Virus record (IMG/VR): IMGVR_UViG_3300032334_001544
Span: 1-58,298 of that record
Source of the DNA: a virus
Taxonomy: Duplodnaviria; Caudoviricetes
Length of the DNA stretch: 58,298 nt
Direction: 5' to 3' (one strand)
The notes under the pieces are model-generated. The model worked only from the letters and a program-made list of their open reading frames with translations. It made no database searches and was not told the DNA's origin. The stretch's first letter is position 1. Each line of letters begins with the position of its first letter. Made by a program: the position numbers and the translations under genes. This document shows positions 1 through 58,298 of the stretch, piece after piece.

Positions 1-123
1 CACGGTCTCATACACACCATACTCATGGCCGCTTCCCACACCTACACGAAAGCCCAAACGGTAATTGACAAAGATTGCGACCATAAACAGTACAAACATC
101 ACGCTTGCTGTGAACAGATCCAT
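1..123 (-). CDS. hypothetical membrane protein (runs off window edge)
   Basis: Hand translation from ATG at 123: MDLFTASVMFVLFMVAIFVNYRLGFRVG..., hydrophobic N-terminus, directly after the stop of the upstream ORF. Confidence 0.5.
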   Translation of the reverse strand, partial: MDLFTASVMFVLFMVAIFVNYRLGFRVGVGSGHEYGVYETV

Positions 124-124
124 G

Positions 125-298
125 TTAGTTGCCTTTCTTTTCCTTGAGATTATTGATGGTCACTTGCCCCTGGGGGCTGTATTGCATCATGACCAGCCTA
201 CGTGCGCTGGTCTGATCGTTGGCATTGACTATCACAGTGAACTGAAGGGTGGGTTGCCCTTTAGTGGTTATGATACCCTTCAGTTCAAATTGCTTCAT
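125..298 (-). CDS. hypothetical protein, 57 aa (not in ORF track)
   Basis: Hand translation MKQFELKGIITTKGQPTLQFTVIVNANDQTSARRLVMMQY...; fills the gap between co-oriented genes. Confidence 0.6.
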   Translation of the reverse strand: MKQFELKGIITTKGQPTLQFTVIVNANDQTSARRLVMMQYSPQGQVTINNLKEKKGN

Positions 299-305
299 GT
301 CTATC

Positions 306-1088
306 TCACTTCATAACTGTTATTTCTGCCACACGCTTCCAACGGTTAGGCTGGCTTTTACGCAAGTCAGCCAATTTGAGAGCAGTGCGCAGGCTCATCT
401 CTCTCAAACTTTTAGCATTGTCCAACATGAATTCCAAGATCTCTTCCTGTTCTGACAGTTCTAGATCATAATCCTGGAACAGCTTGCCAGTGTTTGCAAT
501 CTGCTTGATACGCAGATATTTATCACGTTCAGTGTCCAAGGTCAGATCGATATAATGGCAACGGCTCTGTAATGCTGACAGGTGGTCCTGTAGCTTCTTG
601 CTGCGGATATTCTCGAACTTGAGATTGGTGATGAAGATCACACCGCCCTTGAATTCGAAACTGTTGGGCACACCTTCAGTACGCAACAAACGGCTGTCAG
701 TGTTCCAGTGGATCATACGCTTCTTACCCGAGTCCAATGCTGCTTTCAGGATGTTGAGGCTGAGCTCGTCCATGAGCACACTGTCACAGTCGTCGAACAC
801 CAACACGCTACCTGGTGTGCTGTACTCATACAACTTGAGATACAAGCCCAGTGCGGTCATTGCACCCTTGACCACCTGGTATTTCTGTTCTCCAGCCACT
901 TGGTCGAACAGGCTGACCTGTTCCAGTTTACTCTGCACCCCGTAGCTCTTGCCCACACCAGGTGGACCCACCACGATCATGCTGCGTACATCGCCCTCTT
1001 TGACTGCCAGTGCCATATCTTCCAGGATGTCGAAACGCTCTGCGATGCGATCCATGACCTGCTGGTCAGTTTCCAGTTGCTTTTGCAT
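306..1088 (-). CDS. AAA+ family ATPase
   Basis: Walker A GPPGVGKS, Walker B VLVFDDCD, sensor-1 FITN, arginine-finger-like ALQSRC. Confidence 0.85.
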   Translation of the reverse strand: MQKQLETDQQVMDRIAERFDILEDMALAVKEGDVRSMIVVGPPGVGKSYGVQSKLEQVSLFDQVAGEQKYQVVKGAMTALGLYLKLYEYSTPGSVLVFDDCDSVLMDELSLNILKAALDSGKKRMIHWNTDSRLLRTEGVPNSFEFKGGVIFITNLKFENIRSKKLQDHLSALQSRCHYIDLTLDTERDKYLRIKQIANTGKLFQDYDLELSEQEEILEFMLDNAKSLREMSLRTALKLADLRKSQPNRWKRVAEITVMK

Positions 1089-1138
1089 ACAAACTCCTAC
1101 GTTGTTATATATTCACTATAACGTAGGATTGTCTTTTG

Positions 1139-1843
1139 TCAACGGTAATTTTCAGCTGGATATCTGTTATTATAATGTTCAGCGCCAGTGGCAAAACTCT
1201 TGGCGATCTCTGAAGCATTAGGCATCTTGCTGCCGATCCAAGCCTCATGATCGAATCTCCAATAGGGAGGACCACCTTGGATGTGTGCTTTGAACTGCGT
1301 GGCATTCTGCGTCATGCAATCCACAGGATGGGCTAGGGCTACTAGTTGTTTGACGTAATCGCTATTGGCCCACCAGAAGTTACCTGAAAAATGCGGCCAG
1401 GGATCAGTTTCCCAGTTGGGTCCTGCAACATCATGGTCTGCCAATGCAGCAACACAGTCTCTCCAACGCTCGATCACGCTGTAATTAAGGAAATCTCTCC
1501 AATCTGCGATGTTTGCATCTCCTGGCCTGGTAACGCCTTTGAGATGGATGTACAACACATGCATGGGCTCTGCAGATTCCTTGCACTGTTGATGCAAGAA
1601 ATTCAATGTGGGATATTCGTAGAATGCACTGTCGGGAGACAGATGGGCCAGGCTTAATTTGTTTTCAGGTTTGCTGGTCATCCAGTCCATGAAGGTGTGG
1701 CGTTGTCCATTACCACAGATGAAGATCTCATCAGCAGCTTCGTATAATCCTGATTCTTTGATCAATTTCCACTGATTGTCCATGACATTATTCCAATCTG
1801 CCAATTCAGTGGTATGCCAGAAAACTTTAATCTTATTCATCAT
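1139..1843 (-). CDS. putative glycosyltransferase-like protein
   Basis: YEYPTL, YIHLKG and HFSGNFWWA motifs typical of viral glycan-island proteins; genomic context. Confidence 0.5.
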   Translation of the reverse strand: MMNKIKVFWHTTELADWNNVMDNQWKLIKESGLYEAADEIFICGNGQRHTFMDWMTSKPENKLSLAHLSPDSAFYEYPTLNFLHQQCKESAEPMHVLYIHLKGVTRPGDANIADWRDFLNYSVIERWRDCVAALADHDVAGPNWETDPWPHFSGNFWWANSDYVKQLVALAHPVDCMTQNATQFKAHIQGGPPYWRFDHEAWIGSKMPNASEIAKSFATGAEHYNNRYPAENYR

Positions 1844-2121
1844 TTGCCTTTCTTGACCTGTTCTAGTAGATATTCCAGCGTATGAACGATTTGATCAGCT
1901 TCTGCATCTGAGTGCATGCCACTGATCACTTTATAGTGATCCAGTTCTAATCCTATCAACTTGATGCAGCGTTGGCGTTCAGCATTGTTTTCTTTCTGTT
2001 CGCCCACATTCATCAACCTGGTCATGGTCTTGAGCAACTTACGACCAGAGTAGATGATGAATCCCAACAACCCGATGTTGATGATCAATAGCCACATGTC
2101 CATCACTGTGACAAATTTCAT
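1840..2121 (-). CDS. hypothetical membrane protein
   Basis: N-terminal hydrophobic helix; ATGA overlaps with both neighbours. Confidence 0.6.
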   Translation of the reverse strand: MKFVTVMDMWLLIINIGLLGFIIYSGRKLLKTMTRLMNVGEQKENNAERQRCIKLIGLELDHYKVISGMHSDAEADQIVHTLEYLLEQVKKGK

Positions 2122-2366
2122 AAGTCTATTTCTCCTGTGGTCATGTTATCGTAATAAGCATTTTTCTTATTATGGTATTCTTTGATACGGTTGTCAATAT
2201 ATCTGTCTAATGCATTGCGAAATTGTTCTTTAGCAGGAATATATCTGCTTTCCTTGATGTTGTCACGACGATTGATACTGCCACGTTGTTCAGCTTCCCA
2301 AGCATCGTCAGCAGCGTCCATCATCTCTTCCAATGCGTCACAGATGTCATCTAGTTGTTCTTCCAT
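2118..2366 (-). CDS. hypothetical protein
   Basis: Co-oriented ORF with stop/start overlap. Confidence 0.6.
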   Translation of the reverse strand: MEEQLDDICDALEEMMDAADDAWEAEQRGSINRRDNIKESRYIPAKEQFRNALDRYIDNRIKEYHNKKNAYYDNMTTGEIDL

Positions 2367-2376
2367 GTCAGTTCCT

Positions 2377-3090
2377 TTATGTTTTTATGCCAGGTTCGCT
2401 GGGGTAAGCATTATGTGGTATCTCATGATAAGCAGCATGTTTCATGCTGGGCCGGACTATGCGATAATCCAGATGGGCCAGCTTGACCGTCAGTTGTTTA
2501 TATTCATCCAGATAGTATTGCAAGGTAGTCTCATAACCAAAACTGCGTTGGTCAGACAGGAACCTGGGAAACCAGTTCCACAGATCACTATAGTGATCCA
2601 TGCTGTGGCTATCTCCCATGGCTACCACGTCTGTATATCCACCATAATGGCGATCATGTGGTAGCACTATGGTATCAGGTTCGATCAGAGCCAATGCATC
2701 GGTCCAAGTGTGTGGGAACCACAGATCAGTCCTGGCTTTGCAGACCACATCATAACGGAAATCATGTGTCTTTTCGTATTCTGACTTGAGCCTGTTGGCC
2801 TGGTGTACGCTGTACCACATGGGAAAGGTACGCTCGTGGGTACGCCCTATCACGGCCAGATGTACGGTACTCAGATACCATTCATGGAATAATTGTGTGT
2901 GGCTGGGTTCAAACATGATGCCACGTGGTCTGATGGCATCTGCTATCTGGCTATAATCTGCGGTATCCATTTCATCGTTCCAGAAATGGCAGAAGATATC
3001 TACCTCATGTGGTGAGAATAAGTCTCGGATTGTATCTATATGATAATCGTAACATCTGGGAATGCCACTGAGGCACAATGCTATCTTCAT
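2377..3090 (-). CDS. putative glycosyltransferase-like protein
   Basis: Starts MKIALCLSG; DIFCHFW, MWYS and YDVVCKARTD motifs; start moved to ATG 3090. Confidence 0.55.
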   Translation of the reverse strand: MKIALCLSGIPRCYDYHIDTIRDLFSPHEVDIFCHFWNDEMDTADYSQIADAIRPRGIMFEPSHTQLFHEWYLSTVHLAVIGRTHERTFPMWYSVHQANRLKSEYEKTHDFRYDVVCKARTDLWFPHTWTDALALIEPDTIVLPHDRHYGGYTDVVAMGDSHSMDHYSDLWNWFPRFLSDQRSFGYETTLQYYLDEYKQLTVKLAHLDYRIVRPSMKHAAYHEIPHNAYPSEPGIKT

Positions 3091-3144
3091 CTGGTGCTCA
3101 CAAAAAAATATCTTACAGTATATAACATTAGAAAATCTGGTCAA

Positions 3145-3176
3145 GAAAAAAGCAGTGGTTGTTACACCACTGCTTC
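3145..3176 (-). terminator. intrinsic terminator after porin gene
   Basis: AAGCAGTGGT/ACCACTGCTT stem followed by a T-run on the minus strand. Confidence 0.7.
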
Positions 3177-3198
3177 TCTGTCAGGAGGTGGGTCCTGA

Positions 3199-3756
3199 TC
3201 AGAACTTGTAGTTAAGTCCCAGGGTCATGATGTTGTTATCCTTGATCTTGGTGCCATCGCTCCAAATATTAATATAACGGTAACGGGCATCTGCTTCCCA
3301 GTTCTTAGCAATAGCATACTTTACGCCACCGCCAACATTATAGATAGTCTTGTTGTTGTCACGAACGCCATCACGGAAATCGTGGTTTTGTACGCCGACA
3401 CCGGCTAGTGCATATGGAGTGAAACCAAATACTGAACCAATTGGGCTAACAACGCCGTTAGCTAGAACACGAGTCTGTGCCTTCTGGCCAGCTTTCTTGA
3501 ATTGTTCATCGACTGTGATTTCAGTTGCGAACATTGGATTCCACTTGTATCCAACCACGCCGCCAGCATTGGCAGGGCTATCGGTTACTGAACGATCCAA
3601 TTTAACTGCACCACCAGCATTAACACCCACATACCAACTGGCAGGAGCGGTTACGGCTGCTGGAGCGGCTGGGGTAGCCTTCTTCTCTGGCAGATTAGCT
3701 GCTGATGCAACTGATGCTGACAGCACTAGAAGGGCTGCTGCGATATACTTTTTCAT
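3199..3756 (-). CDS. outer-membrane beta-barrel protein (OmpA-TM / Omp25-RopB-like)
   Basis: Signal peptide ending ASA-A, Pro/Ala linker, WYVGVNAG, PYALAGVG, GGGVKY, C-terminal LGLNYKF BAM motif. Confidence 0.85.
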   Translation of the reverse strand: MKKYIAAALLVLSASVASAANLPEKKATPAAPAAVTAPASWYVGVNAGGAVKLDRSVTDSPANAGGVVGYKWNPMFATEITVDEQFKKAGQKAQTRVLANGVVSPIGSVFGFTPYALAGVGVQNHDFRDGVRDNNKTIYNVGGGVKYAIAKNWEADARYRYINIWSDGTKIKDNNIMTLGLNYKF

Positions 3757-3881
3757 TTTTTCTTCCTCTTGTTTTAAGATATTGCTACCTAAGCAATATA
3801 CTATGACTAAACCATATAGTCAATAAAGTAGTTGAGTTACTCGACTTGTCGAATCTACTGGTTCTATTTAGCTGAAAAATG

Positions 3882-4826
3882 CTACCAAACAAAGTTCTTC
3901 TGGTAATAAGCAACGATAGTTGGCAACTCTTCAGCAAACTGTTTTTCAGGTTTCCAACCCAATAGCTTTAATTTAGTGTCATCTATGCTATATCTCACAT
4001 CCACCCCCTGTCTCTGGATACCAAAGTCACAGTAATCTGTCAGATCCACTTGTTTGTGGAACACCAATTCCAGGATCTGTGATACCACCTCTCGGTTCTC
4101 ACATTCATAACTGCCAGCAATGTTATAGATCTCATTGCGTGAACCTGACTTGATGATGTGTATGATGGCTGAAGCAGTGTCTTCCACATGTAACCAGGTG
4201 CGCCTGGGCGTTCCCTGCATGTGTAGCGGTATCTTACGACCCACTTCGATACACTTGATAGCTCTGGGTATTAGCTTTTCCACATACTGCCCTATGCCAT
4301 AGTTGTTGCTGGGCCTGACGATCACATAGGGAATATCATAGGTGCGACTCCAGGCCAATATCAATTGGTCTGCCGCAGCTTTGGTAGCCGAATAGGGATT
4401 ACTGGGTTTCAGCAGGCATTCTTCGGTGAAGCTGCCTGCATCAGTATCACCGTATACCTCATCTGTGCTGAAATGCAACAGCACTGGCTTGCGTTCCTTG
4501 GCTATCTTGATCAGTTCCAACAGATGATGCACACCATTGATGTTGCTGTGGACGAAAACATCACTGCCACTGATGCTGTTGTCAACATGGGTCTCAGCCG
4601 CAGTATTGATTATGTAATCACAGTCATACAGATGATCCAGATCGTTTATGTCTTTGTGTTGGAATTGGAAATTATCATACTTGTTGAAGATCTCCAGGAA
4701 TTTCAGATTGCTGGCATAATTGCAGCGATCTATGCCCATGACATACCAGCCCTGGTCCAAGCATCGCTGCGTGATGTGTATGCCTATGAACCCCAGGCAT
4801 CCGGTGACATAAACGATCTTTTTCAT
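3882..4826 (-). CDS. rfbB: dTDP-glucose 4,6-dehydratase
   Basis: TGCLGFIG, AAETHVDNS, STDEVYG, PYSATKA, NNYG and EKLIP motifs. Confidence 0.85.
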   Translation of the reverse strand: MKKIVYVTGCLGFIGIHITQRCLDQGWYVMGIDRCNYASNLKFLEIFNKYDNFQFQHKDINDLDHLYDCDYIINTAAETHVDNSISGSDVFVHSNINGVHHLLELIKIAKERKPVLLHFSTDEVYGDTDAGSFTEECLLKPSNPYSATKAAADQLILAWSRTYDIPYVIVRPSNNYGIGQYVEKLIPRAIKCIEVGRKIPLHMQGTPRRTWLHVEDTASAIIHIIKSGSRNEIYNIAGSYECENREVVSQILELVFHKQVDLTDYCDFGIQRQGVDVRYSIDDTKLKLLGWKPEKQFAEELPTIVAYYQKNFVW

Positions 4827-5305
4827 ATCTTTCTCGTCAGATTCAGATAGGCTGGTTGCTTGCTTAATAGGAACTCAGGAAAAACTTCAGCCAATTCACT
4901 CAGCGACCAGGGCTTGTAGATCTTGATGTTGGGCATGTTGCTTAACACAGCTTCATCATCATGCGCCCAATGGCTCAGTCCATCGTGGCTGTAGTCCTTA
5001 TCCCTGCCACTACCTATCAGTTTGACTGGAATGTTTTCAGCATTGACATAGTTACGCAGGAACTCATAGGGACGATACAGGATGAAACTGCTCATGCTGT
5101 AACATACTGGTATCTTGCCAGATTCGGCCAAACCAACACCAGCACCGATCAGTAACTGTTCAGCTGCTCCCACATTGTAGAAACGATCAGCATATCTGTC
5201 ACGGATCTGATCCAATATGCCGTAGCCCAGATCAGCCGTCAGCACTATGACATCAGCATGGCGTGACATCTCATCAGCTAACAGATCAATACATTCTTTT
5301 CTCAT
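4823..5305 (-). CDS. transketolase-like, pyrimidine-binding (C-terminal) subunit
   Basis: LTADLG, NVGAAEQ, GLSHW motifs; start at ATG 5305 overlaps the upstream stop. Confidence 0.85.
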   Translation of the reverse strand: MRKECIDLLADEMSRHADVIVLTADLGYGILDQIRDRYADRFYNVGAAEQLLIGAGVGLAESGKIPVCYSMSSFILYRPYEFLRNYVNAENIPVKLIGSGRDKDYSHDGLSHWAHDDEAVLSNMPNIKIYKPWSLSELAEVFPEFLLSKQPAYLNLTRKI

Positions 5306-5910
5306 AGTTTCTGATAATCCTCTGGTTTCAGCACATAGTAGTGTGTCAATAATCCTTTGGCGAAATCCCACTCTGGAGGTTCGCTGACCCTGATATTGAT
5401 GTCTGGCAGGAAAGCTCTGAGCCTGTTGATCAGATATTCGTTATCGATATAATCATAAGCGGTCATGCCATTGATGTTCACATACACATGCAGGTTGGTC
5501 AGTTTCTGATCATGGATGAATCTCAGTGATTCCCAGATGCTGCCCTCTGCTGCTTCCCCATCGCTGATCATGCAATAGACGTCACGGTTACGATCGGCCA
5601 GGGCATGCCCTACTGCGATGGGCAATCCTGATCCCAGGCTGCCGGTGCTGCAATACAATCGATTCTCCAGGTCCTTGCCTGGATGGATGCCATGTTTGTG
5701 CAGCAGCATCACTGGATCTGTGCCATAACGATATTCCAGTTCACAATAAAGAGCCAGGCCAGCATGCCCATTGCTCAGGATGAAGACTTCATCGTCAGCT
5801 TTGCGATCGTAAATCTCATGTATGATGGGCCAGGCACTGAGGCAACTGCTGAGATGGCTCAGCTTCTCCTCATAAGTGATGTCGATTATCCTACGTATAA
5901 TATCATGCAT
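5302..5910 (-). CDS. transketolase-like, TPP-binding (N-terminal) subunit
   Basis: ILSNGHA, STGSLGSG and SDGEAAEGSIWE...N TPP motif. Confidence 0.85.
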   Translation of the reverse strand: MHDIIRRIIDITYEEKLSHLSSCLSAWPIIHEIYDRKADDEVFILSNGHAGLALYCELEYRYGTDPVMLLHKHGIHPGKDLENRLYCSTGSLGSGLPIAVGHALADRNRDVYCMISDGEAAEGSIWESLRFIHDQKLTNLHVYVNINGMTAYDYIDNEYLINRLRAFLPDINIRVSEPPEWDFAKGLLTHYYVLKPEDYQKL

Positions 5911-6724
5911 GGTCTAGTCCTATATTACAAAATTTTGTTATTCCACTATGTATGCCATGTTGTATGCTGAATCCATAATCAGATCTGGCATAATCAGTAT
6001 CACATACCCACACTTCACTCTCAAATTTCTTATTGAGTTCAGTGTGCAGTGTTATGGGTGCAGTGTTGCCAGTGATCTCAGCAAACAGTTCTGATATCTC
6101 AAAATTACTGTACTGTTGCCCGCTACCCAGATTGACGATGTCACCAAAGCGATCAATATTGCTATTGATGACCTGGTCACAGCCACGTATGAAATCATCG
6201 ATGTAGATGAAATCGTGATAGCCCTGATATAATGTCATCGGTTGTTGGTGCATGTAGGCATTGTACAGCCTGGGAAATAGCCTGTGTGGCTTTTCTCCTG
6301 GCCCATAAACGCTATAGGGCCTGGCTATCTTGACATCCAGTCCATATTGCCTGGCATACCCCTGGCACAGTAGTGTGCTCATGCCTTTGGTAGCCTGGTA
6401 CATGTTGACTGGATTGATGCGATCAGTTTCTGCGCTGGCTCGGTCCATGATGCCATACTCAGCACTGCTGCCTATCTGTAACATGCTGATATCTTTTTCC
6501 ATGACATATTCCAGGCAGATGCGGGTATATTCCACATTGGGCATCCACATGTCTGTGTGATCATAGATCTGGCCTGCACAGTTGATTATCCGTTCAGGTG
6601 CAAAATGTTGTAGCATGTTGGCCAGGTCATCATGTCTTATATGTGCCAAGCACTCATGATCATCATAGAATTTGAGAAAATGCTTGCCGATGAATCCGTT
6701 ACTGCCAGTGATTAATATCTTCAT
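5903..6724 (-). CDS. NAD-dependent epimerase/dehydratase
   Basis: TGSNGFIG, GSSAEYG, YQATK, VYGPGE, DFIYIDD. Confidence 0.85.
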   Translation of the reverse strand: MKILITGSNGFIGKHFLKFYDDHECLAHIRHDDLANMLQHFAPERIINCAGQIYDHTDMWMPNVEYTRICLEYVMEKDISMLQIGSSAEYGIMDRASAETDRINPVNMYQATKGMSTLLCQGYARQYGLDVKIARPYSVYGPGEKPHRLFPRLYNAYMHQQPMTLYQGYHDFIYIDDFIRGCDQVINSNIDRFGDIVNLGSGQQYSNFEISELFAEITGNTAPITLHTELNKKFESEVWVCDTDYARSDYGFSIQHGIHSGITKFCNIGLDHA

Positions 6725-6727
6725 GTG

Positions 6728-7390
6728 TTAATCTTCTTTGACCAGCTGGGTATATTTCTGAGCCAGTTGCATGCGTGTGTTGAGATCAGTGCCTGGCCAA
6801 TGGATGATCCAATCACCAGTTTGCCAATCACCATCATTGCCAGCTACGTCGGTATATGTCTGATTATACCAGGGGCCATGAGTATAGATGTCATACTGAT
6901 AACTGTTTATCTCACGTTGGGGAACCAATTTGACCACATCAGTAAAGCTATCATGTATATCCAACATGCACTGTTGCTCCTGGAATTGATGGTCCTTATA
7001 ATCTGCATAACGATCCATGATGGTCTGGAAATACCTCTTGGCTGCTGGCGTATTCCTGGCCAGTATGACATCAGCGTTGATGGCATAATTGAAATCACCT
7101 GCCATGATGACGTCATGTGTGTCACAGATGCGATCCTGCACACGGATCTGATGATTGGTTATGATGCTGTCAGTGCCAGTCCATACCACCCATTCAGTGT
7201 CACTGAAGTTTTCAAAGATGTCCAGTATCAACTGTATCTTTTCAAAACCAGGAGTATAGCCATGGAAATCTTCTGTCTTGGCCAGATGGTTGTATCCGTG
7301 TTTGACAGCATATTTTACTTTGTTTGCCCAAGTGATGTCTGCCAGTGTGGTATAGGAGCCATTGTGCAAACTGGTTATTACTATCATCAA
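6728..7390 (-). CDS. glycosyltransferase (GT34/Mnn10-like)
   Basis: NKVKYAVKHGY, WVVWTGTDSII, INADV, EQ, NSY, WQTGDWIIHWPG. Confidence 0.7.
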   Translation of the reverse strand: MMIVITSLHNGSYTTLADITWANKVKYAVKHGYNHLAKTEDFHGYTPGFEKIQLILDIFENFSDTEWVVWTGTDSIITNHQIRVQDRICDTHDVIMAGDFNYAINADVILARNTPAAKRYFQTIMDRYADYKDHQFQEQQCMLDIHDSFTDVVKLVPQREINSYQYDIYTHGPWYNQTYTDVAGNDGDWQTGDWIIHWPGTDLNTRMQLAQKYTQLVKED

Positions 7391-7397
7391 TCTGTCC

Positions 7398-7967
7398 TTA
7401 CTGGTTCTTGAAGATCACAAGCAGACCACGTTCACACTGTTCACCAGGGAATGAACTCTTGTTGAACAGTTGATGGCTCAACTTACGATTCTTGACTGTG
7501 GTATAGATGTTTCTTAGATTATAGAATATACCACCTGGCCAATGCTGCTGCATGTTTACATCATGATAGATCAATATGCCATTGTCATTTAATAAGTTAT
7601 CATACACATACTCGAACCATTGATCAGTATGGTAGTGATCAGCATCGCTCATGATGAAATCGAAACTGTCCTGACAACTGAACACGAAATCCCGCTCATC
7701 GCTAGTTAAAAACTGTACACGGCTAGCATATCTTTCTGTGACCTCTGGTGGCATTTCACCGCCCCAGTCTGCCCAGTTATCCACCAGCGTATAGTCATAG
7801 GGTTTGCGATTATATTCCAGGCCAGCTAATATACTGTCAAGGCTCCGCCCACCACCTATGCCCAGTTCCAGGATCTTTTCAGGTTTGTTGGCTTTGACCA
7901 GGCTTTCCACCAGGCTGGCATGTGCTATATCGATCTTGATTTCTTCAACTTGACCAAAATTTGACAT
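7398..7967 (-). CDS. class I SAM methyltransferase (Methyltransf_24-like)
   Basis: ILELGIGGG motif I, DFIMSDADH, GILIYHD. Confidence 0.75.
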   Translation of the reverse strand: MSNFGQVEEIKIDIAHASLVESLVKANKPEKILELGIGGGRSLDSILAGLEYNRKPYDYTLVDNWADWGGEMPPEVTERYASRVQFLTSDERDFVFSCQDSFDFIMSDADHYHTDQWFEYVYDNLLNDNGILIYHDVNMQQHWPGGIFYNLRNIYTTVKNRKLSHQLFNKSSFPGEQCERGLLVIFKNQ

Positions 7968-8027
7968 ATATTTTTCCTTATTCTATAATTCTAAAACCAG
8001 ACAAAATTTGATCTTGTTTGATATCTG
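7961..8027 (+). repeat. 67-bp direct repeat, copy 1
   Basis: TTGACATATATTTTTCCTTATTCTATAATT...TTTGATATCTG; one mismatch against 8815..8881. Confidence 0.95.
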
Positions 8028-8086
8028 CGCCTGTCTGTTGCTCATAATTCTGATTGTACATGCTAGCTAAATCTATCATACCTTGA

Positions 8087-8821
8087 TTAGATTCCCGGAG
8101 TACAAACAAAATCATGATTGTTATTGTTAACGCTATATGCAATATTGTAATTTATTTCTCTTAAAAATGTTTGGTAATCTTCCCAAGTTACATCAAATAC
8201 CCTGTCACAAACATGCTCATATTCAAAAACCAGCACAGGTTTATGAGCTAAGATGGTATTTTTGGCTCCTTGCAATGCATAAAGATCGCTGCCCTGTATA
8301 TCGACTTTGATTAAGCTGACTCTGTTTTGAAATTGCATGCTATCAACAGTAAGCGAGGGAATAACATGATAAGTCATGTGATTATATATTTCATCTTCTA
8401 CGTATCTAATACCAGCACCGCTGTGATAGTTATCACCTTGGCCTGTAGCAATATTCATTTTAAGTTCATGCCCCAGTTCATTCCACGCAGCAGCGTGATA
8501 TAATCTTATGTTGTTTAATTCTGGATTGTTTTGCACTGTTTTTTCCAAATAGCTGAAAACAAAGTCACTGGCTTCCACACTGTGTACTACACCACTAGGG
8601 CCTGTCATTCTGGAAAAATGCAAGGTCATCTGTCCATAATTGCACCCTAGGTCTACTACTTCAGATCCTGGTGTTATGTACTGCTGACATGTAAGTATGA
8701 CTTCCGGTTCAAATACTGCACCGGATCTTATACAATCCAGTACAGGGTCTGCTCCATACGGAGGAACAAAAAAATTAAAACCGTTGTTGTTGATTAAAGT
8801 TCCTGGTAAATCTGTTGACAT
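8087..8821 (-). CDS. FkbM family methyltransferase
   Basis: VVDLGCNYG, VHSVEA, LIKVDIQGSD, PVLVFE; visibly more AT-rich than its neighbours. Confidence 0.85.
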   Translation of the reverse strand: MSTDLPGTLINNNGFNFFVPPYGADPVLDCIRSGAVFEPEVILTCQQYITPGSEVVDLGCNYGQMTLHFSRMTGPSGVVHSVEASDFVFSYLEKTVQNNPELNNIRLYHAAAWNELGHELKMNIATGQGDNYHSGAGIRYVEDEIYNHMTYHVIPSLTVDSMQFQNRVSLIKVDIQGSDLYALQGAKNTILAHKPVLVFEYEHVCDRVFDVTWEDYQTFLREINYNIAYSVNNNNHDFVCTPGI

Positions 8822-8881
8822 ATATTTTTCCTTATTCTATAATTCTAAAACCAGACAAAATTTGATCTTGTTTGATGTCTG
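8815..8881 (+). repeat. 67-bp direct repeat, copy 2
   Basis: Matches 7961..8027; this copy is the native 3' end of the 8832 gene plus RBS and ATG. Confidence 0.95.
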
Positions 8882-9761
8882 TGATGGCTTGAATGATCTG
8901 GGTCAAAGCCTGGGCACTGTCAGTGACATCACTAAATCTGAAATCTGCCGCGATGTCCATGCCATATGGCAGAACATCTCTGGCATCATGGCTATAACAC
9001 ATGAACACTTTACCAGCATCTTGCAGATTACTTTTGGTATTGGCATAAGTGAAAGGACCGCTGTTTCTGCCTACGATAAGATCAGCGTGGCTGCTAAGGT
9101 AACTGATCTCTCTGAGATCATTGCTGGCATCGAAGATGTCCTTGGTAAACACCACATTGGGTCGTGATGTCACATAAACTTCAGTAGCTAAAAATGTATC
9201 TTCAGGATACTGGTCAGCCAATGCATCGATTACCGGATTGATGTGTTGCAAGCTGCTCTGTTGGCTCTGCACCTGACCATTGCTGAACAGATACAACTTA
9301 CCAGATTTAGCAGCTAGGAACTCGTCAGCTGCTGTAAGATCCAATTTAGTATAATCTATCTCGGGAACATAATGCCATTTATCAGCGTTCATCTGCAGGT
9401 TCCAACCAAAGTTACTGTTGGCTTTCTGATAGATCTCTGCAAATATATCATAATGTTGCAGATAACTGGGATGCTTGTTGTCTGCAAAATGATTGGCCTG
9501 ATAATTTCCCACCCAGGTATTGATCAATACCAGATTGTCATTCTGTACCATAGGTACCATCATGTCAAAACCGTTCAGCACCTGTGCCCTAGTTTCAGAT
9601 TCATAGTTGTTGGTGAAGTCTGATACAACTATAGGATTCAAACGGTGGGCATAGCCCACTGTGATGTCAGGAAGCTGTTGGCTGATGTCTTTTACCAGTC
9701 CACGAGTAGTAAATAGATCACCGTAATGCCAGTGATTGAAGAAGCAAATATCTGTTATCAT
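8832..9761 (-). CDS. hypothetical protein, possibly GT-B glycosyltransferase-like
   Basis: HYGD near N-terminus and DLIVGRNSGP (GT9-like G.DSGP); start at ATG 9761 overlaps the upstream stop. Confidence 0.45.
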   Translation of the reverse strand: MITDICFFNHWHYGDLFTTRGLVKDISQQLPDITVGYAHRLNPIVVSDFTNNYESETRAQVLNGFDMMVPMVQNDNLVLINTWVGNYQANHFADNKHPSYLQHYDIFAEIYQKANSNFGWNLQMNADKWHYVPEIDYTKLDLTAADEFLAAKSGKLYLFSNGQVQSQQSSLQHINPVIDALADQYPEDTFLATEVYVTSRPNVVFTKDIFDASNDLREISYLSSHADLIVGRNSGPFTYANTKSNLQDAGKVFMCYSHDARDVLPYGMDIAADFRFSDVTDSAQALTQIIQAITDIKQDQILSGFRIIE

Positions 9762-10981
9762 CCAATCACCTGGAATGTTGGGCAAGGCACTACTAATTTA
9801 CCACCGCCGGCAATAAAGTCCTGCTCACGTTTGACAAACTCATCGATAAAATGCCAGGGCAATACCAACAGGTAATCTGGTTTAGCTGCTCGCATCTCTT
9901 CCTCGCTAACAATGGGAATCTGTGTGCCCACAGTCTGTAAACCAAACTTGTAGGGACTGCGCTCAGCGATGGCTGTCATCAGATCCGGAGTGATGCCAAA
10001 CAACTGCAACAGTGTGTTGCCCTTGGTGCTGGCTCCATAACCGTACACGGTCTTGCCTTCAGCCTTGGCTTGTTGTAGGAATTCCATCACTTGTGTTTTC
10101 AGCTTCTGGATGTTCTCTCCAAATCTGGTCCACAGGTACTGGTCAGTGATGTTCCAGTGCAATGTCTCATATTGTAACGTGCTGGCAATGCGGAAGTCAC
10201 ACACATCACGTACCTGCTGTGTGGCAAATGTGCGGACATCGCTATCTGCTTTCTGGAAGTATACCCGGAAACTGCCGCCATTGGTGTCGTTGAGGCTGCA
10301 ATCACGCAACACGAACCCTTCCTGTTCGAACAGCTTCTTGATGCTGTTGAGGTCATAATAGTACACATGCTCATGGCAGATGTTGTCAAATGCCAGTTGC
10401 TTGAGCATGAGTGGAGTATAACTCATCTGTAATACAAACACACCATCATCAGCCAGGATGCTGTGTGCATCACGGATGAATGGCCTGGGATCGTTAAGAT
10501 CATAGAACATGGCGATGCATGTGATCACTTTGGCTTTATTATCACCGTAACCAGTACGCTGCCAGGCATCAGCTGTGAAGAAGTCCTGCACGATGGTGCC
10601 ATGTTTGCTGCTCTCAGTGACATAGCTGTCATCAGCAGGATCGATACCCACTTTGGTCATATAGTCAGGTACCTGACGCAATAATGTACCATCATTGCAG
10701 GCAATATCCAACCAGATATCACCAGTCTTGGTGACAACACGGCTGCTGATCTCGCTGACGATGTCGCCCAGCTGTTTGGTCATGCTGGTATTGATGCCTG
10801 AACGATACCAATACTGCCCATACATGGTGTCCAGTGGAGCCACACCGTCCAATCGCACCGCACCGATGGTTTCATCCAGGTACAGGTCCAGGCTCCAGGG
10901 TTTGGCTTCTCGTCCGGTCAGCTCGCCCGGCTTGACAAAGTCACTGACATAGTGTTCGCCCAATTCTAATATCTTTTTCAT
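9758..10981 (-). CDS. NDP-hexose C-methyltransferase
   Basis: YWYRS, LDIACNDGTLL, FDNICHEH, GGS, GYGASTKGNTLL, PDYLLVLPWHF (Methyltransf_13/14 architecture). Confidence 0.85.
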   Translation of the reverse strand: MKKILELGEHYVSDFVKPGELTGREAKPWSLDLYLDETIGAVRLDGVAPLDTMYGQYWYRSGINTSMTKQLGDIVSEISSRVVTKTGDIWLDIACNDGTLLRQVPDYMTKVGIDPADDSYVTESSKHGTIVQDFFTADAWQRTGYGDNKAKVITCIAMFYDLNDPRPFIRDAHSILADDGVFVLQMSYTPLMLKQLAFDNICHEHVYYYDLNSIKKLFEQEGFVLRDCSLNDTNGGSFRVYFQKADSDVRTFATQQVRDVCDFRIASTLQYETLHWNITDQYLWTRFGENIQKLKTQVMEFLQQAKAEGKTVYGYGASTKGNTLLQLFGITPDLMTAIAERSPYKFGLQTVGTQIPIVSEEEMRAAKPDYLLVLPWHFIDEFVKREQDFIAGGGKLVVPCPTFQVIG

Positions 10982-10984
10982 TGA

Positions 10985-11356
10985 TTAGTCTCCCGACATA
11001 TAACTTTTTGTTTCAAAAATTGCACTGTTGCATTTCTGATTGATGGCTTTCTTGATAGCAGCACGGCGAGTGTTACTGGTAAAGATAGTCTTAGCCAGCT
11101 GCGCTAACCTGTCTGCATTGGCAGGGTCACGTACTGCATCTTCATGATCCCAGATGATCTTATTGACTTCGCGTATCTCTGCTATCTCATTGTCGATGTC
11201 AACATCGTTACAGTGTTCGATCATGAGATCATGTAATAGTTCATACTCATGATTCACATGTGCCAATTTGGCAGCATCTGTATATTCTGTGCGTTTGATA
11301 TCCAAGATAGTCAATTTATCTACTAGTTCACCAGCACTGATAGGGGCTAAGATCAT
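10985..11356 (-). CDS. DUF6165-like protein
   Basis: PISAGELVDKLTILDIK...IWDHED...RAAIKKAIN...ETKSY. Confidence 0.7.
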   Translation of the reverse strand: MILAPISAGELVDKLTILDIKRTEYTDAAKLAHVNHEYELLHDLMIEHCNDVDIDNEIAEIREVNKIIWDHEDAVRDPANADRLAQLAKTIFTSNTRRAAIKKAINQKCNSAIFETKSYMSGD

Positions 11357-12369
11357 TTGGTCACCAATGCAAGGTCATGCGCACACATTTCTTTTACCAG
11401 GTCATCCAGTGTACGTTTTGGCCGCCAACCTAACTCAGTGTGTGCTTTGGTACTGTCACCCAAAAGATTTACCACATCCACTGGACGATAAAAATGAGGA
11501 TTGATCACGATAAGAGTCTTGCCTGTCAGTGCATCATATCCTTGTTCTGCTAAACCAGTGCCGCGCCAGGCCAGTTTAATATCAAAGTACTCAGCAGTCT
11601 TTTCACAAAAATCCCTAATGCTGGTCTGATAACCTGTGCTGATCACATAGTCATCTGGTTTGTCATGCTGCAACATCTGCCACATGGCTTCCACATAATC
11701 AGCAGCATGGCCCCAGTCCCTGAGGCTGTCCAGATTGCCCAATTCCATGTGGACCTGCCTGCCAGTGACGATATTGGCAAACGCTTTGGTGATCTTCCTA
11801 GTCACAAACAACTCACCGCGCCTGGGGCTTTCATGGTTGAACAGGATACCGTTACAGGCAAATATATCATAACTTTCACGATAGTTGATAGTGATCCAAT
11901 GTGCATACAATTTGGCAATAGCATAGGGGCTGGCTGGTCTGAATGAAGTATTCTCATTCTGAGGATAGCCTTGCACTATGCCGAACATCTCACTGGTACT
12001 AGCCTGATAATATTTGATATCTTTGGTGGTTCTGATACTGCGGATACCTTCCAATATCCTCAATGCGCCCAGTGCATTGCTGTCACTTGTTGTCTCAGGC
12101 GTTTCGTAACTGACCTTGACATGGCTCTGAGCAGCTAGATTATAGATTTCGTCCGGCAACACATCATAGATGATGTTACGGATGTTATTGCTATCTCCCA
12201 GATCACCGTGATGGAATACCACACGGTTCTTGAAAGTTTCAATATTGGGATGGTCAAAATTGCTGCTGCGACGGATCAATCCGTGAACTTCGTATCCTTT
12301 GGATAATAAAAGTTCAGCTAGATAACTGCCATCTTGGCCAGCAATACCAGTGATTAGTGCTTTTTTCAT
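11353..12369 (-). CDS. gmd: GDP-mannose 4,6-dehydratase
   Basis: ALITGIAGQDGSYLAELLL, LAAQSHV, QASTSE, NHESPRRG, RDWGHA. Confidence 0.95.
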   Translation of the reverse strand: MKKALITGIAGQDGSYLAELLLSKGYEVHGLIRRSSNFDHPNIETFKNRVVFHHGDLGDSNNIRNIIYDVLPDEIYNLAAQSHVKVSYETPETTSDSNALGALRILEGIRSIRTTKDIKYYQASTSEMFGIVQGYPQNENTSFRPASPYAIAKLYAHWITINYRESYDIFACNGILFNHESPRRGELFVTRKITKAFANIVTGRQVHMELGNLDSLRDWGHAADYVEAMWQMLQHDKPDDYVISTGYQTSIRDFCEKTAEYFDIKLAWRGTGLAEQGYDALTGKTLIVINPHFYRPVDVVNLLGDSTKAHTELGWRPKRTLDDLVKEMCAHDLALVTK

Positions 12370-12422
12370 TTGTTACCTTTAGCTTATATAACGTATCTGG
12401 TTGCATGTGCGCAGATATCTGA

Positions 12423-13229
12423 TCAGGTAAACTTGTTGATAATATCAGTCAAGTTGGCGCAATGTGGACGTTGTAACATCATATCAGCTTTGAGCTTATC
12501 TAGTTGCCACTTGTGATGCAATCCCATGTTCTGCTGCACATCACGTGGGCTCAGCTTGTCACCGATCTGTGTCTTGCGTTTCCACATCTGATCCGTGTCA
12601 GGACTAAATCCATACCACAATATGAACAGGTCAGTGGTGTTCACGAAAAATGTATGGCGGCCTGCATCCACAGGATATTTCACAGTGGGGGTGTTATGGA
12701 TGCTCCTGCCCCAGCGATTGAACTTGCCTGGCCAGTCACGGGCCTGGGCAGCATGGATTTCATTCCAGTTGTTGAGACTACCCACTATGCCTGGGAAATA
12801 ATCAAAGGTGTTGTACCCATGCACACGCTGCTTGTATAATGGCAGATCGTATGTGAGTTCTGGGAAAGGTTCATCTGCCCCACAGTCAGTCATGCAATAA
12901 CTGGTGATGCTATATTGATGATCTGGACGTTCATCAAGTATGCTGTAATCACCCATGAGGAATTCAGTGATGTTGAGCGTGGTCTTCCATCCAGGCGTGC
13001 GTATTTCGATGTCGCGTATCTCTGCATCACAGTTGATGCAATCAAAATAGGGATTACGGCTGTATCTGACCTCCCAGTCTGGACAGATCTCTTTGATGAT
13101 CGCACGGCTGTTATCTGTGCTGTAATAATCTATCAATATGCCATGATCGAAATGCTGCTTGTGGTGTTGTAGCCACCAGGGCAACAGATATTCTTCATTG
13201 TAGAAATGTGCCATTACTGTCTTTTTCAT
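12423..13229 (-). CDS. glycosyltransferase family 2-like
   Basis: FYNEEYLLPWWLQHH...IDYYSTDNS motif. Confidence 0.7.
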   Translation of the reverse strand: MKKTVMAHFYNEEYLLPWWLQHHKQHFDHGILIDYYSTDNSRAIIKEICPDWEVRYSRNPYFDCINCDAEIRDIEIRTPGWKTTLNITEFLMGDYSILDERPDHQYSITSYCMTDCGADEPFPELTYDLPLYKQRVHGYNTFDYFPGIVGSLNNWNEIHAAQARDWPGKFNRWGRSIHNTPTVKYPVDAGRHTFFVNTTDLFILWYGFSPDTDQMWKRKTQIGDKLSPRDVQQNMGLHHKWQLDKLKADMMLQRPHCANLTDIINKFT

Positions 13230-13236
13230 GTGGGTC

Positions 13237-13695
13237 CTATAATATGATATCTTCCATGCCAGCTGCGCGGAGCCTGACTATGTGGCCCAACATGAAGTTC
13301 TTGCTCTCCATGGCTTTCATGATACCCAACCATTTGTTGCGTACCAGTGCCACTTCATTGATGATGGTTTCAAAGTCGATCACTTCGGGTTCACCATCCA
13401 CGTACTTCTCAGCATCACGGCTTGTCAGGGCACGAGCATAATGTTCCAGGTATTTCTGGAAGTGTTTGCGCCTGATCTGTCTCAGCTGGATGTTCAGGAA
13501 GTTGAGCACAGCTTCGATCTCTTGCAATTGATTGAACCTGTGTTCAGTGATGCCGGGCAGGCCGCTGAGGTTTTTCTCCACATTGCCTGCCACTCGTACA
13601 TCGCCCCTGGCCAGATCCAGCTCGGTTTCATAATAGCTTATGAAAGCTGGTATCTGGCTCAGGTCTTGGCTTACTCTGCTATACCAGGTGCTCAT
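13237..13695 (-). CDS. uvsY: recombination mediator UvsY
   Basis: Helical ~150 aa protein with YVDGE motif, next to uvsX and gp32. Confidence 0.7.
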   Translation of the reverse strand: MSTWYSRVSQDLSQIPAFISYYETELDLARGDVRVAGNVEKNLSGLPGITEHRFNQLQEIEAVLNFLNIQLRQIRRKHFQKYLEHYARALTSRDAEKYVDGEPEVIDFETIINEVALVRNKWLGIMKAMESKNFMLGHIVRLRAAGMEDIIL

Positions 13696-13910
13696 TCATC
13701 CAGTTCTTCGTCAGGCTCTTCCAGGTCCATGTGTTCACTGATGGCATGTTCCATGATCTTGTCCACAGCCAATTCCTGTAGATCGCGATCATCTATGCCC
13801 AGTTCCACTAGTTCATTGATAACATGATCTGCTGCCGTTTGTCTATCTTTGGTTGGAATATATTCCCTGACTGTGGTCCAAAACTGAACCAATAATTCTG
13901 TATCAATCAT
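13692..13910 (-). CDS. hypothetical protein
   Basis: MIDTELLVQFW..., acidic tail; start moved to ATG 13910. Confidence 0.6.
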   Translation of the reverse strand: MIDTELLVQFWTTVREYIPTKDRQTAADHVINELVELGIDDRDLQELAVDKIMEHAISEHMDLEEPDEELDE

Positions 13911-14973
13911 CCTGTTGTTCCTCTGTATTTTCTGCCACAGTGTTACGTGCCAATTCAGCATACTTAGCACTAAACTCTTGCATGACAGTGTCTAATTTAT
14001 CATCTGTCCAACCCTTGCGGAATTCTTTGATGATCTCGCCAGTAACAGGACTGGTATAGCTGAGTTTGTTGCCATCCTTGACCAGGACACCTTGTGACTC
14101 AAACATCTCCATCAGTCCTGAATAAGGACTCATGCCAGTGCTGTAAGGAATCTTGACCTGGACACTCTCGAAAGGTTTGGCATACCTGGTCTTCATGACC
14201 TTACAAGCAGCACGGATGCCGTTTACTTCGCTTACCTTGTTGCCATCCTCATCTTCCTTGAGCTTGAGCTTACGCATGGCAACAACGATGCTGCTTGCGT
14301 AGATGAAGCCTTGCCCACCTGAGATCTTGTCGTCGGGGTCGAACATGTCCTGTGATGCATAGGTATGGTTAGTGGCAACGATGCCGATGTTCAAGCTACC
14401 GATCATGTTGACTGTGTTGCGCACAAGACTGGTCAATGCTTTAGGCTTGCGGCCCATGTCACCCTTCATGTCACCTGCTTCAAACTGGTTAACATCTGTG
14501 GGAGTGAGTAACATGCCCAAGCTATCGATCACGAACAATACCTTGGGACGATCTTCTATAGCCAGTGTCTTATAGCTCTTGATGAATTCGCTGATGGTCT
14601 TGGCCACATCATCGATCATAGCCATGTTCAGTTTTAGCAGTTTATCTTCACTGGTATCCACACCCAGTGCCTTGAGCCAATCCTTGTCCAGTGCGTTCTC
14701 GCTGTCGATCAGGATCACATAGATGCCCTGCTCTTGTGCGTTCTTGACGATGTTGCCTGAACAGATGTAGCTCTTGCCTGCGCCTGATTCACCAGCAAAC
14801 ACAGTGACTTTTCCCAGTGGGATACCACGATAGAAATCGCCACTGATGCGATAGTTAAGTGTGTAGTTACCTGTGCTGATCCAATCTGTGGGATCGTTAT
14901 AACCGATGCTGAGTCCATCGATGCTTTTAGTCAGATCTTTTCTAAATTTGCTTATGTCGAACGGTTTTGCCAT
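13903..14973 (-). CDS. uvsX: RecA-like recombinase UvsX
   Basis: GESGAGKS, IDSENA, VIDSLG, TNHTY, SGGQG, KTR. Confidence 0.9.
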   Translation of the reverse strand: MAKPFDISKFRKDLTKSIDGLSIGYNDPTDWISTGNYTLNYRISGDFYRGIPLGKVTVFAGESGAGKSYICSGNIVKNAQEQGIYVILIDSENALDKDWLKALGVDTSEDKLLKLNMAMIDDVAKTISEFIKSYKTLAIEDRPKVLFVIDSLGMLLTPTDVNQFEAGDMKGDMGRKPKALTSLVRNTVNMIGSLNIGIVATNHTYASQDMFDPDDKISGGQGFIYASSIVVAMRKLKLKEDEDGNKVSEVNGIRAACKVMKTRYAKPFESVQVKIPYSTGMSPYSGLMEMFESQGVLVKDGNKLSYTSPVTGEIIKEFRKGWTDDKLDTVMQEFSAKYAELARNTVAENTEEQQDD

Positions 14974-15007
14974 GGTTGTGCCTCTGATTTATTCTATTAT
15001 TATATGT

Positions 15008-15040
15008 GAAAATGCCAGGCAGAGTCAATCTGCCTGGCAA
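15008..15040 (-). terminator. intrinsic terminator after gp32
   Basis: TGCCAGGCAGA/TCTGCCTGGCA 11-bp stem followed by TTTT on the minus strand. Confidence 0.7.
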
Positions 15041-15046
15041 GTAAAA

Positions 15047-16060
15047 TCAGGCAGTTTTACGGCTCCGGATCATTGCCAGGATATCTTCTGCCCTCTGGTT
15101 GCCACCTGCTTTGGGAGCAGCGGTGGAAACTGGTGTCGTTGCCTCGGCAACATCATCATCCGTTGCAAACGGAGGAGTATGATCTACCACTGGAGCAGGC
15201 ACAGGTGTGGCACGTACTGGTGCCGCTGCACGAGCTGATGCTGCAGATGTGTCGTCAGCATCAGGGTTTCCACCAAGGCCAGCTGGTTTGAAGTACTGCC
15301 CCCAACGGTCCTGATCATATGTGGAACCATCCACACTTGCTTCGAACATTTCCTTGATCACTTTGAGTTCAGCATCACCTGGCTTCTTGGGCAGGAATTC
15401 TGCCAAGTTGTGCAAGCCATATGTCTCGATTGCTGCACGTTCCACAGCAGTCAATGCTGACTCCTTGCGAGCCCACTTGCTGGTAGCATAGTCTGCATAC
15501 TGGCCTTTAGTGGTCTTAGTGATGCTAAAATCCAGCCCACGATCATAGTCTGTGGGCAATTCTTCGATATCAGGATCTTTCAATGCAGCGATGACCAGCG
15601 GATAGATGCTGGGGCTCACCACGAAGCGACGGATGGGATTTTCTGGTGTGCTGTCGTCCACCAGAGGATTGTCACGCACAAAACCTTGGAATACATAACT
15701 GCGTTTCTTCCAATACTTCTTGCCCATGTCTTCCAGGCTCTTGTCCTTGAACCATGTGCGTACTTCTGTCAAGATGGGACAAGTCTCGTTCCACATCTCC
15801 AAGCAAGGAACCTGCACAGTCACAGGTTTGCTGCCTACCTGACCCTTGACGCCTGCGAATGGCAAGCGGATCATGGCACGTTCTACCCAAAAGAAGTCAT
15901 TCTTTGTATCACCATCAGGCAAGAACCTGATACGTGATGTGCTACCTTCTGGGATATTCCAATGTGGGTAAATTGCGTTGTCGCGACCGCCGCTGTTGTT
16001 GCCGCCTGCGCGATTCTCTTGTTGTGCTAATTTTGCACGGATCTCTGCCAATGAAGCCAT
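15047..16060 (-). CDS. T4 gp32-like single-stranded DNA-binding protein
   Basis: IRFLPD, C...CP, YWKKR, Y..SKW motifs; adjacent to uvsX; start MASLAEIRAKL. Confidence 0.8.
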   Translation of the reverse strand: MASLAEIRAKLAQQENRAGGNNSGGRDNAIYPHWNIPEGSTSRIRFLPDGDTKNDFFWVERAMIRLPFAGVKGQVGSKPVTVQVPCLEMWNETCPILTEVRTWFKDKSLEDMGKKYWKKRSYVFQGFVRDNPLVDDSTPENPIRRFVVSPSIYPLVIAALKDPDIEELPTDYDRGLDFSITKTTKGQYADYATSKWARKESALTAVERAAIETYGLHNLAEFLPKKPGDAELKVIKEMFEASVDGSTYDQDRWGQYFKPAGLGGNPDADDTSAASARAAAPVRATPVPAPVVDHTPPFATDDDVAEATTPVSTAAPKAGGNQRAEDILAMIRSRKTA

Positions 16061-16122
16061 TTCCAATTTTCCTTATGTTTGCCTATAATGCCAAGATAAA
16101 CGGACCATCCGTTTAACATATC

Positions 16123-16153
16123 TATTTATACATGATGCGTTGTCATTTGTCAA
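16123..16153 (-). promoter_or_regulatory. composite promoter for gp32: TTGACA-N17-TATAAA overlapping T4-type late box TATAAATA
   Basis: Minus strand reads TTGACAaatgacaacgcatcatgTATAAATA. Confidence 0.7.
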
Positions 16154-16187
16154 AATAAAAAAGCAGCATGTTTTTGGCATGCTGCTA
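16152..16187 (-). terminator. intrinsic terminator
   Basis: AGCAGCATG/CATGCTGCT stem plus long T-run on the minus strand. Confidence 0.7.
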
Positions 16188-16217
16188 ATTTACTATAAGT
16201 TTCACTTGTTGTCTATA

Positions 16218-18488
16218 TTATTTTGTACGGATACCAGCTACAGCCTGCATCCAAGCGATATTTTCACTGACTTTCTTATCTTCTTTGTCTTTTAGGGCCT
16301 TGGACATGGGTTCTTTTTCGTCGCCATCATCATCCGCATCAAGGAAATCTGGTTTCTTGTTTTTTGCTTCGTTGGTTTTGTCACGGTGCATCATCTTGAA
16401 ATCTTCTGCATCGATCTTGTTGTTGTGATTACGGTCTAGTTTTCTTTGTTTGCCTTTAAGAGCTTCGTTGGTTTTAACATCACCCTGTTCGTGCCTGCTG
16501 TCCATGGTGTCATAAGCCATATCCAAGTAATCAGCTGCCTTGGTTATCTTTGCCTGTACCCATTCTGGTAGATCTTCATTTGATTGAAGCAGTTCTTTCA
16601 ATTCTTTAGCAGCATGTTCAGCATGAGTGAGTTGATCTTTAGCCATGCCAGCTTCATCTGAATATTCACCATCATGTTCTTCATGTTCTTCATGTTCTTC
16701 ATGATCGGTTTCATGCTCTTCATGTTCTTCATGACCGGTCTCATGTTCTTCATGCTCGTCATCTTCTTCAGTAGCGTAGATGTAGTTTTCCATCAGAGGC
16801 AAACCAGCCAGTTTACGCATTTCTTCAATCTGTTTCTTACTCATTTTAGTTTCCTCTGATTTGTTGTTTACTTCTTTACTTTCGTTCCAGGGTTCTGGTT
16901 TCCCTTTGGTGTCATCTCTTTCGGGATGATACTTGCCTTTCTTGCCTTTATAAGCACCTTCTGGGTCTTTCTTACCGGTGATATCGCGCCAATCTTCATC
17001 ATCATCCTCATGTGATTTTTCAGGAGTTGCATCTTCTCCCATGCCCATGACAGCTTCTTCGAACTCATCGCCCGGGGTCTTGTCTTTACGGTCGGGCATC
17101 TTGGCACGAGCTTGTGGGTCTCTGCGCAGTTGTTCTGCCTGTGCAGGATCGCTTTCCACTTGTTTCAGATCTTTCATATACTTGTGTGCCAGCATCAGTG
17201 CCAGCTTCTTATCATGATTGTATGATTCATCTGGTCTGGTGCCGAACGCTTCACCTTCGCTGCTGACCAGATCTCCCATCAAGCTGGCAAAGTTGGCCAC
17301 ATCATCGCAAGCTGGATCAATGCAACGGTTGGCGATATCACCCAAGATGGCACTCAACAACGCTTTGCTGTCAGTGTATTTCCTGGTGATCATCAGTTTG
17401 TCCATGGCAGGATCTTTCTTCAATACCAGACTGAAATTAGGGTCTAATATCTTTCTCTTGACATCTGCATTGGTTTCTGTGATGGCTAAGTGGGCATTTT
17501 CTTTCAATCTCTGGTAGGCACCAGCTGCTGATGCCAGGTAGTTGTCCAAGTTCTCATTGTAAGCCTGTGTGGTAAACCAGCCTTTGAGTTCAGTGATGTC
17601 CTGTTCTGATTCAGGCAACAGGTTGTTCAGTGCTTCCAGGCTTTCTGTGAAACTGCGGCTGTTGTTTGTCAAACGTGCCAAGTGCCCACGGATGCCTTCT
17701 TTCATCTGCTGTGCTGCTGAGATCACATCGTTGGCTTGTTCTGATTCAAATGTCTTGGTCCTGGTGGCACTGGCAAACCTGCCCAGGTTGCGCATCTCGC
17801 TGACTGCGCGGCTGATCACTTGACCGTTTGTATCGTAGGGATTACCACCACGGCTGATATGGTTGGCCATGGCCTTGGCACCTGATACGCTCTTGAATGG
17901 CAACAGGAATTTCTCACCGTTCTCATTCACGCAGTAGATGCGATCCACTTTCAACAGACGATTGTTGGTGTTTTCCAACATCTTCTCTGAATGTACCACA
18001 TGGATGGTCACATTATTGAGGTTGCCCTCGCTGACCTTTCCTCGCCTGTTCCACAGCACACGGCCTTCCATGATGCTTTCGGTCTTGATCCGATCTTTCT
18101 TCTTGTTCTGTTGTTGTGTCATGAATTGTAGGTCCTGTTTACTGAGGGTATCTTTGGTTATGTCTCTGACGTCGAAATTCAACATGTGGCCCTTGGCCAA
18201 TGTTCTCAATTCCTTGAGGAAATCATACCAGTAGCTCTTGTCTTCCGGCAACATCCTGTCGGTGATGCTGGTATCGAAGAATATCTTGAGAGCCTTGTCG
18301 TCCACTATGCTACATGTGACATTGCCATACGCACGATCATGTACCTTGTCCACATATATGAAATTGAAGAACCTGGCTTTTTCCGGATCAACAGTGGCAG
18401 ATCCTTGATCGTCTCCCATGTGTATCTTGGGGAAGCGATTACGCAATTTGAAAAACAGATCTGCTGATATTTGGTCAGTGTTACTCAT
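16218..18488 (-). CDS. large putative head/core protein with acidic, His-rich C-terminus
   Basis: Directly downstream of terminase, TAAATA box upstream; EHEEHE repeats, DxDxDG-like loops, many xxE motifs. Confidence 0.55.
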   Translation of the reverse strand: MSNTDQISADLFFKLRNRFPKIHMGDDQGSATVDPEKARFFNFIYVDKVHDRAYGNVTCSIVDDKALKIFFDTSITDRMLPEDKSYWYDFLKELRTLAKGHMLNFDVRDITKDTLSKQDLQFMTQQQNKKKDRIKTESIMEGRVLWNRRGKVSEGNLNNVTIHVVHSEKMLENTNNRLLKVDRIYCVNENGEKFLLPFKSVSGAKAMANHISRGGNPYDTNGQVISRAVSEMRNLGRFASATRTKTFESEQANDVISAAQQMKEGIRGHLARLTNNSRSFTESLEALNNLLPESEQDITELKGWFTTQAYNENLDNYLASAAGAYQRLKENAHLAITETNADVKRKILDPNFSLVLKKDPAMDKLMITRKYTDSKALLSAILGDIANRCIDPACDDVANFASLMGDLVSSEGEAFGTRPDESYNHDKKLALMLAHKYMKDLKQVESDPAQAEQLRRDPQARAKMPDRKDKTPGDEFEEAVMGMGEDATPEKSHEDDDEDWRDITGKKDPEGAYKGKKGKYHPERDDTKGKPEPWNESKEVNNKSEETKMSKKQIEEMRKLAGLPLMENYIYATEEDDEHEEHETGHEEHEEHETDHEEHEEHEEHDGEYSDEAGMAKDQLTHAEHAAKELKELLQSNEDLPEWVQAKITKAADYLDMAYDTMDSRHEQGDVKTNEALKGKQRKLDRNHNNKIDAEDFKMMHRDKTNEAKNKKPDFLDADDDGDEKEPMSKALKDKEDKKVSENIAWMQAVAGIRTK
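16673..16763 (-). repeat. 9-bp tandem repeat (HEE) in coding sequence
   Basis: CATGTTCTT units with 27-bp higher-order periodicity, encoding EHEEHETGHEEHEEHETDHEEHEEHEEH. Confidence 0.85.
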
Positions 18489-18500
18489 GTTTGTATTTAT

Positions 18501-20069
18501 TCAGAACACCGCAACAAAAGGCATTGGTGGAATGATTTCGGATCTATCCATCATTAAATTTTCGCTTAAATTAGCGTCATATTGACGCAAATGCACTATG
18601 ACACGCACTATCAGTAGCGTGGCGCTGATTAAATCGTCAGTTTCACCTATTTTTGCCTGGTAACTGTTGCCATGCGCAACGAAAGTTTTCAATTCTGATA
18701 TCAGGGATTTGCTACGCAATTTCAACTTATCAGTTTCAACCCACAATTTGAATTTGGCACAAGCTGCTAGTTTACTGGTATTGGTTGTGTTGAATCCTTT
18801 GCGATATCTCCTGCTTGACCCCATCTTGGCAGGCTCGCTCAGGAAATCTCCTGGTATGTTTTCTTCACCCAGGTCTGAGATGGCATTCAATGCAGCTTCA
18901 CCGATGGTGTTGTTCTCCACGGTGTAATACAGATTATCACGGTCATTTGTCATGCTTACGATGTGCTTGCATATGGAAGATAATATGCCCACCTGTTGTT
19001 GGATGGGTGTGAGATTGTGTTGCCACTCTGCCACTTGGCTCATGGTGGTAGCATCGAACACCTGTATGGCTGAAGGATCGCCCCCTGTGCCCAGGCTGGG
19101 ATCCAATGTCACTATGTATATGTGTCCGCGCTGTGGCTTCTCGTACCATCTGATCTGTCCTTGTTTTTCTATAGGGTCAATACCAGTTAAATCTATCAAC
19201 TTACTAGGCGCAATCAATGTTTCGTCGTAGATGATAAACTTACAGTTGTTTTCACGTTCAAACCTGTCTGAACCTACGCTGGATCTCTCACGGGCAGCCC
19301 AGGTCTCATCACGTTCAGGATGCCTATCCCAAGTGGCAATGTAAGGACTGAATCCGTTCCTACCTACCAGAGTAGTATTACCAAACTCATCGAACTTCTT
19401 GTTTGCTTCCTTCCAGATCTCAGCAAACATATCTTCGTCGCTGTTTGGAGTGCTTGTGATGATGGCTTTACCACCAGTGCTGAGCGTGGGGCTGATGGAA
19501 GTCCAGAATTCCTTGGCCCATGTGGGTCTAACGAAGGCCAACTCGTCACAGTACAACAGTGAGATACTCATACCACGTCCAGTTGTCTCAGTAGTTGTAG
19601 CTGACACGATACGGCTGCCGTTGTCGAATGTTATGCTGCCCTTGTTGTAATCTGTGGCACCAGCACGGATATGATCAGGCACACTCTCATAGGCAAAGCG
19701 CACACGGTTCATGATTTCTTGCGCACCAGTGTATTTGTTTGATGCCACCAGTATGGTACTATCAGGAATAAACATGGCATACCATAGCAGATATCCGCCA
19801 GCCACTGTGGTCTTGCCCATCTGACGGCCCAGCATGTTTATGCTGAAGCGATTTTCATGGTAATTTTTCAACAATTCTTCCTGATAGTCGAATGGTTGGA
19901 ATTGTATCTTGCCCACTGTGGGATGCTGGATATAAAAGAAGTTTTTCAGGAAGTATTCGCAACCAGTATCAAAATCAGCACACAGGCTAAATTCCAGCAG
20001 TTCTTGCTCAGTATAGCTGATTCGTTTGTGAGCCTTTTTTATCAGGACTCCCTCAAGTGATTTTGCCAT
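18501..20069 (-). CDS. terminase large subunit (T4 gp17-like)
   Basis: YQ adenine-binding motif, GRQMGKTT Walker A, LLYCDE Walker B, TSTPN, RNase H-like DPS...D and TDD. Confidence 0.95.
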   Translation of the reverse strand: MAKSLEGVLIKKAHKRISYTEQELLEFSLCADFDTGCEYFLKNFFYIQHPTVGKIQFQPFDYQEELLKNYHENRFSINMLGRQMGKTTVAGGYLLWYAMFIPDSTILVASNKYTGAQEIMNRVRFAYESVPDHIRAGATDYNKGSITFDNGSRIVSATTTETTGRGMSISLLYCDELAFVRPTWAKEFWTSISPTLSTGGKAIITSTPNSDEDMFAEIWKEANKKFDEFGNTTLVGRNGFSPYIATWDRHPERDETWAARERSSVGSDRFERENNCKFIIYDETLIAPSKLIDLTGIDPIEKQGQIRWYEKPQRGHIYIVTLDPSLGTGGDPSAIQVFDATTMSQVAEWQHNLTPIQQQVGILSSICKHIVSMTNDRDNLYYTVENNTIGEAALNAISDLGEENIPGDFLSEPAKMGSSRRYRKGFNTTNTSKLAACAKFKLWVETDKLKLRSKSLISELKTFVAHGNSYQAKIGETDDLISATLLIVRVIVHLRQYDANLSENLMMDRSEIIPPMPFVAVF

Positions 20070-20317
20070 TATAGAATCCTAAAGTCTTTACCGTTTATAT
20101 AGCGTGTATGACCATAGAGATCTATGTGGCTGATTTGGATGCTGTGTATAGTAGCTTGGATATTGTCTTTCCAGTACCATAAGAACTTGTGTATTCTAGG
20201 GAAATTAGGAACGTGATCATTTGTCTGCCAAACAAACTCTTGGAGTAGACTCCTGTAGTCTGGCATGTAATATAGTATTTGGATAGTTGCTATCTGAGGT
20301 CGTTCCCATAAGCGCAT
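20069..20317 (-). CDS. usg: Usg family protein
   Basis: ILYYMPDYRSLLQEFVWQ..D..P.FP....FL..W.......HS matches the alphaproteobacterial Usg pattern. Confidence 0.75.
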   Translation of the reverse strand: MRLWERPQIATIQILYYMPDYRSLLQEFVWQTNDHVPNFPRIHKFLWYWKDNIQATIHSIQISHIDLYGHTRYINGKDFRIL

Positions 20318-20391
20318 AGAATATTTATCTTGACATATGATCGCAATACGCTATTATATAACAGTAATTTCTACGAAAGTAAATACTTTAT

Positions 20392-20901
20392 ATGCCTGAT
20401 TGCCTCATCCTCAATGCCAATTATCAGCCACTCAGCTGGCTTCCCCTAAGTGTAATCCCCTGGCAACAGGCGGTTAAACTTCATTACATGGACAAAATCA
20501 AAGTCTTGGAATGGTATGACGACTGGGAAGTCCACAGCCCCAGCATCACCCTGAAGGTGCCTGCATTGGCTATTACCAGAGACTATCATGCCTTCCAGAA
20601 GGGAGTGCGTTTTAGTCGCGGCAACCTGTACCTTCGTGACCTGTTCCAATGCCAGTACTGTGCTGAGACTTTCGATTACCATGAGCTGAACATTGATCAT
20701 GTTCATCCCATGAGCAAAGGTGGTAAGACCAATTGGGAGAACTGTGTTACAAGCTGCATACCCTGTAATAATCGCAAGCAGAATTATTATAGGAAACCCA
20801 TACGTGAACCGTTCAAACCTGATTATTGGACGCTGACCAATCGTCGCAAGCGCATGCATTACGACCTTAGACACCCCAGCTGGGCAGATTACATCAATTA
20901 A
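20392..20901 (+). CDS. HNH endonuclease (McrA/HNH_5-like)
   Basis: LILNANYQPL, RDLFQCQYC, IDHVHPMSKGG..NW.N....C..CN..K. Confidence 0.9.
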   Translation: MPDCLILNANYQPLSWLPLSVIPWQQAVKLHYMDKIKVLEWYDDWEVHSPSITLKVPALAITRDYHAFQKGVRFSRGNLYLRDLFQCQYCAETFDYHELNIDHVHPMSKGGKTNWENCVTSCIPCNNRKQNYYRKPIREPFKPDYWTLTNRRKRMHYDLRHPSWADYIN

Positions 20902-21173
20902 CGGCGTTTAACTGGTGATCCACCCATCAGTGCATACCAGGCTGGAGTACCAGGTCTGATACCAGTGTCACGAGCATATTGCAGCAGCGGTTCTTTTATC
21001 GCTGCTGTTTCCTTGATTATCTCAGCTTTGCGCTCGTTGATACGTTGGGCAGCATTTAGTCCACCCATGTACTGGGCAGCTACCATGTCATATAAGGGAT
21101 CATCTGGTGCTAGTGAACAATCAGTTTCACTACTTGGGGTATAATTTTCAGTGGATATACGATATTGCTTCAT
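20898..21173 (-). CDS. hypothetical protein
   Basis: Co-oriented with the late block; IRPGTPAW motif. Confidence 0.6.
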   Translation of the reverse strand: MKQYRISTENYTPSSETDCSLAPDDPLYDMVAAQYMGGLNAAQRINERKAEIIKETAAIKEPLLQYARDTGIRPGTPAWYALMGGSPVKRR

Positions 21174-21544
21174 GATTTACGTTTGATGTGTTTGCCCGAG
21201 TTCTGTAACACAGGGCTCTTTATATTGGTATTTGCTATCTCAGTGCTGCGATTATTGCTGAGTTTTTTCATACCCTTGCTTCCCACCATCTTGGCAGCAG
21301 CATTGATCATGTCTAATTCTTCGTCTGTGTATGTGCTCATCAGTGGATCACCGCTGATGCTTCCAGCTGCTTTAGTGGGATAATCAGGAGCACCAGCCAT
21401 TGCGATGCCGAAACGATAGTTGAGATAGGCTGAACCAGTGCTCATGTTTTGATCTGGAAAATGCATAGCGTTCTTGATCGCTGCTTGGTATACAGGATCA
21501 AATTCACCATCTTTTGTTTCACTAATAAATTCAGCCGCTCTCAT
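21170..21544 (-). CDS. putative internal head protein
   Basis: N-terminus MRAAEFISE resembles the T4 capsid-targeting sequence. Confidence 0.5.
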   Translation of the reverse strand: MRAAEFISETKDGEFDPVYQAAIKNAMHFPDQNMSTGSAYLNYRFGIAMAGAPDYPTKAAGSISGDPLMSTYTDEELDMINAAAKMVGSKGMKKLSNNRSTEIANTNIKSPVLQNSGKHIKRKS

Positions 21545-21545
21545 A

Positions 21546-22142
21546 TTAATTCCCAGTCTTTACTGGTAAGCTCCAATAATTGGCCTGCTTGGATTTGCTG
21601 CTACAATCGTAAGATTCCACGAACATACGGGTACGTGCTGATGTGGTCTTCCTGTAGTGGCATTCGAATGTGACACGGGCTTCTGTAGCTGTGGGGTTCC
21701 TGGCAATCACTGTGACATCAGATTCAGGCAACTGATCCGTTTCCACCAACTTGGCTTCTGCTTTCCTCAGTTTATAACCTTGTTCCACCATGGTTTCATG
21801 CATAGGGTTACTCTTGGCAATATTCCTGACAAAATCCTGTGTGATACCAGCCGATTCCATGGGAGGCTGATGCATGAACGTGCGATGCATCTGTTCACCA
21901 TCACGCTCGAATGTCAGCACAAATTCTGCCATCTTCTGTCTCTGGCCTTCGCTCAACAAGCCCATGCCGTCCATCTTTTTCCAGCTTTTTTCGTCCAGGT
22001 CCACTGTGATGGTACTGTCGGTGTGTTCCACAACACTGGCACTAATGGCATTGACGTTATTGATCTCGAAAACTACCACGTCGCCGGTCACTGGTGCAAA
22101 CTGTTGTCTTTCAACTATTTTCAAATATTCGCCGAATTTCAT
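21546..22142 (-). CDS. hypothetical protein (possible head protein)
   Basis: N-terminus MKFGEYLKIVE. Confidence 0.5.
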   Translation of the reverse strand: MKFGEYLKIVERQQFAPVTGDVVVFEINNVNAISASVVEHTDSTITVDLDEKSWKKMDGMGLLSEGQRQKMAEFVLTFERDGEQMHRTFMHQPPMESAGITQDFVRNIAKSNPMHETMVEQGYKLRKAEAKLVETDQLPESDVTVIARNPTATEARVTFECHYRKTTSARTRMFVESYDCSSKSKQANYWSLPVKTGN

Positions 22143-22151
22143 GTCTGCTCC

Positions 22152-22748
22152 TCAATCAAATGACACTGATACGTGTTGTAGTGGATTATCGCCACCACCT
22201 ACTTTAGGACTAGTTAGTTTGGGTCTATTAAGATCGTTGCCGCTGGGTATAGCTGCACTGATATCTTTGGTCATTTCGTGTGGACTGTTGGTATAAGGAC
22301 GATCATCTGTGCCTTCAGCAGCAGCCATTGCACCCATGTCCATATGATCCATGTCATCTGCTGCACCTTGATCAGGCAAGCTGATGCTCACTGGTGGCAT
22401 TTCAGCAGTTCCCATGCTGGGCATTCCACCGATACCAGGCATATCTTGATCTGCTTGTGCAGCCATGGCAGGCAACCCTGGCAAGCCAGGTATTCCACTT
22501 GCAGGTGCACCCATGCCAGGCGCAGGAACGTCTGCTTGTACGGCTGCCATATCAGGACTATTAACTCCGCCAACCATACCGGCCAGCTTGAGTATCTGTG
22601 CTAATACTGCATCATCACCTGATGTCTTGATTTCCACAGCCTCAGCAACTTTTGCGTTCATCCTGTTGATGCTATCTATGGCTCTGATAGCTTCGGGACT
22701 CCTGTCTGAAATCTCTTGTAATTTCTTTAGTACATCAATCATCTGCAT
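22152..22748 (-). CDS. hypothetical low-complexity protein
   Basis: ILKLAG motif, Pro/Gly/Met-rich middle, YTNSP...SGNDLNRPK C-terminus. Confidence 0.55.
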   Translation of the reverse strand: MQMIDVLKKLQEISDRSPEAIRAIDSINRMNAKVAEAVEIKTSGDDAVLAQILKLAGMVGGVNSPDMAAVQADVPAPGMGAPASGIPGLPGLPAMAAQADQDMPGIGGMPSMGTAEMPPVSISLPDQGAADDMDHMDMGAMAAAEGTDDRPYTNSPHEMTKDISAAIPSGNDLNRPKLTSPKVGGGDNPLQHVSVSFD

Positions 22749-23314
22749 TATATTCTTCTCCCTGTGGTGGTAGCAGGCATTTTGGGTTTGTGCATACCCA
22801 GGGGTCCACGAGTGTTTTGTGGCAGATCATTGGTAGTGGATCCTTTCTCTGGTTTTACTGCAAACTGATGTTCAGTTGTGGGCATCTTCAGAGCATTGGC
22901 CAGATCCGCCAATAATTGTGGGCTATTTGTTTTGGGATAATCTGATGTAAGCACTGGTTCATCAGATTCAGGAACTACAGGTGCTGCCAAGACTTCCTGT
23001 TGGGGAGTCATTACCATGATGCAATGCAACGGCATACCTGTACTTTCATGTATAGCTGCTTGTATCTCATGTGGTGTGCAAGGATAGTTTACTACCAGAT
23101 CCACGATATAAAGTTCTGTGACAGGTATGTGTTCAAAACCCTGGGGTTTTTCACTGATGGGTGTTCTTTTGGGTTCACTTATAGCTTCCAAGTTCCAACG
23201 TGCCATGGACCGTTTAAGGCTGTCCATCTGCTGTTCGGTGAGTTCCTTAGCCAATTTGGCACGGAATCCGTATTTCTTGTCGCTTTCCTTTAGGTATTTT
23301 TTATAAGTCTTCAT
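22748..23314 (-). CDS. putative virion protein
   Basis: MKTYKKYLKE N-terminus; TAAATA box upstream. Confidence 0.55.
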   Translation of the reverse strand: MKTYKKYLKESDKKYGFRAKLAKELTEQQMDSLKRSMARWNLEAISEPKRTPISEKPQGFEHIPVTELYIVDLVVNYPCTPHEIQAAIHESTGMPLHCIMVMTPQQEVLAAPVVPESDEPVLTSDYPKTNSPQLLADLANALKMPTTEHQFAVKPEKGSTTNDLPQNTRGPLGMHKPKMPATTTGRRI

Positions 23315-23334
23315 GCTTGTGCCCTTGTTGATAT

Positions 23335-23763
23335 TTATCGTTTTCCAAAGGTTTTTAATAACTCGTTGCGATCAAATACCTGTGCTTCTACTATTTCTGT
23401 ACCATTACTGCCTTGTGCTTCAGCCTTCTGCATGGCTAACCTTTCTGCTCGCATGAGCAATTCTTGCTGCTTGAGTTTCTTCTGTACCTTGCCCAGCTTG
23501 GCAGTGATGGCATGCCCCAACATCTTGCTTGCGGCATCAAATATTGGTGCACTGAACCTGGCTTCTGTGTTCATGCCCAGGCTCTGCAGATTCTCGAAAC
23601 TTTCCACGGCCTGATCGGCTAATTTATCCAGTTCCCTGTCGGTCTTATCTTCAGGTATATCCAACATGCTGCTCTCTATGCTCAGTGCAGTTTCCATGGC
23701 ATCTGAGACTTCTCTACTTGGGCTGACAGGTAGGTCAAAAAGCTCTGCTAATTTCTGTGTCAT
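23335..23763 (-). CDS. possible terminase small subunit
   Basis: Size and helical pattern (EAR..IF, DRNELLK) resemble gp16-like proteins; weak evidence. Confidence 0.4.
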   Translation of the reverse strand: MTQKLAELFDLPVSPSREVSDAMETALSIESSMLDIPEDKTDRELDKLADQAVESFENLQSLGMNTEARFSAPIFDAASKMLGHAITAKLGKVQKKLKQQELLMRAERLAMQKAEAQGSNGTEIVEAQVFDRNELLKTFGKR

Positions 23764-23766
23764 GTG

Positions 23767-24201
23767 TCATCTCTTCTTAGTATTGCTGAACATGTCGTGT
23801 TCTGTGAGTATACGGAATTTAATATTGTTGTTCTTGCACCAGTTGTCAGCCGCTTGCCATTTGGCCTGGTTGATCACAGCAAAAACCTGGCTGCGCACAT
23901 GCTTGCCTGCTGCTGCTATACTGGTTTCTTTACTGGGCTTTATCTCGATCAATTCCACTTGTTCTGTGCCATTTGCATCACGATATTTTATGAAGAAGTC
24001 AGGTATGTATTTGGTTTTTTTCTGGGTCAGCGGATTAACATAAGGTATCTGTATGGATTCGCTTGCCCAAGCTAGTATATGCGGATTGTTATCACAGAAT
24101 TGCATGAATGTCAATTCCCAACTGCTACGATATCTTATGCTCCCTTTACCAGCATATTTTTCTGGATGTGTGGGAATGAATATACCTTGTGAATACTTCA
24201 T
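23767..24201 (-). CDS. head completion nuclease (T4 gp4-like)
   Basis: HPEKY.G, YRSSWE, WASE, Y.PDF, IEIKP, N.AKW.AA, ILTE. Confidence 0.9.
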   Translation of the reverse strand: MKYSQGIFIPTHPEKYAGKGSIRYRSSWELTFMQFCDNNPHILAWASESIQIPYVNPLTQKKTKYIPDFFIKYRDANGTEQVELIEIKPSKETSIAAAGKHVRSQVFAVINQAKWQAADNWCKNNNIKFRILTEHDMFSNTKKR

Positions 24202-24554
24202 GGTAATATAGTACGGCTTATGGTCTGGTTACTGCTGACAGAACTGCGAAATCCCAACTTGCTAGTGGGTCCTTTCTGGCTGTTGAAAAAACTTATCATT
24301 AATTTCTTATAATTGCTACTATCTGTGCTCTTCTGGAATTCCAATATCATGCGATTTGGATCCAGATTATTCTTATATGTGAGTGCTATCAACATGTCCG
24401 TGAGACTCAGAGCAGCATTACGGCTACCAGTCCGGCTACGAAAGAAATTGAATATCTCATTATACTGGACAGGATTTATCTGCATACTTTTGTTAAAGTA
24501 GCTGTTAAAAAATGTCTGTTCTTGGTCTATAGTTGTGACTGGTATGTTTGCCAT
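24198..24554 (-). CDS. hypothetical protein
   Basis: Co-oriented; TAAATA box upstream. Confidence 0.6.
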   Translation of the reverse strand: MANIPVTTIDQEQTFFNSYFNKSMQINPVQYNEIFNFFRSRTGSRNAALSLTDMLIALTYKNNLDPNRMILEFQKSTDSSNYKKLMISFFNSQKGPTSKLGFRSSVSSNQTISRTILP

Positions 24555-24562
24555 ATGGATAT

Positions 24563-25945
24563 TTACTGATTAATTATCGCAGTCTGTCTGTTGTACAGTA
24601 TATATCTTTCAGCGATGGATGCCAGGTCGGCACCTGGTTTTATATTCAACAATGCGATCTGTTTGGCTGCAACAGCTATTTCTGCACTAGTATAACCCTT
24701 GGCAAACAGTTGTTTCTTCCAATCCAGGCCATTATATGCTATCCGTGTATTGAATAATGGGTCCGAAAGATCTATAGCTGCCACAGATGGACTGAGTCCT
24801 GATAATTCTGGCAATGCCATCAGATTATTGGGTTTTGATATATACATTTCTGATAGTTGTACAAGATTATAATCGGCCAACTGGCCCAGAGTGTACTGTC
24901 CCAGATAATTGCTGGCAGATTCAATCTGTTGGACAGTATAGCCTTTGTTATGCAAGACTGCTTGATAACTGTTAGTGGGATACACTTGGTCTCCCAGAGT
25001 TGATAGGATTTTTCCATCACTAGTTAGATCGGCATAGGTGTTAGTTGCGTTACTGACGTTATATGAGCTGCCTGTTGTATCATAAGTTTCTGCTGTGGGA
25101 TACTGATAGTTATTATTCAGAGCAGTATCAGTAGTTACTGATATTGTATTTGCAGGATCTACTATGCTACCCATATAAGGATCTACATTATTATATACTG
25201 GATCAGTGCTTAAAGTAGGCTTGAATACATTATCTACAAGAGGTGTCTCTTCCGAGCTGACTTGGGCAAGTTCCGACACAGTGGCATTATCGTTGGGACT
25301 GGGAAAATTATCGTAACGATCCTGGGTTCCAAAACCAGGAGTAGCCATGGCATTGCCAGTGCTATAGTTCACAGCAGTATAATGCAAGGTCATCTTGGAG
25401 TCCATTATACCTTGACCATCGAAATTATCATGTTGATCATGTGTGAAATTACTGATCACAGGACGCCACAATGTGATGATGCTGCTGTCTGGTCCGTGGA
25501 AACTATAGATGTTTATCTTGTCTAAAAACCAGTTGTTCACACCCTGATCCATACCCCATTGTTTCTGGCTACGGTCGGTGGTGTATCTGTCATCAGTCAG
25601 ATGGTTTGAACTAGCTGTGTACGTGCCATCACGGAAATAATATTGATAGTATTTGGCCCATAGTTTTCTCAGACCATCTGAATTATCATCATGGAAAGTG
25701 ATGGTTACAGGATCATATTTGACTTGTGTCTGTGTCCAGACCCTGTGATTATATTGATTCATGTCTTTAATCACTGGTGTGAATTTGGGTAATTCCACAT
25801 TCTTCACCAGTAGATCTATGTCATCTTTCTCGTTAGTAAAGAAGAAATGTACGTGAAACAGCCACTTGTATTTGGGAGACCGCGCATATTTGTTGCCAAC
25901 AAAAATCTTGCTGGCATGCTGATAATCACGTAATATTTCTTGCAT
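24563..25945 (-). CDS. tail tube-like / baseplate tube initiator protein
   Basis: N-terminal gp19/gp54-like fold (VELPKF, YDPVTITFHDD); follows the tail tube gene. Confidence 0.65.
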   Translation of the reverse strand: MQEILRDYQHASKIFVGNKYARSPKYKWLFHVHFFFTNEKDDIDLLVKNVELPKFTPVIKDMNQYNHRVWTQTQVKYDPVTITFHDDNSDGLRKLWAKYYQYYFRDGTYTASSNHLTDDRYTTDRSQKQWGMDQGVNNWFLDKINIYSFHGPDSSIITLWRPVISNFTHDQHDNFDGQGIMDSKMTLHYTAVNYSTGNAMATPGFGTQDRYDNFPSPNDNATVSELAQVSSEETPLVDNVFKPTLSTDPVYNNVDPYMGSIVDPANTISVTTDTALNNNYQYPTAETYDTTGSSYNVSNATNTYADLTSDGKILSTLGDQVYPTNSYQAVLHNKGYTVQQIESASNYLGQYTLGQLADYNLVQLSEMYISKPNNLMALPELSGLSPSVAAIDLSDPLFNTRIAYNGLDWKKQLFAKGYTSAEIAVAAKQIALLNIKPGADLASIAERYILYNRQTAIINQ

Positions 25946-25955
25946 GACCTATGCC

Positions 25956-26570
25956 TTAGTTTGTAGCAGATACCCCAAATGTCCTGCCTACATTTGTGCC
26001 CACATAACCACCAACTGCTTGGATAGCATTGTCATAACGCAATGTCAGTGAAATGGTAGCAGGATCATTGCTGCTGTATTCGAAATTGTTAAAATTGGCT
26101 TCACTGATGAAGCAACCATACAATTCCCAATCTTCCAGCACAGTAGGTTGTGAACTGCTGGCGCCGTTGCCGCCATCCAATGCTTGGAACCTGGTAGTGA
26201 ACTTGTAATCCTGTCCTGAAACAGCACTGGCCTGTTGTGCAAAATCAAACTGTTTCTGCAACTGTTGGCCCACCAGTGAGTTTACTTGTCCGGATGCATC
26301 ATCACGCAGGTTAACTGTCACAGTCTGCCATTCTGGCTTACCTGTCAGGTACACTTTGCTGTTGTATACATCGATTGTGATGGGGTTAAAGTTCACATTT
26401 GGACGTGTGAAGTCGATCACCTGTTTGGTCATTTCGGTGGTCTGGAAATTAGCTTTACCTAATCCTACGAAATAAACCCTGAAGCGATATTTTAGTTTGG
26501 GCATCAATAAGCCCTGGTTGTTAGCTTTGTCTGCTGGTACTGTCATATTAAGTAATGAAGCTGTTGCCAT
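25956..26570 (-). CDS. tail tube protein (gp19-like)
   Basis: YRFRV, RP, GKPEWQTVTVNLRDD, WELYGCF, LTLRYDNA. Confidence 0.8.
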   Translation of the reverse strand: MATASLLNMTVPADKANNQGLLMPKLKYRFRVYFVGLGKANFQTTEMTKQVIDFTRPNVNFNPITIDVYNSKVYLTGKPEWQTVTVNLRDDASGQVNSLVGQQLQKQFDFAQQASAVSGQDYKFTTRFQALDGGNGASSSQPTVLEDWELYGCFISEANFNNFEYSSNDPATISLTLRYDNAIQAVGGYVGTNVGRTFGVSATN

Positions 26571-26632
26571 AGTGCAATCTCCTTATGCAAGTATTTATAT
26601 CGTTTTGTATAGATTCAAAAGCCCTAAAATGA

Positions 26633-26660
26633 TAAAGCCGCCTGTTAGGGCGGCTTTATT
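26633..26660. terminator. intrinsic terminator after sheath gene
   Basis: TAAAGCCGCC/GGCGGCTTTA stem. Confidence 0.65.
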
Positions 26661-26679
26661 CTTGTATATTTTATGTATA

Positions 26680-29600
26680 TTAGACTTTCAGAGATGTTGA
26701 AGTGTTGCTCACTCCACCTAAACCTGGAGCAGATCCCTGGAGGCTTCCAGTATTGAGGATCTTAACAGGAATGTAGATGAATTCCACAGCTCTGATGGGC
26801 TCGATAGCTACGTCGATGTGTAGTTCATTACGATCAATGGTTGTGGGTGTGTTATTTGTTTCATCACATACAACCAAATAATCGTTGAGACCACGCTGTA
26901 CCACTAGGGTATTGAGCATTGATTCCACTATATGTTTTGCTTGGAAACGGGTAATGGTATCATTGGGTTCAAAGATCAACGGTTTTACCACGATTTCCAA
27001 TTGGTATCTGATGTAGTTCACCAGACGTGCCACATTGATACGGTCCATGGCTTTGTTGATACCCTGTCTAGTCTTGTTGCCATAGTTCAAGATTCCCAGG
27101 TTGGGGAATATGGCCACAGGATTAACATTGTGTGTGTACAACAGGTCTCTAAGTGTCTGCTGCGTACCCACCCTTGTGAATGCGTTGCTATTGCCGTCCA
27201 GATATCCGATGGTGCTGACGTTGTCGATGAGACCACGTGCTGTACCAGCTGGAGCAAACCAAGGATAGCTGGCTTGATCACTGCGGATGAACACACGCAA
27301 TATAGCATGGCTCATGGGAACAACAACCTGACCGATGCTGCCATCCAAAGCATTCGTTAATGCTGCTGGTGGATAGAAGTAAGCCAGATATGGATCAGCA
27401 ATGGTCAATCCTGCTTCATCGTCTTGTGCTGTATTGCTGGTATTATCCAGGTACTTGACCAAGTCACTGCTGTTGCTGCTGAGTCTCATGGGAGTATCAG
27501 CGATAATGAAAGCAGTATTACGACGATCATTATTCAGTTCTACCAGGTTGAATGACAATTCTGGATAACCAGGGCATAGTATCAGGTTGAAGAAGCGTGA
27601 ATCTTCACGGATCTGTACGTTTGTATCCACAGTAGCTCGCATATGGCTCACAACAATGTCACGTTGTGCGCTACGGTAGAAATGAGGTGTACCATCAGCT
27701 TTGATACCGCTATAACTCTGCCAAGTTGACTGATATACCGGCAGTGGCTTATTGGGATAGTTCACGTTGGTAAACTTGCTAGCCACATATTTCTTGATAT
27801 TACCACTGCTACGGCGTGTGTTGAACAACAACATACCTCTTGGATACATCGTGGCATCTGGGCAATCCAAATCTGTGTAATCACTGATACGCAGGTTCTG
27901 GACAGCTGGGAAATCACCGATAGCAGGGTCGGTTGTGCCTGTTGTGTCCCAACGAGCATCAGCAAAGATTATACCATTGCTGCCAGTGCGGTCGGTGTTA
28001 TTGATCTGGACCCATATGTCAACACCCAAGATATTCTGATATCTCTTGAGGTTGGGATAGTTTACCAGGTCAGTTGTGTCACACCAGATATCACCGTAAA
28101 CCAATGGTGCACCAGTTGTCTGTGTAGTAGGAGCAACCACATCGAAGATCACGCCATTGGGATCAGTATAGAACAGGTCAAATCCACGAACGTCCTTGCG
28201 AACATTCTGATATCCTTTCCATCTTGTGCCATCATTGATCATGATGTCGATGACACGAGGGCTTTCATAATACCAAAGTGTGCCATCTGGCGCTGCAATG
28301 TCTGGCATGGTATTCTGTTGGAATAACTGAGCTGCTGGAGCCCAATTGGTTCCCAACACTTCACCTACAACCTCATCACTATCCATGATATTCAACACAC
28401 TGGATGTCATACCAGCGTCGCTGAGTGCGCTGCCAGGAACACCTGTTACCAAGTTATTGATTTCACGCATACGGACCACACCACCAGCTTGATGGGTGAT
28501 GCTGATCTGACCGATTTCATTCACTTCTGCTTGGATATAAGGAATGTTAGCTGACATCAACTGGCTTACAAACATGCTAGCACCAGTAATACCTGCAGCA
28601 GGAGTGACCATGCTGATGTTATATTTTGAACTATATTCAGGAGTACCAGGCAATGTGACACTGATTTCAAATGTGTCATTAACAGTGAAGTTAGGATTTA
28701 ATGCAGTACCAACTATATTGGTAGGTCCATCCACCTGGCGTTGCATCACACGATAGTTGAGATAATCACCACCTGCAGGGCCAAAGTCAGCCAGGACATA
28801 TAATGTGCCAGCTGGTATAGCCAAGCCACCCAGTAGCTTGTCCAGTCCGAAGTTTGCTTCAGCATCACCTTTGATGTATACTGGAGCTTTACGTTTAATG
28901 AACGCACCGCTGTTAGAACTGTATATGCTGATGTCGAAATTAGCACCACCATCTACTGATGTAGTCTTCAACCATACACTTCCTGTGGGACGTCTGGTAT
29001 CACCTGTGGGAAGATCAATTTCCAACTGTGGTATTGTGACATATCCAGTGCCCTGGTTAGTCACCGTGATCATTGTGACTTTACCGTTGGTCAATGTAGC
29101 TTGAGCAGTAGCAGCAATACCTGCAAATATCAATACTGCACTACCGTTGGGTTGAGGTGCTGTTGATAGCGGGCTAGGTGCTGCGCCACCCAAAGTACCT
29201 GGACTGATCACGCTGTAATGATAACCGTTGATGGCCACATCATCATTGAGATTGACAGTTATACCATTGTTCCATGTGATGCCTATTCTCACAGCTGGTG
29301 CTGCTGAATATCCACTGCCTTCGGTCTGCAATACGATGTTCTGGATGTTTGTGGGGCTACCGATGCCTAACTGTGCATAACCACTCGCGCCTGTTCCAGT
29401 TTCACCTGTCCTCCAAGCTGGTTCTTTATAGTGTGGTTCTGCCACAAACAATGGACTGTTGAACATACTACCAGTGGTAGGGGTCACTGTGATACCAGCA
29501 GTAGCAAAGAAATTGCCGGTGATATTCTCCAAGTACAGCTTGCCATCTGCCAAAACATTGCCTGATGCATCTAGTGTTTGCCCTGATTCTGCCATGTCAT

Positions 29601-30462
29601 CAACATAAAAGCACATCTTGCTGTTGCGCACGGCTACTGTGACACCAACGATTGCACTGCTATTGATCAGATTCACAAGAGCTGAGACTGTGGGGCTAGC
29701 TGGAACAGTGATCTGTACACCATTGATCCTGAAGCTGTCACCAGCAACCAAGCTGGAATCCATGACAGTGTTGCTGCCTTTGACTGTGGGAACAGCAGCT
29801 TTCCATGCATCAGTACCCACCTGATACCAGTTGTTATCCAATGCTTTCAGATAGACTGGGTTCTTTTGATCAGTGGCTACTACTGCATAATCCCCTATCT
29901 TGCCATAGTTGGGAAGAGGGCGAGTACTGAAAGTATACAGTGATGTGCCAGCATTGCTGGGAATGATGCGATTGGGAGTAATCTTGATAAATTCTTGTAG
30001 TACAGCATCCCATTCAAAGATACCATAATCAGTGGTGTCTGTGTCCTGATAAACTGTCTGATCAGCTGGTGAACCGTAGGGACGATATGCACTGCCTTCC
30101 AGTTGTGTCAGATCTATATTTGTTCTGAGTACATATGCACTAGTGGTCAATCCCAACATGCTATGTGCTGCCATGAGTCCATATTCAGCTAACTCTGAAC
30201 CATAGATACGGTTTCCGCTGTCATTTGATGGGAAGGTGGGAATACCATAATAATTTAATAGTTCACGTTGGCTAGTGACAAGCTGCACTGCATTGGCAGT
30301 GGCTTCAGTGGTGTATGGAGCTATGCCGCCAGCAGTACTGGTTTTATTAGTAGCTGTTGCAATAACAATTAAGGGTACAGTACCAAGACCAGCACTTACA
30401 TAGTTGCTTTCGTCTGTGACTGATACCGATACTCCGGGTGATAGTAATGTTCCTGTTGCCAT
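26680..30462 (-). CDS. tail sheath protein (gp18-like), 1260 aa
   Basis: LLSPGVSV..TDES N-terminus; PWFAPAG..RG, NP, G.KT, DRINVARL, FEPND, CDETNN, P....EFI C-terminal core. Confidence 0.95.
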   Translation of the reverse strand: MATGTLLSPGVSVSVTDESNYVSAGLGTVPLIVIATATNKTSTAGGIAPYTTEATANAVQLVTSQRELLNYYGIPTFPSNDSGNRIYGSELAEYGLMAAHSMLGLTTSAYVLRTNIDLTQLEGSAYRPYGSPADQTVYQDTDTTDYGIFEWDAVLQEFIKITPNRIIPSNAGTSLYTFSTRPLPNYGKIGDYAVVATDQKNPVYLKALDNNWYQVGTDAWKAAVPTVKGSNTVMDSSLVAGDSFRINGVQITVPASPTVSALVNLINSSAIVGVTVAVRNSKMCFYVDDMAESGQTLDASGNVLADGKLYLENITGNFFATAGITVTPTTGSMFNSPLFVAEPHYKEPAWRTGETGTGASGYAQLGIGSPTNIQNIVLQTEGSGYSAAPAVRIGITWNNGITVNLNDDVAINGYHYSVISPGTLGGAAPSPLSTAPQPNGSAVLIFAGIAATAQATLTNGKVTMITVTNQGTGYVTIPQLEIDLPTGDTRRPTGSVWLKTTSVDGGANFDISIYSSNSGAFIKRKAPVYIKGDAEANFGLDKLLGGLAIPAGTLYVLADFGPAGGDYLNYRVMQRQVDGPTNIVGTALNPNFTVNDTFEISVTLPGTPEYSSKYNISMVTPAAGITGASMFVSQLMSANIPYIQAEVNEIGQISITHQAGGVVRMREINNLVTGVPGSALSDAGMTSSVLNIMDSDEVVGEVLGTNWAPAAQLFQQNTMPDIAAPDGTLWYYESPRVIDIMINDGTRWKGYQNVRKDVRGFDLFYTDPNGVIFDVVAPTTQTTGAPLVYGDIWCDTTDLVNYPNLKRYQNILGVDIWVQINNTDRTGSNGIIFADARWDTTGTTDPAIGDFPAVQNLRISDYTDLDCPDATMYPRGMLLFNTRRSSGNIKKYVASKFTNVNYPNKPLPVYQSTWQSYSGIKADGTPHFYRSAQRDIVVSHMRATVDTNVQIREDSRFFNLILCPGYPELSFNLVELNNDRRNTAFIIADTPMRLSSNSSDLVKYLDNTSNTAQDDEAGLTIADPYLAYFYPPAALTNALDGSIGQVVVPMSHAILRVFIRSDQASYPWFAPAGTARGLIDNVSTIGYLDGNSNAFTRVGTQQTLRDLLYTHNVNPVAIFPNLGILNYGNKTRQGINKAMDRINVARLVNYIRYQLEIVVKPLIFEPNDTITRFQAKHIVESMLNTLVVQRGLNDYLVVCDETNNTPTTIDRNELHIDVAIEPIRAVEFIYIPVKILNTGSLQGSAPGLGGVSNTSTSLKV

Positions 30463-30543
30463 TGATTCATTCCTCGTTGGGCTGTTGCCGATATTTAGCG
30501 GAATGATGGGAAATAACTACTTTCACCTGGTTATGTGAGCATA

Positions 30544-31128
30544 TTATACCAATGCAGACACTTTACTTTTCAATGTGATCAGATCACTGTCATTATGGAT
30601 TACCTGGTTGAATTCACTATCTAACCATTGCCATTCACTGGGATGGATGTCCTTGGGTGGTTTCTTTGTACGCAGATATCTGCCTACCCAAACTGGCTCG
30701 TTGCCTCGTTTCACACACCATACCTGGCCATCCATGCGCTGGATCATGTCTATCTCATTGGGAAATCGGGTGTCTGGAATCACATAGTTCTTGCTGTGAT
30801 CAGACAATTTCTTTTCCATGCTGGCGATCCAGATGTCCCTGTGAAACCCTTCACGACATACCTCTGTGCCCCACATCTGTAGCACCCACCTGGGTGTGAG
30901 ATCAGCATAGTTTAATCTGCCTGCCCACCAGGGATCACGCTGTTCTCGCCAATCACGACTTTGAGGCGTATCACCTTCCAGCAAGGCTCGATCCCAGCCA
31001 AATACCACTGACACACAGTCTTTGAGACTGTCAGCAAAACTTACTTTGACAAAATCGTGATTGTTCTGGAGGATGTCAGCGACTGAGCCTTTGCCAGAAC
31101 CTATCAAACCTGTGATACCTATAATCAT
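30544..31128 (-). CDS. deoxynucleoside monophosphate kinase (T4 gp1-like)
   Basis: IIGITGLIGSGK, FADSLKD, TPRWVLQMWGTE, DTRFPNE, H.SE. Confidence 0.9.
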   Translation of the reverse strand: MIIGITGLIGSGKGSVADILQNNHDFVKVSFADSLKDCVSVVFGWDRALLEGDTPQSRDWREQRDPWWAGRLNYADLTPRWVLQMWGTEVCREGFHRDIWIASMEKKLSDHSKNYVIPDTRFPNEIDMIQRMDGQVWCVKRGNEPVWVGRYLRTKKPPKDIHPSEWQWLDSEFNQVIHNDSDLITLKSKVSALV

Positions 31129-31164
31129 TCAAATACTTTATACAGTTTTTATAATAAAGTCAAA

Positions 31165-31920
31165 TTATCCAATCACAAACCACATGGGCGTTTCACCGGT
31201 CATGCTATTTGTGATTTCCAGTTCCACCGCATCCATCTTTTCTTTACCACGGGTGAGCAGATCAGTACCATTGAGACTACTACCACCCTGCGGTCCTGGC
31301 AATGTGGCAAATTTACTGCGGGCTTCACCCAACATCATCATGCATTTAGCCAGGGTATATTCACGTATCCAGGGACTGCTGTAGATGTCCCTGAGCAATG
31401 TGACGTCAGGCTTGTAGTTCTCTGTCCACAGCAGGATGGTTTCCTTGTCTGCACGAGGACGGCGCATGATGGTGAGCTCTTTGGTCACTGTATTGAATGT
31501 GTAATTGAGATAACCACCGAACATCTTGGCAGCTTCTTTAAGGAAGCTACTATACGCAAAGTATGTGCTGAGACCACCCACACGTCCAGACTGGATCATA
31601 TAGAAGTTAACGAAGCCAGCTTCGAATGGCTCGTACTGGCTACTGGTACCTGAATTGGCACCAATGTTGCGTTTGAAACAGTTACGCACACTTATGACCT
31701 CGTTGGGCAACTGATAAGTGTTGGTATTCTCTATCAGTTCCAGGAAGCTGTAACTTTCTTCCACGCTGTTGGCACTACGTTGGCGATATCTGATCAATCC
31801 CTGTTTGAGTGCTTGCTCGTAATGTTCGGGATCTAATTCCACATCCACGAGCCCATCACCCAGACTGAATCGCACGTAGTCAAAAACTTCATTCTTAAGG
31901 GCTGATAACATCTGGTCCAT
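31165..31920 (-). CDS. neck protein (gp13-like)
   Basis: LG...VDVEL; W...Y..A......G..R.KF..LPGPQGG..LNG. Confidence 0.85.
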   Translation of the reverse strand: MDQMLSALKNEVFDYVRFSLGDGLVDVELDPEHYEQALKQGLIRYRQRSANSVEESYSFLELIENTNTYQLPNEVISVRNCFKRNIGANSGTSSQYEPFEAGFVNFYMIQSGRVGGLSTYFAYSSFLKEAAKMFGGYLNYTFNTVTKELTIMRRPRADKETILLWTENYKPDVTLLRDIYSSPWIREYTLAKCMMMLGEARSKFATLPGPQGGSSLNGTDLLTRGKEKMDAVELEITNSMTGETPMWFVIG

Positions 31921-31928
31921 GAAGATAT

Positions 31929-32258
31929 TTATGCCACATCAAATGACAGGCATAGCAACGATACCTCTTCTGCTCCAGCTAGGAATATGCGGCTCTTGTG
32001 CTCCTTGGCATCCCAACACCAGTGGGGATTGTTGATGTCATATTGTACAGATATATTATACATGTCCCATTCACAACTGTGGCCCCATTGCCCTTGGCAC
32101 CATCGACGCAACAGCAGATGATCAGCATAACGCTGGAACCTGACAGTATAGGAGAATTTAGTATCCCTGGCGATGTCCACGAAGAATTTGAACTGTGGCC
32201 AGCCGTTATACCTGCTATCCAACTTCTTTATCACCAGCTTGTTCACGATCATAGTCAT
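31929..32258 (-). CDS. hypothetical protein
   Basis: RRWCQGQWG motif; ATGA overlap. Confidence 0.55.
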   Translation of the reverse strand: MTMIVNKLVIKKLDSRYNGWPQFKFFVDIARDTKFSYTVRFQRYADHLLLRRWCQGQWGHSCEWDMYNISVQYDINNPHWCWDAKEHKSRIFLAGAEEVSLLCLSFDVA

Positions 32259-32503
32259 GGTTTACCCCAACGCAGATACATGTATACCAGATCCTCATCT
32301 GTGAAATCACCTGTGACAGTTATGCTATATCCCATGGTTTTCACATCCGGAGAGCAGTGGAAAGTCAAGGCACCCAAGCAATGCTCGTGGCACCACATGC
32401 CATGTTCGGTCAGTTTCCATTCACACAGTGGTTCTGCTGCCCACAGATATGGATCCTCATTATATGCCATGGTGTGGCAATACACTAATGAATGCTTATT
32501 CAT
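32255..32503 (-). CDS. hypothetical protein (LRW C-terminal family)
   Basis: Ends DEDLVYMYLRWGKP, like the 41.4-42.7 kb array. Confidence 0.55.
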   Translation of the reverse strand: MNKHSLVYCHTMAYNEDPYLWAAEPLCEWKLTEHGMWCHEHCLGALTFHCSPDVKTMGYSITVTGDFTDEDLVYMYLRWGKP

Positions 32504-32714
32504 CTTGCCAAGCCATTATGATCGCAACCTGTGCTTGGGTATCACCACCACGGATCTCCCAGTAAGGAATTCCATTATTGAAACACCACCGATACACGCA
32601 ATCCGGATACAGTCGATCCATCCAGTCTTTGAACCGGATGGATTCGTTCAGATCTCCAGTGGTACCACGCATGTGCCAACGGCCCAGGTCTGATTCCATG
32701 GATTGCAGGTTCAT
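32496..32714 (-). CDS. hypothetical protein
   Basis: Co-oriented overlapping ORF. Confidence 0.5.
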   Translation of the reverse strand: MNLQSMESDLGRWHMRGTTGDLNESIRFKDWMDRLYPDCVYRWCFNNGIPYWEIRGGDTQAQVAIIMAWQDE

Positions 32715-32944
32715 TCCTGGTCCAATATGTCTGCCAGTTCGTGATGAGGCAAGTAATACTCCATCATGATCTTGATAGCTTCATAATAACGGATTGCATT
32801 TTCCAGATCTTCCTGTTCAAAGTCTGGCAATTCTCCACGAGCTCGCAGTTCATAGATCTGTGTACGCAATCCACGATAGTCTGTGATCAAAATATCACGG
32901 AACAGGGCATCAGCAGTGTCGTCACTGATATCAATCTGTGGCAT
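32711..32944 (-). CDS. hypothetical protein
   Basis: GGAG RBS; overlap with neighbour. Confidence 0.6.
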   Translation of the reverse strand: MPQIDISDDTADALFRDILITDYRGLRTQIYELRARGELPDFEQEDLENAIRYYEAIKIMMEYYLPHHELADILDQE

Positions 32945-33122
32945 AGCCAGTCTCCTGAATTTGTGCTTTCATCTGTTCTACTAATACAGTCATCTCTCTG
33001 AGCCGTATGTCCAAGCTGTGTAGCAGGGCAGCGTTCATAGTGGCTAGTTTCTTGTTCTGTAGTAGGAGATCAGCAAACTGCCGATCCCTGTTGTAGTCCT
33101 TTATTGCGTCATTGTCAGTCAT
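32931..33122 (-). CDS. hypothetical coiled-coil protein
   Basis: ATGA overlap with the upstream gene. Confidence 0.5.
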   Translation of the reverse strand: MTDNDAIKDYNRDRQFADLLLQNKKLATMNAALLHSLDIRLREMTVLVEQMKAQIQETGYATD

Positions 33123-34279
33123 TTCTGCACCTTTAATAGCATGGTATCTGCGTTGAGCCGACCATTCATTTGCACACCAGTGGTGCTCATCTCATCCATC
33201 CAGGTACGCAAGGCTACCTTGCCAGCTGCCATGAACTTCTTCATCACCACCTCAGGCTTACGCACAGTCTTGGCCACGCTGGTCTTCACATCATAGCCCA
33301 GGATGGCTGTGCCTTTGATGCCCAGCGTACCTGAGTCTGCTGCTGCCACATACTTGCCCAGCTTGCGGGTCTTCTTGTTATAGACCCACAGCTCTTTGGC
33401 TCCGATCACATCAACTGGGTTGATGCTTACTAGGTTCAGTTCTGTGTCCTCAGTGCAATACTTGACCTTCTTGACCAGCTTTTCCTTGCTCACAGGCTTC
33501 TTGACACGGGCCTTACGCACTGCTGCCTTGACTGCACCGTATGTGTTCAGAGCGTCCGTGAGCTTGCTATAGAACAACTGCATACGTTTGAGGTCAGCTT
33601 TAGAAACCCACTTGTAGGCTTCTGCCAACTGGCTGTCAGCACCCTTGCCCTGGCTAGCTGTGAGTTCTGCTTCGATCTCAGCATAGTAGCTGATGATGCG
33701 GCTGACGAACTGCTGAGGCATCTTGCTGTCACGGAAGTATGCGACAAAGTCTGGCAGCTCTGTGCCAGCCATGTAGGCATCATACTGGGCTTCCAGTTCA
33801 CCGATGATGTCATATTGCTTGTCACGCATGTGATCTTGGATGGTGCGTTTGGCCTGTACAGGTTTAGCTGCCTGCTTCTCTGTGAGTTTCACATTGCCAT
33901 ATGTGAGCAATTCAGCCAGCTTGTTTGTGACAAAGTCTGGAGTTACATCTGGATAGCCATTGATCATCATCTTGGCAAAGCTGCAAATTGGCATGCCCAC
34001 ACGGCTATCTTCACACTCAGCAAAGGCAGCAATTTCTGCCTTGCCCCATTTGAGGTCGCGTTGGCCAAACTGCACCACATACTTGCGCATTTCTGCAGGG
34101 GTGTAGTAATAGTTGTAGAAATTGTAGCCACGCAACAGGGCAAAACGCTGTTGCTCTTCTGTGAGCTTGTCCCAGTTGTCAAAGGTCAACTCACCACCTG
34201 TGAACTTCTCGTCAGAATATTTGGGCTGACGAGGAGCGGCTTTCTTCTTGGTTTTTACACTGAGTAGGCTTTTCGCCAT
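33119..34279 (-). CDS. conserved phage hypothetical protein, 386 aa
   Basis: Long, codon-biased ORF with its own TTGACA promoter; C-terminal SINP..IGA..LWVYN.KTRKL...GRLN motif. Confidence 0.7.
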   Translation of the reverse strand: MAKSLLSVKTKKKAAPRQPKYSDEKFTGGELTFDNWDKLTEEQQRFALLRGYNFYNYYYTPAEMRKYVVQFGQRDLKWGKAEIAAFAECEDSRVGMPICSFAKMMINGYPDVTPDFVTNKLAELLTYGNVKLTEKQAAKPVQAKRTIQDHMRDKQYDIIGELEAQYDAYMAGTELPDFVAYFRDSKMPQQFVSRIISYYAEIEAELTASQGKGADSQLAEAYKWVSKADLKRMQLFYSKLTDALNTYGAVKAAVRKARVKKPVSKEKLVKKVKYCTEDTELNLVSINPVDVIGAKELWVYNKKTRKLGKYVAAADSGTLGIKGTAILGYDVKTSVAKTVRKPEVVMKKFMAAGKVALRTWMDEMSTTGVQMNGRLNADTMLLKVQK

Positions 34280-34782
34280 TGCTGATACCCCTGTGATGTT
34301 GTGTCATTATAATTTACACGATCTGCAGCTTCTGTCAACTGCAAAGTTTCCAGCCTGTTCTGGTTGTATCCATCCATGCAGACCTGATAATACCCAGTGC
34401 TGGGGGCACTCTCATACTCCTGTTCAGCCATGACATATACCCAGGCTACCTGTTCCTGGTCCCGGTAATCATAGACAAACACCCGCTGGCGCAGATAATA
34501 GTTGGGAAAACCTTCATACATGTCCAGGCTTTCCAGATCATAATCATCCACTTGCCACAGCAGGCCAGTGCAGTCATATCGACGATCCAGTTCCACATCT
34601 GCATGTCCGCGGAATGTCAGACGGAAGCCTGGCAATACAGCTGGGCCCAGATTGACAGCCTGGGGGCAACGCTGGCCCATCTGCTCCAGATGGGTGTTAC
34701 TACCATAGGCAAAATAAAGATGACGCCGGGCAGGGTCATGCTTTTTGTGTCGTAGCGACGTGGATTCATTACGGATTCTCAT
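34255..34782 (-). CDS. gamma-glutamylcyclotransferase (AIG2-like)
   Basis: LYFAYGSN, LD.YEG.P..Y, PS..Y. Confidence 0.85.
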   Translation of the reverse strand: MRIRNESTSLRHKKHDPARRHLYFAYGSNTHLEQMGQRCPQAVNLGPAVLPGFRLTFRGHADVELDRRYDCTGLLWQVDDYDLESLDMYEGFPNYYLRQRVFVYDYRDQEQVAWVYVMAEQEYESAPSTGYYQVCMDGYNQNRLETLQLTEAADRVNYNDTTSQGYQQWRKAYSV

Positions 34783-34814
34783 AGTTTTTGCTACCTCTTT
34801 CAGGTGTTAATATA

Positions 34815-34897
34815 GGTTAATATATAGGAGTCTGGCCAGATGTCAATGGTTTTTTTCTGAAAAAAACGGTTGACGCAGTCAGATACTGTGTTATATT
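34815..34897. promoter_or_regulatory. divergent early promoters at the strand switch
   Basis: Minus-strand TTGACA...TATATT and plus-strand TTGACG-N16-TATATT separated by a T7/A7 inverted repeat. Confidence 0.7.
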
Positions 34898-34924
34898 GGG
34901 TTGTAAGCTGATGCAAAGGAGCAC

Positions 34925-35062
34925 ATGATGATCTGGGTAGCATACAATCATAATGGTGTTGAGATCTGCCGCAATGCTGATGTGGGTAACTTGATGGAAG
35001 AAGTCATGTTCTACGAGGAAGTTACCGGAAATAAATGCACCGTGCGGCAAATTAACGCTTGA
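34925..35062 (+). CDS. small early protein, 45 aa (not in ORF track)
   Basis: AAGGAG RBS; MMIWVAYNHNGVEICRNADVGNLMEEVMFYEEVTGNKCTVRQINA. Confidence 0.6.
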   Translation: MMIWVAYNHNGVEICRNADVGNLMEEVMFYEEVTGNKCTVRQINA

Positions 35063-35097
35063 CACCTGATAAAGCCGTGTTATATTCAGTTATAAAT
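35059..35097 (+). promoter_or_regulatory. early promoter
   Basis: TTGACA-N16-TATATT-cag-TTATAAA. Confidence 0.75.
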
Positions 35098-35116
35098 TGA
35101 TGCAAAGGAGCAAGCC

Positions 35117-35284
35117 ATGCACACCACAGTTGTAAGTCCTGCCATGCGTACCACCATCCTGGACATGATCCGCGGCCCATACAAGTTCCGTAAACTGGAA
35201 CTGATTATGAAAGTCAAAACAATGACAGGCCTGGGGCATAAAGATACCAAGGACCTGGTAGAAGCTATCCAACAAAGCAGATAA
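35117..35284 (+). CDS. ribosomal protein bL12 C-terminal-domain-like mini protein, 55 aa (not in ORF track)
   Basis: AAGGAG RBS; KLELIMKVKTMTGLGHKDTKDLVEA against bL12 consensus K..VIK.VR..TGLGLKEAKDLVE. Confidence 0.6.
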   Translation: MHTTVVSPAMRTTILDMIRGPYKFRKLELIMKVKTMTGLGHKDTKDLVEAIQQSR

Positions 35285-35290
35285 TAATCA

Positions 35291-35350
35291 CAGACCGTGT
35301 CAAACAAACCATTGACACGGTCTGAACTTGTGTTATATTCAGTTATAAAT
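35291..35350 (+). promoter_or_regulatory. early promoter with 13-bp inverted repeat over the -35 box
   Basis: CAGACCGTGTCAA/TTGACACGGTCTG; TTGACA-N16-TATATT. Confidence 0.75.
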
Positions 35351-35367
35351 TGATGATGGAGATGCAC

Positions 35368-35646
35368 ATGTCATACGTTGTTTACAATACCCAGACCACC
35401 CGTATCGTCAGCAGCCGTAACACCAAGCATTGGAAGAGTGCTGGTGCAGCAAAAGCGCACCTGACCCGCATGGGCAAGATGGGATACAATGTGGGCGAGC
35501 ATGCAGTTGCAGAGACCAACTATTTTTACGATAATATCGAGAAGAGCGTAACCAAGACCAATCTGATGACCGGCAAGGAATATCAGGAGAGTGTTAACAC
35601 CCCTATTTCTTGTAGCCTTGCCTCAGAAACATATTGGAGCATGTGA
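35368..35646 (+). CDS. hypothetical early protein
   Basis: GGAG RBS; AAKAHLTR...NLMTG...ES.NTP..C....ETYWSM. Confidence 0.7.
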   Translation: MSYVVYNTQTTRIVSSRNTKHWKSAGAAKAHLTRMGKMGYNVGEHAVAETNYFYDNIEKSVTKTNLMTGKEYQESVNTPISCSLASETYWSM

Positions 35647-36092
35647 TGACAAATTTTAATAGACCTGTGGTGGTGGATGTGGATGGCACCTTGGCCAACA
35701 CCCAGCACCGCAAACACTTTGTGGAAAGCCGTCCCAAGGACTGGGCTGCTTGGAATGACAACATGGTTCTGGACACTGTGCATGAAGATATTCGCCAGCT
35801 GGTCACTGAACTCAGCCTGCGTCGTGAAGTGATCATCTGCACTGGTCGTGAGGACACTTATCGTGAAGTCACAGAAAAGTGGCTCACAGACAATCAGATC
35901 CCTTTCGATAAGGTGTTCATGCGGCGTGCCAAAGACTACCGCAAGGACAGCATTGTCAAGACAGAACTGCTGGACCAGATCCGTCAATGGCATGGCGAAC
36001 CCTTTGTATGGTTGGACGACCGCAATCAGGTAGTCAATGCCATCCGTGAGGCAGGTGTGCGGGTGCTGCAAGTGGCCCCAGGAGACTTTTGA
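35646..36092 (+). CDS. HAD-family polynucleotide 3'-phosphatase (PseT C-terminal-like)
   Basis: VDVDGT, TGR, MR...D.RKD..VK, DDR. Confidence 0.85.
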   Translation: MTNFNRPVVVDVDGTLANTQHRKHFVESRPKDWAAWNDNMVLDTVHEDIRQLVTELSLRREVIICTGREDTYREVTEKWLTDNQIPFDKVFMRRAKDYRKDSIVKTELLDQIRQWHGEPFVWLDDRNQVVNAIREAGVRVLQVAPGDF

Positions 36093-36370
36093 TAATGGGC
36101 GTTGCCACACCCTCAGAGATAGAACGTCGCCACAGGATCAGATTATCTGTGGCGGCGTACGCCTACGAGTTTGACAACACCAGCATCATGTCAGATGCAG
36201 ACTTTGATCAGCTGGCCCTACAGATCGATCCGCAAGTTTCCACAGGGCATGCTGTCATGGACCAGTTCTTTCGTACCCAATTCCAGCCTGATACAGGACA
36301 GTGGATACACAAGCATCCAGAGCTGGAACGGGTCAAGCAATTATACCTGAGGGTTCATAAGAATGCCTAA
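36089..36370 (+). CDS. stand-alone LigA domain-Ia-like protein
   Basis: YAYEFDNTSIMSDADFDQL resembles the NAD+-ligase motif YY..D.P.ISDAEYD.L. Confidence 0.55.
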   Translation: MIMGVATPSEIERRHRIRLSVAAYAYEFDNTSIMSDADFDQLALQIDPQVSTGHAVMDQFFRTQFQPDTGQWIHKHPELERVKQLYLRVHKNA

Positions 36371-36533
36371 ACATTGGATCATGGGCATATGCCAGGGTGT
36401 GTTTGCTGGCATCATGGCTAGCATATGTGAGCTGGGACTGTTCATCTATATTAGTATACTTTTGATCTCAAGCATGCTATATTCTTTTGCATTGAGCTAT
36501 CTGGAATGGAATCAATCGGATCAGGAGGAATGA
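36363..36533 (+). CDS. small membrane protein, 56 aa (not in ORF track)
   Basis: MPKHWIMGICQGVFAGIMASICELGLFIYISILLISSMLYSFALSYLEW... Confidence 0.5.
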   Translation: MPKHWIMGICQGVFAGIMASICELGLFIYISILLISSMLYSFALSYLEWNQSDQEE

Positions 36534-36534
36534 A

Positions 36535-36720
36535 ATGAGTACATTAGGTTGGGTTACGGTGTTGGCATTGGTTCTGGCGTTCATTTTGATCGGTCCAGTG
36601 CTGACCATCTATTCATTAAACACGTTGTTCCACACCAACATCGAGTTGGACTTGGGAACCTACGCCAGTGCTACATGGCTCACAGCTTTGTTTGTCACTG
36701 CAATCAACCGTGGCAAATAA
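36535..36720 (+). CDS. small membrane protein
   Basis: GGAGG RBS; two hydrophobic segments. Confidence 0.65.
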   Translation: MSTLGWVTVLALVLAFILIGPVLTIYSLNTLFHTNIELDLGTYASATWLTALFVTAINRGK

Positions 36721-36732
36721 CAGGAGGCTAAC

Positions 36733-37389
36733 ATGACGTGGCGTTTGAGCACTGAAGAGAAGAAATCGGTTACTGAGATCCAGACCTGGACCAACGGCGA
36801 ACTGGCTGCACAACTAGAGATGGGATGGCGTTGGGGGCATTGGGATTACCAAACCAAACCTGACATCAGCAAGCATGATCCTAACGGTCAGACAGAAGTG
36901 TACGACTTTGGTGATGTGCAGGATCAGGAACAAGATGACAGTTGCTGGCAGGAATGGACCTGGCCTGATGACATGGACTCGGACGAGATCGAGCGTCTCG
37001 AGGAAATCTATAACGACGAAGGTACAGAAGGTCTGGAGAACGAAGGCTGGGAGAACGATGAGACTGAGTACTTTGTGACTGGACCACTGAAAGTGGAATT
37101 TATTCCTGCAAACTACCAGAAGAAGCCTGTGGTGATACAGGCTGTCCAGTTCACAGCAGATAACATCGAAGGCTTGCGTGAATTCTGCGGGGATGCTCTA
37201 GGTGCTGTCACAGACTCAGAAGCACATATCCGTACACTGGAAGATGGTGCTGTGCATCAGGTGGAGCATATTGCCACCATTGGCGACTATATCATCAAGG
37301 GAATCCGTGGCGAGTTTTATGCCTGTAAACCAGACATCTTCCTAGCCAGCTATGAGACCACTTGGCGGAGATATGGACCACATGAGTGA
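36733..37389 (+). CDS. two-domain hypothetical phage protein
   Basis: Acidic N-domain fused to a KKPVVIQAVQF...GDYIIKG..GEFY.CKPDIF..YE domain. Confidence 0.7.
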   Translation: MTWRLSTEEKKSVTEIQTWTNGELAAQLEMGWRWGHWDYQTKPDISKHDPNGQTEVYDFGDVQDQEQDDSCWQEWTWPDDMDSDEIERLEEIYNDEGTEGLENEGWENDETEYFVTGPLKVEFIPANYQKKPVVIQAVQFTADNIEGLREFCGDALGAVTDSEAHIRTLEDGAVHQVEHIATIGDYIIKGIRGEFYACKPDIFLASYETTWRRYGPHE

Positions 37390-37675
37390 TGATGTACTGG
37401 AATATCTCAAAGACGCTTATTCGTTCCTGATGGATCCTGCTCTGGGCAAAGCCATCGCAGAGATCGAACGCCTGCGTAACAAGTGTGATACCCAGGTACA
37501 GATGCTGAGGCGTCTGGATGCTGAGAAGTTTCCAGGCACATACTTCATCCACAGTGGCTTGGGCGAAACTGATGCCAACGGTATGCCAGAACGATTGATG
37601 GTAGTGCCGGCTTATGGTGTTGACTTTAGTTACATCTACCAGTATACTGGTAAAACTACAGGACCGGAATGGTGA
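37373..37675 (+). CDS. hypothetical protein
   Basis: GGAG RBS; co-oriented. Confidence 0.55.
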   Translation: MDHMSDDVLEYLKDAYSFLMDPALGKAIAEIERLRNKCDTQVQMLRRLDAEKFPGTYFIHSGLGETDANGMPERLMVVPAYGVDFSYIYQYTGKTTGPEW

Positions 37676-37676
37676 T

Positions 37677-37943
37677 ATGACCAAAGAACAGCTGGAAGCG
37701 ATCTGGAATAGCAGCGAAATCGGATGGCTTAAACGCCAGAGCAGCTCTGGTAAAAAGAAAGAACAGCGCACGATCGAGATCACCTTCTACAACAAAGTCA
37801 CTGTGCATACCATCCAAGAGACTGTGTGGGCAGGTAAGAAAGATACTACTCAGTTCCATGCTTGGGACATCATTAGCCGGCATTTTCCTGACACCAAAGA
37901 TCTTCCCAGTAAAAACTATGAAACGAGGTTCGTATATGACTGA
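37677..37943 (+). CDS. hypothetical protein
   Basis: Start at MTKEQLE. Confidence 0.5.
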   Translation: MTKEQLEAIWNSSEIGWLKRQSSSGKKKEQRTIEITFYNKVTVHTIQETVWAGKKDTTQFHAWDIISRHFPDTKDLPSKNYETRFVYD

Positions 37944-38163
37944 TATCATGACTGATTATGAGAAGAGCGTCCGCCGTGGTGAGCTCATGGTAGCTCGTTA
38001 CCAGGTGGAGCATCCTACCTATGACCGTGTGGCTGACTTGCTCACAGATCTCAAAGCCTATTGTGAGCACAACGGCATCAATTTTGCTGATGAGGTGCAA
38101 GAAGCTAACTGTCAGTTGGATGCAGAAAAGTTAGAAAAAACATGGCACAGCGTACAGTTGTAA
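37936..38163 (+). CDS. hypothetical protein
   Basis: DLLTDLKAYC...GI.F motif; GAGG RBS. Confidence 0.55.
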   Translation: MTDIMTDYEKSVRRGELMVARYQVEHPTYDRVADLLTDLKAYCEHNGINFADEVQEANCQLDAEKLEKTWHSVQL

Positions 38164-38363
38164 AGAAGCCTGTTGTCCCTGAAGACACCTGCCCATACAT
38201 TGATATGGTGCAGGATCTCATGGACAATATAGCTAGTAGTGAGGACGTTAGCTGGCGTAGCGATCAAGCTACGCTGGCCAAAGCCTTGTTGGAATATATC
38301 CGCGAGAGCAATCTGAGACTGCGGACCAGCAGCAAGTTCTGGCATGACAAATATCGTCCTTAA
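38142..38363 (+). CDS. hypothetical protein
   Basis: VP.DTCP.ID...LEYIR..N..LR motif. Confidence 0.6.
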   Translation: MAQRTVVKKPVVPEDTCPYIDMVQDLMDNIASSEDVSWRSDQATLAKALLEYIRESNLRLRTSSKFWHDKYRP

Positions 38364-38368
38364 AGTTG

Positions 38369-38407
38369 TTGACACGGTCAGATACCGTGTTATATTAAAT
38401 TATAAAC
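38369..38407 (+). promoter_or_regulatory. early promoter with palindromic spacer
   Basis: TTGACA-N16-TATATT; ACACGGT-N5-ACCGTGT palindrome. Confidence 0.75.
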
Positions 38408-38424
38408 ACAGATGGAGATGCACC

Positions 38425-38667
38425 ATGTATAACAAAAAAGCCTATGCCGTATACACCCACAAGAATTGCACCCTCGCTGAGTGGAAGCAGCATGTGCTAA
38501 CTGAATATGCCAAGCTGGGCATCGATCCTGCTACTGTACGCCCCCTGCGTGAACAGCATGCCTGGGAAGGTGGAGACACCACCATGGGCTGGGCACAGCA
38601 TGTGTGGAATCAGCAAAAGATGCAAGCCCGTACCAAATTGGTAAAACTCCTCAACCCTGAAAAGTAA
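38425..38667 (+). CDS. hypothetical early protein
   Basis: GGAG RBS after promoter; starts MYNKKAY. Confidence 0.6.
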   Translation: MYNKKAYAVYTHKNCTLAEWKQHVLTEYAKLGIDPATVRPLREQHAWEGGDTTMGWAQHVWNQQKMQARTKLVKLLNPEK

Positions 38668-38677
38668 GGCACACGCC

Positions 38678-38863
38678 ATGGAAAAGTTCAACGGAATGTT
38701 CCTGGTGTCCACAGGCTTGGTGCTCACCATCATGGCAGTTGCAGGCATAGAAGCCAGCACAAATGACCAGGCATTGATCGGAGGGTTCCTGGTCAGCCTC
38801 ATGGGTGGCCTGATCCTTGCTTGTGGGGTGCTGATGTTGGACAGGGTCGACGATCGTCGTTGA
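38678..38863 (+). CDS. small two-TM membrane protein
   Basis: Two hydrophobic helices. Confidence 0.6.
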   Translation: MEKFNGMFLVSTGLVLTIMAVAGIEASTNDQALIGGFLVSLMGGLILACGVLMLDRVDDRR

Positions 38864-38910
38864 TGTGCTATCATATAGTTTGTATGTGTAAATTGATCAA
38901 GGATTAACAG

Positions 38911-39126
38911 ATGAACATCGATGATTTGAAATATATCTTCCGTAAGGAGATCGATCGCAAGGATGAGTATCTCTACTTCATGTTGGAGGATGCTGACGCC
39001 GAATACGACAATACCGTTATTCGACACCCTGCTGACGAACTCGAAGATCTGGTGCCCTTGTTAGACTGCTTCATCTATACTGAAACAAAAGAGATGCCCA
39101 GGTTCAAGAAAGGGTACCTATGTTAG
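38911..39126 (+). CDS. hypothetical protein
   Basis: AAGGA RBS. Confidence 0.5.
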   Translation: MNIDDLKYIFRKEIDRKDEYLYFMLEDADAEYDNTVIRHPADELEDLVPLLDCFIYTETKEMPRFKKGYLC

Positions 39127-39539
39127 AATGTCTGATAGCAGGTGACAGTATCGCAGTGGGCATCCAGCAGTTTGCCCGGCAGTGTGAGATAGTGGCCAAG
39201 GGTGGCATCAACAGCTGGCAGTTCAATAAGATGTATCCCATGCCGCTTACTGCTCGCACGGTGGTGATCAGCATGGGTTCCAACGATCACAAGGGCGTGA
39301 GAACTAAAGAAGAACTGATCCGTATCCGCGAGCGTGTTACTGCTGAACGAGTGTTCTGGGTATTGCCGCACGGCAACCTACACGCTCCACAGAACTTACC
39401 AATAGAACAGATCCAGCAGTGGGTGCGTGAGGTAGCAGCTCAGCATGGGGATAGCATAATCCCTATCCGCAATGTGCAACCAGATAGGATCCATCCCAGC
39501 AGTGCTGGCTATAGAGACATAGCGGAGAAGATGCGATGA
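39120..39539 (+). CDS. SGNH/GDSL hydrolase
   Basis: GDS block I, SMGSND block III, DRIHP block V. Confidence 0.8.
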   Translation: MLECLIAGDSIAVGIQQFARQCEIVAKGGINSWQFNKMYPMPLTARTVVISMGSNDHKGVRTKEELIRIRERVTAERVFWVLPHGNLHAPQNLPIEQIQQWVREVAAQHGDSIIPIRNVQPDRIHPSSAGYRDIAEKMR

Positions 39540-39877
39540 TGGATTACACACCAGACCGTTGGATCGTAGTCAACTTCGTCAACAACGGAGAACGGTTCAA
39601 CAAGGTGTTGGCAGAGTGGAAGGGTGGCTACTTAGATGGCGATCACTGGCAGATGAACAGTGGCATCACCGCTGTTGAAGAAGAGGGCGACTACTGGCTG
39701 TTCCATGGTGCCAGCGGCAGCGTATATCGCTGTGCCAAGGGTCGCTATGGTGTCACAGGTTTGGCTGCGAGTGTACTGAGGAATCTGCTTGACAAAAACT
39801 CAGACACTGTTACTATTGTATTGTTGCCTGAGGACACAGATTGGTCACAGTTAGAGATGGTGGAGAAGAACCAATGA
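39536..39877 (+). CDS. conserved phage hypothetical protein
   Basis: PDRW..V, W.GGYLDGD.W..NSGI, G.SGS.Y.C. Confidence 0.7.
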   Translation: MMDYTPDRWIVVNFVNNGERFNKVLAEWKGGYLDGDHWQMNSGITAVEEEGDYWLFHGASGSVYRCAKGRYGVTGLAASVLRNLLDKNSDTVTIVLLPEDTDWSQLEMVEKNQ

Positions 39878-40278
39878 CTGGATTTAAGACATATCAGCGT
39901 ATGCGTGATCTGGATCAGGCTTGTGCAAGCCTGGGAATGGTACTAGCAGATGGCAGCAGCTACAGTACCCTCAGTTATCGTTATCCCAGTGGTGGGTCGG
40001 CGGATCAGTTTTTCATCTGTGTGCCAGAAGATGACGGCACTAGCTTGCCTGTATACAGCCGTGGTATACCATTGTTTAGTGGTGATCTAGATGCCTGTGA
40101 ATCGTTTATCGTAGGCTGGCGTAGACATGCAGAATACACCTCAGCACTGGGGTTTAGCAAGAAGATCGCCACAGCTGAACGTAAGACCGTCGACCACTTC
40201 AAGGGTGAGCGTATCAAGCGGGCTATCATGGAAGGCAAGGATCCTGGAGTATTACCAAATGCTGACTCCCCTTCGTGA
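39874..40278 (+). CDS. hypothetical protein
   Basis: ATGA overlap; starts MTGFKTY. Confidence 0.55.
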   Translation: MTGFKTYQRMRDLDQACASLGMVLADGSSYSTLSYRYPSGGSADQFFICVPEDDGTSLPVYSRGIPLFSGDLDACESFIVGWRRHAEYTSALGFSKKIATAERKTVDHFKGERIKRAIMEGKDPGVLPNADSPS

Positions 40279-40669
40279 TGACCTCATGGTCCAGCAACAG
40301 GTACACACCCGCTGGCAGCATATGGTGGGTGTGATAATGCTGAACCAGACTGGTCGCAAGCCGGTCAAGACCGTGTTGCCAGAATTCCTCAGCCGTTGGC
40401 CAGACGCAGTGTCTTATCTGGACAGTAGTCCTGCAGATGTGGTAGAGGTGATCTGTCCCCTGGGCTTCTATAATCGCAGGGAGAAAACCATACGCCGTAT
40501 GAGTGAAGACTTCCTCAAGTGGGACTTGACAGACGCTACCCAGCTGTATGGTATCGGGCAGTACGGTTCGGAGAGCTATCGTATCTTCTGGTTGGGTCAA
40601 CGGTTCGAACCACAAGACAAGGAACTGCGTCGTTACCTGGGATACCCACAACTGGAAAAAAATAGTTGA
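40259..40669 (+). CDS. HhH-GPD DNA glycosylase, MBD4-like
   Basis: W...V.I.LNQT, PLG.Y..R, LYGIGQYGSESYRIF, PQDKEL align by eye with the MBD4 glycosylase domain. Confidence 0.75.
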   Translation: MLTPLRDDLMVQQQVHTRWQHMVGVIMLNQTGRKPVKTVLPEFLSRWPDAVSYLDSSPADVVEVICPLGFYNRREKTIRRMSEDFLKWDLTDATQLYGIGQYGSESYRIFWLGQRFEPQDKELRRYLGYPQLEKNS

Positions 40670-40701
40670 CAGCCACATATTCCATGCTAATATAAATTAT
40701 A
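40666..40701 (+). promoter_or_regulatory. early promoter
   Basis: A-tract, TTGACA-N16-TAATAT-aaa-TTATAA. Confidence 0.65.
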
Positions 40702-40717
40702 AGCAGAGGAGATAGCC

Positions 40718-41080
40718 ATGCGTGTGGTAGTCCGTAATCTAAAATATGCCAAGCGGCATCTTTATGCTGGCTCACAACCTGAGTTCTTCGTATATCAGGG
40801 CGACCCTGTCACAACATATAAATGGAGCGCACCTGGCACTGTGTGCCTGACCACCAGTGATCCCAAATGGCCTGTGCGTGAGATCCATCCTGACATGATC
40901 GTGAGCATAGACGATGATGTGGTGCAAGCCAAACCCGTGAGCACTGATCGTGTGATCACTATAGCTGGCAGCAAAGGCTCCACATACCATGTGTCCATAA
41001 GCGGTGGCAAGACCACTTGCAGTTGCCCAGGTTTCGGATTCCGTAAAGATTGTAAACATGTTCGTGAGTTGGTACAATGA
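40718..41080 (+). CDS. SWIM zinc-finger protein
   Basis: GS.G..Y.V...CSCPGF.FR..CKH. Confidence 0.75.
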   Translation: MRVVVRNLKYAKRHLYAGSQPEFFVYQGDPVTTYKWSAPGTVCLTTSDPKWPVREIHPDMIVSIDDDVVQAKPVSTDRVITIAGSKGSTYHVSISGGKTTCSCPGFGFRKDCKHVRELVQ

Positions 41081-41424
41081 TGAAGTTGAAGGGAATGGTC
41101 ATCCGTGATGCTATCGTGGATGAAGACAGCGTCACTCTCCAGTTTGATTTCGGTCGGCTAACTCTCAGCGACTACGGTCAGTGTTGCTGCGAAACCCGCT
41201 ACATGAGCACTGATGATGACATCAAGAGCCTGATCGGTAGCCGCTTTGTCTGCTACGAAGTCAAGGACGGTGATTATCAGGGGGCTGAAGATGAGTATAT
41301 GCAGCATGATGTGCAGTTCCTGGAGATCCAGACTGACTCAGGGTTCGTCACATTGGTCAACCACAATGAGCACAACGGATATTATTCAGGTTTCAGCATC
41401 GAAGAAAGATGGTCTGGTACCTGA
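41077..41424 (+). CDS. conserved phage hypothetical protein
   Basis: Q.CCE and N.HNGYYS motifs. Confidence 0.65.
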   Translation: MMKLKGMVIRDAIVDEDSVTLQFDFGRLTLSDYGQCCCETRYMSTDDDIKSLIGSRFVCYEVKDGDYQGAEDEYMQHDVQFLEIQTDSGFVTLVNHNEHNGYYSGFSIEERWSGT

Positions 41425-41427
41425 ATA

Positions 41428-41736
41428 ATGTCCTACGCTTTCAAACATTTCCTTGACTCACAGGACAGGACTGAACCTGTGCCTGATAGCCATGTTGCTA
41501 TAAAGTTAGATCGATTCCGTATCGGATCTAAAGACGATACACCCATGACCGATCTGCGTGAGGAATGGAACAAGGTAGAGAACCTGGCAATAATCAGCTG
41601 GATAGAAGATCAGGGCTGGGAATATGAGATCTTCTTGACCAATGAATACAGGCCAGATCTGGAAGTTTTTGATGTGATCATGATGTTGGTGCTGACCAAG
41701 GAAGCAGCCACGGTATATCTGTTGAGGTGGGTATGA
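41428..41736 (+). CDS. LRW-terminal family small protein 1
   Basis: Ends EAATVYLLRWV. Confidence 0.65.
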   Translation: MSYAFKHFLDSQDRTEPVPDSHVAIKLDRFRIGSKDDTPMTDLREEWNKVENLAIISWIEDQGWEYEIFLTNEYRPDLEVFDVIMMLVLTKEAATVYLLRWV

Positions 41737-41966
41737 CAGAAGTTCGCATCAGTTTTGTGATGTGGAATGATGATTCGCGTTGGGTCCAAACTCTAGATTA
41801 TACCCCAATGTGGAATAATTTTTCTGCTAGCATCTGGACTGATTACAGCCGTGAACCAAGTAGTAGAGAAATTTTGCAAACAGATTATAATGCCCGTATT
41901 GAAAAAAATGACATCGTATTTGCCACAGAAGAGGATGCAGTGAGATTCATACTGAGGTGGTCATGA
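41733..41966 (+). CDS. LRW-terminal family small protein 2
   Basis: Ends FATEEDAVRFILRWS. Confidence 0.7.
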   Translation: MTEVRISFVMWNDDSRWVQTLDYTPMWNNFSASIWTDYSREPSSREILQTDYNARIEKNDIVFATEEDAVRFILRWS

Positions 41967-42190
41967 GTCCTACTACCGACTGGCACAAGATCGAGGTCAC
42001 AGGTGATCTAGGTATGCGGGCTGCAATGGGTTCCTGGTGCAGGGATCAGTTTGGGCCGCCCTGGAAAGCTGTGGATAATCGTGACGGTCGCTGGTGTTTT
42101 TTCTGGTGTGGACCTAGAGATCATGACTACTATAGGTTCCAGTTCCGTGAACAAGCAGATGCTGTGTTGTTTGCATTGAGGTGGTCATGA
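41963..42190 (+). CDS. LRW-terminal family small protein 3
   Basis: WCRDQFG; ends FREQADAVLFALRWS. Confidence 0.7.
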   Translation: MSPTTDWHKIEVTGDLGMRAAMGSWCRDQFGPPWKAVDNRDGRWCFFWCGPRDHDYYRFQFREQADAVLFALRWS

Positions 42191-42438
42191 CTCGTCGCAT
42201 ACGCTGGGAGATTGTAAAAGGCAATCCATTATGGTTACGGGGCATACGCTGTCGCAATCCTAATCCCACCAGCTTTACCCAGTCCATGGAACCTGAACGC
42301 AATGCTGTGTACAATGAGATGAGACCCTTTATTGATCAGTCCAACGAGCAGGGATTGAATGTCAGATGGTTGGGGCAGTCGCTGATAGCATTTGACAGCG
42401 AGGAAGATCTCACATTGTTCTTGTTGAGGTGGTCATGA
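42187..42438 (+). CDS. LRW-terminal family small protein 4
   Basis: Ends FDSEEDLTLFLLRWS. Confidence 0.7.
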   Translation: MTRRIRWEIVKGNPLWLRGIRCRNPNPTSFTQSMEPERNAVYNEMRPFIDQSNEQGLNVRWLGQSLIAFDSEEDLTLFLLRWS

Positions 42439-42653
42439 AGTTCCGGTTCCTCATGGTGGAGATGACTGAACCAGAATGGGCCAAATTACGACAACAATTA
42501 ATTGATGAATATGGCATCAGCATATTTCTAAGCTGGCGTATGAAGGCTGAATTAGGTTGTGTTCGTCGGTTTGGTGTATATCCTTCTGATATGATATACC
42601 TTGACTTCTTCGATGAGATGTCCTACACTACATTCGCATTGAGGTATTCATGA
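42435..42653 (+). CDS. LRW-terminal family small protein 5
   Basis: Ends FFDEMSYTTFALRYS. Confidence 0.7.
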   Translation: MKFRFLMVEMTEPEWAKLRQQLIDEYGISIFLSWRMKAELGCVRRFGVYPSDMIYLDFFDEMSYTTFALRYS

Positions 42654-42940
42654 TAGAGAACATCAGAGACTTATGGGAATGGATCAGGGAAGATTGGTAT
42701 GACAACCGATTCCGATTCATTCTGGAAGTGCTGTGTTGGCTGGACAGCATGGCTTGTGCAGTGATCGTCAATGTCACGGTTCCAGATTTGCCATTCAAAC
42801 TGTTGTATCCCCTGTGGATTTCAGGCACATTGATCTATGCCTGGTGTGCTTACAGCCGCGGTAGTTTTGGCATGTTAGTGACCTTCCTGATGATAGCAAG
42901 CATGGATAGCATAGGATACATCAAGATCCTGATCAGATAA
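42650..42940 (+). CDS. membrane protein
   Basis: About three hydrophobic helices. Confidence 0.65.
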   Translation: MIENIRDLWEWIREDWYDNRFRFILEVLCWLDSMACAVIVNVTVPDLPFKLLYPLWISGTLIYAWCAYSRGSFGMLVTFLMIASMDSIGYIKILIR

Positions 42941-42962
42941 TTACTCAGAGGGGGGATCATGA

Positions 42963-43289
42963 ATGAAACGCTTACTGGGTAAGACTGTCAACATCCTGGG
43001 TTATGAATATCAGATATGCGAATTAGCAGAACATCTGAGAAGCAAGATGGACGGTGTATGCATGACCAAACAACAGCAGATCGAATATGATCCTGATCTC
43101 CAAGGCATGGCAGCAGCAGATGTCACCATACACGAGCTGCTACACGCCATAGATCACATCATGTATCTGGAACTGGGTGAAGGAAATGTGCGCCGGCTGG
43201 GAATCGCATTCAGTAACCTATTGATAAACAATCCCATCTTGCTGGAATTCCTATTGGAAATAGCTAACAAACAGAAAAAAAACACTTGA
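42963..43289 (+). CDS. HExxH zinc metallopeptidase-like protein
   Basis: G.C......I, TIHELLHAI, E..V. Confidence 0.7.
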   Translation: MKRLLGKTVNILGYEYQICELAEHLRSKMDGVCMTKQQQIEYDPDLQGMAAADVTIHELLHAIDHIMYLELGEGNVRRLGIAFSNLLINNPILLEFLLEIANKQKKNT

Positions 43290-43322
43290 CCCATCTGTCA
43301 TCTGTGTTATATTGGATTATAA
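43286..43322 (+). promoter_or_regulatory. early promoter
   Basis: A-tract, TTGACC-N16-TATATT-gga-TTATAA. Confidence 0.7.
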
Positions 43323-43331
43323 GCAGAGGAG

Positions 43332-43631
43332 ATGGCAAGCATGACCGATATCAACAGCGAGACAACAGGCACGATCACCATCCGTGGACTGTTCCGTGAC
43401 AAATTCTTCCTCAAAGGTTATGCAGACGTATCCCGCGAACGCGGCTGGGATGATGAATATGACAAATGGTATTCAGGTGCTCAGTGGAATTACGAGCGTG
43501 GTCGCCAATACGCTGCTGCCACTGCCAGCAAGATGCCACCCAAGGTCAAGACACTGAGCGGCAAGGTTGTGCTCAGCCGTGATGCCCAGTGGGCCATGGG
43601 TGATCTGCTTCGTGCCAACGCTATCATGTAA
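43332..43631 (+). CDS. hypothetical protein
   Basis: GAGGAG RBS; QWNYERGR motif. Confidence 0.6.
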   Translation: MASMTDINSETTGTITIRGLFRDKFFLKGYADVSRERGWDDEYDKWYSGAQWNYERGRQYAAATASKMPPKVKTLSGKVVLSRDAQWAMGDLLRANAIM

Positions 43632-43642
43632 GGAGAGAGAAA

Positions 43643-44245
43643 ATGCCAAACTGGTGTTCAAATAATGTCATCGTCCGCCATGAAGATCCAGAACAGATCG
43701 CAAAGGTAGTCAAAGGTTATTCAGAGGGTAGCCTGTTCTCAGAATTCTTTCCATGCCCAGCAGAATTATCTGCTCCCATGGAAATTGGTGAAAACTATAA
43801 TGACCGTGTGGCTGCGCAGGAAGTTGTCAACAAGGAAAAATATGGTTATACTGGCTGGCATGATTGGTGTATCAACAACTGGGGTACCAAGTGGGATGCT
43901 GGCAACGAAAATGACGAGGATCTGGATTGTGCTGATCCCAACATGGTGCAGCTCAGCTTCGATACTGCCTGGCAACCGCCCGTGGCATTCTTCGAGAAGC
44001 TGACAGAGCTGGGATTCGACATCACTGCCTTGTATCTGGAAGAAGGCCAGGGCTTCGTGGGTAAGTACACCAATGCAGAAGGCGACGAGAGTTTCAATTT
44101 CGATGGTGCAGAAGACCTGGCGGACATTCCCGATGACATCAGACAATTCTGGGACTTGGACACCATCTGCGAATGGCGCGAGGAAAGCGACCTGGATCTG
44201 GATGACGAAGAAGATGAAGACGAACCTGTACAGGATGAAGGATAA
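43643..44245 (+). CDS. DUF1281/Api92-like ferredoxin-fold protein
   Basis: MPNWCSN, W.DW...NWGTKW, FDTAW.PP. Confidence 0.8.
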   Translation: MPNWCSNNVIVRHEDPEQIAKVVKGYSEGSLFSEFFPCPAELSAPMEIGENYNDRVAAQEVVNKEKYGYTGWHDWCINNWGTKWDAGNENDEDLDCADPNMVQLSFDTAWQPPVAFFEKLTELGFDITALYLEEGQGFVGKYTNAEGDESFNFDGAEDLADIPDDIRQFWDLDTICEWREESDLDLDDEEDEDEPVQDEG

Positions 44246-44418
44246 TAACACCTGAACACATAACCCCTGCCTGCCGGCTGGCCTATGCAAAAGGTTATCT
44301 GGCAGGTTATCACCAACAGCCCAAAGAATGCCCATATCAGGAACCTGATATGGAATTGGCTGCTGCTTGGCTCAGGGGATATGAAATGGCCGAGACAGAT
44401 TGGGGATTGTTCAGATGA
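44242..44418 (+). CDS. ribosome modulation factor (Rmf/CrpP)-like protein, no in-frame ATG (not in ORF track)
   Basis: RLAYAKGYLAG....KECPYQ.......AWLRGY against Rmf RA..RGYQAG..G.....CPY......WLGGW; its stop overlaps the next ATG. Confidence 0.55.
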   Translation: MITPEHITPACRLAYAKGYLAGYHQQPKECPYQEPDMELAAAWLRGYEMAETDWGLFR

Positions 44419-45128
44419 CTGGACAGATAACAGCATATCGCATATTTCCAGATGATAACCGTGTGAGGATCCTACCTGCTCCACGCGAACGTGCCTGGAT
44501 GGATCGGACTACCAGCGAATATGCCTATCGTTGCCTGCCCATGGCCATGGCCAACCAATTGGGTTGGAGCGTGTATCCCAATACCACCATAGCATTGGTA
44601 TGGGATGGCACTGATGCACTGGATGCCATAAAGATAAATGATTGTGATGGTATCGCTGCCAGCATATTTGGTTTTGGTATCGTGACCTTCCATATCATGC
44701 ATCTGATCCAGACCCCTGCAGATGTGAACCTGTTCATCGGTGGGCAAACCAATCATGTGATACCAGGCATACAAGCACTCAACGGTTACATGGAATCAGA
44801 CTGGGCACCTTATACATTCACCATGAACTGGCAGATGACCCATCCAGGTGAAGTGGTGGTGTTCACACCCAATGATGCCATCTGCCATTTCTTCCCTGTG
44901 TCACGTGGCAGCGTGGAAAGTTATAACTTGCAGGTCAAAGAGATCGCAGAAAATCCGGTGTTGGCAGATCAACACGATCAGTTTAACCATAGCCGCAGGG
45001 ATTTCCATGCCAATTTGATGGACCAGCAAGGGCAATGGCAGAAGAATTATTTTCAAGGCAAGTATCCTGACGGCAGCCGTTGCCCTGTCAATCACCAAAC
45101 CAAACTCACATTGAAAGGTCCCAAATGA
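44415..45128 (+). CDS. DUF6065-like protein
   Basis: R.WMD...AYRCLP..MAN..GW, FG.G..TF, E.DW..YTFTMNW, WQK.Y..G. Confidence 0.7.
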   Translation: MTGQITAYRIFPDDNRVRILPAPRERAWMDRTTSEYAYRCLPMAMANQLGWSVYPNTTIALVWDGTDALDAIKINDCDGIAASIFGFGIVTFHIMHLIQTPADVNLFIGGQTNHVIPGIQALNGYMESDWAPYTFTMNWQMTHPGEVVVFTPNDAICHFFPVSRGSVESYNLQVKEIAENPVLADQHDQFNHSRRDFHANLMDQQGQWQKNYFQGKYPDGSRCPVNHQTKLTLKGPK

Positions 45129-45319
45129 TTTACACAATGATAGTGATCACATACATCAACAACATGGGCAACTGGAACATCCATCGCCAGTATTTTACCA
45201 GCCGTGAGATATGTGAGTTCGTGGCAGAGCAGGTCAATGCCAACGGAAAAAACACACGCAACAAGGTACAACAGGCTAAATGTCTGGAAGGCAGACAGGA
45301 CGGAGAGATCATAAACTGA
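45125..45319 (+). CDS. hypothetical protein
   Basis: ATGA overlap; F.S...C..A...C motif. Confidence 0.55.
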   Translation: MIYTMIVITYINNMGNWNIHRQYFTSREICEFVAEQVNANGKNTRNKVQQAKCLEGRQDGEIIN

Positions 45320-46152
45320 TGCGCATACAGATAGCCAGCGACTTCCATCTGGAACACCGCAACGACATCCCTGAGTTCAACAACGCAGGTGCTGATGTAC
45401 TGATCCTTGCTGGCGACATCTGTCAGGCTGAATGGTTTTACAACAATCCACGGGATCGTGTACCTGAGCCAGGAATGAGCAGCAACTGGCGCGGATATGA
45501 TGCTGCCAGGTTCAGGCAATTCTTCCAACACTGTTCAGATAACTGGCGCATGGTGCTGTATGTGTCAGGCAACCATGAGCATTATGATGGTCGTTGGGAG
45601 CGCACAAGCCAAATCCTGCGTACAGAGATGGAAGCATATCACAACATTCGTTATATGGATCAGGATTGCCTGTTATATGAAGGAGTCAAGTTCCTGGGTG
45701 TGCCCTTGTGGACTGACTTCAAGAATGCCGATCCCAATGTCATGTGGACTGCCAAGAGTTTCATGAGCGACTATCGTTGGATCAAACATTTTACAGCTGG
45801 TCAGTGGGGCAAGTTGCGTCCACAAGACACTCTGGAAAAGCATCGTTCAGATGTGGAATATCTCCGACACTGGGTGGAAATTGACAAGACACCCACTGTG
45901 ATTATTGGGCATCATGCACCCAGCTTGCAAAGCATCCATGAGATGTATAAGAATCAGGCTGACATGAACTATGCTTTCTGTTCAGATCTAGATCATATGA
46001 TGTGGGATTACGATCAGATCAAACTGTGGGTGCATGGCCATGTCCACAGTGCTTTCGATTATACTGTTAACCAGACCCGTGTGGTGTGCAATCCCCTGGG
46101 TTATCCTAGAGAACAAAACCAGTTTAACCCAGGGTTGGTTATTGAGGTTTAG
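45319..46152 (+). CDS. calcineurin-like metallophosphoesterase
   Basis: SDFHLE, LAGDI, GNHEHY, LWTDF, HHAPS, HGHVH, NP.GY. Confidence 0.9.
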
Positions 46153-49100
46153 ACCTTGTGTACTATCACGATAGCGGCGGGTGAGCTGGGTGCTGGGCCA
46201 ACGGCGGCAAGGCCTTGTAGATATACATGAGTATCGTCAGCCGACCAGCTTATCTGGTAATAATCGCCATTAGTCACTGCCACATCGATGAATGGTCCTA
46301 CGCCACACACATATCCAGCCACAGAACCCTGTGCTGGTAATGTGAAATAACTGGCTGAGTACGGAATATTGATGCCGTTCTTGCGTATCCAAACCACAGC
46401 ATTGTTTTGTTTGTTCTGTGTGTTCTGGAACTGCAAGCTGTAATCGATCCTGTAAGTTCCTGGATTAGTGAAACGTATCTGGCTGGTGTTGGTGACATAT
46501 ACTCCCAGATTAGCATTAGTGTTAGCCAAGCTGACATTTGCACCCACAGTCAGGTTAGCTTGTACTGTAGTATTATCCCAGAAGCTGCCAAATTGGGTGG
46601 TGTAAGACAATATGTTGGCATTGCTGTAGCTGGTGCCTGTGCCAGTGGGCCCTTGAGCACCGGTTGGACCAGTGATTGTGGACGCTGCTCCTGTGGGACC
46701 ACTTGCCCCAGCAACACCAGTGGGACCGGTTGTGCCATTGCCGCCATTTGAACCAGCCGCACCAGTCGGTCCTGTGACACCTTGGTTTCCTTGAGCACCG
46801 GTGGGACCAGTGACTGTGCTAGCTGCACCGGTGACACCTTGCGGACCTGTGGGACCCGTATGTAATATAGGCAAGTCTGTCAGGTACCTGGCACTGCCCA
46901 GGTAATATGTGGCACTGACATTGCCTGCCACCGATACCCCTGCATCAGTGATTACAGCACGTACATTGTTAGCTTCGGTACCGCCAGTGAAGAAACTTAT
47001 GTGGTTGTCAGTAGTGCTGGTACCTATGGTGAGGTTGCCGCCAGCATTATACAGATAAGCATCGTTGGCACCGCTCAGAGTCCAGCCCACAGCAGTGCCA
47101 TCATAATTGCTGCTGTTGATTCCCATGTCGACAAAATAATTCTCGTCGTTGCCCTGATCGTTAGTGGCTACTATATCCGTAGATGCATTGGTGCCATCAC
47201 TCAGGTTCTGGTTAACTATCTGTTCATAATCATTGACTAATCCAATTGACTGGATGCTGGCATTGGCAAAATTGAAGCCTGTGAAAGCACCACCGAAATG
47301 TGCTCGACCATTGGCAAACAAGTTGCCTGACAGATAAGCATCCGTGGCTATCAGGTGTTCTGTCTGGAATCCAGTGGCATCATCAGTATACCAATAAGGT
47401 CCATGAGGCCCATAAAGACCGTATAGTAGTTTGGTGGAATCTGTACCCAGGTTGGGTCCCAATATGATGCCGCCGCCGCTGATGTCTGCTGGTTGCGTGG
47501 CAGTGTTGCCCAGATAAAGAATGATGCTGTCCAGTGCAGCCGCACCTTGGCTTATGATGTTACCAGCCACGTACAAATTACCTGCGATATAGGCATTGTC
47601 AAATGTGGGACTGTCACCAGGACCGATTTCCTGTGCCAGTTGCAGTCTCAAATTGTTGCTGTAGGGTGTGGCTTCTGACACAGTCAAACTACTGCTCAAA
47701 CTAATTAGGCTGTGGACATCAGTGGTGTCCAGTGCCACATTGCCGGTCTGCCTGGTTTGGTTCTGGATTCCGATGCCGCCCTGGACACTGAACACAGCTG
47801 ATGTCTGATTAAACGCCGTGGTCTGTCTGGTATTGTCAGCAAATGTGATACCGATCTGCGGGTTAAATGTGACAGCGTCTGGTCGTATAAAACTCAATCC
47901 AGTGCTGTCTATCTGTGCGCTGAAGTATCTGGTATATCCGCCAGCATGAGCTGCGTTATAGAATTGCATGGCAGTTGCATGGTTGGCATCTGTGGAATCT
48001 TCTAGTGTAACAAAATCTAGGGTGTGCCCTGCCACTGCACTACCAGTGAATCCGCCAGTATTTTTCCAACTCACTGCACCTATTCTCAGCATGATATCGT
48101 TGGCTTTGCTCTGGGTAGGCGTCTTGGCTGTGCCACGAGCCGATCTGGCAGTGATGGCATTGAATGTGGTGCCGCTGCCAAAGTTGTCCAGATTAAGGCG
48201 TGTGCTGGCATTGCCCCAGAAATCGTTGCCAGTGATGTGCAACATGCCACCGGAATTGGTCACGGGCTGATAACTGCCATCCTGTGATCCGATTATGCTA
48301 AAACCACCTATATCACCAGCATATAGATTGCCAGTATAGATCTGTGTCCTACCAGTGCGGTCCACAGCAAATGCAGGCTTTTCCTGGCTATTCAATACCT
48401 GCAATGGACGATTGATGTTCAGGTTGCCAGTGGCATATCGTGTGCCGATATAGAAATCTTCAGTGGGATTGTTAAGAGCTATGATGTTACTATAAAGTGT
48501 GAACTTGCCCACTGTCAGTCCAGTGCCGCCACCGATATACAGGTTGCCATCACGAGCACCTATGGTCTGATCTGTACCCAAGGTCTCGTCCTGCACATAG
48601 ATAGTGCCAGGACCCACCCACAGATGATGCCAACGACGGAGCGGTGAACCCAGATCATATACATCATTAACATATGGTAAAATACTGCTGCCTGCGATTA
48701 TGTGTGCATTGGCACCTGGCACCAGATCTATGTCTGTATCTGCTAATGTGCTGAGCGTGAGTCCAGAATTTACCACATTTCTACTAGTGTACACTATTAT
48801 ATCAGGTTCAGGTATAACAAACAATCCCTGCAATGTATGGCTGGTAACAACCACATTGGCATTGGCACTGTCAGTGCCTGAAACATTGCCCACGAACAGC
48901 ACAGTGCTGTCTGCAGGCATCCCAGCACCAGTGAGGTGATCGCCTATCTGCAATACTGGTGCAGGTGTGGTGGTAAAACGATAGGCCGTCCAACCCAAAT
49001 CAGCACCTGATATGCCGTTGAGCAGGCCATATTCACCTATATTCAGATTATCTGATGAACTGACGCTGAAGCGATCCACGCTGGCCAATGTGAGATTGGC

Positions 49101-49673
49101 AACAGTAACGGCCACGTTACTGGTACCCTGGAGGATGCTGCCCACTGGTATCATGAGGCCTGGCAAGCTGACTAACCCTGTGCCCATTGGCGCCAATGTG
49201 ATGTCACGGTTATTAATTAATCCACCAATGGTCTGATCATTTATGTACAGGTTACCCAGATCTATCGATCCGTTAAAATTTATCACGGCTGCGCCACCGT
49301 TGGCGAACAGATAATTGTCGCTGTATACCGCGCCAGTGACATGCACATTGGCAAAGGTCACATCATTAAAGGTATTGAGGCTCTGGTCGAAATTATTGAG
49401 AGCAGGACTGCTGTCCACCCAGGTGTTGTCATAAAACACATAGGTGCGGCCACCGTCGGTGTCATACCACAGTTGGCCAGGTTCATCTGTGACAGGTTGA
49501 ACATTACCCATTATGGTGCCAGCCTGGCCGATGATCTTACCACCAGGTACGCCGGTGCCGATCCTCAGGGTATTTGTGTTGGGATCGTACCAGATCCTAT
49601 CTGTTTCACCAACTTTGACACGACCATCCATGTCGTTTCTACGGCTGGTGAAGAAATCCATAATCCATGGCAT
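46149..49673 (-). CDS. tail fibre / receptor-binding protein with collagen-like segment
   Basis: 1174 aa, Gly/Asn/Thr-rich; WYD...LRI.G..PGG N-terminal anchor; GPTG repeats; BclA/C1q-like C-terminal head. Confidence 0.8.
46640..46860 (-). repeat. collagen-like Gly-X-Y (GPTG) coding repeats
   Basis: [10 protein letters not shown]...[10 protein letters not shown]. Confidence 0.85.
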
Positions 49674-49679
49674 ATTGTA

Positions 49680-50051
49680 TTACCCCGCTGGTGATTGGCC
49701 AGCTTGCATGGCTACCTGTAGTCTAGCCCTATCTGATGTTGGTCTTTGTTGTTTTGGGGCATCTGTTTCATCGAACACACTGGCCACGCCAGCTGCACGT
49801 TTAAGCAATTCCAGCTGTTGCTGCAATGGTCCCACCATCATGTCTGTCTCTGCATCCACAGGACCTGCATCCACAGGCTTGACACCCGTGGCAAGTTCTG
49901 GTTGGCTCACAGGATCTGTCGCCATCATAGGTTCTGCTGTGGCCATCTCAGGTTGCGCACCCACTTGGTCAGGGCCAGGCATCTCATCAGGTTGCAGATC
50001 GTCCAGGTTTAAGGTGATGGGTATTTTAACAATGAATTCTCTGGCTCTCAT
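49680..50051 (-). CDS. putative virion protein
   Basis: MRAREF N-terminus; PLQQQLELLK motif. Confidence 0.55.
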   Translation of the reverse strand: MRAREFIVKIPITLNLDDLQPDEMPGPDQVGAQPEMATAEPMMATDPVSQPELATGVKPVDAGPVDAETDMMVGPLQQQLELLKRAAGVASVFDETDAPKQQRPTSDRARLQVAMQAGQSPAG

Positions 50052-50087
50052 ATCTGATCCTTTACCTGATAGAATTATTTATCTATA

Positions 50088-50687
50088 TTAAAAGATCATA
50101 CTCGCCAAACGCCATCCGTCATTGTATATCAGGTGTACCACACCGCCATCGATGCTGATTATGGCTCCATCTATGTCACTATCTATGGTGCCTCTGATGT
50201 GTATGTTATTGATACTGGCCAATTGGCTTTGATCTTTTATCACTAACTTCTTGCCATTGCTCATGGCAACCAATACTATATCCACACTGCCTGGATAGTT
50301 CACACCTATGTAATAGTCTGAGCTATTGCAGGTGTAACTACCAGATGTAACCAGCCTGGTTGCACTGTAATCACCTCCAGCAGGCCCAGTGGGGCCAACC
50401 AGTGCTGGGCTGCTGTCCACCCAGGTGTTGGCATAGAACACATACATCCTGCCGCCGTTGGTGTCATACCACATGCTGCCAGACTGGCTAGTCACAGGCT
50501 GTGTATTGCCCACGACCACACCACCACTGCTGGTGATGGGTTTGCCACCAGGTGTGATGCCATCGCTTATCCGCAGGCTGTTGGAATCACTGTCATACCA
50601 GATGTGGTATAATTCACCCAGATGGGATCTGCCCTGACCAGGTTTGAAGTCTTTGTAACTGCTAAAGAGTTTCTGGATGAATGGCAT
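50088..50687 (-). CDS. short fibre-like protein paralogous to the N-terminus of the 1174-aa fibre
   Basis: Shared WYD...LRI..G..PGGK and GNxQPVT...[21 protein letters not shown]. Confidence 0.7.
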   Translation of the reverse strand: MPFIQKLFSSYKDFKPGQGRSHLGELYHIWYDSDSNSLRISDGITPGGKPITSSGGVVVGNTQPVTSQSGSMWYDTNGGRMYVFYANTWVDSSPALVGPTGPAGGDYSATRLVTSGSYTCNSSDYYIGVNYPGSVDIVLVAMSNGKKLVIKDQSQLASINNIHIRGTIDSDIDGAIISIDGGVVHLIYNDGWRLASMIF

Positions 50688-50690
50688 GGG

Positions 50691-50996
50691 TCACCCCATG
50701 GGCATCTGAGAGACTGTGGTTATGGCACCAGTGGCAGGTTGGTTCTTGTTGGCTCCGGATTTTACCGTGTCCAACATCTGTTGTAGTGGAGGAGTCCAGA
50801 TCACGTTGCCTTCGCTGTCATAATTCTCACTGGGATCGGTACCATCATCTGCCTGTGGTTCAGGCGCATTGGCAGCAGCATTAGTGATATTGACCACCAC
50901 AGGTGGCTGGGCTGGTTGAGCAGCGGGGCTTGGTTGTTGACCCATCTGTTGAACTATGGCTGATGCTAATTGTGTGATGAATTCGTGGGCTCTCAA
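50691..50996 (-). CDS. putative virion protein, paralog of 49680..50051
   Basis: TTG start, RAHEF and PLQQML motifs; TATAAATA box upstream. Confidence 0.55.
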   Translation of the reverse strand: MRAHEFITQLASAIVQQMGQQPSPAAQPAQPPVVVNITNAAANAPEPQADDGTDPSENYDSEGNVIWTPPLQQMLDTVKSGANKNQPATGAITTVSQMPMG

Positions 50997-51118
50997 TTAC
51001 CTGCTCCTCAGATTATATTTATACGTGTGGACAAGGGTTAGATAAAGAGCAGATATGGCTTGACACCACACAGACGTGTAGTATAGTCGTGATGTAACAG
51101 AGACAAGGAGGACGGACC

Positions 51119-51502
51119 TTGTTACCAGTACCTTATCTGCCTGCACAAGTGCAGCGATACTTCCATGAGTATCACGATTACGAATACTTTCCACAGCCAG
51201 AGTTCGTGGAAGCTAGAGAATATACTGTGATAAATCCTGCAGAAGTCAAAGCCCGGATCCTGGACTATCTGGGACAAGTGCTGGCCAGATGCTGGTGTAA
51301 CTCAGAGCTGATGGATCTGCTCAAACAGAACCCACATGAATGCCTGTTGCAACTGGGCATAATCCTTCCTGAGGAACTGAACATCCTGGTGGAAGAACGC
51401 AAGAACAATCCCAATAGGCCCAGGCTGGTTGTGTATGAGAAGTCAGGCACAATGACCAAACGTGTTTGTAGCCTGCAACTGATGATGACAGCAGGCAGGT
51501 AG
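51119..51502 (+). CDS. NHLP-leader / nitrile hydratase alpha N-terminal-like protein
   Basis: QVLARCW.N.EL...L.QNP..CL..LGI.LPE.L.I.VEE; TTG start with AAGGAGG RBS; TTGACA promoter at 51061. Confidence 0.5.
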   Translation: MLPVPYLPAQVQRYFHEYHDYEYFPQPEFVEAREYTVINPAEVKARILDYLGQVLARCWCNSELMDLLKQNPHECLLQLGIILPEELNILVEERKNNPNRPRLVVYEKSGTMTKRVCSLQLMMTAGR

Positions 51503-51537
51503 TTTCTGCATATCAGATGTCACAGAAGAAATGTCTT

Positions 51538-51571
51538 TTGTAATATGATTGTAACATTCGTAATTTATAAT
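51538..51571 (+). promoter_or_regulatory. Pho box promoter
   Basis: TTGTAAT-ATGA-TTGTAAC (11-bp period) ending exactly 10 nt before a perfect TATAAT; no TTGACA. Confidence 0.7.
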
Positions 51572-51599
51572 ACCTTAAGTAAACGAAGAGATATAATCA

Positions 51600-52502
51600 A
51601 TGCAACCATTTCCAGATTTCAAATTCATGATCAATACACTTAACCGCGACCTAGAGAACAGTGTATTTGCACATATACCATTTGCCATACCAAAAAGTTA
51701 TACTGTGGCACTAGGCCAGATAGGCGATTTAGAAATCAGATTGGCACAAACACGCAAAGAAGTCAAACAGGCACAAAAACTTCGCTATCAGATATTCCAC
51801 AAAGAACAGGGTGCCATTGCCAGTTTGGAATGTATGCTGAAGCAAAGAGATATAGATCCCTATGACGCATATTGTGATCATTTGCTGGTAGTGGATACCA
51901 AATATCCCAGAAAGAAGGTGCCAGGCGTAAAACAGTCATACAAAGAAAAAGTAGTGGGCACATACCGCCTACTCAGACAAGATATAGCAGATAAGCATGT
52001 GGGCTTCTACAGCCAAGCAGAATTTGATGTAGACAGCCTCATCCAGCGACACCCAGGCAAGCGTTTCTTAGAGCTAGGGCGTAGCTGCGTTGATAAAGCA
52101 TACCGCGACAAACGCACAATAGAACTATTGTGGCGTGGCATCTGGTGGTATGTGACAGAACATAAGATAGATGCCATGTTCGGCTGTGCCAGCTTTGAAG
52201 GCACAGACATAAAAAAACTATCTCAGCAACTGAGCTTGCTACAAGATGTTGCCAGTGCTGCACCTGAATGGCAAACATCTGCACATCATTCAGATTTTGA
52301 CACATCAGATAAAATTACATATAATGATGCCAAGAAGGTGTTGCACCAGTTGCCCACCTTGATAAAAGGTTACATGCGCTGTGGTGCCAGATTCGGCACT
52401 GGTGCTGTTATAGATCGTGAATTCAATACCACAGATGTTCTGGTTTTGTTGCCTGTCACAGACATAACTCCTAGATATCGTGAACACTTTACCATGAATT
52501 AA
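51600..52502 (+). CDS. olsB: L-ornithine N-acyltransferase (ornithine lipid synthesis, GNAT)
   Basis: AQKLRYQIF, D.D.YD..CDHLLV.D, VVGTYRLL, FYSQ.EFD, ELGRSCV, FGCASF, LP.LIKGY.R.GA, D..FNT.DV. Confidence 0.8.
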   Translation: MQPFPDFKFMINTLNRDLENSVFAHIPFAIPKSYTVALGQIGDLEIRLAQTRKEVKQAQKLRYQIFHKEQGAIASLECMLKQRDIDPYDAYCDHLLVVDTKYPRKKVPGVKQSYKEKVVGTYRLLRQDIADKHVGFYSQAEFDVDSLIQRHPGKRFLELGRSCVDKAYRDKRTIELLWRGIWWYVTEHKIDAMFGCASFEGTDIKKLSQQLSLLQDVASAAPEWQTSAHHSDFDTSDKITYNDAKKVLHQLPTLIKGYMRCGARFGTGAVIDREFNTTDVLVLLPVTDITPRYREHFTMN

Positions 52503-52521
52503 GCAAACAAAGGAGTCAACA

Positions 52522-53439
52522 ATGCTTAAACGGATTGCAATAGCACTAGCCGGACTACTAACTGCGACTGCTGTAAATGCAGCAGATATTTCAGGAGCAG
52601 GGGCAACATTCCCTTTCCCCATCTATGCTAAGTGGGCAGATGCCTACAAGACAGAAACTGGCAATAGCCTTAATTATCAGAGCATAGGTTCAGGTGCTGG
52701 TATCAAACAAATTATAGCCAAAACTGTAACATTTGGTGCATCAGATATGCCACTGGATCAGAAGGAATTGGACAAGCACGGTCTAGTGCAATTTCCCACA
52801 GTGATTGGCGGCAATGTCATTGTTGTTAATATTGATGGCGTTGCAGCAGGTGAATTGGAATTAGATGGTGCTACTGTGGCAGATATCTACTTGGGCAAGA
52901 TTACCAAATGGTCAGATGCTAAAATTGCCGCACAGAATCCTAAAGTGAAACTACCAGATACTGCCATTACTGTGGTCCGTCGTAGTGACGGATCAGGCAC
53001 CACATATGTGTTTACCAAATATCTCAGTGAAGTCAGCAAGGATTGGGCAGACAAGATTGGATCAGGCACAGCAGTGGAATGGCCAGTGGGCGTTGGTGCC
53101 AAAGGCAATGACGGGGTAGCAGGCAATGTCAAGATGACCAAGAACAGCATCGGCTATGTGGAATATGCTTATGCCAAACAGAACAGTCTGGCACATACCA
53201 CCATTGGTGGCAAGCAACCAGGAAAAGCAACATTCCAAGACAACAGCTGGCCCATCACTGCACCCACATACATCATCATGTACAAGCAACCAGCAGATGC
53301 TAATGCCAGCCGAGAAGCCTTGAAGTTCTTTGAATGGGCTTATGCCAAGGGGGATGCCATGGCAGATGCACTGGATTATGTGCCACTGGATAGCAAGCAA
53401 AAGTCAGCAGTAAAAGAGATCTGGACGGCCATTAAGTAA
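52522..53439 (+). CDS. pstS: phosphate-binding protein PstS
   Basis: Signal peptide, GAGATFP, YQSIGSGAG, FGASD, RSDGSGTT, GKGN-like loop, IGYVEYAYA. Confidence 0.95.
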   Translation: MLKRIAIALAGLLTATAVNAADISGAGATFPFPIYAKWADAYKTETGNSLNYQSIGSGAGIKQIIAKTVTFGASDMPLDQKELDKHGLVQFPTVIGGNVIVVNIDGVAAGELELDGATVADIYLGKITKWSDAKIAAQNPKVKLPDTAITVVRRSDGSGTTYVFTKYLSEVSKDWADKIGSGTAVEWPVGVGAKGNDGVAGNVKMTKNSIGYVEYAYAKQNSLAHTTIGGKQPGKATFQDNSWPITAPTYIIMYKQPADANASREALKFFEWAYAKGDAMADALDYVPLDSKQKSAVKEIWTAIK

Positions 53440-53445
53440 GTTTGC

Positions 53446-54219
53446 ATGGCACAATATCATTCAGTCTTTATCAGCGATGTTCATTTGGGTACCAAAGGCA
53501 GCAAAGCTGAACTATTAGTGGCATTCCTCCGTGAGGTGGAATGCCATAATCTATTCCTGGTGGGCGACATATTCGATGGTTGGCGACTTAAAAAGAACTG
53601 GTACTGGAACGAACATCACAGCACCGTGGTACAGAAGGTGCTCAGGATGGCCCGTAAAGGCACAAAGGTATATTATATTCCTGGCAATCATGACGAGTTC
53701 ATGCGTGAATTCCTGGAATATAATTTCGGCAGCATAGAACTACACAACGAAATGACCTATACAGGTGTCAATAAAAAACAATATATTGTCATACATGGTG
53801 ACAAATTTGACTTTGTCACACTCAACATGAAATGGCTGGCACACATAGGTGACCAGGGCTATACGCTGTTGCTAAACCTCAACACTGTGTTACACTGGAT
53901 CATGGCCAAACTCAAATTGCCTTATTGGAGCCTGAGCAAATGGGCCAAGAGCCAGGTCAAACAAGCAGTTAATTTCGTAGGCGATTATGAGGCCAGCTTG
54001 GTAAATTATGCCAGGATCAAACATGCAGATGGCATCATATGCGGTCACATACACAGTGCCAACATCAGTACAATTAATCACATTGAATATATGAATTCCG
54101 GCGATTGGGTTGAGAGTTGCACAGCCTTAGTTGAGCACACCGATGGTCTCTGGGAAATAATTACATGGACAGCAAATGAAGATAACACTAGTAACAGACA
54201 CATGGACACCCAGCATTAA
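53446..54219 (+). CDS. plcP: PlcP-type intracellular phospholipase C (LpxH-like metallophosphoesterase)
   Basis: FISDVHLG, LVGDIFDGW, GNHDE, HGD.FD, WSLS, CGHIH, YMNSGDWVESCTALVE; adjacent GT4 gene. Confidence 0.75.
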   Translation: MAQYHSVFISDVHLGTKGSKAELLVAFLREVECHNLFLVGDIFDGWRLKKNWYWNEHHSTVVQKVLRMARKGTKVYYIPGNHDEFMREFLEYNFGSIELHNEMTYTGVNKKQYIVIHGDKFDFVTLNMKWLAHIGDQGYTLLLNLNTVLHWIMAKLKLPYWSLSKWAKSQVKQAVNFVGDYEASLVNYARIKHADGIICGHIHSANISTINHIEYMNSGDWVESCTALVEHTDGLWEIITWTANEDNTSNRHMDTQH

Positions 54220-55186
54220 TGGTGTTGTAACAACATTAGTTAATACAGTGGAACACCTGCAACAATTAGGACATGATGTCCAGATCATAGAACCTGGACA
54301 GTTTTGCACTGTGGGATTGCCAGGCTATCAGGAAGTCAGATTAAGTTGGGACATCTGGCGTGTGGGTAAACTGATAGCACAGTTTGATCCTGATGCCATA
54401 CATATTGCCACTGAAGGACCACTGGGGCTAGCTGCCAGATGGTATTGCAAGGTGGACAAACGAAGTATACCACATAACACCAGCTACCATACAAAGTTTC
54501 CTGAATACATGAGCCATCATTATAAGATTCCAGAATCATGGAGCTATTGGTGGATGCGTGTGTTTCACAAGTTCAGCACAAAAGTGTTGGTGACTAATCA
54601 GGACATGCAGGCAGATCTCACACAGCGTGGTTTCCAGAACTTGGCCATATGGAATCGTGGTGTCAATCGCGACCTGTTTAATCCCCAGAGACGCAAGAGA
54701 ACCAGCTATCAGGGACCTATTATACTCTGTGTGAGCCGTGTGAGTAAAGAAAAGGGACTGGAGGACTTTTGCAACCTGCAGGTAAAAGGCACCAAAGTTC
54801 TAGTAGGTGATGGCCCCATACTTGCAGAACTGAAAAGAAAATATCCAGATGTCATATTCACAGGTGCCAAGACAGGCACTGCATTGGCTGAATATTATGC
54901 TGCTGCTGATGTATTCGTGTTTCCCAGCAAGACCGATACATTTGGTGTTGTCATTTTGGAAAGCATCGCATCAGGTACACCAGTAGCTGCTTATCCTGTT
55001 ACAGGCCCCAGAGATGTTGTTATAAATGATGTCAACGGGTATATGGATGACGATTTGACAACTGCGGTTAAACGTGCTATTGTCTGTGATAGAATCCAGG
55101 TAAGGCACAGCAGTGAGCAATATGACTGGGCAGCTTGTACAGAAACTTTTATAAAAAACCTGAAAATAATTGAAAAAAACAATTGA
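54176..55186 (+). CDS. GT4 glycosyltransferase, Agt-like glycosyl-diacylglycerol synthase
   Basis: TD.W.P.INGVV.TL, HIATEGPLG, YHTKFPEY, W.RGV, ADVFVFPSKTDTFG.V.LE..ASGTPVAAYPV.GP; overlaps plcP. Confidence 0.75.
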   Translation: MKITLVTDTWTPSINGVVTTLVNTVEHLQQLGHDVQIIEPGQFCTVGLPGYQEVRLSWDIWRVGKLIAQFDPDAIHIATEGPLGLAARWYCKVDKRSIPHNTSYHTKFPEYMSHHYKIPESWSYWWMRVFHKFSTKVLVTNQDMQADLTQRGFQNLAIWNRGVNRDLFNPQRRKRTSYQGPIILCVSRVSKEKGLEDFCNLQVKGTKVLVGDGPILAELKRKYPDVIFTGAKTGTALAEYYAAADVFVFPSKTDTFGVVILESIASGTPVAAYPVTGPRDVVINDVNGYMDDDLTTAVKRAIVCDRIQVRHSSEQYDWAACTETFIKNLKIIEKNN

Positions 55187-55212
55187 CAGATGTTGTCAGT
55201 AGTGTATAAATA
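55183..55212 (+). promoter_or_regulatory. promoter of the RNA cluster (sigma70-like plus late TATAAATA)
   Basis: TTGACA-N16-TATAAATA. Confidence 0.7.
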
Positions 55213-55242
55213 TATAGTAAGTTAAACAAACGGAACGAAGAA

Positions 55243-55320
55243 ATGTTTATGTCTCAAGAACCGAACCAGAATATTTGCAATTGGTATGCCCGTCATACCT
55301 CAGGGGTCCTTGTGGCATGA
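55243..55320 (+). CDS. putative attenuator leader peptide, 25 aa
   Basis: MFMSQEPNQNICNWYARHTSGVLVA; its 3' end forms the 5' arm of an antiterminator. Confidence 0.5.
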   Translation: MFMSQEPNQNICNWYARHTSGVLVA

Positions 55321-55346
55321 TGTGAACGCACATCATCGTGATACAA

Positions 55347-55375
55347 GAACCCCGGTGTCGAACCCGGGGTTTTTT
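55347..55375 (+). terminator. intrinsic terminator (attenuator)
   Basis: AACCCCGG/CCGGGGTT stem plus TTTTT. Confidence 0.8.
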
Positions 55376-55379
55376 CATG

Positions 55380-55705
55380 GACTAACAGGCAGTTGCTCCC
55401 TGTGCATAAGAGCAACCAGTGACTGGTACTTGAGCCTCATGGCTGAATAGGTGGTTTCCAGCATTGCAGGAGAGATTGTCTCTCCACAGATACATCTGTG
55501 TGTATCTGTGAAGTGACATACAACCGCCCAGGGCGGACCAAGTTGTGGGTGGAGGTAACCCTCAGTGGAGCAGGCCACTCAGAAACATTCCTGCTGTGTT
55601 GGACCTGTTACAAGGTCTGGGTAAGGGCGATCAAAAGCCAGTGTGGCAGCGGTAGAGGGGGCTGGCCACATCAGATTTTTCACAGCCAAATCTCAGCTGT
55701 GATAT
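55380..55705 (+). ncRNA. putative large structured ncRNA, class unknown
   Basis: GC-rich stretch with no convincing ORF, many hairpins and a long-range helix, between the attenuator and tRNA-Asn. Confidence 0.5.
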
Positions 55706-55715
55706 ATAAGAATGA

Positions 55716-55791
55716 TTCCCGATAGCTCAGCTGGTAGAGCATCTGACTGTTAATCAGAGTGTCCCTGGTTCGAGCCCAGGTCGGGGAGCCA
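55716..55791 (+). tRNA. tRNA-Asn(GTT)
   Basis: Cloverleaf; TCTGA-CTGTTAA-TCAGA; GGTTCGA; CCA end. Confidence 0.95.
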
Positions 55792-55796
55792 AATTT

Positions 55797-55870
55797 ATCT
55801 CGTAAGTGTTACGGTAGCACATCAGTCTCCAAAACTGAGGGCGTAGGTTCGACTCCTACACGGGGTGCCA
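55797..55870 (+). tRNA. tRNA-Trp(CCA)
   Basis: TCAGT-CTCCAAA-ACTGA; GGTTCGA; CCA end. Confidence 0.9.
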
Positions 55871-55889
55871 GAATATAAGTAGCCATAAC

Positions 55890-56498
55890 ATGTCCATACC
55901 TAAGATATTGATACAAACCAGCCGTGATCCATTACCTGAATATGTGACCCATATGATCCAGGACAAGTTGCCTGCAGGTTGGCATTATCAACATTTCAAC
56001 CATGAACAACGGGAACAATGGCTACAGCTGAATGCCCATCAGTTATTTCCTGACATCATGTCAGTCTATCACAGATTACCCACAGGTGCTCACCAATCAG
56101 ACCTGTTCAGGTATTATTTCCTATATCTCACAGGGGGCATGTACCTGGATAGCGATGCCATGCTGGAACAGCATGCAGATCAGATCATTAGAGATGCAGA
56201 TCTGGTAGTAGTGGTAAACCAACATGGCAGCACATTTAACGGATTTATAGCTGCTGAACCTGGACATGCCATGTTGCTGGCAGCACTGACAGATGTGTAT
56301 CATACAGACCCAAATTATCTGAGACATGATTACCTGTTGTTCTGTCGCAACCTGTATAATATGATCAGCGTACACAGCACCAGCCGAACACGCATACTCA
56401 TGGAAGATCAGGTCACCGCTGAAGGTTGGGGTAGTTTCGCTGGAAGTGAATGCGTGGTGATGCATTACCCCAATACCAAGATAATTCCTCAAAGATAA
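55890..56498 (+). CDS. glycosyltransferase (GT32/DxD sugar-binding)
   Basis: IPK...QT, SDLFRY..LY..GG.YLDSD, NGF.A..P.H. Confidence 0.8.
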   Translation: MSIPKILIQTSRDPLPEYVTHMIQDKLPAGWHYQHFNHEQREQWLQLNAHQLFPDIMSVYHRLPTGAHQSDLFRYYFLYLTGGMYLDSDAMLEQHADQIIRDADLVVVVNQHGSTFNGFIAAEPGHAMLLAALTDVYHTDPNYLRHDYLLFCRNLYNMISVHSTSRTRILMEDQVTAEGWGSFAGSECVVMHYPNTKIIPQR

Positions 56499-56501
56499 TA
56501 C

Positions 56502-56577
56502 GGCCTTGTAGCTCAATCGGGAGAGTGCCAGCCTGTCACGCTGGAGGTAGCCGGATCGAAACCGGTCAAGGTCGCCA
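56502..56577 (+). tRNA. tRNA-Asp(GTC)
   Basis: CCAGC-CTGTCAC-GCTGG; T-loop ATCGAAA; CCA end. Confidence 0.9.
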
Positions 56578-56629
56578 ATTTTGTGGTTGACAATATGATG
56601 ACCTATGTTATATTCGTAATATGATGTTA

Positions 56630-56706
56630 GGCCACGTAGCTCAGCCGGATAGAGCACAGGTTTCCTAAACCTGGGGTCGCAGGTTCAAGTCCTGCCGTGG
56701 TCGCCA
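56630..56706 (+). tRNA. tRNA-Arg(CCT)
   Basis: CAGGT-TTCCTAA-ACCTG; GGTTCAA; CCA end; own TTGACA promoter at 56587. Confidence 0.9.
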
Positions 56707-56711
56707 ATATT

Positions 56712-56794
56712 GGGGCGGAAGTATCAAGGTGATACCGGGGACTGTAAATCCCCCGCTTAAAGCACGCCTGGTTCGATTCCAGGACGCCCCACCA
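56712..56794 (+). tRNA. tRNA-Tyr(GTA)
   Basis: GGGGA-CTGTAAA-TCCCC; long variable arm; GGTTCGA; ACCA end. Confidence 0.85.
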
Positions 56795-56797
56795 AGT

Positions 56798-56892
56798 TTG
56801 CGTCTAGTGTAATGGTAGCACAGGAAATCCGAGACGCCGAGAGGTGGAGTAGGTTTCAAAATGCCAAGAGCGGTTCGATTCCGCAGCGCAAA
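56798..56892 (+). ncRNA. tRNA-like RNA with replaced anticodon arm
   Basis: D-arm TAGTGTAATGGTAGCAC and T-arm GCGG-TTCGATT-CCGC present; extended central stem with GAGA tetraloop; no CCA. Confidence 0.5.
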
Positions 56893-56899
56893 AGAGTTT

Positions 56900-57006
56900 G
56901 ATGCGTTATCGAGCCTTAATGGGGTAATGGTGCCCTGCCTGTGAGGTGGCTCCCGGTACAGTGCCTCCAAAACACTGTGCAGGAAGGATTCGAGCGCCTA
57001 CGCATC
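56900..57006 (+). ncRNA. atypical tRNA-Trp-like RNA with enlarged D region
   Basis: GATGCGT/ACGCATC closing stem; ACAGTG-cCTCCAAAa-CACTGT arm; degenerate TTCGA loop. Confidence 0.45.
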
Positions 57007-57191
57007 TTAAGAGTTTGCAGTGAAAAGGCTGCGTCGGCTGCACTGACCCCTATGCCCTATGCTGGCCAGCGTCTACCGGGCGTGGTTAGGGACCATGTGC
57101 CACTGCAAAACAGAATAGAGAGATTGTAGGTGGACCTGTAAAAATTGCCGTTGGTGGTAATGTGACTGGGTTGTAACCTTCATTAATTTAC

Positions 57192-57266
57192 GAGGATATG
57201 GCCGAGTGCTTTAGGCAACGATCTGCAAAATCGTTTAGATTGGTTGAATTCCAATTATCCTCTCCA
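57192..57266 (+). tRNA. tRNA-Cys(GCA)
   Basis: ACGAT-CTGCAAA-ATCGT; GAGGATA/TATCCTC; TCCA end. Confidence 0.9.
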
Positions 57267-57440
57267 TATTCTTCTTGGAACTTTAGTATTCTTTTATAAA
57301 GTTCTTCCAAAGTGATAGATGAATTTTTATGTTTGTTCAAAACCAAAAAATAAATTCAATTCACTCCCAGACCTCCAAGAAATAAACGGTTGACAAGACC
57401 TGGAAAAATGTTAATATCATGATATAACAAGGAGATGACC

Positions 57441-57557
57441 ATGCGTAGCATATATGCCAAAGCTCTGGCTGATAAGCTGTTCAAACAGCGCATCGTCAGA
57501 TCCCGCAAAGGTAAGGGCAGCTATAAACGCCAGCCCAAGCATAAAGGAGAGAAATGA
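57441..57557 (+). CDS. arfA: alternative ribosome-rescue factor A-like, 38 aa (not in ORF track)
   Basis: AAGGAG RBS, TTGACA promoter at 57390; ALADKLFKQRIVRSRKGKGSYKRQPKH against E. coli [28 protein letters not shown]. Confidence 0.8.
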   Translation: MRSIYAKALADKLFKQRIVRSRKGKGSYKRQPKHKGEK

Positions 57558-57974
57558 ATGTTGGAATGTCTTATCTTGGGCGATAGCATCGCATCTGGTA
57601 TCCACCAGGTGAAACAAGGTTGCATCGGTATCACAGAGATCGGTGTCAATAGTGGTGATTTTCACCGAAAGTATCACAAGCGGCCGTTGATCACTGATAT
57701 AGATTATCGTTACGTGGTGATCAGTCTCACCACTAACGATCTTAATGTGCGTAATGCCAGGGAGAACTTGCATCTCATACGTAAAGCTGTGCGTACCGAA
57801 CGAGTGATCTGGATATTGCCAGGAGATAAGAAACCTGAAATGCGATCATTGGTCGAGGATGTGGCTAACTTTTATAATGATCACATCATGGATATCACAA
57901 ACCACGTGGGCGCAGATCGCATACACCCGCCCACCGTAAGAGCTTACGAAAACATCGCCAAGAAGATCAAGTGA
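57558..57974 (+). CDS. SGNH/GDSL hydrolase (paralog of 39120..39539)
   Basis: MLECLILGDSIA, SLTTND, DRIHP. Confidence 0.8.
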   Translation: MLECLILGDSIASGIHQVKQGCIGITEIGVNSGDFHRKYHKRPLITDIDYRYVVISLTTNDLNVRNARENLHLIRKAVRTERVIWILPGDKKPEMRSLVEDVANFYNDHIMDITNHVGADRIHPPTVRAYENIAKKIK

Positions 57975-58205
57975 TCAGGCAAACTTGCTGGCGATACTGA
58001 TGGCTGTGATCAGTGCAGCTTTGACTGCCATGTCATCAGCAACGTCATTCAATTTGTCAGTGGCGATCAGATCTTCCATGAGCTCTTTGGCTTCATCAGG
58101 AGATAGTGCACCTGAGTTGCGCTGTGCTTGTATATCTAATGCCATCTGGGCACGTTCTGATGCCCAGCTGTGATCGTTGTTTGCTAGTTCTTTCAATGTG
58201 GCCAT
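57975..58205 (-). CDS. hypothetical protein
   Basis: GGAG RBS; convergent with the SGNH gene. Confidence 0.6.
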   Translation of the reverse strand: MATLKELANNDHSWASERAQMALDIQAQRNSGALSPDEAKELMEDLIATDKLNDVADDMAVKAALITAISIASKFA

Positions 58206-58298
58206 CAGAATCTCCCCAATACGGCTTTGCTGGCAATCTTAGCTTGTTGTATCACAATGTTCTTCTTGAGCTTGCAATAACCCTCTGATGGGTTCTCA

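Follow-up and report, generated by a model that had tools for sequence, protein, structure and literature searches.

A phage block of olsB, pstS, plcP and agt with a putative role in phosphate-starvation lipid renovation

Why would a tailed phage carry, in one compact run, genes that resemble those for an ornithine-lipid acyltransferase, a phosphate-binding protein, a phospholipase and a lipid glycosyltransferase? The run lies in the window, the whole 58,298-nt stretch of viral DNA analyzed here. An earlier note had read it as a phage-encoded operon for membrane remodelling under phosphate starvation. HMM searches, motifs, phylogeny and synteny support that overall reading as far as the identities of the genes are concerned.

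Layout of the block and its phage context

The four genes are all encoded on the plus strand: olsB (51600..52502; 300 aa), for an OlsB-type GNAT; pstS (52522..53439; 305 aa), for a periplasmic-type phosphate-binding protein; plcP (53446..54219; 257 aa), for an LpxH-like metallophosphoesterase assigned here to the PlcP type; and agt (54176..55186; 336 aa), for a GT4 assigned to the Agt/GTcp clade. In the ORF list, 19 nt separate olsB from pstS and 6 nt separate pstS from plcP, and plcP overlaps agt by 44 nt, exactly as stated in the note, which had described four tightly packed, co-oriented genes. Of the span that it gave, 51538-55186, the right edge stands but the left does not: 51538 is out of frame, and the first ORF begins at ATG 51600, the first start codon past the upstream stop in the olsB frame. 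Positions 51503-51599 form a predicted control region upstream of olsB.

The 58-kb contig that carries the block is phage DNA, as judged from hallmark genes matched in PHROGs, all of them on the minus strand: UvsX (13903-14973), a gp32-type SSB (15047-16066), the terminase large subunit (18501-20069), tube (24563-25945), tail sheath (26680-30462) and tail fibre (46149-49673). The source is a giant freshwater myovirus whose genome is estimated at 340-400 kb; by the CheckV figure, the window makes up ~14% of it. The block adjoins the tail-fibre genes. A 23,225-nt Logan contig from X1, a sequencing run, shows 0 differences from the window across 49500-55790 and links the fibre genes to the block; it comes from a second assembler and the same likely source sample, and is thus an independent assembly rather than independent data. 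In diverged relatives, too, the block is contiguous with phage genes. The GC content of the block genes, 43-46.5%, falls within the range of the phage backbone (40.6-51.4%), whereas bacterial plcP genes are at 60-61%. Against a 183-kb relative, L001, the block genes have dN/dS values of 0.059-0.107, which shows that they are under purifying selection.

Identities of the four products

OlsB matches PF13444 with 101 bits and scores 327.3 bits on the equivalog NF052555, narrowly above the cut-off of 320; on a second model, NF052554, it scores 215.7 against a cut-off of 350. Its identity to named OlsB proteins of Hyphomicrobiales is 50-54% in alignment A2 and 55-57% by BLASTP, and the nearest named relatives are annotated as OlsB. 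The phage olsB, with a dN/dS of 0.107, thus appears to encode an N-acyltransferase of the ornithine-lipid family, as the note had proposed, with ornithine as its predicted acceptor. Relatives in the OlsB family make glutamine lipid, and the 7-bit margin and the low score on the second model make the amino-acid acceptor less certain than the family. OlsB alone yields only lyso-ornithine lipid, which the O-acyltransferase OlsA completes. An OlsA-type domain (PF01553), found in 10/14 control genomes, was not found in the window (58 kb), in the 183-kb L001 or in the 31-kb L118, all three of which are fragments; host OlsA would therefore be needed. The phage protein resembles the OlsBA pathway of Alphaproteobacteria in equivalog score and identity, but stands without an OlsA partner in the records searched. 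It has no match among 50,697 GenBank phage records, and only 3 distinct olsB loci in 2.9 million IMG/VR contigs fit two search patterns.

The identity of PstS, also named in the note, is clear from two equivalog models (NF008171, 367.3 bits against a cut-off of 339; TIGR00975, 327.7 against 205) and from phrog_5385 (E 8.5e-65). Its N-terminus, MLKRIAIALAGLLTATAVNA followed by ADISG, looks by eye like a Sec signal, and the protein is putatively exported to the periplasm. Neither the PstC/A permease domain (PF00528) nor the ABC ATPase domain (PF00005) was found in the window, L001 or L118; both were found in 14/14 control genomes. For the window, this and the OlsA search agree with the note, which had seen no OlsA or PstCAB there. 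Known phage pstS genes likewise come without genes for PstCAB and rely on the host transporter, and Zeng and Chisholm in 2012 reportedly found the cyanophage phosphate-stress genes pstS and phoA to be driven by the host PhoBR system. The present PstS resembles those of cyanophages in its presumed dependence on host PstCAB, and the logic would be the same, namely more phosphorus supply in phosphorus-limited hosts. It differs in being of proteobacterial type, with 38% identity to cyanophage PstS, and in lying within a lipid-remodelling block, which the matched cyanophage records lack; only one of them, S-SRM01, has a plcP-like gene (33%).

Whether the phosphoesterase is a PlcP or a true LpxH bears directly on the role of the block. 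It matches PF00149 with 48.4 bits and falls far below the cut-offs of the LpxH models (NF003743, 55.7 bits against 134; TIGR01854, 47.0 against 190). It shares 23% identity over 119 aa with E. coli LpxH (b0524), and has 0 PDB sequence matches at E<=1e-3, though many LpxH structures exist. The plcP-type genes of 5/5 bacterial genomes score 39.5-52.8 bits on the LpxH model, E. coli scoring above the cut-off, and no match reached that cut-off in any plcP-bearing bacterial genome tested (0/5). Full-length identity to alphaproteobacterial PlcP-type proteins of Rhizobiaceae and roseobacters is 47-54% among the best 80 of 156 loci, and none of 124 matches in 401 bacterial genomes is closer than 54%. 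In phylogenetic trees the protein falls in a strongly supported (100/99), almost purely viral clade, sister to the bacterial relatives; in a quick tree, E. coli LpxH has a branch length of 10. Thus, on the distinction that the note had raised, neither the HMM scores nor the tree group the protein with true LpxH.

Residues D11, H13, D41, N81, H82, H117, H201 and H203 are invariant among the 32 sequences of alignment A3. In an AlphaFold model (pLDDT 80.2), residues 118-191 form a low-confidence helical insert. The top 24 matches of the model in the PDB by Foldseek are all LpxH structures (E from 3e-12, TM 0.50-0.56), at 18-21% identity in the structural alignments; this likeness is expected, since PlcP belongs to an LpxH-like family. 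The phage protein shares with true LpxH (E. coli b0524; 5K8K, 5B49, 6PH9) the metallophosphoesterase core, the helical insertion and the metal-binding motifs, but differs in its scores, its gene neighbours and its nearest relatives. In Phaeobacter, the homologue (52% identity) precedes genes for a DUF3419/BtaA protein and a methyltransferase; for strain MED193, part of Sebastian et al. 2016 (PMC4796936) describes plcP followed by btaA and btaB as the type-1 context. Homologues and gene context, rather than direct alignment, provide the link to the characterized PlcPs (S. meliloti SMc00171, Phaeobacter MED193_17359 and P. aeruginosa PA3219). We conclude that the phage phosphoesterase is probably of PlcP type and a putative phospholipase C.

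Agt is a GT-B protein that matches PF13439 (76.7 bits, residues 14-166) and PF13692 (73.9 bits, 181-302); its 336 aa compare with ~334 aa expected for the Agt/GTcp clade. It carries FPSKTDTFG at 249, an exact match to FPSXTDTFG, and thus the Asp that, in place of the usual Glu of GT4 enzymes, forms the His-Asp dyad of this clade (PMC8231724). The first motif, SRVSKEKG at 187, keeps R, V, E and K of GRVAXEKN but has S for G and G for N; bacterial Agt homologues carry GRVA/SxEKN. Residues G16, G81, G84, H105, R188, K193, D254, T255, F256, G257 and E262 are conserved in the phage and bacterial homologues, and mutation of G16, G82, G85, R190, K195, T257, F258, G259 or E264 abolished the activity of GTcp (PMC8231724), the equivalence between the two sets being taken from motif position rather than from alignment with GTcp. 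Identity is 44-48% to one full-length homologue each in 10/30 plcP-bearing genomes, including Agrobacterium sp., close to the bottom of the 46-58% found inside the clade, as compared with <25% to other GT4 enzymes (PMC8231724). The nearest homologues are single-copy genes of Rhizobiaceae. With the clade read from motifs and homologues rather than from direct comparison with GTcp, PB7211_960 or Atu2297, this GT4 has the signature residues of the SAR11 Agt, GTcp, and it is a putative diacylglycerol glycosyltransferase.

The order of plcP and agt resembles the 'type 2' layout (SAR11 HTCC7211 PB7211_960; GTcp, PMC8231724) set out in part of Sebastian et al. 2016 (PMC4796936), in which an LpxH-like metallophosphoesterase is directly followed by a GT4 with FPSxTDTFG. 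A further likeness to bacterial PlcP-Agt operons would be the tie to phosphate stress, Pho-box-like sites standing ahead of the genes. The pair in the window differs in being phage-encoded, with a viral-clade PlcP that shares no more than 54% identity with the bacterial proteins sampled, in being joined by olsB and pstS, and in its altered first UDP-sugar motif (SRVSKEKG). In the nearest bacterial genomes, plcP adjoins agt in 1/80 loci.

Recurrence and regulatory sequences

The olsB-pstS-plcP-agt order is kept on two diverged phage-like contigs, L118 and L146, so that the synteny sought in other viral genomes does recur. The L001 relative, whose TerL is 82% identical, carries olsB-plcP-agt on the same contig. 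Of 35 viral plcP loci, 34 have a glycosyltransferase neighbour (a GT4 downstream in 19, a GT2 directly upstream in 15, neither in 1). Physical linkage of pstS to block genes is seen in the window, L118, L146, L147 and Pelagibacter phage Mosig EXVC030M (MT647606.1). In Mosig, a cultured myovirus, Mosig_00119 and Mosig_00120 comprise pstS and an adjoining PlcP homologue, which is 49% identical, belongs to the same viral clade and is annotated 'putative UDP-2,3-diacylglucosamine hydrolase'. Unlike in the window, the two genes are divergently oriented; neither an agt-like GT4 nor olsB was found in the +/-5 kb locus, and the Mosig genome announcement does not mention the pstS and plcP genes. The earlier note knew of no such module in a phage, and we likewise found no published description; surveys call the gene 'lpxH'.

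All four genes of the proposed module are present, but pstS is not a fixed part of it. L001 lacks pstS, and on a contig from run X2 position 52500 is followed, after 10 other letters, by 53442, so that 941 nt are missing. This relative and this sample-level variant lack exactly pstS, which argues that pstS, inserted exactly between olsB and plcP, is a gain/loss cassette within an olsB-plcP-agt backbone. The pstS genes of L118 and L146 are 84-85% identical to that of the window.

The block probably starts upstream of olsB, at a conserved small ORF, orf127 (51119..51502, plus strand; 127 aa), and a sigma-70-type promoter-like site ahead of it (51060..51087, plus strand; TTGACA, 16 nt, TATAGT; 11/12). 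The latter is a consensus match only, the region having 10 such sites against 11.9 expected from shuffles. The ORF shares 86% amino acid identity with one in the same position in L001 (dN/dS 0.083); it has no Pfam match, Atlas returned unnamed clusters only, and it weakly matches an NHLP-leader model (24.2 bits against a cut-off of 50.9). A Pho-box-like direct repeat with an 11-nt period, TGTAATA-TGAT-TGTAAC, was read from the sequence at 51539..51555 (plus strand), with TATAAT 3' of it at 51566-51571. Nothing else across the 58 kb matches TGTMAYN5TGTMAY, for which 0.40 matches are expected, but this pattern was shaped after the site was seen. The repeat is degenerate (TGTAAT/TGTAAC) and is identical in L001 (alignment A1). 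In L118, canonical TGTCAT-type sites lie upstream of olsB (1 mismatch) and of plcP (0 mismatches), and the locus has 4 matches to the pattern against 1.69 expected. These sites suggest that expression of the block is probably tied to host PhoB. On the plus strand, 164 nt past the agt stop, an intrinsic-terminator-like hairpin seen by eye (55350..55375; CCCCGG, 8-nt loop, CCGGGG, then TTTTTT) is absent from the list of an automated scan.

Possible roles of the block

The analysis shows the identities and family placement of the genes, their phage context, their recurrence and purifying selection on them, and the repeated linkage of pstS together with the Pho-box-like sites points to a phosphate-stress theme. 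We consider it fairly probable (about 0.65) that the block is phage auxiliary metabolism for phosphate-starvation lipid renovation and extra phosphate capture. In an infected Gram-negative host, PstS would go to the periplasm and feed the host PstCAB importer. PlcP would split the phospholipids of the membrane, releasing diacylglycerol and a phospho-head group. Agt, its translation presumably coupled to that of PlcP, would then add a sugar to the diacylglycerol, and the bilayer would survive through the glucosyl- or glucuronosyl-diacylglycerol formed; OlsB would begin a phosphorus-free ornithine lipid, to be finished by host OlsA. Together, these steps would channel phosphorus from the membrane and from outside the cell into the nucleotide pool that supplies a very large phage genome, and the response would keep running once host gene expression is shut down. 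If true, this suggests that the phage taps host membrane and water for phosphorus to build DNA. The product of PlcP is a phospho-head group rather than free phosphate, and no phosphatase completing the release of Pi was identified. The window contains a second metallophosphoesterase, at 45280-46152, without assigned specificity.

The benefit for which the same enzymes were selected might instead be a changed envelope, which we think unlikely as the main explanation, although the envelope and phosphorus readings could both hold. Glycolipids and aminolipids in place of phospholipids could alter outer-membrane proteins and receptors, and thereby block superinfection, deter grazers or stabilize the membrane until lysis. 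Parts of two reports fit this: in Ruegeria pomeroyi, phage attachment is influenced by aminolipids (PMC9938194), and in P. aeruginosa, lipid renovation alters the membrane proteome, possible receptors for phages included (PMC9804370). The block also lies by tail-fibre genes, a region that in pelagimyophages, according to part of PMC7029224, gathers glycosyltransferases with a supposed role in modifying the surface of the host, and the variants without pstS retain the lipid genes in the absence of a phosphate-uptake gene. Yet the linkage to pstS in five phages or contigs and the Pho-box-like sites tie the block to phosphate stress.

The two remaining alternatives dispute the identity or the origin of the genes. 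A true LpxH acting with an LPS glycosyltransferase to modify lipid A or LPS would agree with the automatic naming of homologues as 'UDP-2,3-diacylglucosamine pyrophosphatase LpxH', with the filing of viral lpxH under LPS biosynthesis in parts of several virus surveys (PMC10653327, PMC9611531, PMC13384950), and with LpxH being the nearest solved fold. LpxH identity was nevertheless rejected: the scores lie far below the cut-offs, and identity to E. coli LpxH is 23%. The closest relatives come from Alphaproteobacteria and belong to a type with demonstrated PlcP function, nothing in the five such genomes tested reached the LpxH cut-off, and the GT4 alongside has the Agt-specific, Asp-containing FPSxTDTFG. 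We regard such LPS modification as very improbable. Least credible of all is bacterial DNA joined by mis-assembly, or recent host cargo without function, even though all four genes have bacterial homologues and the record is a linear fragment. The X1 contig spans the segment without a difference, and L001, L118 and L146 carry the same genes (L001 without pstS). No sampled bacterial PlcP is closer than 54%. By assembly, GC content and relatives, the segment is not host DNA, a possibility that the note had kept in view: its GC content is that of the phage backbone and lies ~15 points away from that of the closest bacterial genes, and its dN/dS is 0.06-0.11.

Phage context and layout of the block

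The record is a single linear virus contig of 58,298 nt, all of which is the window, and CheckV rates it at about 14% of a genome. Hallmark phage genes, assigned with PHROGs and all on the minus strand, include the large terminase (TerL; 18501-20069, E 1.7e-115), a tail sheath of 1,260 aa (26680-30462, E 6e-182), a tube protein, UvsX, a gp32-type SSB and a collagen-repeat tail fibre of 1,174 aa (46149-49673). The TerL is closest to those of giant Pseudomonas phages of the PA5oct group (54%), followed in our comparison by a 469-kb Sinorhizobium phage at 49%. A relative with an 82% identical TerL, the 183-kb contig L001, is rated 54% complete. Because of these TerL relatives and the rating of the 183-kb contig, we take the window to be a piece of a giant myovirus whose genome is roughly 340-400 kb.

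The block lies directly after the fibre genes on the opposite strand, and consists of olsB (51600-52502), pstS (52522-53439), plcP (53446-54219) and agt (54176-55186). The ORF listing reproduces exactly the spacing claimed in the earlier note, with gaps of 19 and 6 bp and an overlap of 44 bp. The left edge that the earlier note gave, 51538, had to be moved, as it falls inside the control region, and 51600 is the start of the first ORF. On the 5' side are a conserved ORF of 127 aa (orf127, 51119-51502), for which Atlas clusters provided no usable lead, and a promoter-like site. On the 3' side there is a hairpin with a T run, read by eye, and the block is directly followed by six tRNA genes (Asn, Trp, Asp, Arg-CCT, Tyr and Cys; 55716-57266, plus strand); an Rfam scan returned nothing but tRNAs. 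An ORF of 202 aa between the second and third tRNA genes (55890-56498, plus strand) matches the DXD sugar-binding glycosyltransferase region (PF04488, 48.1 bits). Upstream, within 49500-50700 on the minus strand, an ORF of 199 aa (50088-50687) has an N-terminal motif in common with the 1,174-aa fibre. A joint that "goes back" at 50473 in contigs of sequencing runs X1, X3 and X5 (50471 in X2) fits a short repeat common to these two fibre-like genes.

The block genes appear to be resident and functional in phages. Relative to L001, dN/dS is 0.083 for orf127, 0.107 for olsB, 0.059 for plcP and 0.099 for agt, with dS of 0.9-2.2 and partly saturated; for pstS it is 0.033 relative to L118, a 31-kb IMG/VR contig, with dS saturated. 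GC content in the block genes, 43.0-46.5%, falls inside the span of the structural and replication genes (40.6-51.4%) and well away from the 60-61% of the nearest bacterial plcP genes. Most of the other sequencing runs with matches to the window are labelled freshwater or lake water, with small shares each.

Predicted activities of the four proteins

The earlier note read the third gene as plcP with LpxH as the alternative, and by its similarities the phosphoesterase is indeed predicted to be of the PlcP type and not LpxH. Against two curated LpxH models it scores 55.7 (cut-off 134 bits) and 47.0 (cut-off 190), far below either threshold. The homologous genes of five bacterial genomes score 39.5-52.8 bits on the same LpxH model, and none of the five genomes has a match over the cut-off, which E. 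coli exceeds. Identity to E. coli LpxH is 23% over 119 residues, and a sequence search of the PDB, where there are many LpxH entries, gave no match at E ≤ 1e-3. Among the best 80 of 156 confirmed loci, full-length alignments of the phosphoesterase with proteins from Rhizobiaceae, Rhodobacteraceae and further Alphaproteobacteria give 47-54% identity. When 401 genomes of that phylum were sampled evenly, 124 had a homologue, with a maximum identity of 54%. Downstream of a Phaeobacter homologue (52%) lie genes for a DUF3419/BtaA-family protein and a methyltransferase. This matches the plcP-btaA-btaB layout of Phaeobacter sp. MED193, in which PlcP function was demonstrated according to Sebastian et al. 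(PMC4796936). The metal-binding residues are invariant in an alignment of 32 sequences. An AlphaFold model (pLDDT 80.2) displays a metallophosphoesterase core with a helical insertion, and its best 24 PDB structure matches are all LpxH, at 18-21% identity; the model agrees with a lipid enzyme of the LpxH-like kind and cannot tell PlcP activity from LpxH activity.

[quoted passage not shown] The window GT4, of 336 residues, carries FPSKTDTFG at 249 and SRVSKEKG at 187. It also carries G16, G81, G84, H105, R188, K193, D254-T-F-G257 and E262, all conserved in the phage and bacterial homologues. With the FPSXTDTFG motif and key residues of GTcp present, the assignment to Agt over other GT4 enzymes made in the earlier note is supported, and we predict an Agt-type enzyme. 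Full-length homologues, one per genome and 44-48% identical, were found in 10 of 30 plcP-bearing bacterial genomes, including Agrobacterium sp., the genus of the first Agt characterisation. The roseobacters searched had no homologue of the window GT4, in line with their use of betaine lipids. Among GenBank phage records the best match to it was 34%, with none closer.

OlsB scores 7 bits over the cut-off of the Brucella-type OlsB equivalog and below that of the Rhodobacter-type model. Its nearest named relatives are Hyphomicrobiales proteins annotated as OlsB, at 50-54% identity in our OlsB alignment and 55-57% by BLASTP. It falls in a phage-like group of about 20 metagenomic clusters with 64-100% identity, and a metagenomic contig of 74,446 nt carries an OlsB 100% identical to it. 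OlsB is rare in viruses: there were no matches in 50,697 GenBank phage records, and a two-pattern scan of IMG/VR found three distinct loci. PstS scores over both equivalog cut-offs, and its N-terminus, read by eye, predicts that it is exported. Its identity is 38% with cyanophage PstS and 50% with enterobacterial and Campylobacter-phage versions. Its relatives form a large metagenomic family (63-96% identity), and the best 120 homologues, all metagenome proteins, gave no hint of a host. Besides the 74,446-nt contig, the closest metagenomic relatives lie on contigs of 24,357, 34,613, 19,137, 22,829 and 349,339 nt, and equal longest-contig sizes across the match lists of OlsB, PstS and PlcP hint that these genes co-occur there.

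Recurrence of the block and the viral PlcP lineage

A search for the synteny, which the earlier note had put forward, recovered the same four-gene order on two other contigs: L118 (olsB 73, pstS 84, plcP 55 and agt 75% identity) and L146, a 13.5-kb metagenome contig (72, 85, 44 and 68%, respectively). A third contig, L147, ends after olsB-pstS. The plcP copies of L118 and L146 are far more diverged from that of the window than are their neighbours, and plcP has thus been exchanged within the module. In L001, orf127-olsB is separated from plcP-agt by 495 nt carrying an unrelated ORF, and there is no pstS; the ORF in place of pstS (5571-5930) had no NCBIfam match. An 853-nt contig from a different sample of the likely source study, which matches the window at about 91% identity, joins position 52500 to 53442 with ten other letters between, so that the 941 nt that hold pstS are missing. 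Since pstS is absent from both L001 and this variant, it is a cassette gained or lost between the olsB stop and the plcP start. Among the other 78 metagenome loci retained, olsB stands alone in 77. On L200, a bacterial-looking metagenome contig (GC 60%), plcP-agt and olsB lie within 3.3 kb and are 48, 40 and 52% identical to the window proteins, a possible bacterial precedent for the three-gene association.

An Agt-like GT4 lies just downstream of plcP at 19 of 35 viral plcP loci, and a family-2 glycosyltransferase that ends at the plcP start lies upstream at 15; the one remaining locus has neither. That two unrelated glycosyltransferase families occur beside one phosphoesterase argues that selection maintains the coupled reaction, putatively glycosylation of the diacylglycerol product. 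Other genes also adjoin plcP-agt in viral loci. A protein with an adenylate/guanylate-cyclase domain flanks the pair in two other viral lineages (L002:134-1216, L003:7746-10696, L006 and L007), in L003 with a CHASE2 sensor domain, and a RimK-type ATP-grasp protein adjoins it in L003, L005, L006 and L007. In another viral lineage (L011:5316-6014, also L012, L015 and L017) a phosphomannomutase-family gene (PF03332) lies directly upstream and may help to supply the sugar donor.

In a first, quick tree built from 119 distinct rows, one clade (SH-aLRT 99) took in every one of the 31 viral rows together with three short MAG contigs, and E. coli LpxH had a branch length of 10. A mixture-model tree of 58 chosen rows split 18 viral rows and two MAG contigs from 38 bacterial or bacterial-like rows with support of 100/99. 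The monophyly of viral PlcP rests on branch support. E. coli LpxH is the sole outgroup, on a very long branch that leaves the root insecure, and the bacterial rows were the ones most similar to the query; when 13 genomes of the order to which genome G037 belongs were searched for true LpxH paralogues with the LpxH model, no match exceeded the cut-off. Within these limits, the phage plcP genes appear to be an old lineage of their own. Identity within the clade is 38-87%, and the cultured Pelagibacter phage Mosig (MT647606.1) is a member. A TerL homologue is present on 12 of 36 plcP-carrying records, including the only two (167 kb and 282 kb) whose completeness is rated at 90% or more. The two MAG contigs of the mixture-model tree, L054 and L096 (GC 34-35%), have no similarity to the viral loci outside plcP; they could be pieces of phage that binning placed in MAGs, or could represent a bacterial lineage that was the source.

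Putative regulatory sites and the proposed role in infection

The 97-nt spacer 5' of olsB contains TGTAATA-TGAT-TGTAAC, with TATAAT nine nucleotides on. A relaxed Pho-box half-site pattern matches nowhere else in the window; the pattern was drawn up after the site had been seen, so this count says little. Between the window and L001 the spacer is 91% identical and the repeat is unchanged. L118 has TGTCATCATACTGTTAT 5' of olsB and, between pstS and plcP (8836-9190), TGTCATCATAGTGTCAT, a perfect TGTCAT-N5-TGTCAT followed by an ORF of ~90 aa that is mainly Asp and Glu. The L118 sites are close to the enterobacterial-type Pho box and lend independent support to a predicted Pho-box-like control. 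In Mosig, TTAAC recurs in the intergenic region between the divergent pstS and plcP genes (about 4870-5000), with two of the units spaced by 11 nt, and a TATAAT is also present; the region resembles a cyanobacterial-type Pho box. Control of the block by PhoB is a reasonable inference, not a result.

From homology, we read the block as having a lipid and phosphorus role: with it the phage would carry its own version of the lipid renovation that the host undergoes under phosphate starvation, together with phosphate capture, and keep both running through infection. PlcP frees the phospho-head group, so a phosphatase is still needed, and OlsB needs an OlsA as PstS needs PstCAB. The earlier note saw no OlsA or PstCAB in the window, and our searches found none of these families in the window, L001 or L118 (58, 183 and 31 kb, respectively). 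More broadly, we propose, with a probability of roughly 0.45, that large phages of P-poor waters have their own old PlcP lineage, nearly always coupled to a glycosyltransferase, as the core of a modular "phosphorus island" in which olsB and pstS are cassettes gained and lost even within one population; infection would turn host phospholipid into the phosphorus of phage DNA and leave glycolipid- and aminolipid-rich remains.

The same enzymes are compatible with a benefit from surface remodelling, in superinfection or grazing, which we consider an unlikely main explanation. A role in LPS or lipid A is much less probable still, for a phosphoesterase so distant from the LpxH models. That the block could be an artefact of assembly, a concern raised in the earlier note, can be almost wholly set aside: a 23,225-nt Logan contig of run X1, an independent assembly that is perhaps of the source sample itself, covers 49500-55790 with zero differences, and a lake-water run of another study has pieces at about 90-95% identity, one of which crosses the pstS-plcP junction.

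To our knowledge, the phosphate-stress genes so far known in phages serve uptake and scavenging (pstS, phoA). A phage that re-plumbs host membrane lipids would have a second source of phosphorus inside the cell, potentially a large one: at 400 kb, a double-stranded genome requires about 800,000 phosphorus atoms per copy, and a small Gram-negative cell has on the order of a few million phospholipid molecules. The earlier note knew of no full module in a phage, and we likewise found no published account of phage-encoded PlcP, Agt or OlsB in the PMC and bioRxiv papers searched, and none of the titles or abstracts listed there reports a phage-encoded PlcP; the pelagimyophage survey (PMC7029224) and the Mosig announcement do not mention them. 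Virus surveys place "lpxH" under lipopolysaccharide synthesis (PMC10653327, PMC9611531, PMC13384950), and one phage paper has lpxH and mgs among surface-modification genes. If our proposal is true, this gene would be relabelled, and a sizeable part of the virome "lpxH" signal and of the non-phosphorus lipids in P-limited waters would be virus-driven, with a bearing on glycolipid-to-phospholipid ratios as markers of bacterial P stress. Mosig, with its pstS-plcP pair, offers a cultured handle, and the phage PlcPs would be natural enzyme variants for probing what separates PlcP from LpxH. Since pstS varies between samples of one study, selection on the cassette can be tested directly against phosphate concentration.

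Two other regions of the window touch on these pathways. The plus-strand stretch 44400-46152 encodes a DUF6065 protein (246 bits) and, after it, a second metallophosphoesterase (phrog_1649, E 1.8e-51; PF00149, 32.8 bits), about 74% conserved in L001, that could be a phosphatase freeing phosphate from the PlcP head-group products. Nucleotide-sugar genes cluster at 3882-13229 (minus strand): alongside two epimerase/dehydratases there are another nucleotide-sugar epimerase (phrog_540), a PF08484 C-methyltransferase and a weak GT2-like ORF. The cluster may provide sugar donors, or may act in glycosylation of DNA or of the surface.

What the first reader, a model, noticed from the sequence alone, without database searches (positions are those of the whole stretch)
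55183..55376. Candidate pan-amino-acid attenuator gating the tRNA/ncRNA cluster
Seen: a promoter, then a 25-codon ORF (MFMSQEPNQNICNWYARHTSGVLVA) containing 18 of the 20 amino acids (only D and K absent), then a strong terminator (55347-55375) upstream of the RNA genes. The ORF 3' end (GGGGTCCTTGT...ATGATGTG) can pair with CACATCAT...ACAAGAACCCC, which sequesters the terminator's 5' arm, so the two structures are mutually exclusive. Inference: a ribosome reaching the stop codon melts the antiterminator and transcription ends, while stalling on almost any depleted or cleaved tRNA allows read-through into the phage tRNAs. Classical attenuators sense one amino acid through codon runs; this would be a general translation-stress sensor, possibly countering host anticodon nucleases. 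The RBS is weak, so translation is unproven.
Basis: partly seen in the sequence, partly recalled or inferred. Interest (0 to 1): 0.86.

Follow-up and report, generated by a model that had tools for sequence, protein, structure and literature searches.

The report
Leader-peptide attenuator before phage tRNAs
A tiny translated gene wired to a stop/go RNA switch sits in front of this lake phage's structured RNA and tRNA genes, so the phage probably transcribes them more when ribosomes are slowed, a control I could not find in print for tRNA genes.

Summary
At 55183-55375 there is a promoter, a 25-codon ORF using 18 of 20 amino acids, and a strong intrinsic terminator whose 5' arm can instead pair with the last codons of the ORF.

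The same layout heads the conserved structured RNA and tRNA array in 18 of 18 related phage contexts (15 distinct peptides, 5 leader families). The stems are kept through different sequences and compensatory changes. Ordinary terminators in the same DNA lack this pairing. Base changes in the window's family fall mostly on third codon positions, which argues for translation.

All 15 peptides are more amino-acid-diverse than expected. The diversity is specific to the reading frame, and Cys and Trp are always present.

My best reading (0.62) is a trp-style, ribosome-mediated transcription attenuator gating read-through into the RNA/tRNA array. The claim that it senses shortage of almost any tRNA is attractive but unproven (about 0.3). 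One family is not diverse, two families have a bypass promoter, equilibrium folding always favours the terminator, and no expression data exist.

The closest precedent in print is the mycobacterial whiB7 uORF attenuator. I found no published phage or tRNA-gene case. This scan has already noted the same design on other phage DNA.

The parts
55183..55188 (+). -35-like hexamer TTGACA of the leader promoter
   Evidence: Read. The same hexamer lies 16 nt before the TATAAA motif in L001, L017, L015, L013 and L011.
55205..55212 (+). TATAAATA: -10-like hexamer, and (from recall) a match to the T4-type late-promoter consensus
   Evidence: A TATAAATA-like motif lies 30-55 nt before the leader ATG in all five families (sequences printed). 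The late-promoter reading is recalled knowledge, not tested here.
55232..55234 (+). GGA, a short Shine-Dalgarno-like element 8 nt before the ATG
   Evidence: GGA or GAG at -8 to -12 in all 14 leader starts listed. 8 of 43 long genes of the window have only such a 3-mer.
55243..55320 (+). Leader ORF: 25 codons plus TGA, 18 of 20 amino acids
   Evidence: In family A the variable columns by codon position are 2/4/14; 9 codons vary only synonymously and 5 change the residue.
55249..55262 (+). Region 1: pairs with region 2 when no ribosome is on the ORF
   Evidence: MFE folds. The contribution is significant in L001, L017, L014 and L007 but not in the window itself (P=0.42).
55283..55299 (+). Small hairpin inside the ORF (6-bp stem, 5-nt loop); possible pause hairpin
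   Evidence: The stem is kept and the loop varies in L001 and L017. An analogous hairpin occurs in family E. The pausing role is inference.
55303..55316 (+). Region 2: last five sense codons, the 5' arm of the antiterminator
55317..55336 (+). Inner hairpin (8 bp, 4-nt loop) holding the stop codon at 55318-55320; compatible with both states
   Evidence: Loop positions 55326 and 55328 vary in lake metagenome contigs while the stem is kept.
55338..55353 (+). Region 3: 3' arm of the antiterminator, overlapping the terminator 5' arm
   Evidence: 10 of 11 terminator 5'-arm bases are paired in the antiterminator.
55347..55375 (+). Intrinsic terminator: stem 55347-55372, U-tract 55370-55375
   Evidence: 11 bp, -15.3 kcal/mol, U6.
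55385..55520 (+). Conserved structured RNA of unknown class directly behind the terminator; the first thing gated
   Evidence: 11 sequences, 31 predicted pairs, 11 with compensatory changes. No Rfam match at E<=1.
55716..55870 (+). tRNA-Asn(GTT) and tRNA-Trp(CCA), the first tRNAs of the array; four more follow up to 57266
   Evidence: The consensus scan lists no + strand promoter-like site between 55376 and 55716. That scan also missed the leader promoter, so this absence is weak evidence.

Best explanation
This is a ribosome-mediated (leader-peptide) transcription attenuator of the trp-operon type, at the head of the phage's structured-RNA and tRNA array.

How it would work. Transcription starts at the 55183-55212 promoter, and possibly also reads in from the upstream operon. 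The 25-codon ORF is translated while RNA polymerase moves on.
- If the ribosome reaches the last codons or the stop (55303-55320), it covers region 2. Region 3 stays free, the terminator forms, and transcription ends at 55375.
- If no ribosome loads, region 1 pairs with region 2, with the same result.
- If a ribosome is held up in roughly the first 16 codons, region 1 is covered and region 2 is free. Region 2 then pairs with region 3 before the terminator's 3' arm is made, and polymerase runs on into the structured RNA and the tRNA genes.

Output therefore rises when decoding is slow relative to transcription. Because the peptide samples 18 of 20 amino acids, always including the rare Cys and Trp, slow decoding of many different codons could be the trigger.

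What is shown: the sequence elements, the competing pairings, their conservation and covariation, the signs of coding constraint, and the position at the head of tRNA arrays. What is inferred: translation in vivo, the kinetic competition, and what is actually sensed.
For: Architecture in the window.

Conservation.
- All 18 distinct contexts that carry the downstream RNA core have a promoter, a 25-34-codon ORF and a terminator just upstream (window plus 17 loci).
- The stop codon lies 49-54 nt before the U-tract, or 60 nt in L011.
- In all 10 variants tested, the fold made before the terminator 3' arm exists pairs the ORF end with 6-10 of the 9-12 bases of the terminator 5' arm. The 5 further family-E variants do the same.

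Specificity.
- The ORF-end contribution beats shuffled ORF ends at P<0.05 in 9 of 10 variants.
- Among 17 unique strong terminators in the held DNA, 5 of 6 flagged leader terminators pass the same test.
- Of the 11 counted as controls, 1 passes, and that one is the unflagged L018 leader. So 0 of 10 true controls pass.

Covariation. In the family-B antiterminator, 89% of cells are paired against 28-35% with slid partners. 4 of 10 outer-stem pairs changed on both sides, and 1 of 500 shuffles reaches the covariation score. The arms differ in sequence between families yet stay complementary.

Translation.
- Variable columns in family A fall 2/4/14 on codon positions 1/2/3.
- The variants seen in lake contigs are mostly synonymous third-position changes.
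- The ORF is open, and its stop sits in the same structural place, in all 15 distinct peptides.
- A GGA or GAG lies 8-12 nt before every start.

Ribosome logic.
- With a ribosome masked at the stop, the terminator is in the MFE in 10 of 10 variants.
- The energy gap favouring the terminator is 1-14 kcal/mol for early stalls. It jumps to 12-22 kcal/mol once the ribosome covers region 2.

Target. Every locus with enough downstream sequence carries the structured RNA and then 2-21 same-strand tRNA genes.

Peptide diversity.
- All 15 peptides exceed expectation (z 0.34-3.48).
- Fisher's test over family medians gives 9e-6, or 1e-3 without the discovery family.
- Cys and Trp are present in 15 of 15, against 28% and 40% expected.
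- The coding frame is more diverse than both other frames in 14 of 15.

Precedent. One codon per amino acid suffices for the whiB7 uORF attenuator (PMC10274678, section 7).
Against: - There are no expression, 3'-end or ribosome data. No RNA run holding the stretch was listed.
- At equilibrium the terminator state is the MFE for every ribosome position in all 15 variants, so the switch must be kinetic, which I could not simulate.
- The region 1:2 pairing is significant in only 4 of 10 variants and not in the window (P=0.42).
- Families B and C have a promoter-like site between terminator and RNA (9/12, 11/12 and 10/12 matches), so the array there does not depend on read-through.
- Family D is not diverse (15 of 27, P=0.51) and family E only moderately so (16-18 of 26-29, P 0.02-0.19).
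- The families are probably homologous, so their P values are not independent.
- The conserved peptide segments coincide with RNA stems, so residue conservation is confounded with structure.
- Family E shows no third-position excess (2/3/4). By my count from the table, family B without L007 has 4 synonymous-only codons against 14 residue-changing ones.
- There are no runs of one codon, which classical models say give sensitivity (PMC1183508, abstract only).
- In L020 the leader is not enriched for amino acids whose tRNAs lie in the held part of the array. 9 of 34 residues have none, against about 8.9 expected (my count).
Confidence: 0.62

Rival explanations
1. It is a stand-alone small gene: a 25-34-aa phage peptide, or a dual-function small RNA, with its own promoter and an ordinary efficient terminator. 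The pairing of the ORF end with the terminator arm serves RNA stability or is a by-product. The RNA/tRNA array is expressed by leak-through or by other promoters.
For: The unit is a complete promoter-to-terminator transcript of about 165 nt. Residues are conserved within families, including a Cys and a Trp in 15 of 15 peptides. Families B and C have a separate promoter-like site for the downstream RNA. The terminator is always the equilibrium state.
Against: An ordinary gene gives no reason for its last codons to pair with the terminator's 5' arm. Yet this holds in all 15 variants through different sequences. None of the 10 true control terminators shows it. The unit is always at the head of the same RNA/tRNA array. 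No PHROG family matches the window peptide, and the Atlas gave no usable hit for the family-B peptide. In the window only about 10 nt separate the terminator from the conserved RNA.
Confidence: 0.15
2. It is an attenuator, but amino-acid diversity is not the point. Either it reads overall ribosome speed or availability as a timing device during infection, or the nascent peptide (conserved Cys/Trp-containing segments) arrests the ribosome in response to one particular signal, as TnaC or antibiotic-sensing leaders do.
For: Same structural evidence as the best explanation. Family D keeps the switch with ordinary diversity. Peptide motifs recur across families: Ile-Cys in A and E, and Gly-x-Trp in B, D and E (peptides printed). 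Known leaders of this kind sense drugs or ligands through the nascent chain or general stalling (BmrCD PMC4191407 and ToiL PMC12121999, abstracts seen).
Against: The conserved residues are encoded by the RNA stems, so they may not be selected as residues. Diversity is frame-specific in 14 of 15 variants and above expectation in 15 of 15. An arrest at the end of the ORF would favour termination, not read-through, in this geometry.
Confidence: 0.17
3. It is an untranslated RNA element. The long bipartite hairpin is a processing site (for example for RNase III) or a structural 5' domain of the array precursor, and the ORF is accidental.
For: The segment is highly structured (MFE -47.8 kcal/mol, z -2.25). 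The RBS is short. Most conserved bases lie in stems.
Against: An ORF of 25-34 codons is open in all 15 variants, with its stop at the same structural position. Family A shows a third-position excess of 2/4/14. In codons 11-13, which lie in no predicted stem, all three changes are synonymous. Diversity is specific to the coding frame. A conserved GGA or GAG lies at the right distance from each start.
Confidence: 0.05

Closest known systems
Leader-peptide transcription attenuators of enterobacterial amino-acid operons (trpL; multivalent thrL, ilvL), from textbook knowledge; kinetic model in PMC1183508 (abstract seen)
   Same: A promoter-proximal short ORF, four RNA regions giving 1:2, 2:3 (antiterminator) and 3:4 (terminator plus U-tract), the stop codon in region 2, and ribosome position deciding the fold.
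   Different: There is no run of codons for one amino acid; the peptide is instead near-maximally diverse. The genes behind it are RNA genes (a structured RNA and tRNAs), not biosynthetic enzymes. It lies in a phage, and an extra hairpin sits between regions 2 and 3.
whiB7/wblC uORF attenuator of mycobacteria (PMC10274678, abstract and section 7 read; PMC10287673, passages read)
   Same: A uORF plus antiterminator/terminator that responds to many kinds of translation stress. The M. smegmatis uORF encodes every amino acid but Cys, what is sensed follows uORF composition, and one Trp codon suffices. A tRNA-cleaving toxin (VapC5) induces whiB7.
   Different: The whiB7 uORF is Ala-rich and controls a transcription factor in a bacterium. 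Here the element is in a phage, is not enriched for one residue, always contains Cys and Trp, and controls tRNA genes directly. There is no sequence similarity, and none was tested beyond Rfam.
Antibiotic-responsive ribosome-mediated attenuators and uORFs (bmrB-bmrCD PMC4191407; toiL-topAI PMC12121999; msrD PMC10314930), search listings and abstracts only
   Same: Ribosome stalling in a short leader ORF relieves premature termination. These are general sensors of impaired translation.
   Different: Those respond to drugs and control resistance or toxin genes. Some act through Rho or through nascent-chain arrest. None controls tRNA genes.
Stress-induced tRNA operon of Anabaena (PMC8421152, passages read; PMC10272220, abstract)
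   Same: An accessory tRNA array that is switched on when translation is impaired.
   Different: There the control is at the promoter, through direct repeats and the repressor TrcR. The words 'attenuat', 'leader' and 'terminator' occur 0 times in PMC8421152.

Membership tests
Ribosome-mediated (leader-peptide) transcription attenuator | Short ORF with a start signal close behind a promoter and ahead of the regulated genes | tested here: met
   Promoter at 55183-55212, GGA at 55232-55234, ORF at 55243-55320. The same holds in 18 of 18 related contexts.
Ribosome-mediated (leader-peptide) transcription attenuator | Intrinsic terminator between the leader ORF and the regulated genes | tested here: met
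   An 11-bp stem at -15.3 kcal/mol plus U6 at 55347-55375. Stems of 9-12 bp occur in all 10 variants and in the 5.
Ribosome-mediated (leader-peptide) transcription attenuator | Antiterminator pairing mutually exclusive with the terminator, and conserved | tested here: met
   6-10 of 9-12 terminator 5'-arm bases are sequestered. Shuffle P<0.05 in 9 of 10 variants. Compensatory changes are seen. 0 of 10 true control terminators show the pairing.
Ribosome-mediated (leader-peptide) transcription attenuator | The ORF overlaps the switch, so ribosome position selects the fold (stop codon in or next to the antiterminator 5' arm) | tested here: met
   The stop at 55318-55320 directly follows region 2. 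Stop-to-U-tract distance is 49-54 nt (60 in L011). Masking a ribosome at the stop gives the terminator in 10 of 10 variants.
Ribosome-mediated (leader-peptide) transcription attenuator | An upstream segment (region 1) that pairs with region 2 in the absence of translation | tested here: inconclusive
   It is present in the MFE folds of families A, B, D and E. It is significant in only 4 of 10 variants, and the window gives P=0.42.
Ribosome-mediated (leader-peptide) transcription attenuator | The leader is translated | tested here: inconclusive
   Indirect support only: codon-position bias of 2/4/14 in family A, frame-specific diversity, and the ORF kept open in 15 of 15 peptides. Family E shows no such bias. 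No ribosome or RNA data exist.
Classical amino-acid-specific attenuator (trp, his, leu, phe type) | Tandem or clustered codons for the regulatory amino acid | tested here: not met
   No residue occurs more than 3 times in the window peptide, and there is no run. So this is not a member of that subtype.
Ribosome-mediated (leader-peptide) transcription attenuator | Read-through responds to translation of the leader | not testable with these tools
   This needs in vitro coupled transcription-translation or reporters.
Any Rfam RNA family (leader or riboswitch) | Match to a curated covariance model | tested here: not met
   cmscan at E<=1 over 50000-58298 gave only tRNA hits and one chance snoRNA hit elsewhere.

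The most novel reading that the evidence does not exclude
The leader is a 'test strip' for the whole tRNA pool. Selection keeps it stocked with nearly every amino acid, above all the rare ones. Loss of almost any single host tRNA, whether by starvation, host shut-off or a defence nuclease that cuts anticodons, would stall the ribosome and open transcription of the phage's own tRNA set and its companion RNA. That would make it a direct supply-and-demand loop between decoding and tRNA synthesis, carried by a virus.
Probability: 0.3. Interest if true: 0.85.

Novelty: new variant of a known kind. Interest (0 to 1): 0.74.

Why it matters
Phage tRNA genes are usually discussed as codon-usage aids or as spares against host tRNA loss. 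How their expression is controlled is largely unknown. If this element works as read here, a group of large freshwater myoviruses measures how fast ribosomes decode and feeds that straight into tRNA transcription. That would apply the oldest known RNA switch logic to RNA genes rather than enzymes.

It would also give a compact natural sensor of general decoding stress that could be tested in vitro. It would point to the conserved RNA behind it as part of the same response. Finally, it would make the proposed arms race around tRNA-cleaving defences experimentally approachable.

Tried and rejected
- Rfam at E<=1 gave no family for the leader or the RNA behind it.
- The GenBank phage collection (blastn) matched only the tRNA parts: 552 records, none covering 80% of the query. 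So no cultured relative was found at that sensitivity.
- Anchoring on the neighbouring glycosyltransferase gave 5 loci, and only L001 has the leader. L002 and L003 continue into unrelated genes. L002-L005 have no tRNA. I did not read L004 or L005 for a leader.
- The second glycosyltransferase gave no relatives.
- The relaxed motif scans also returned chance matches in unrelated coding DNA (L023, L024, L026, L027). I dropped these from all counts.
- A MAFFT alignment of all families was not structurally consistent. I therefore counted covariation with the tool only in family B and compared the other families through per-sequence folds.
- No RNA holder was listed for the stretch. Laying four DNA runs gave contig variants only, with no ends or levels.
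- Equilibrium folding with a ribosome footprint never made the antiterminated state the MFE. My first mid-ORF mask wrongly allowed pairs to enclose the ribosome.
- Codon adaptiveness of the window leader is low (0.599 against 0.764 +/- 0.078, 2.3rd percentile). The rare codons sit in the RNA stems, so I draw nothing from it.
- I considered the idea that the leader mirrors the phage's own tRNA set and did not adopt it (L020 count above; the Arg codon in the window leader is not read by the encoded tRNA-Arg(CCT)).
- Literature searches returned no account of an attenuator before phage tRNA genes.
Full report
WHAT IS THERE.

The window is a lone 58-kb contig of a large myovirus. It encodes a tail sheath, a tail tube, a large terminase and a UvsX-like recombinase. 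Related DNA occurs in freshwater and lake metagenomes.

The + strand of 51.6-55.2 kb carries a gene set that looks like phosphate-stress and lipid genes. Directly behind it lie, in order:
- TTGACA (55183-55188), 16 nt, then TATAAATA (55205-55212);
- GGA (55232-55234);
- a 25-codon ORF (55243-55320);
- an 8-bp hairpin holding the stop codon (55317-55336);
- a terminator with an 11-bp stem and U6 (55347-55375).

About ten bases later a conserved structured RNA begins. It is followed by tRNA-Asn and tRNA-Trp at 55716-55870 and four more tRNAs up to 57266.

The peptide has 18 distinct amino acids in 25 residues, with P between 0.002 and 0.0055 under three nulls.

THE SWITCH.

Folding the RNA as it exists before the terminator's 3' arm is made pairs the last five codons (55303-55316) with 55338-55353. 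This takes up 10 of the 11 bases of the terminator's 5' arm. The ORF end adds -19.3 kcal/mol, against -10.2 +/- 2.9 for shuffled versions (P=0.007).

In the full leader the same ORF end can instead pair with codons 3-7 (55249-55262). That leaves the terminator free to form.

This is the four-region layout of the trp attenuator, with the stop codon in region 2.

RELATIVES.

A glycosyltransferase anchor found one relative with the same leader (L001). Exact-motif scans for the RNA behind the terminator found the rest. After dropping four chance matches (L023, L024, L026, L027), there are 18 distinct contexts including the window.

All 18 have a promoter-like motif, a short ORF and a terminator just upstream of that RNA. 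The ORFs fall into five families of 25 to 34 codons with 15 distinct peptides. Between families the peptides and stems are barely alignable.

Even so, the following hold:
- The stop codon lies 49-54 nt before the U-tract, or 60 nt in L011.
- The ORF end pairs with 6-10 of the 9-12 bases of the terminator's 5' arm in all ten variants analysed. The five further family-E variants do the same.
- The pairing beats shuffled ORF ends in 9 of 10 variants.
- In family B, four of the ten outer-stem pairs changed on both sides. 89% of cells are paired, against 28-35% when partners are slid.
- As a control I took every other strong terminator in the held DNA. Of 11 counted as controls one passed, and it turned out to be the L018 leader itself. 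So 0 of 10 true controls pass, against 5 of 6 flagged leaders.

IS THE ORF TRANSLATED?

There are no RNA or ribosome data, so the evidence is indirect.

For translation:
- In family A the variable columns fall 2/4/14 on codon positions 1/2/3. Nine codons vary only synonymously and five change the residue.
- Variants in lake contigs follow the same pattern.
- Codons 11-13, which lie in no predicted stem, show three changes, all synonymous.
- The frame is open, with its stop in the same structural place, in all 15 peptides.
- A GGA or GAG lies 8-12 nt before each start.
- The coding frame has more distinct amino acids than both other frames in 14 of 15 variants.

Against translation, or neutral:
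- Family E shows no third-position excess.
- Family B changes residues freely outside a conserved core.
- The conserved peptide segments are the ones encoded by the stems, so residue conservation and RNA conservation cannot be separated.

WHAT IS SENSED?

All 15 peptides are more diverse than expected (z 0.34 to 3.48). Two peptides contain all 20 amino acids in 33-34 residues. Cys and Trp occur in 15 of 15, where 28% and 40% would be expected. Fisher's test over family medians gives 9e-6, or 1e-3 without the discovery family.

Family D is ordinary (P about 0.5) and family E only moderate. The families are probably homologous, so these values overstate independence.

Single codons can be enough. 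In the whiB7 attenuator one Trp codon decides whether Trp starvation is sensed, and the M. smegmatis uORF carries every amino acid but Cys (PMC10274678, section 7). A tRNA-cleaving toxin induces whiB7 (PMC10287673, passages).

So the 'any tRNA' reading is plausible, with a precedent for its logic, but it is not shown. I found no sign that the leader mirrors the phage's own tRNA set.

WEAK POINTS.

- With ribosome footprints modelled, the terminator state is the MFE at every position. Only the gap changes: 1-14 kcal/mol for early stalls and 12-22 kcal/mol once region 2 is covered. The switch must therefore be kinetic, as in trp, and I could not simulate that.
- The 1:2 pairing is significant in only 4 of 10 variants and not in the window.
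- In families B and C a promoter-like site lies between the terminator and the RNA. Read-through would add to array transcription there, not gate it.
- In the window and in family D there is no room for such a promoter, and none was found before the first tRNA. That scan also missed the leader promoter itself.

COMPARISON AND NOVELTY.

The element meets the structural definition of a leader-peptide attenuator. It does not meet the codon-run criterion of the amino-acid-specific subtype.

It works most like the whiB7 uORF and the drug-responsive leaders (abstracts). It shares its apparent purpose with the stress-induced tRNA operon of Anabaena, which is however controlled at the promoter by a repressor.

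Six full-text searches returned no account of such a switch before phage tRNA genes. Supplements were closed.

Earlier notes of this scan describe the same design on other phage DNA. Two of them share sequence words with this window. They are unchecked AI notes and I did not count them as evidence. Two of them pointed me to the whiB7 and Anabaena papers, which I then read.

VERDICT.

An attenuator is the best explanation (0.62). The pan-amino-acid sensor is the boldest reading not excluded (about 0.3). I class it as a new variant of a known kind.

Noticed in passing
window 55385-55520 (core 55392-55467): A conserved structured RNA lies directly behind the terminator. It has a hairpin with a conserved loop and a second, almost invariant domain. 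31 pairs are predicted, 11 with compensatory changes in 11 sequences, and there is no Rfam match. It is the most conserved piece of the whole region and has much higher contig depth than its flanks in lake metagenomes.
   Followed up: partly
window 55524-55540; L001 5343-5419, L016 310-386, L017 7749-7825: Where relatives have a full tRNA-Glu(TTC), the window keeps only the two acceptor-stem halves and the ACCA end joined by 3 bases. This looks like an internal deletion that leaves a mini-helix.
   Followed up: partly
L008 3990-4018, L014 284-312, L011 1229-1201 (- strand): Families B and C have a sigma-70-like promoter site inserted between the leader terminator and the structured RNA. The window, L001 and L015 have none.
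   Followed up: yes
L017 10982-11050; L020 8740-8814: ARAGORN calls tRNAs with anticodons TCA ('SeC', 69 nt) and CTA ('Pyl') inside the arrays of relatives. These are possible stop-codon suppressors. The family-A leader ends in TGA.
   Followed up: no
window 55276-55293 versus tRNAs at 55716-57266: Codons 12-17 of the leader read Cys-Asn-Trp-Tyr-Ala-Arg. Five of these six amino acids are among the six tRNA identities found in the window (Asn, Trp, Asp, Arg, Tyr, Cys). My rough estimate of chance is about 0.07 after correcting for position. The Arg codon is not the one read by the encoded tRNA-Arg(CCT), and relatives with the same motif carry other tRNA sets.
   Followed up: no
window 51600-55186: This is an operon-like run of four genes: a GNAT acyltransferase (Acetyltransf_5/FeeM-like), a PstS-type phosphate-binding protein, a metallophosphoesterase and a family-4 glycosyltransferase. 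From recall it resembles bacterial phosphate-stress lipid-remodelling genes. In family E the leader directly follows the PstS gene.
   Followed up: no
window 57435-57557: This 40-aa ORF, flagged elsewhere in the scan as ArfA-like, has only a weak PHROG hit to a family of unknown function (phrog_37108, E=1.6e-5). Together with the leader it suggests a phage invested in translation control.
   Followed up: partly
L006, L007, L008, L011 downstream of the RNA core (sequences): Units of the array appear to be bracketed by a repeated stem-plus-tail motif with variable inserts between the arms. In the window the same stem (55485-55510) is 'empty'. This looks like a cassette or processing signal.
   Followed up: no
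L013/L022/L025, between terminator and RNA core: One family-E lineage has a 52-aa Lys-rich ORF with a strong Shine-Dalgarno inserted between the attenuator and the structured RNA.
   Followed up: no
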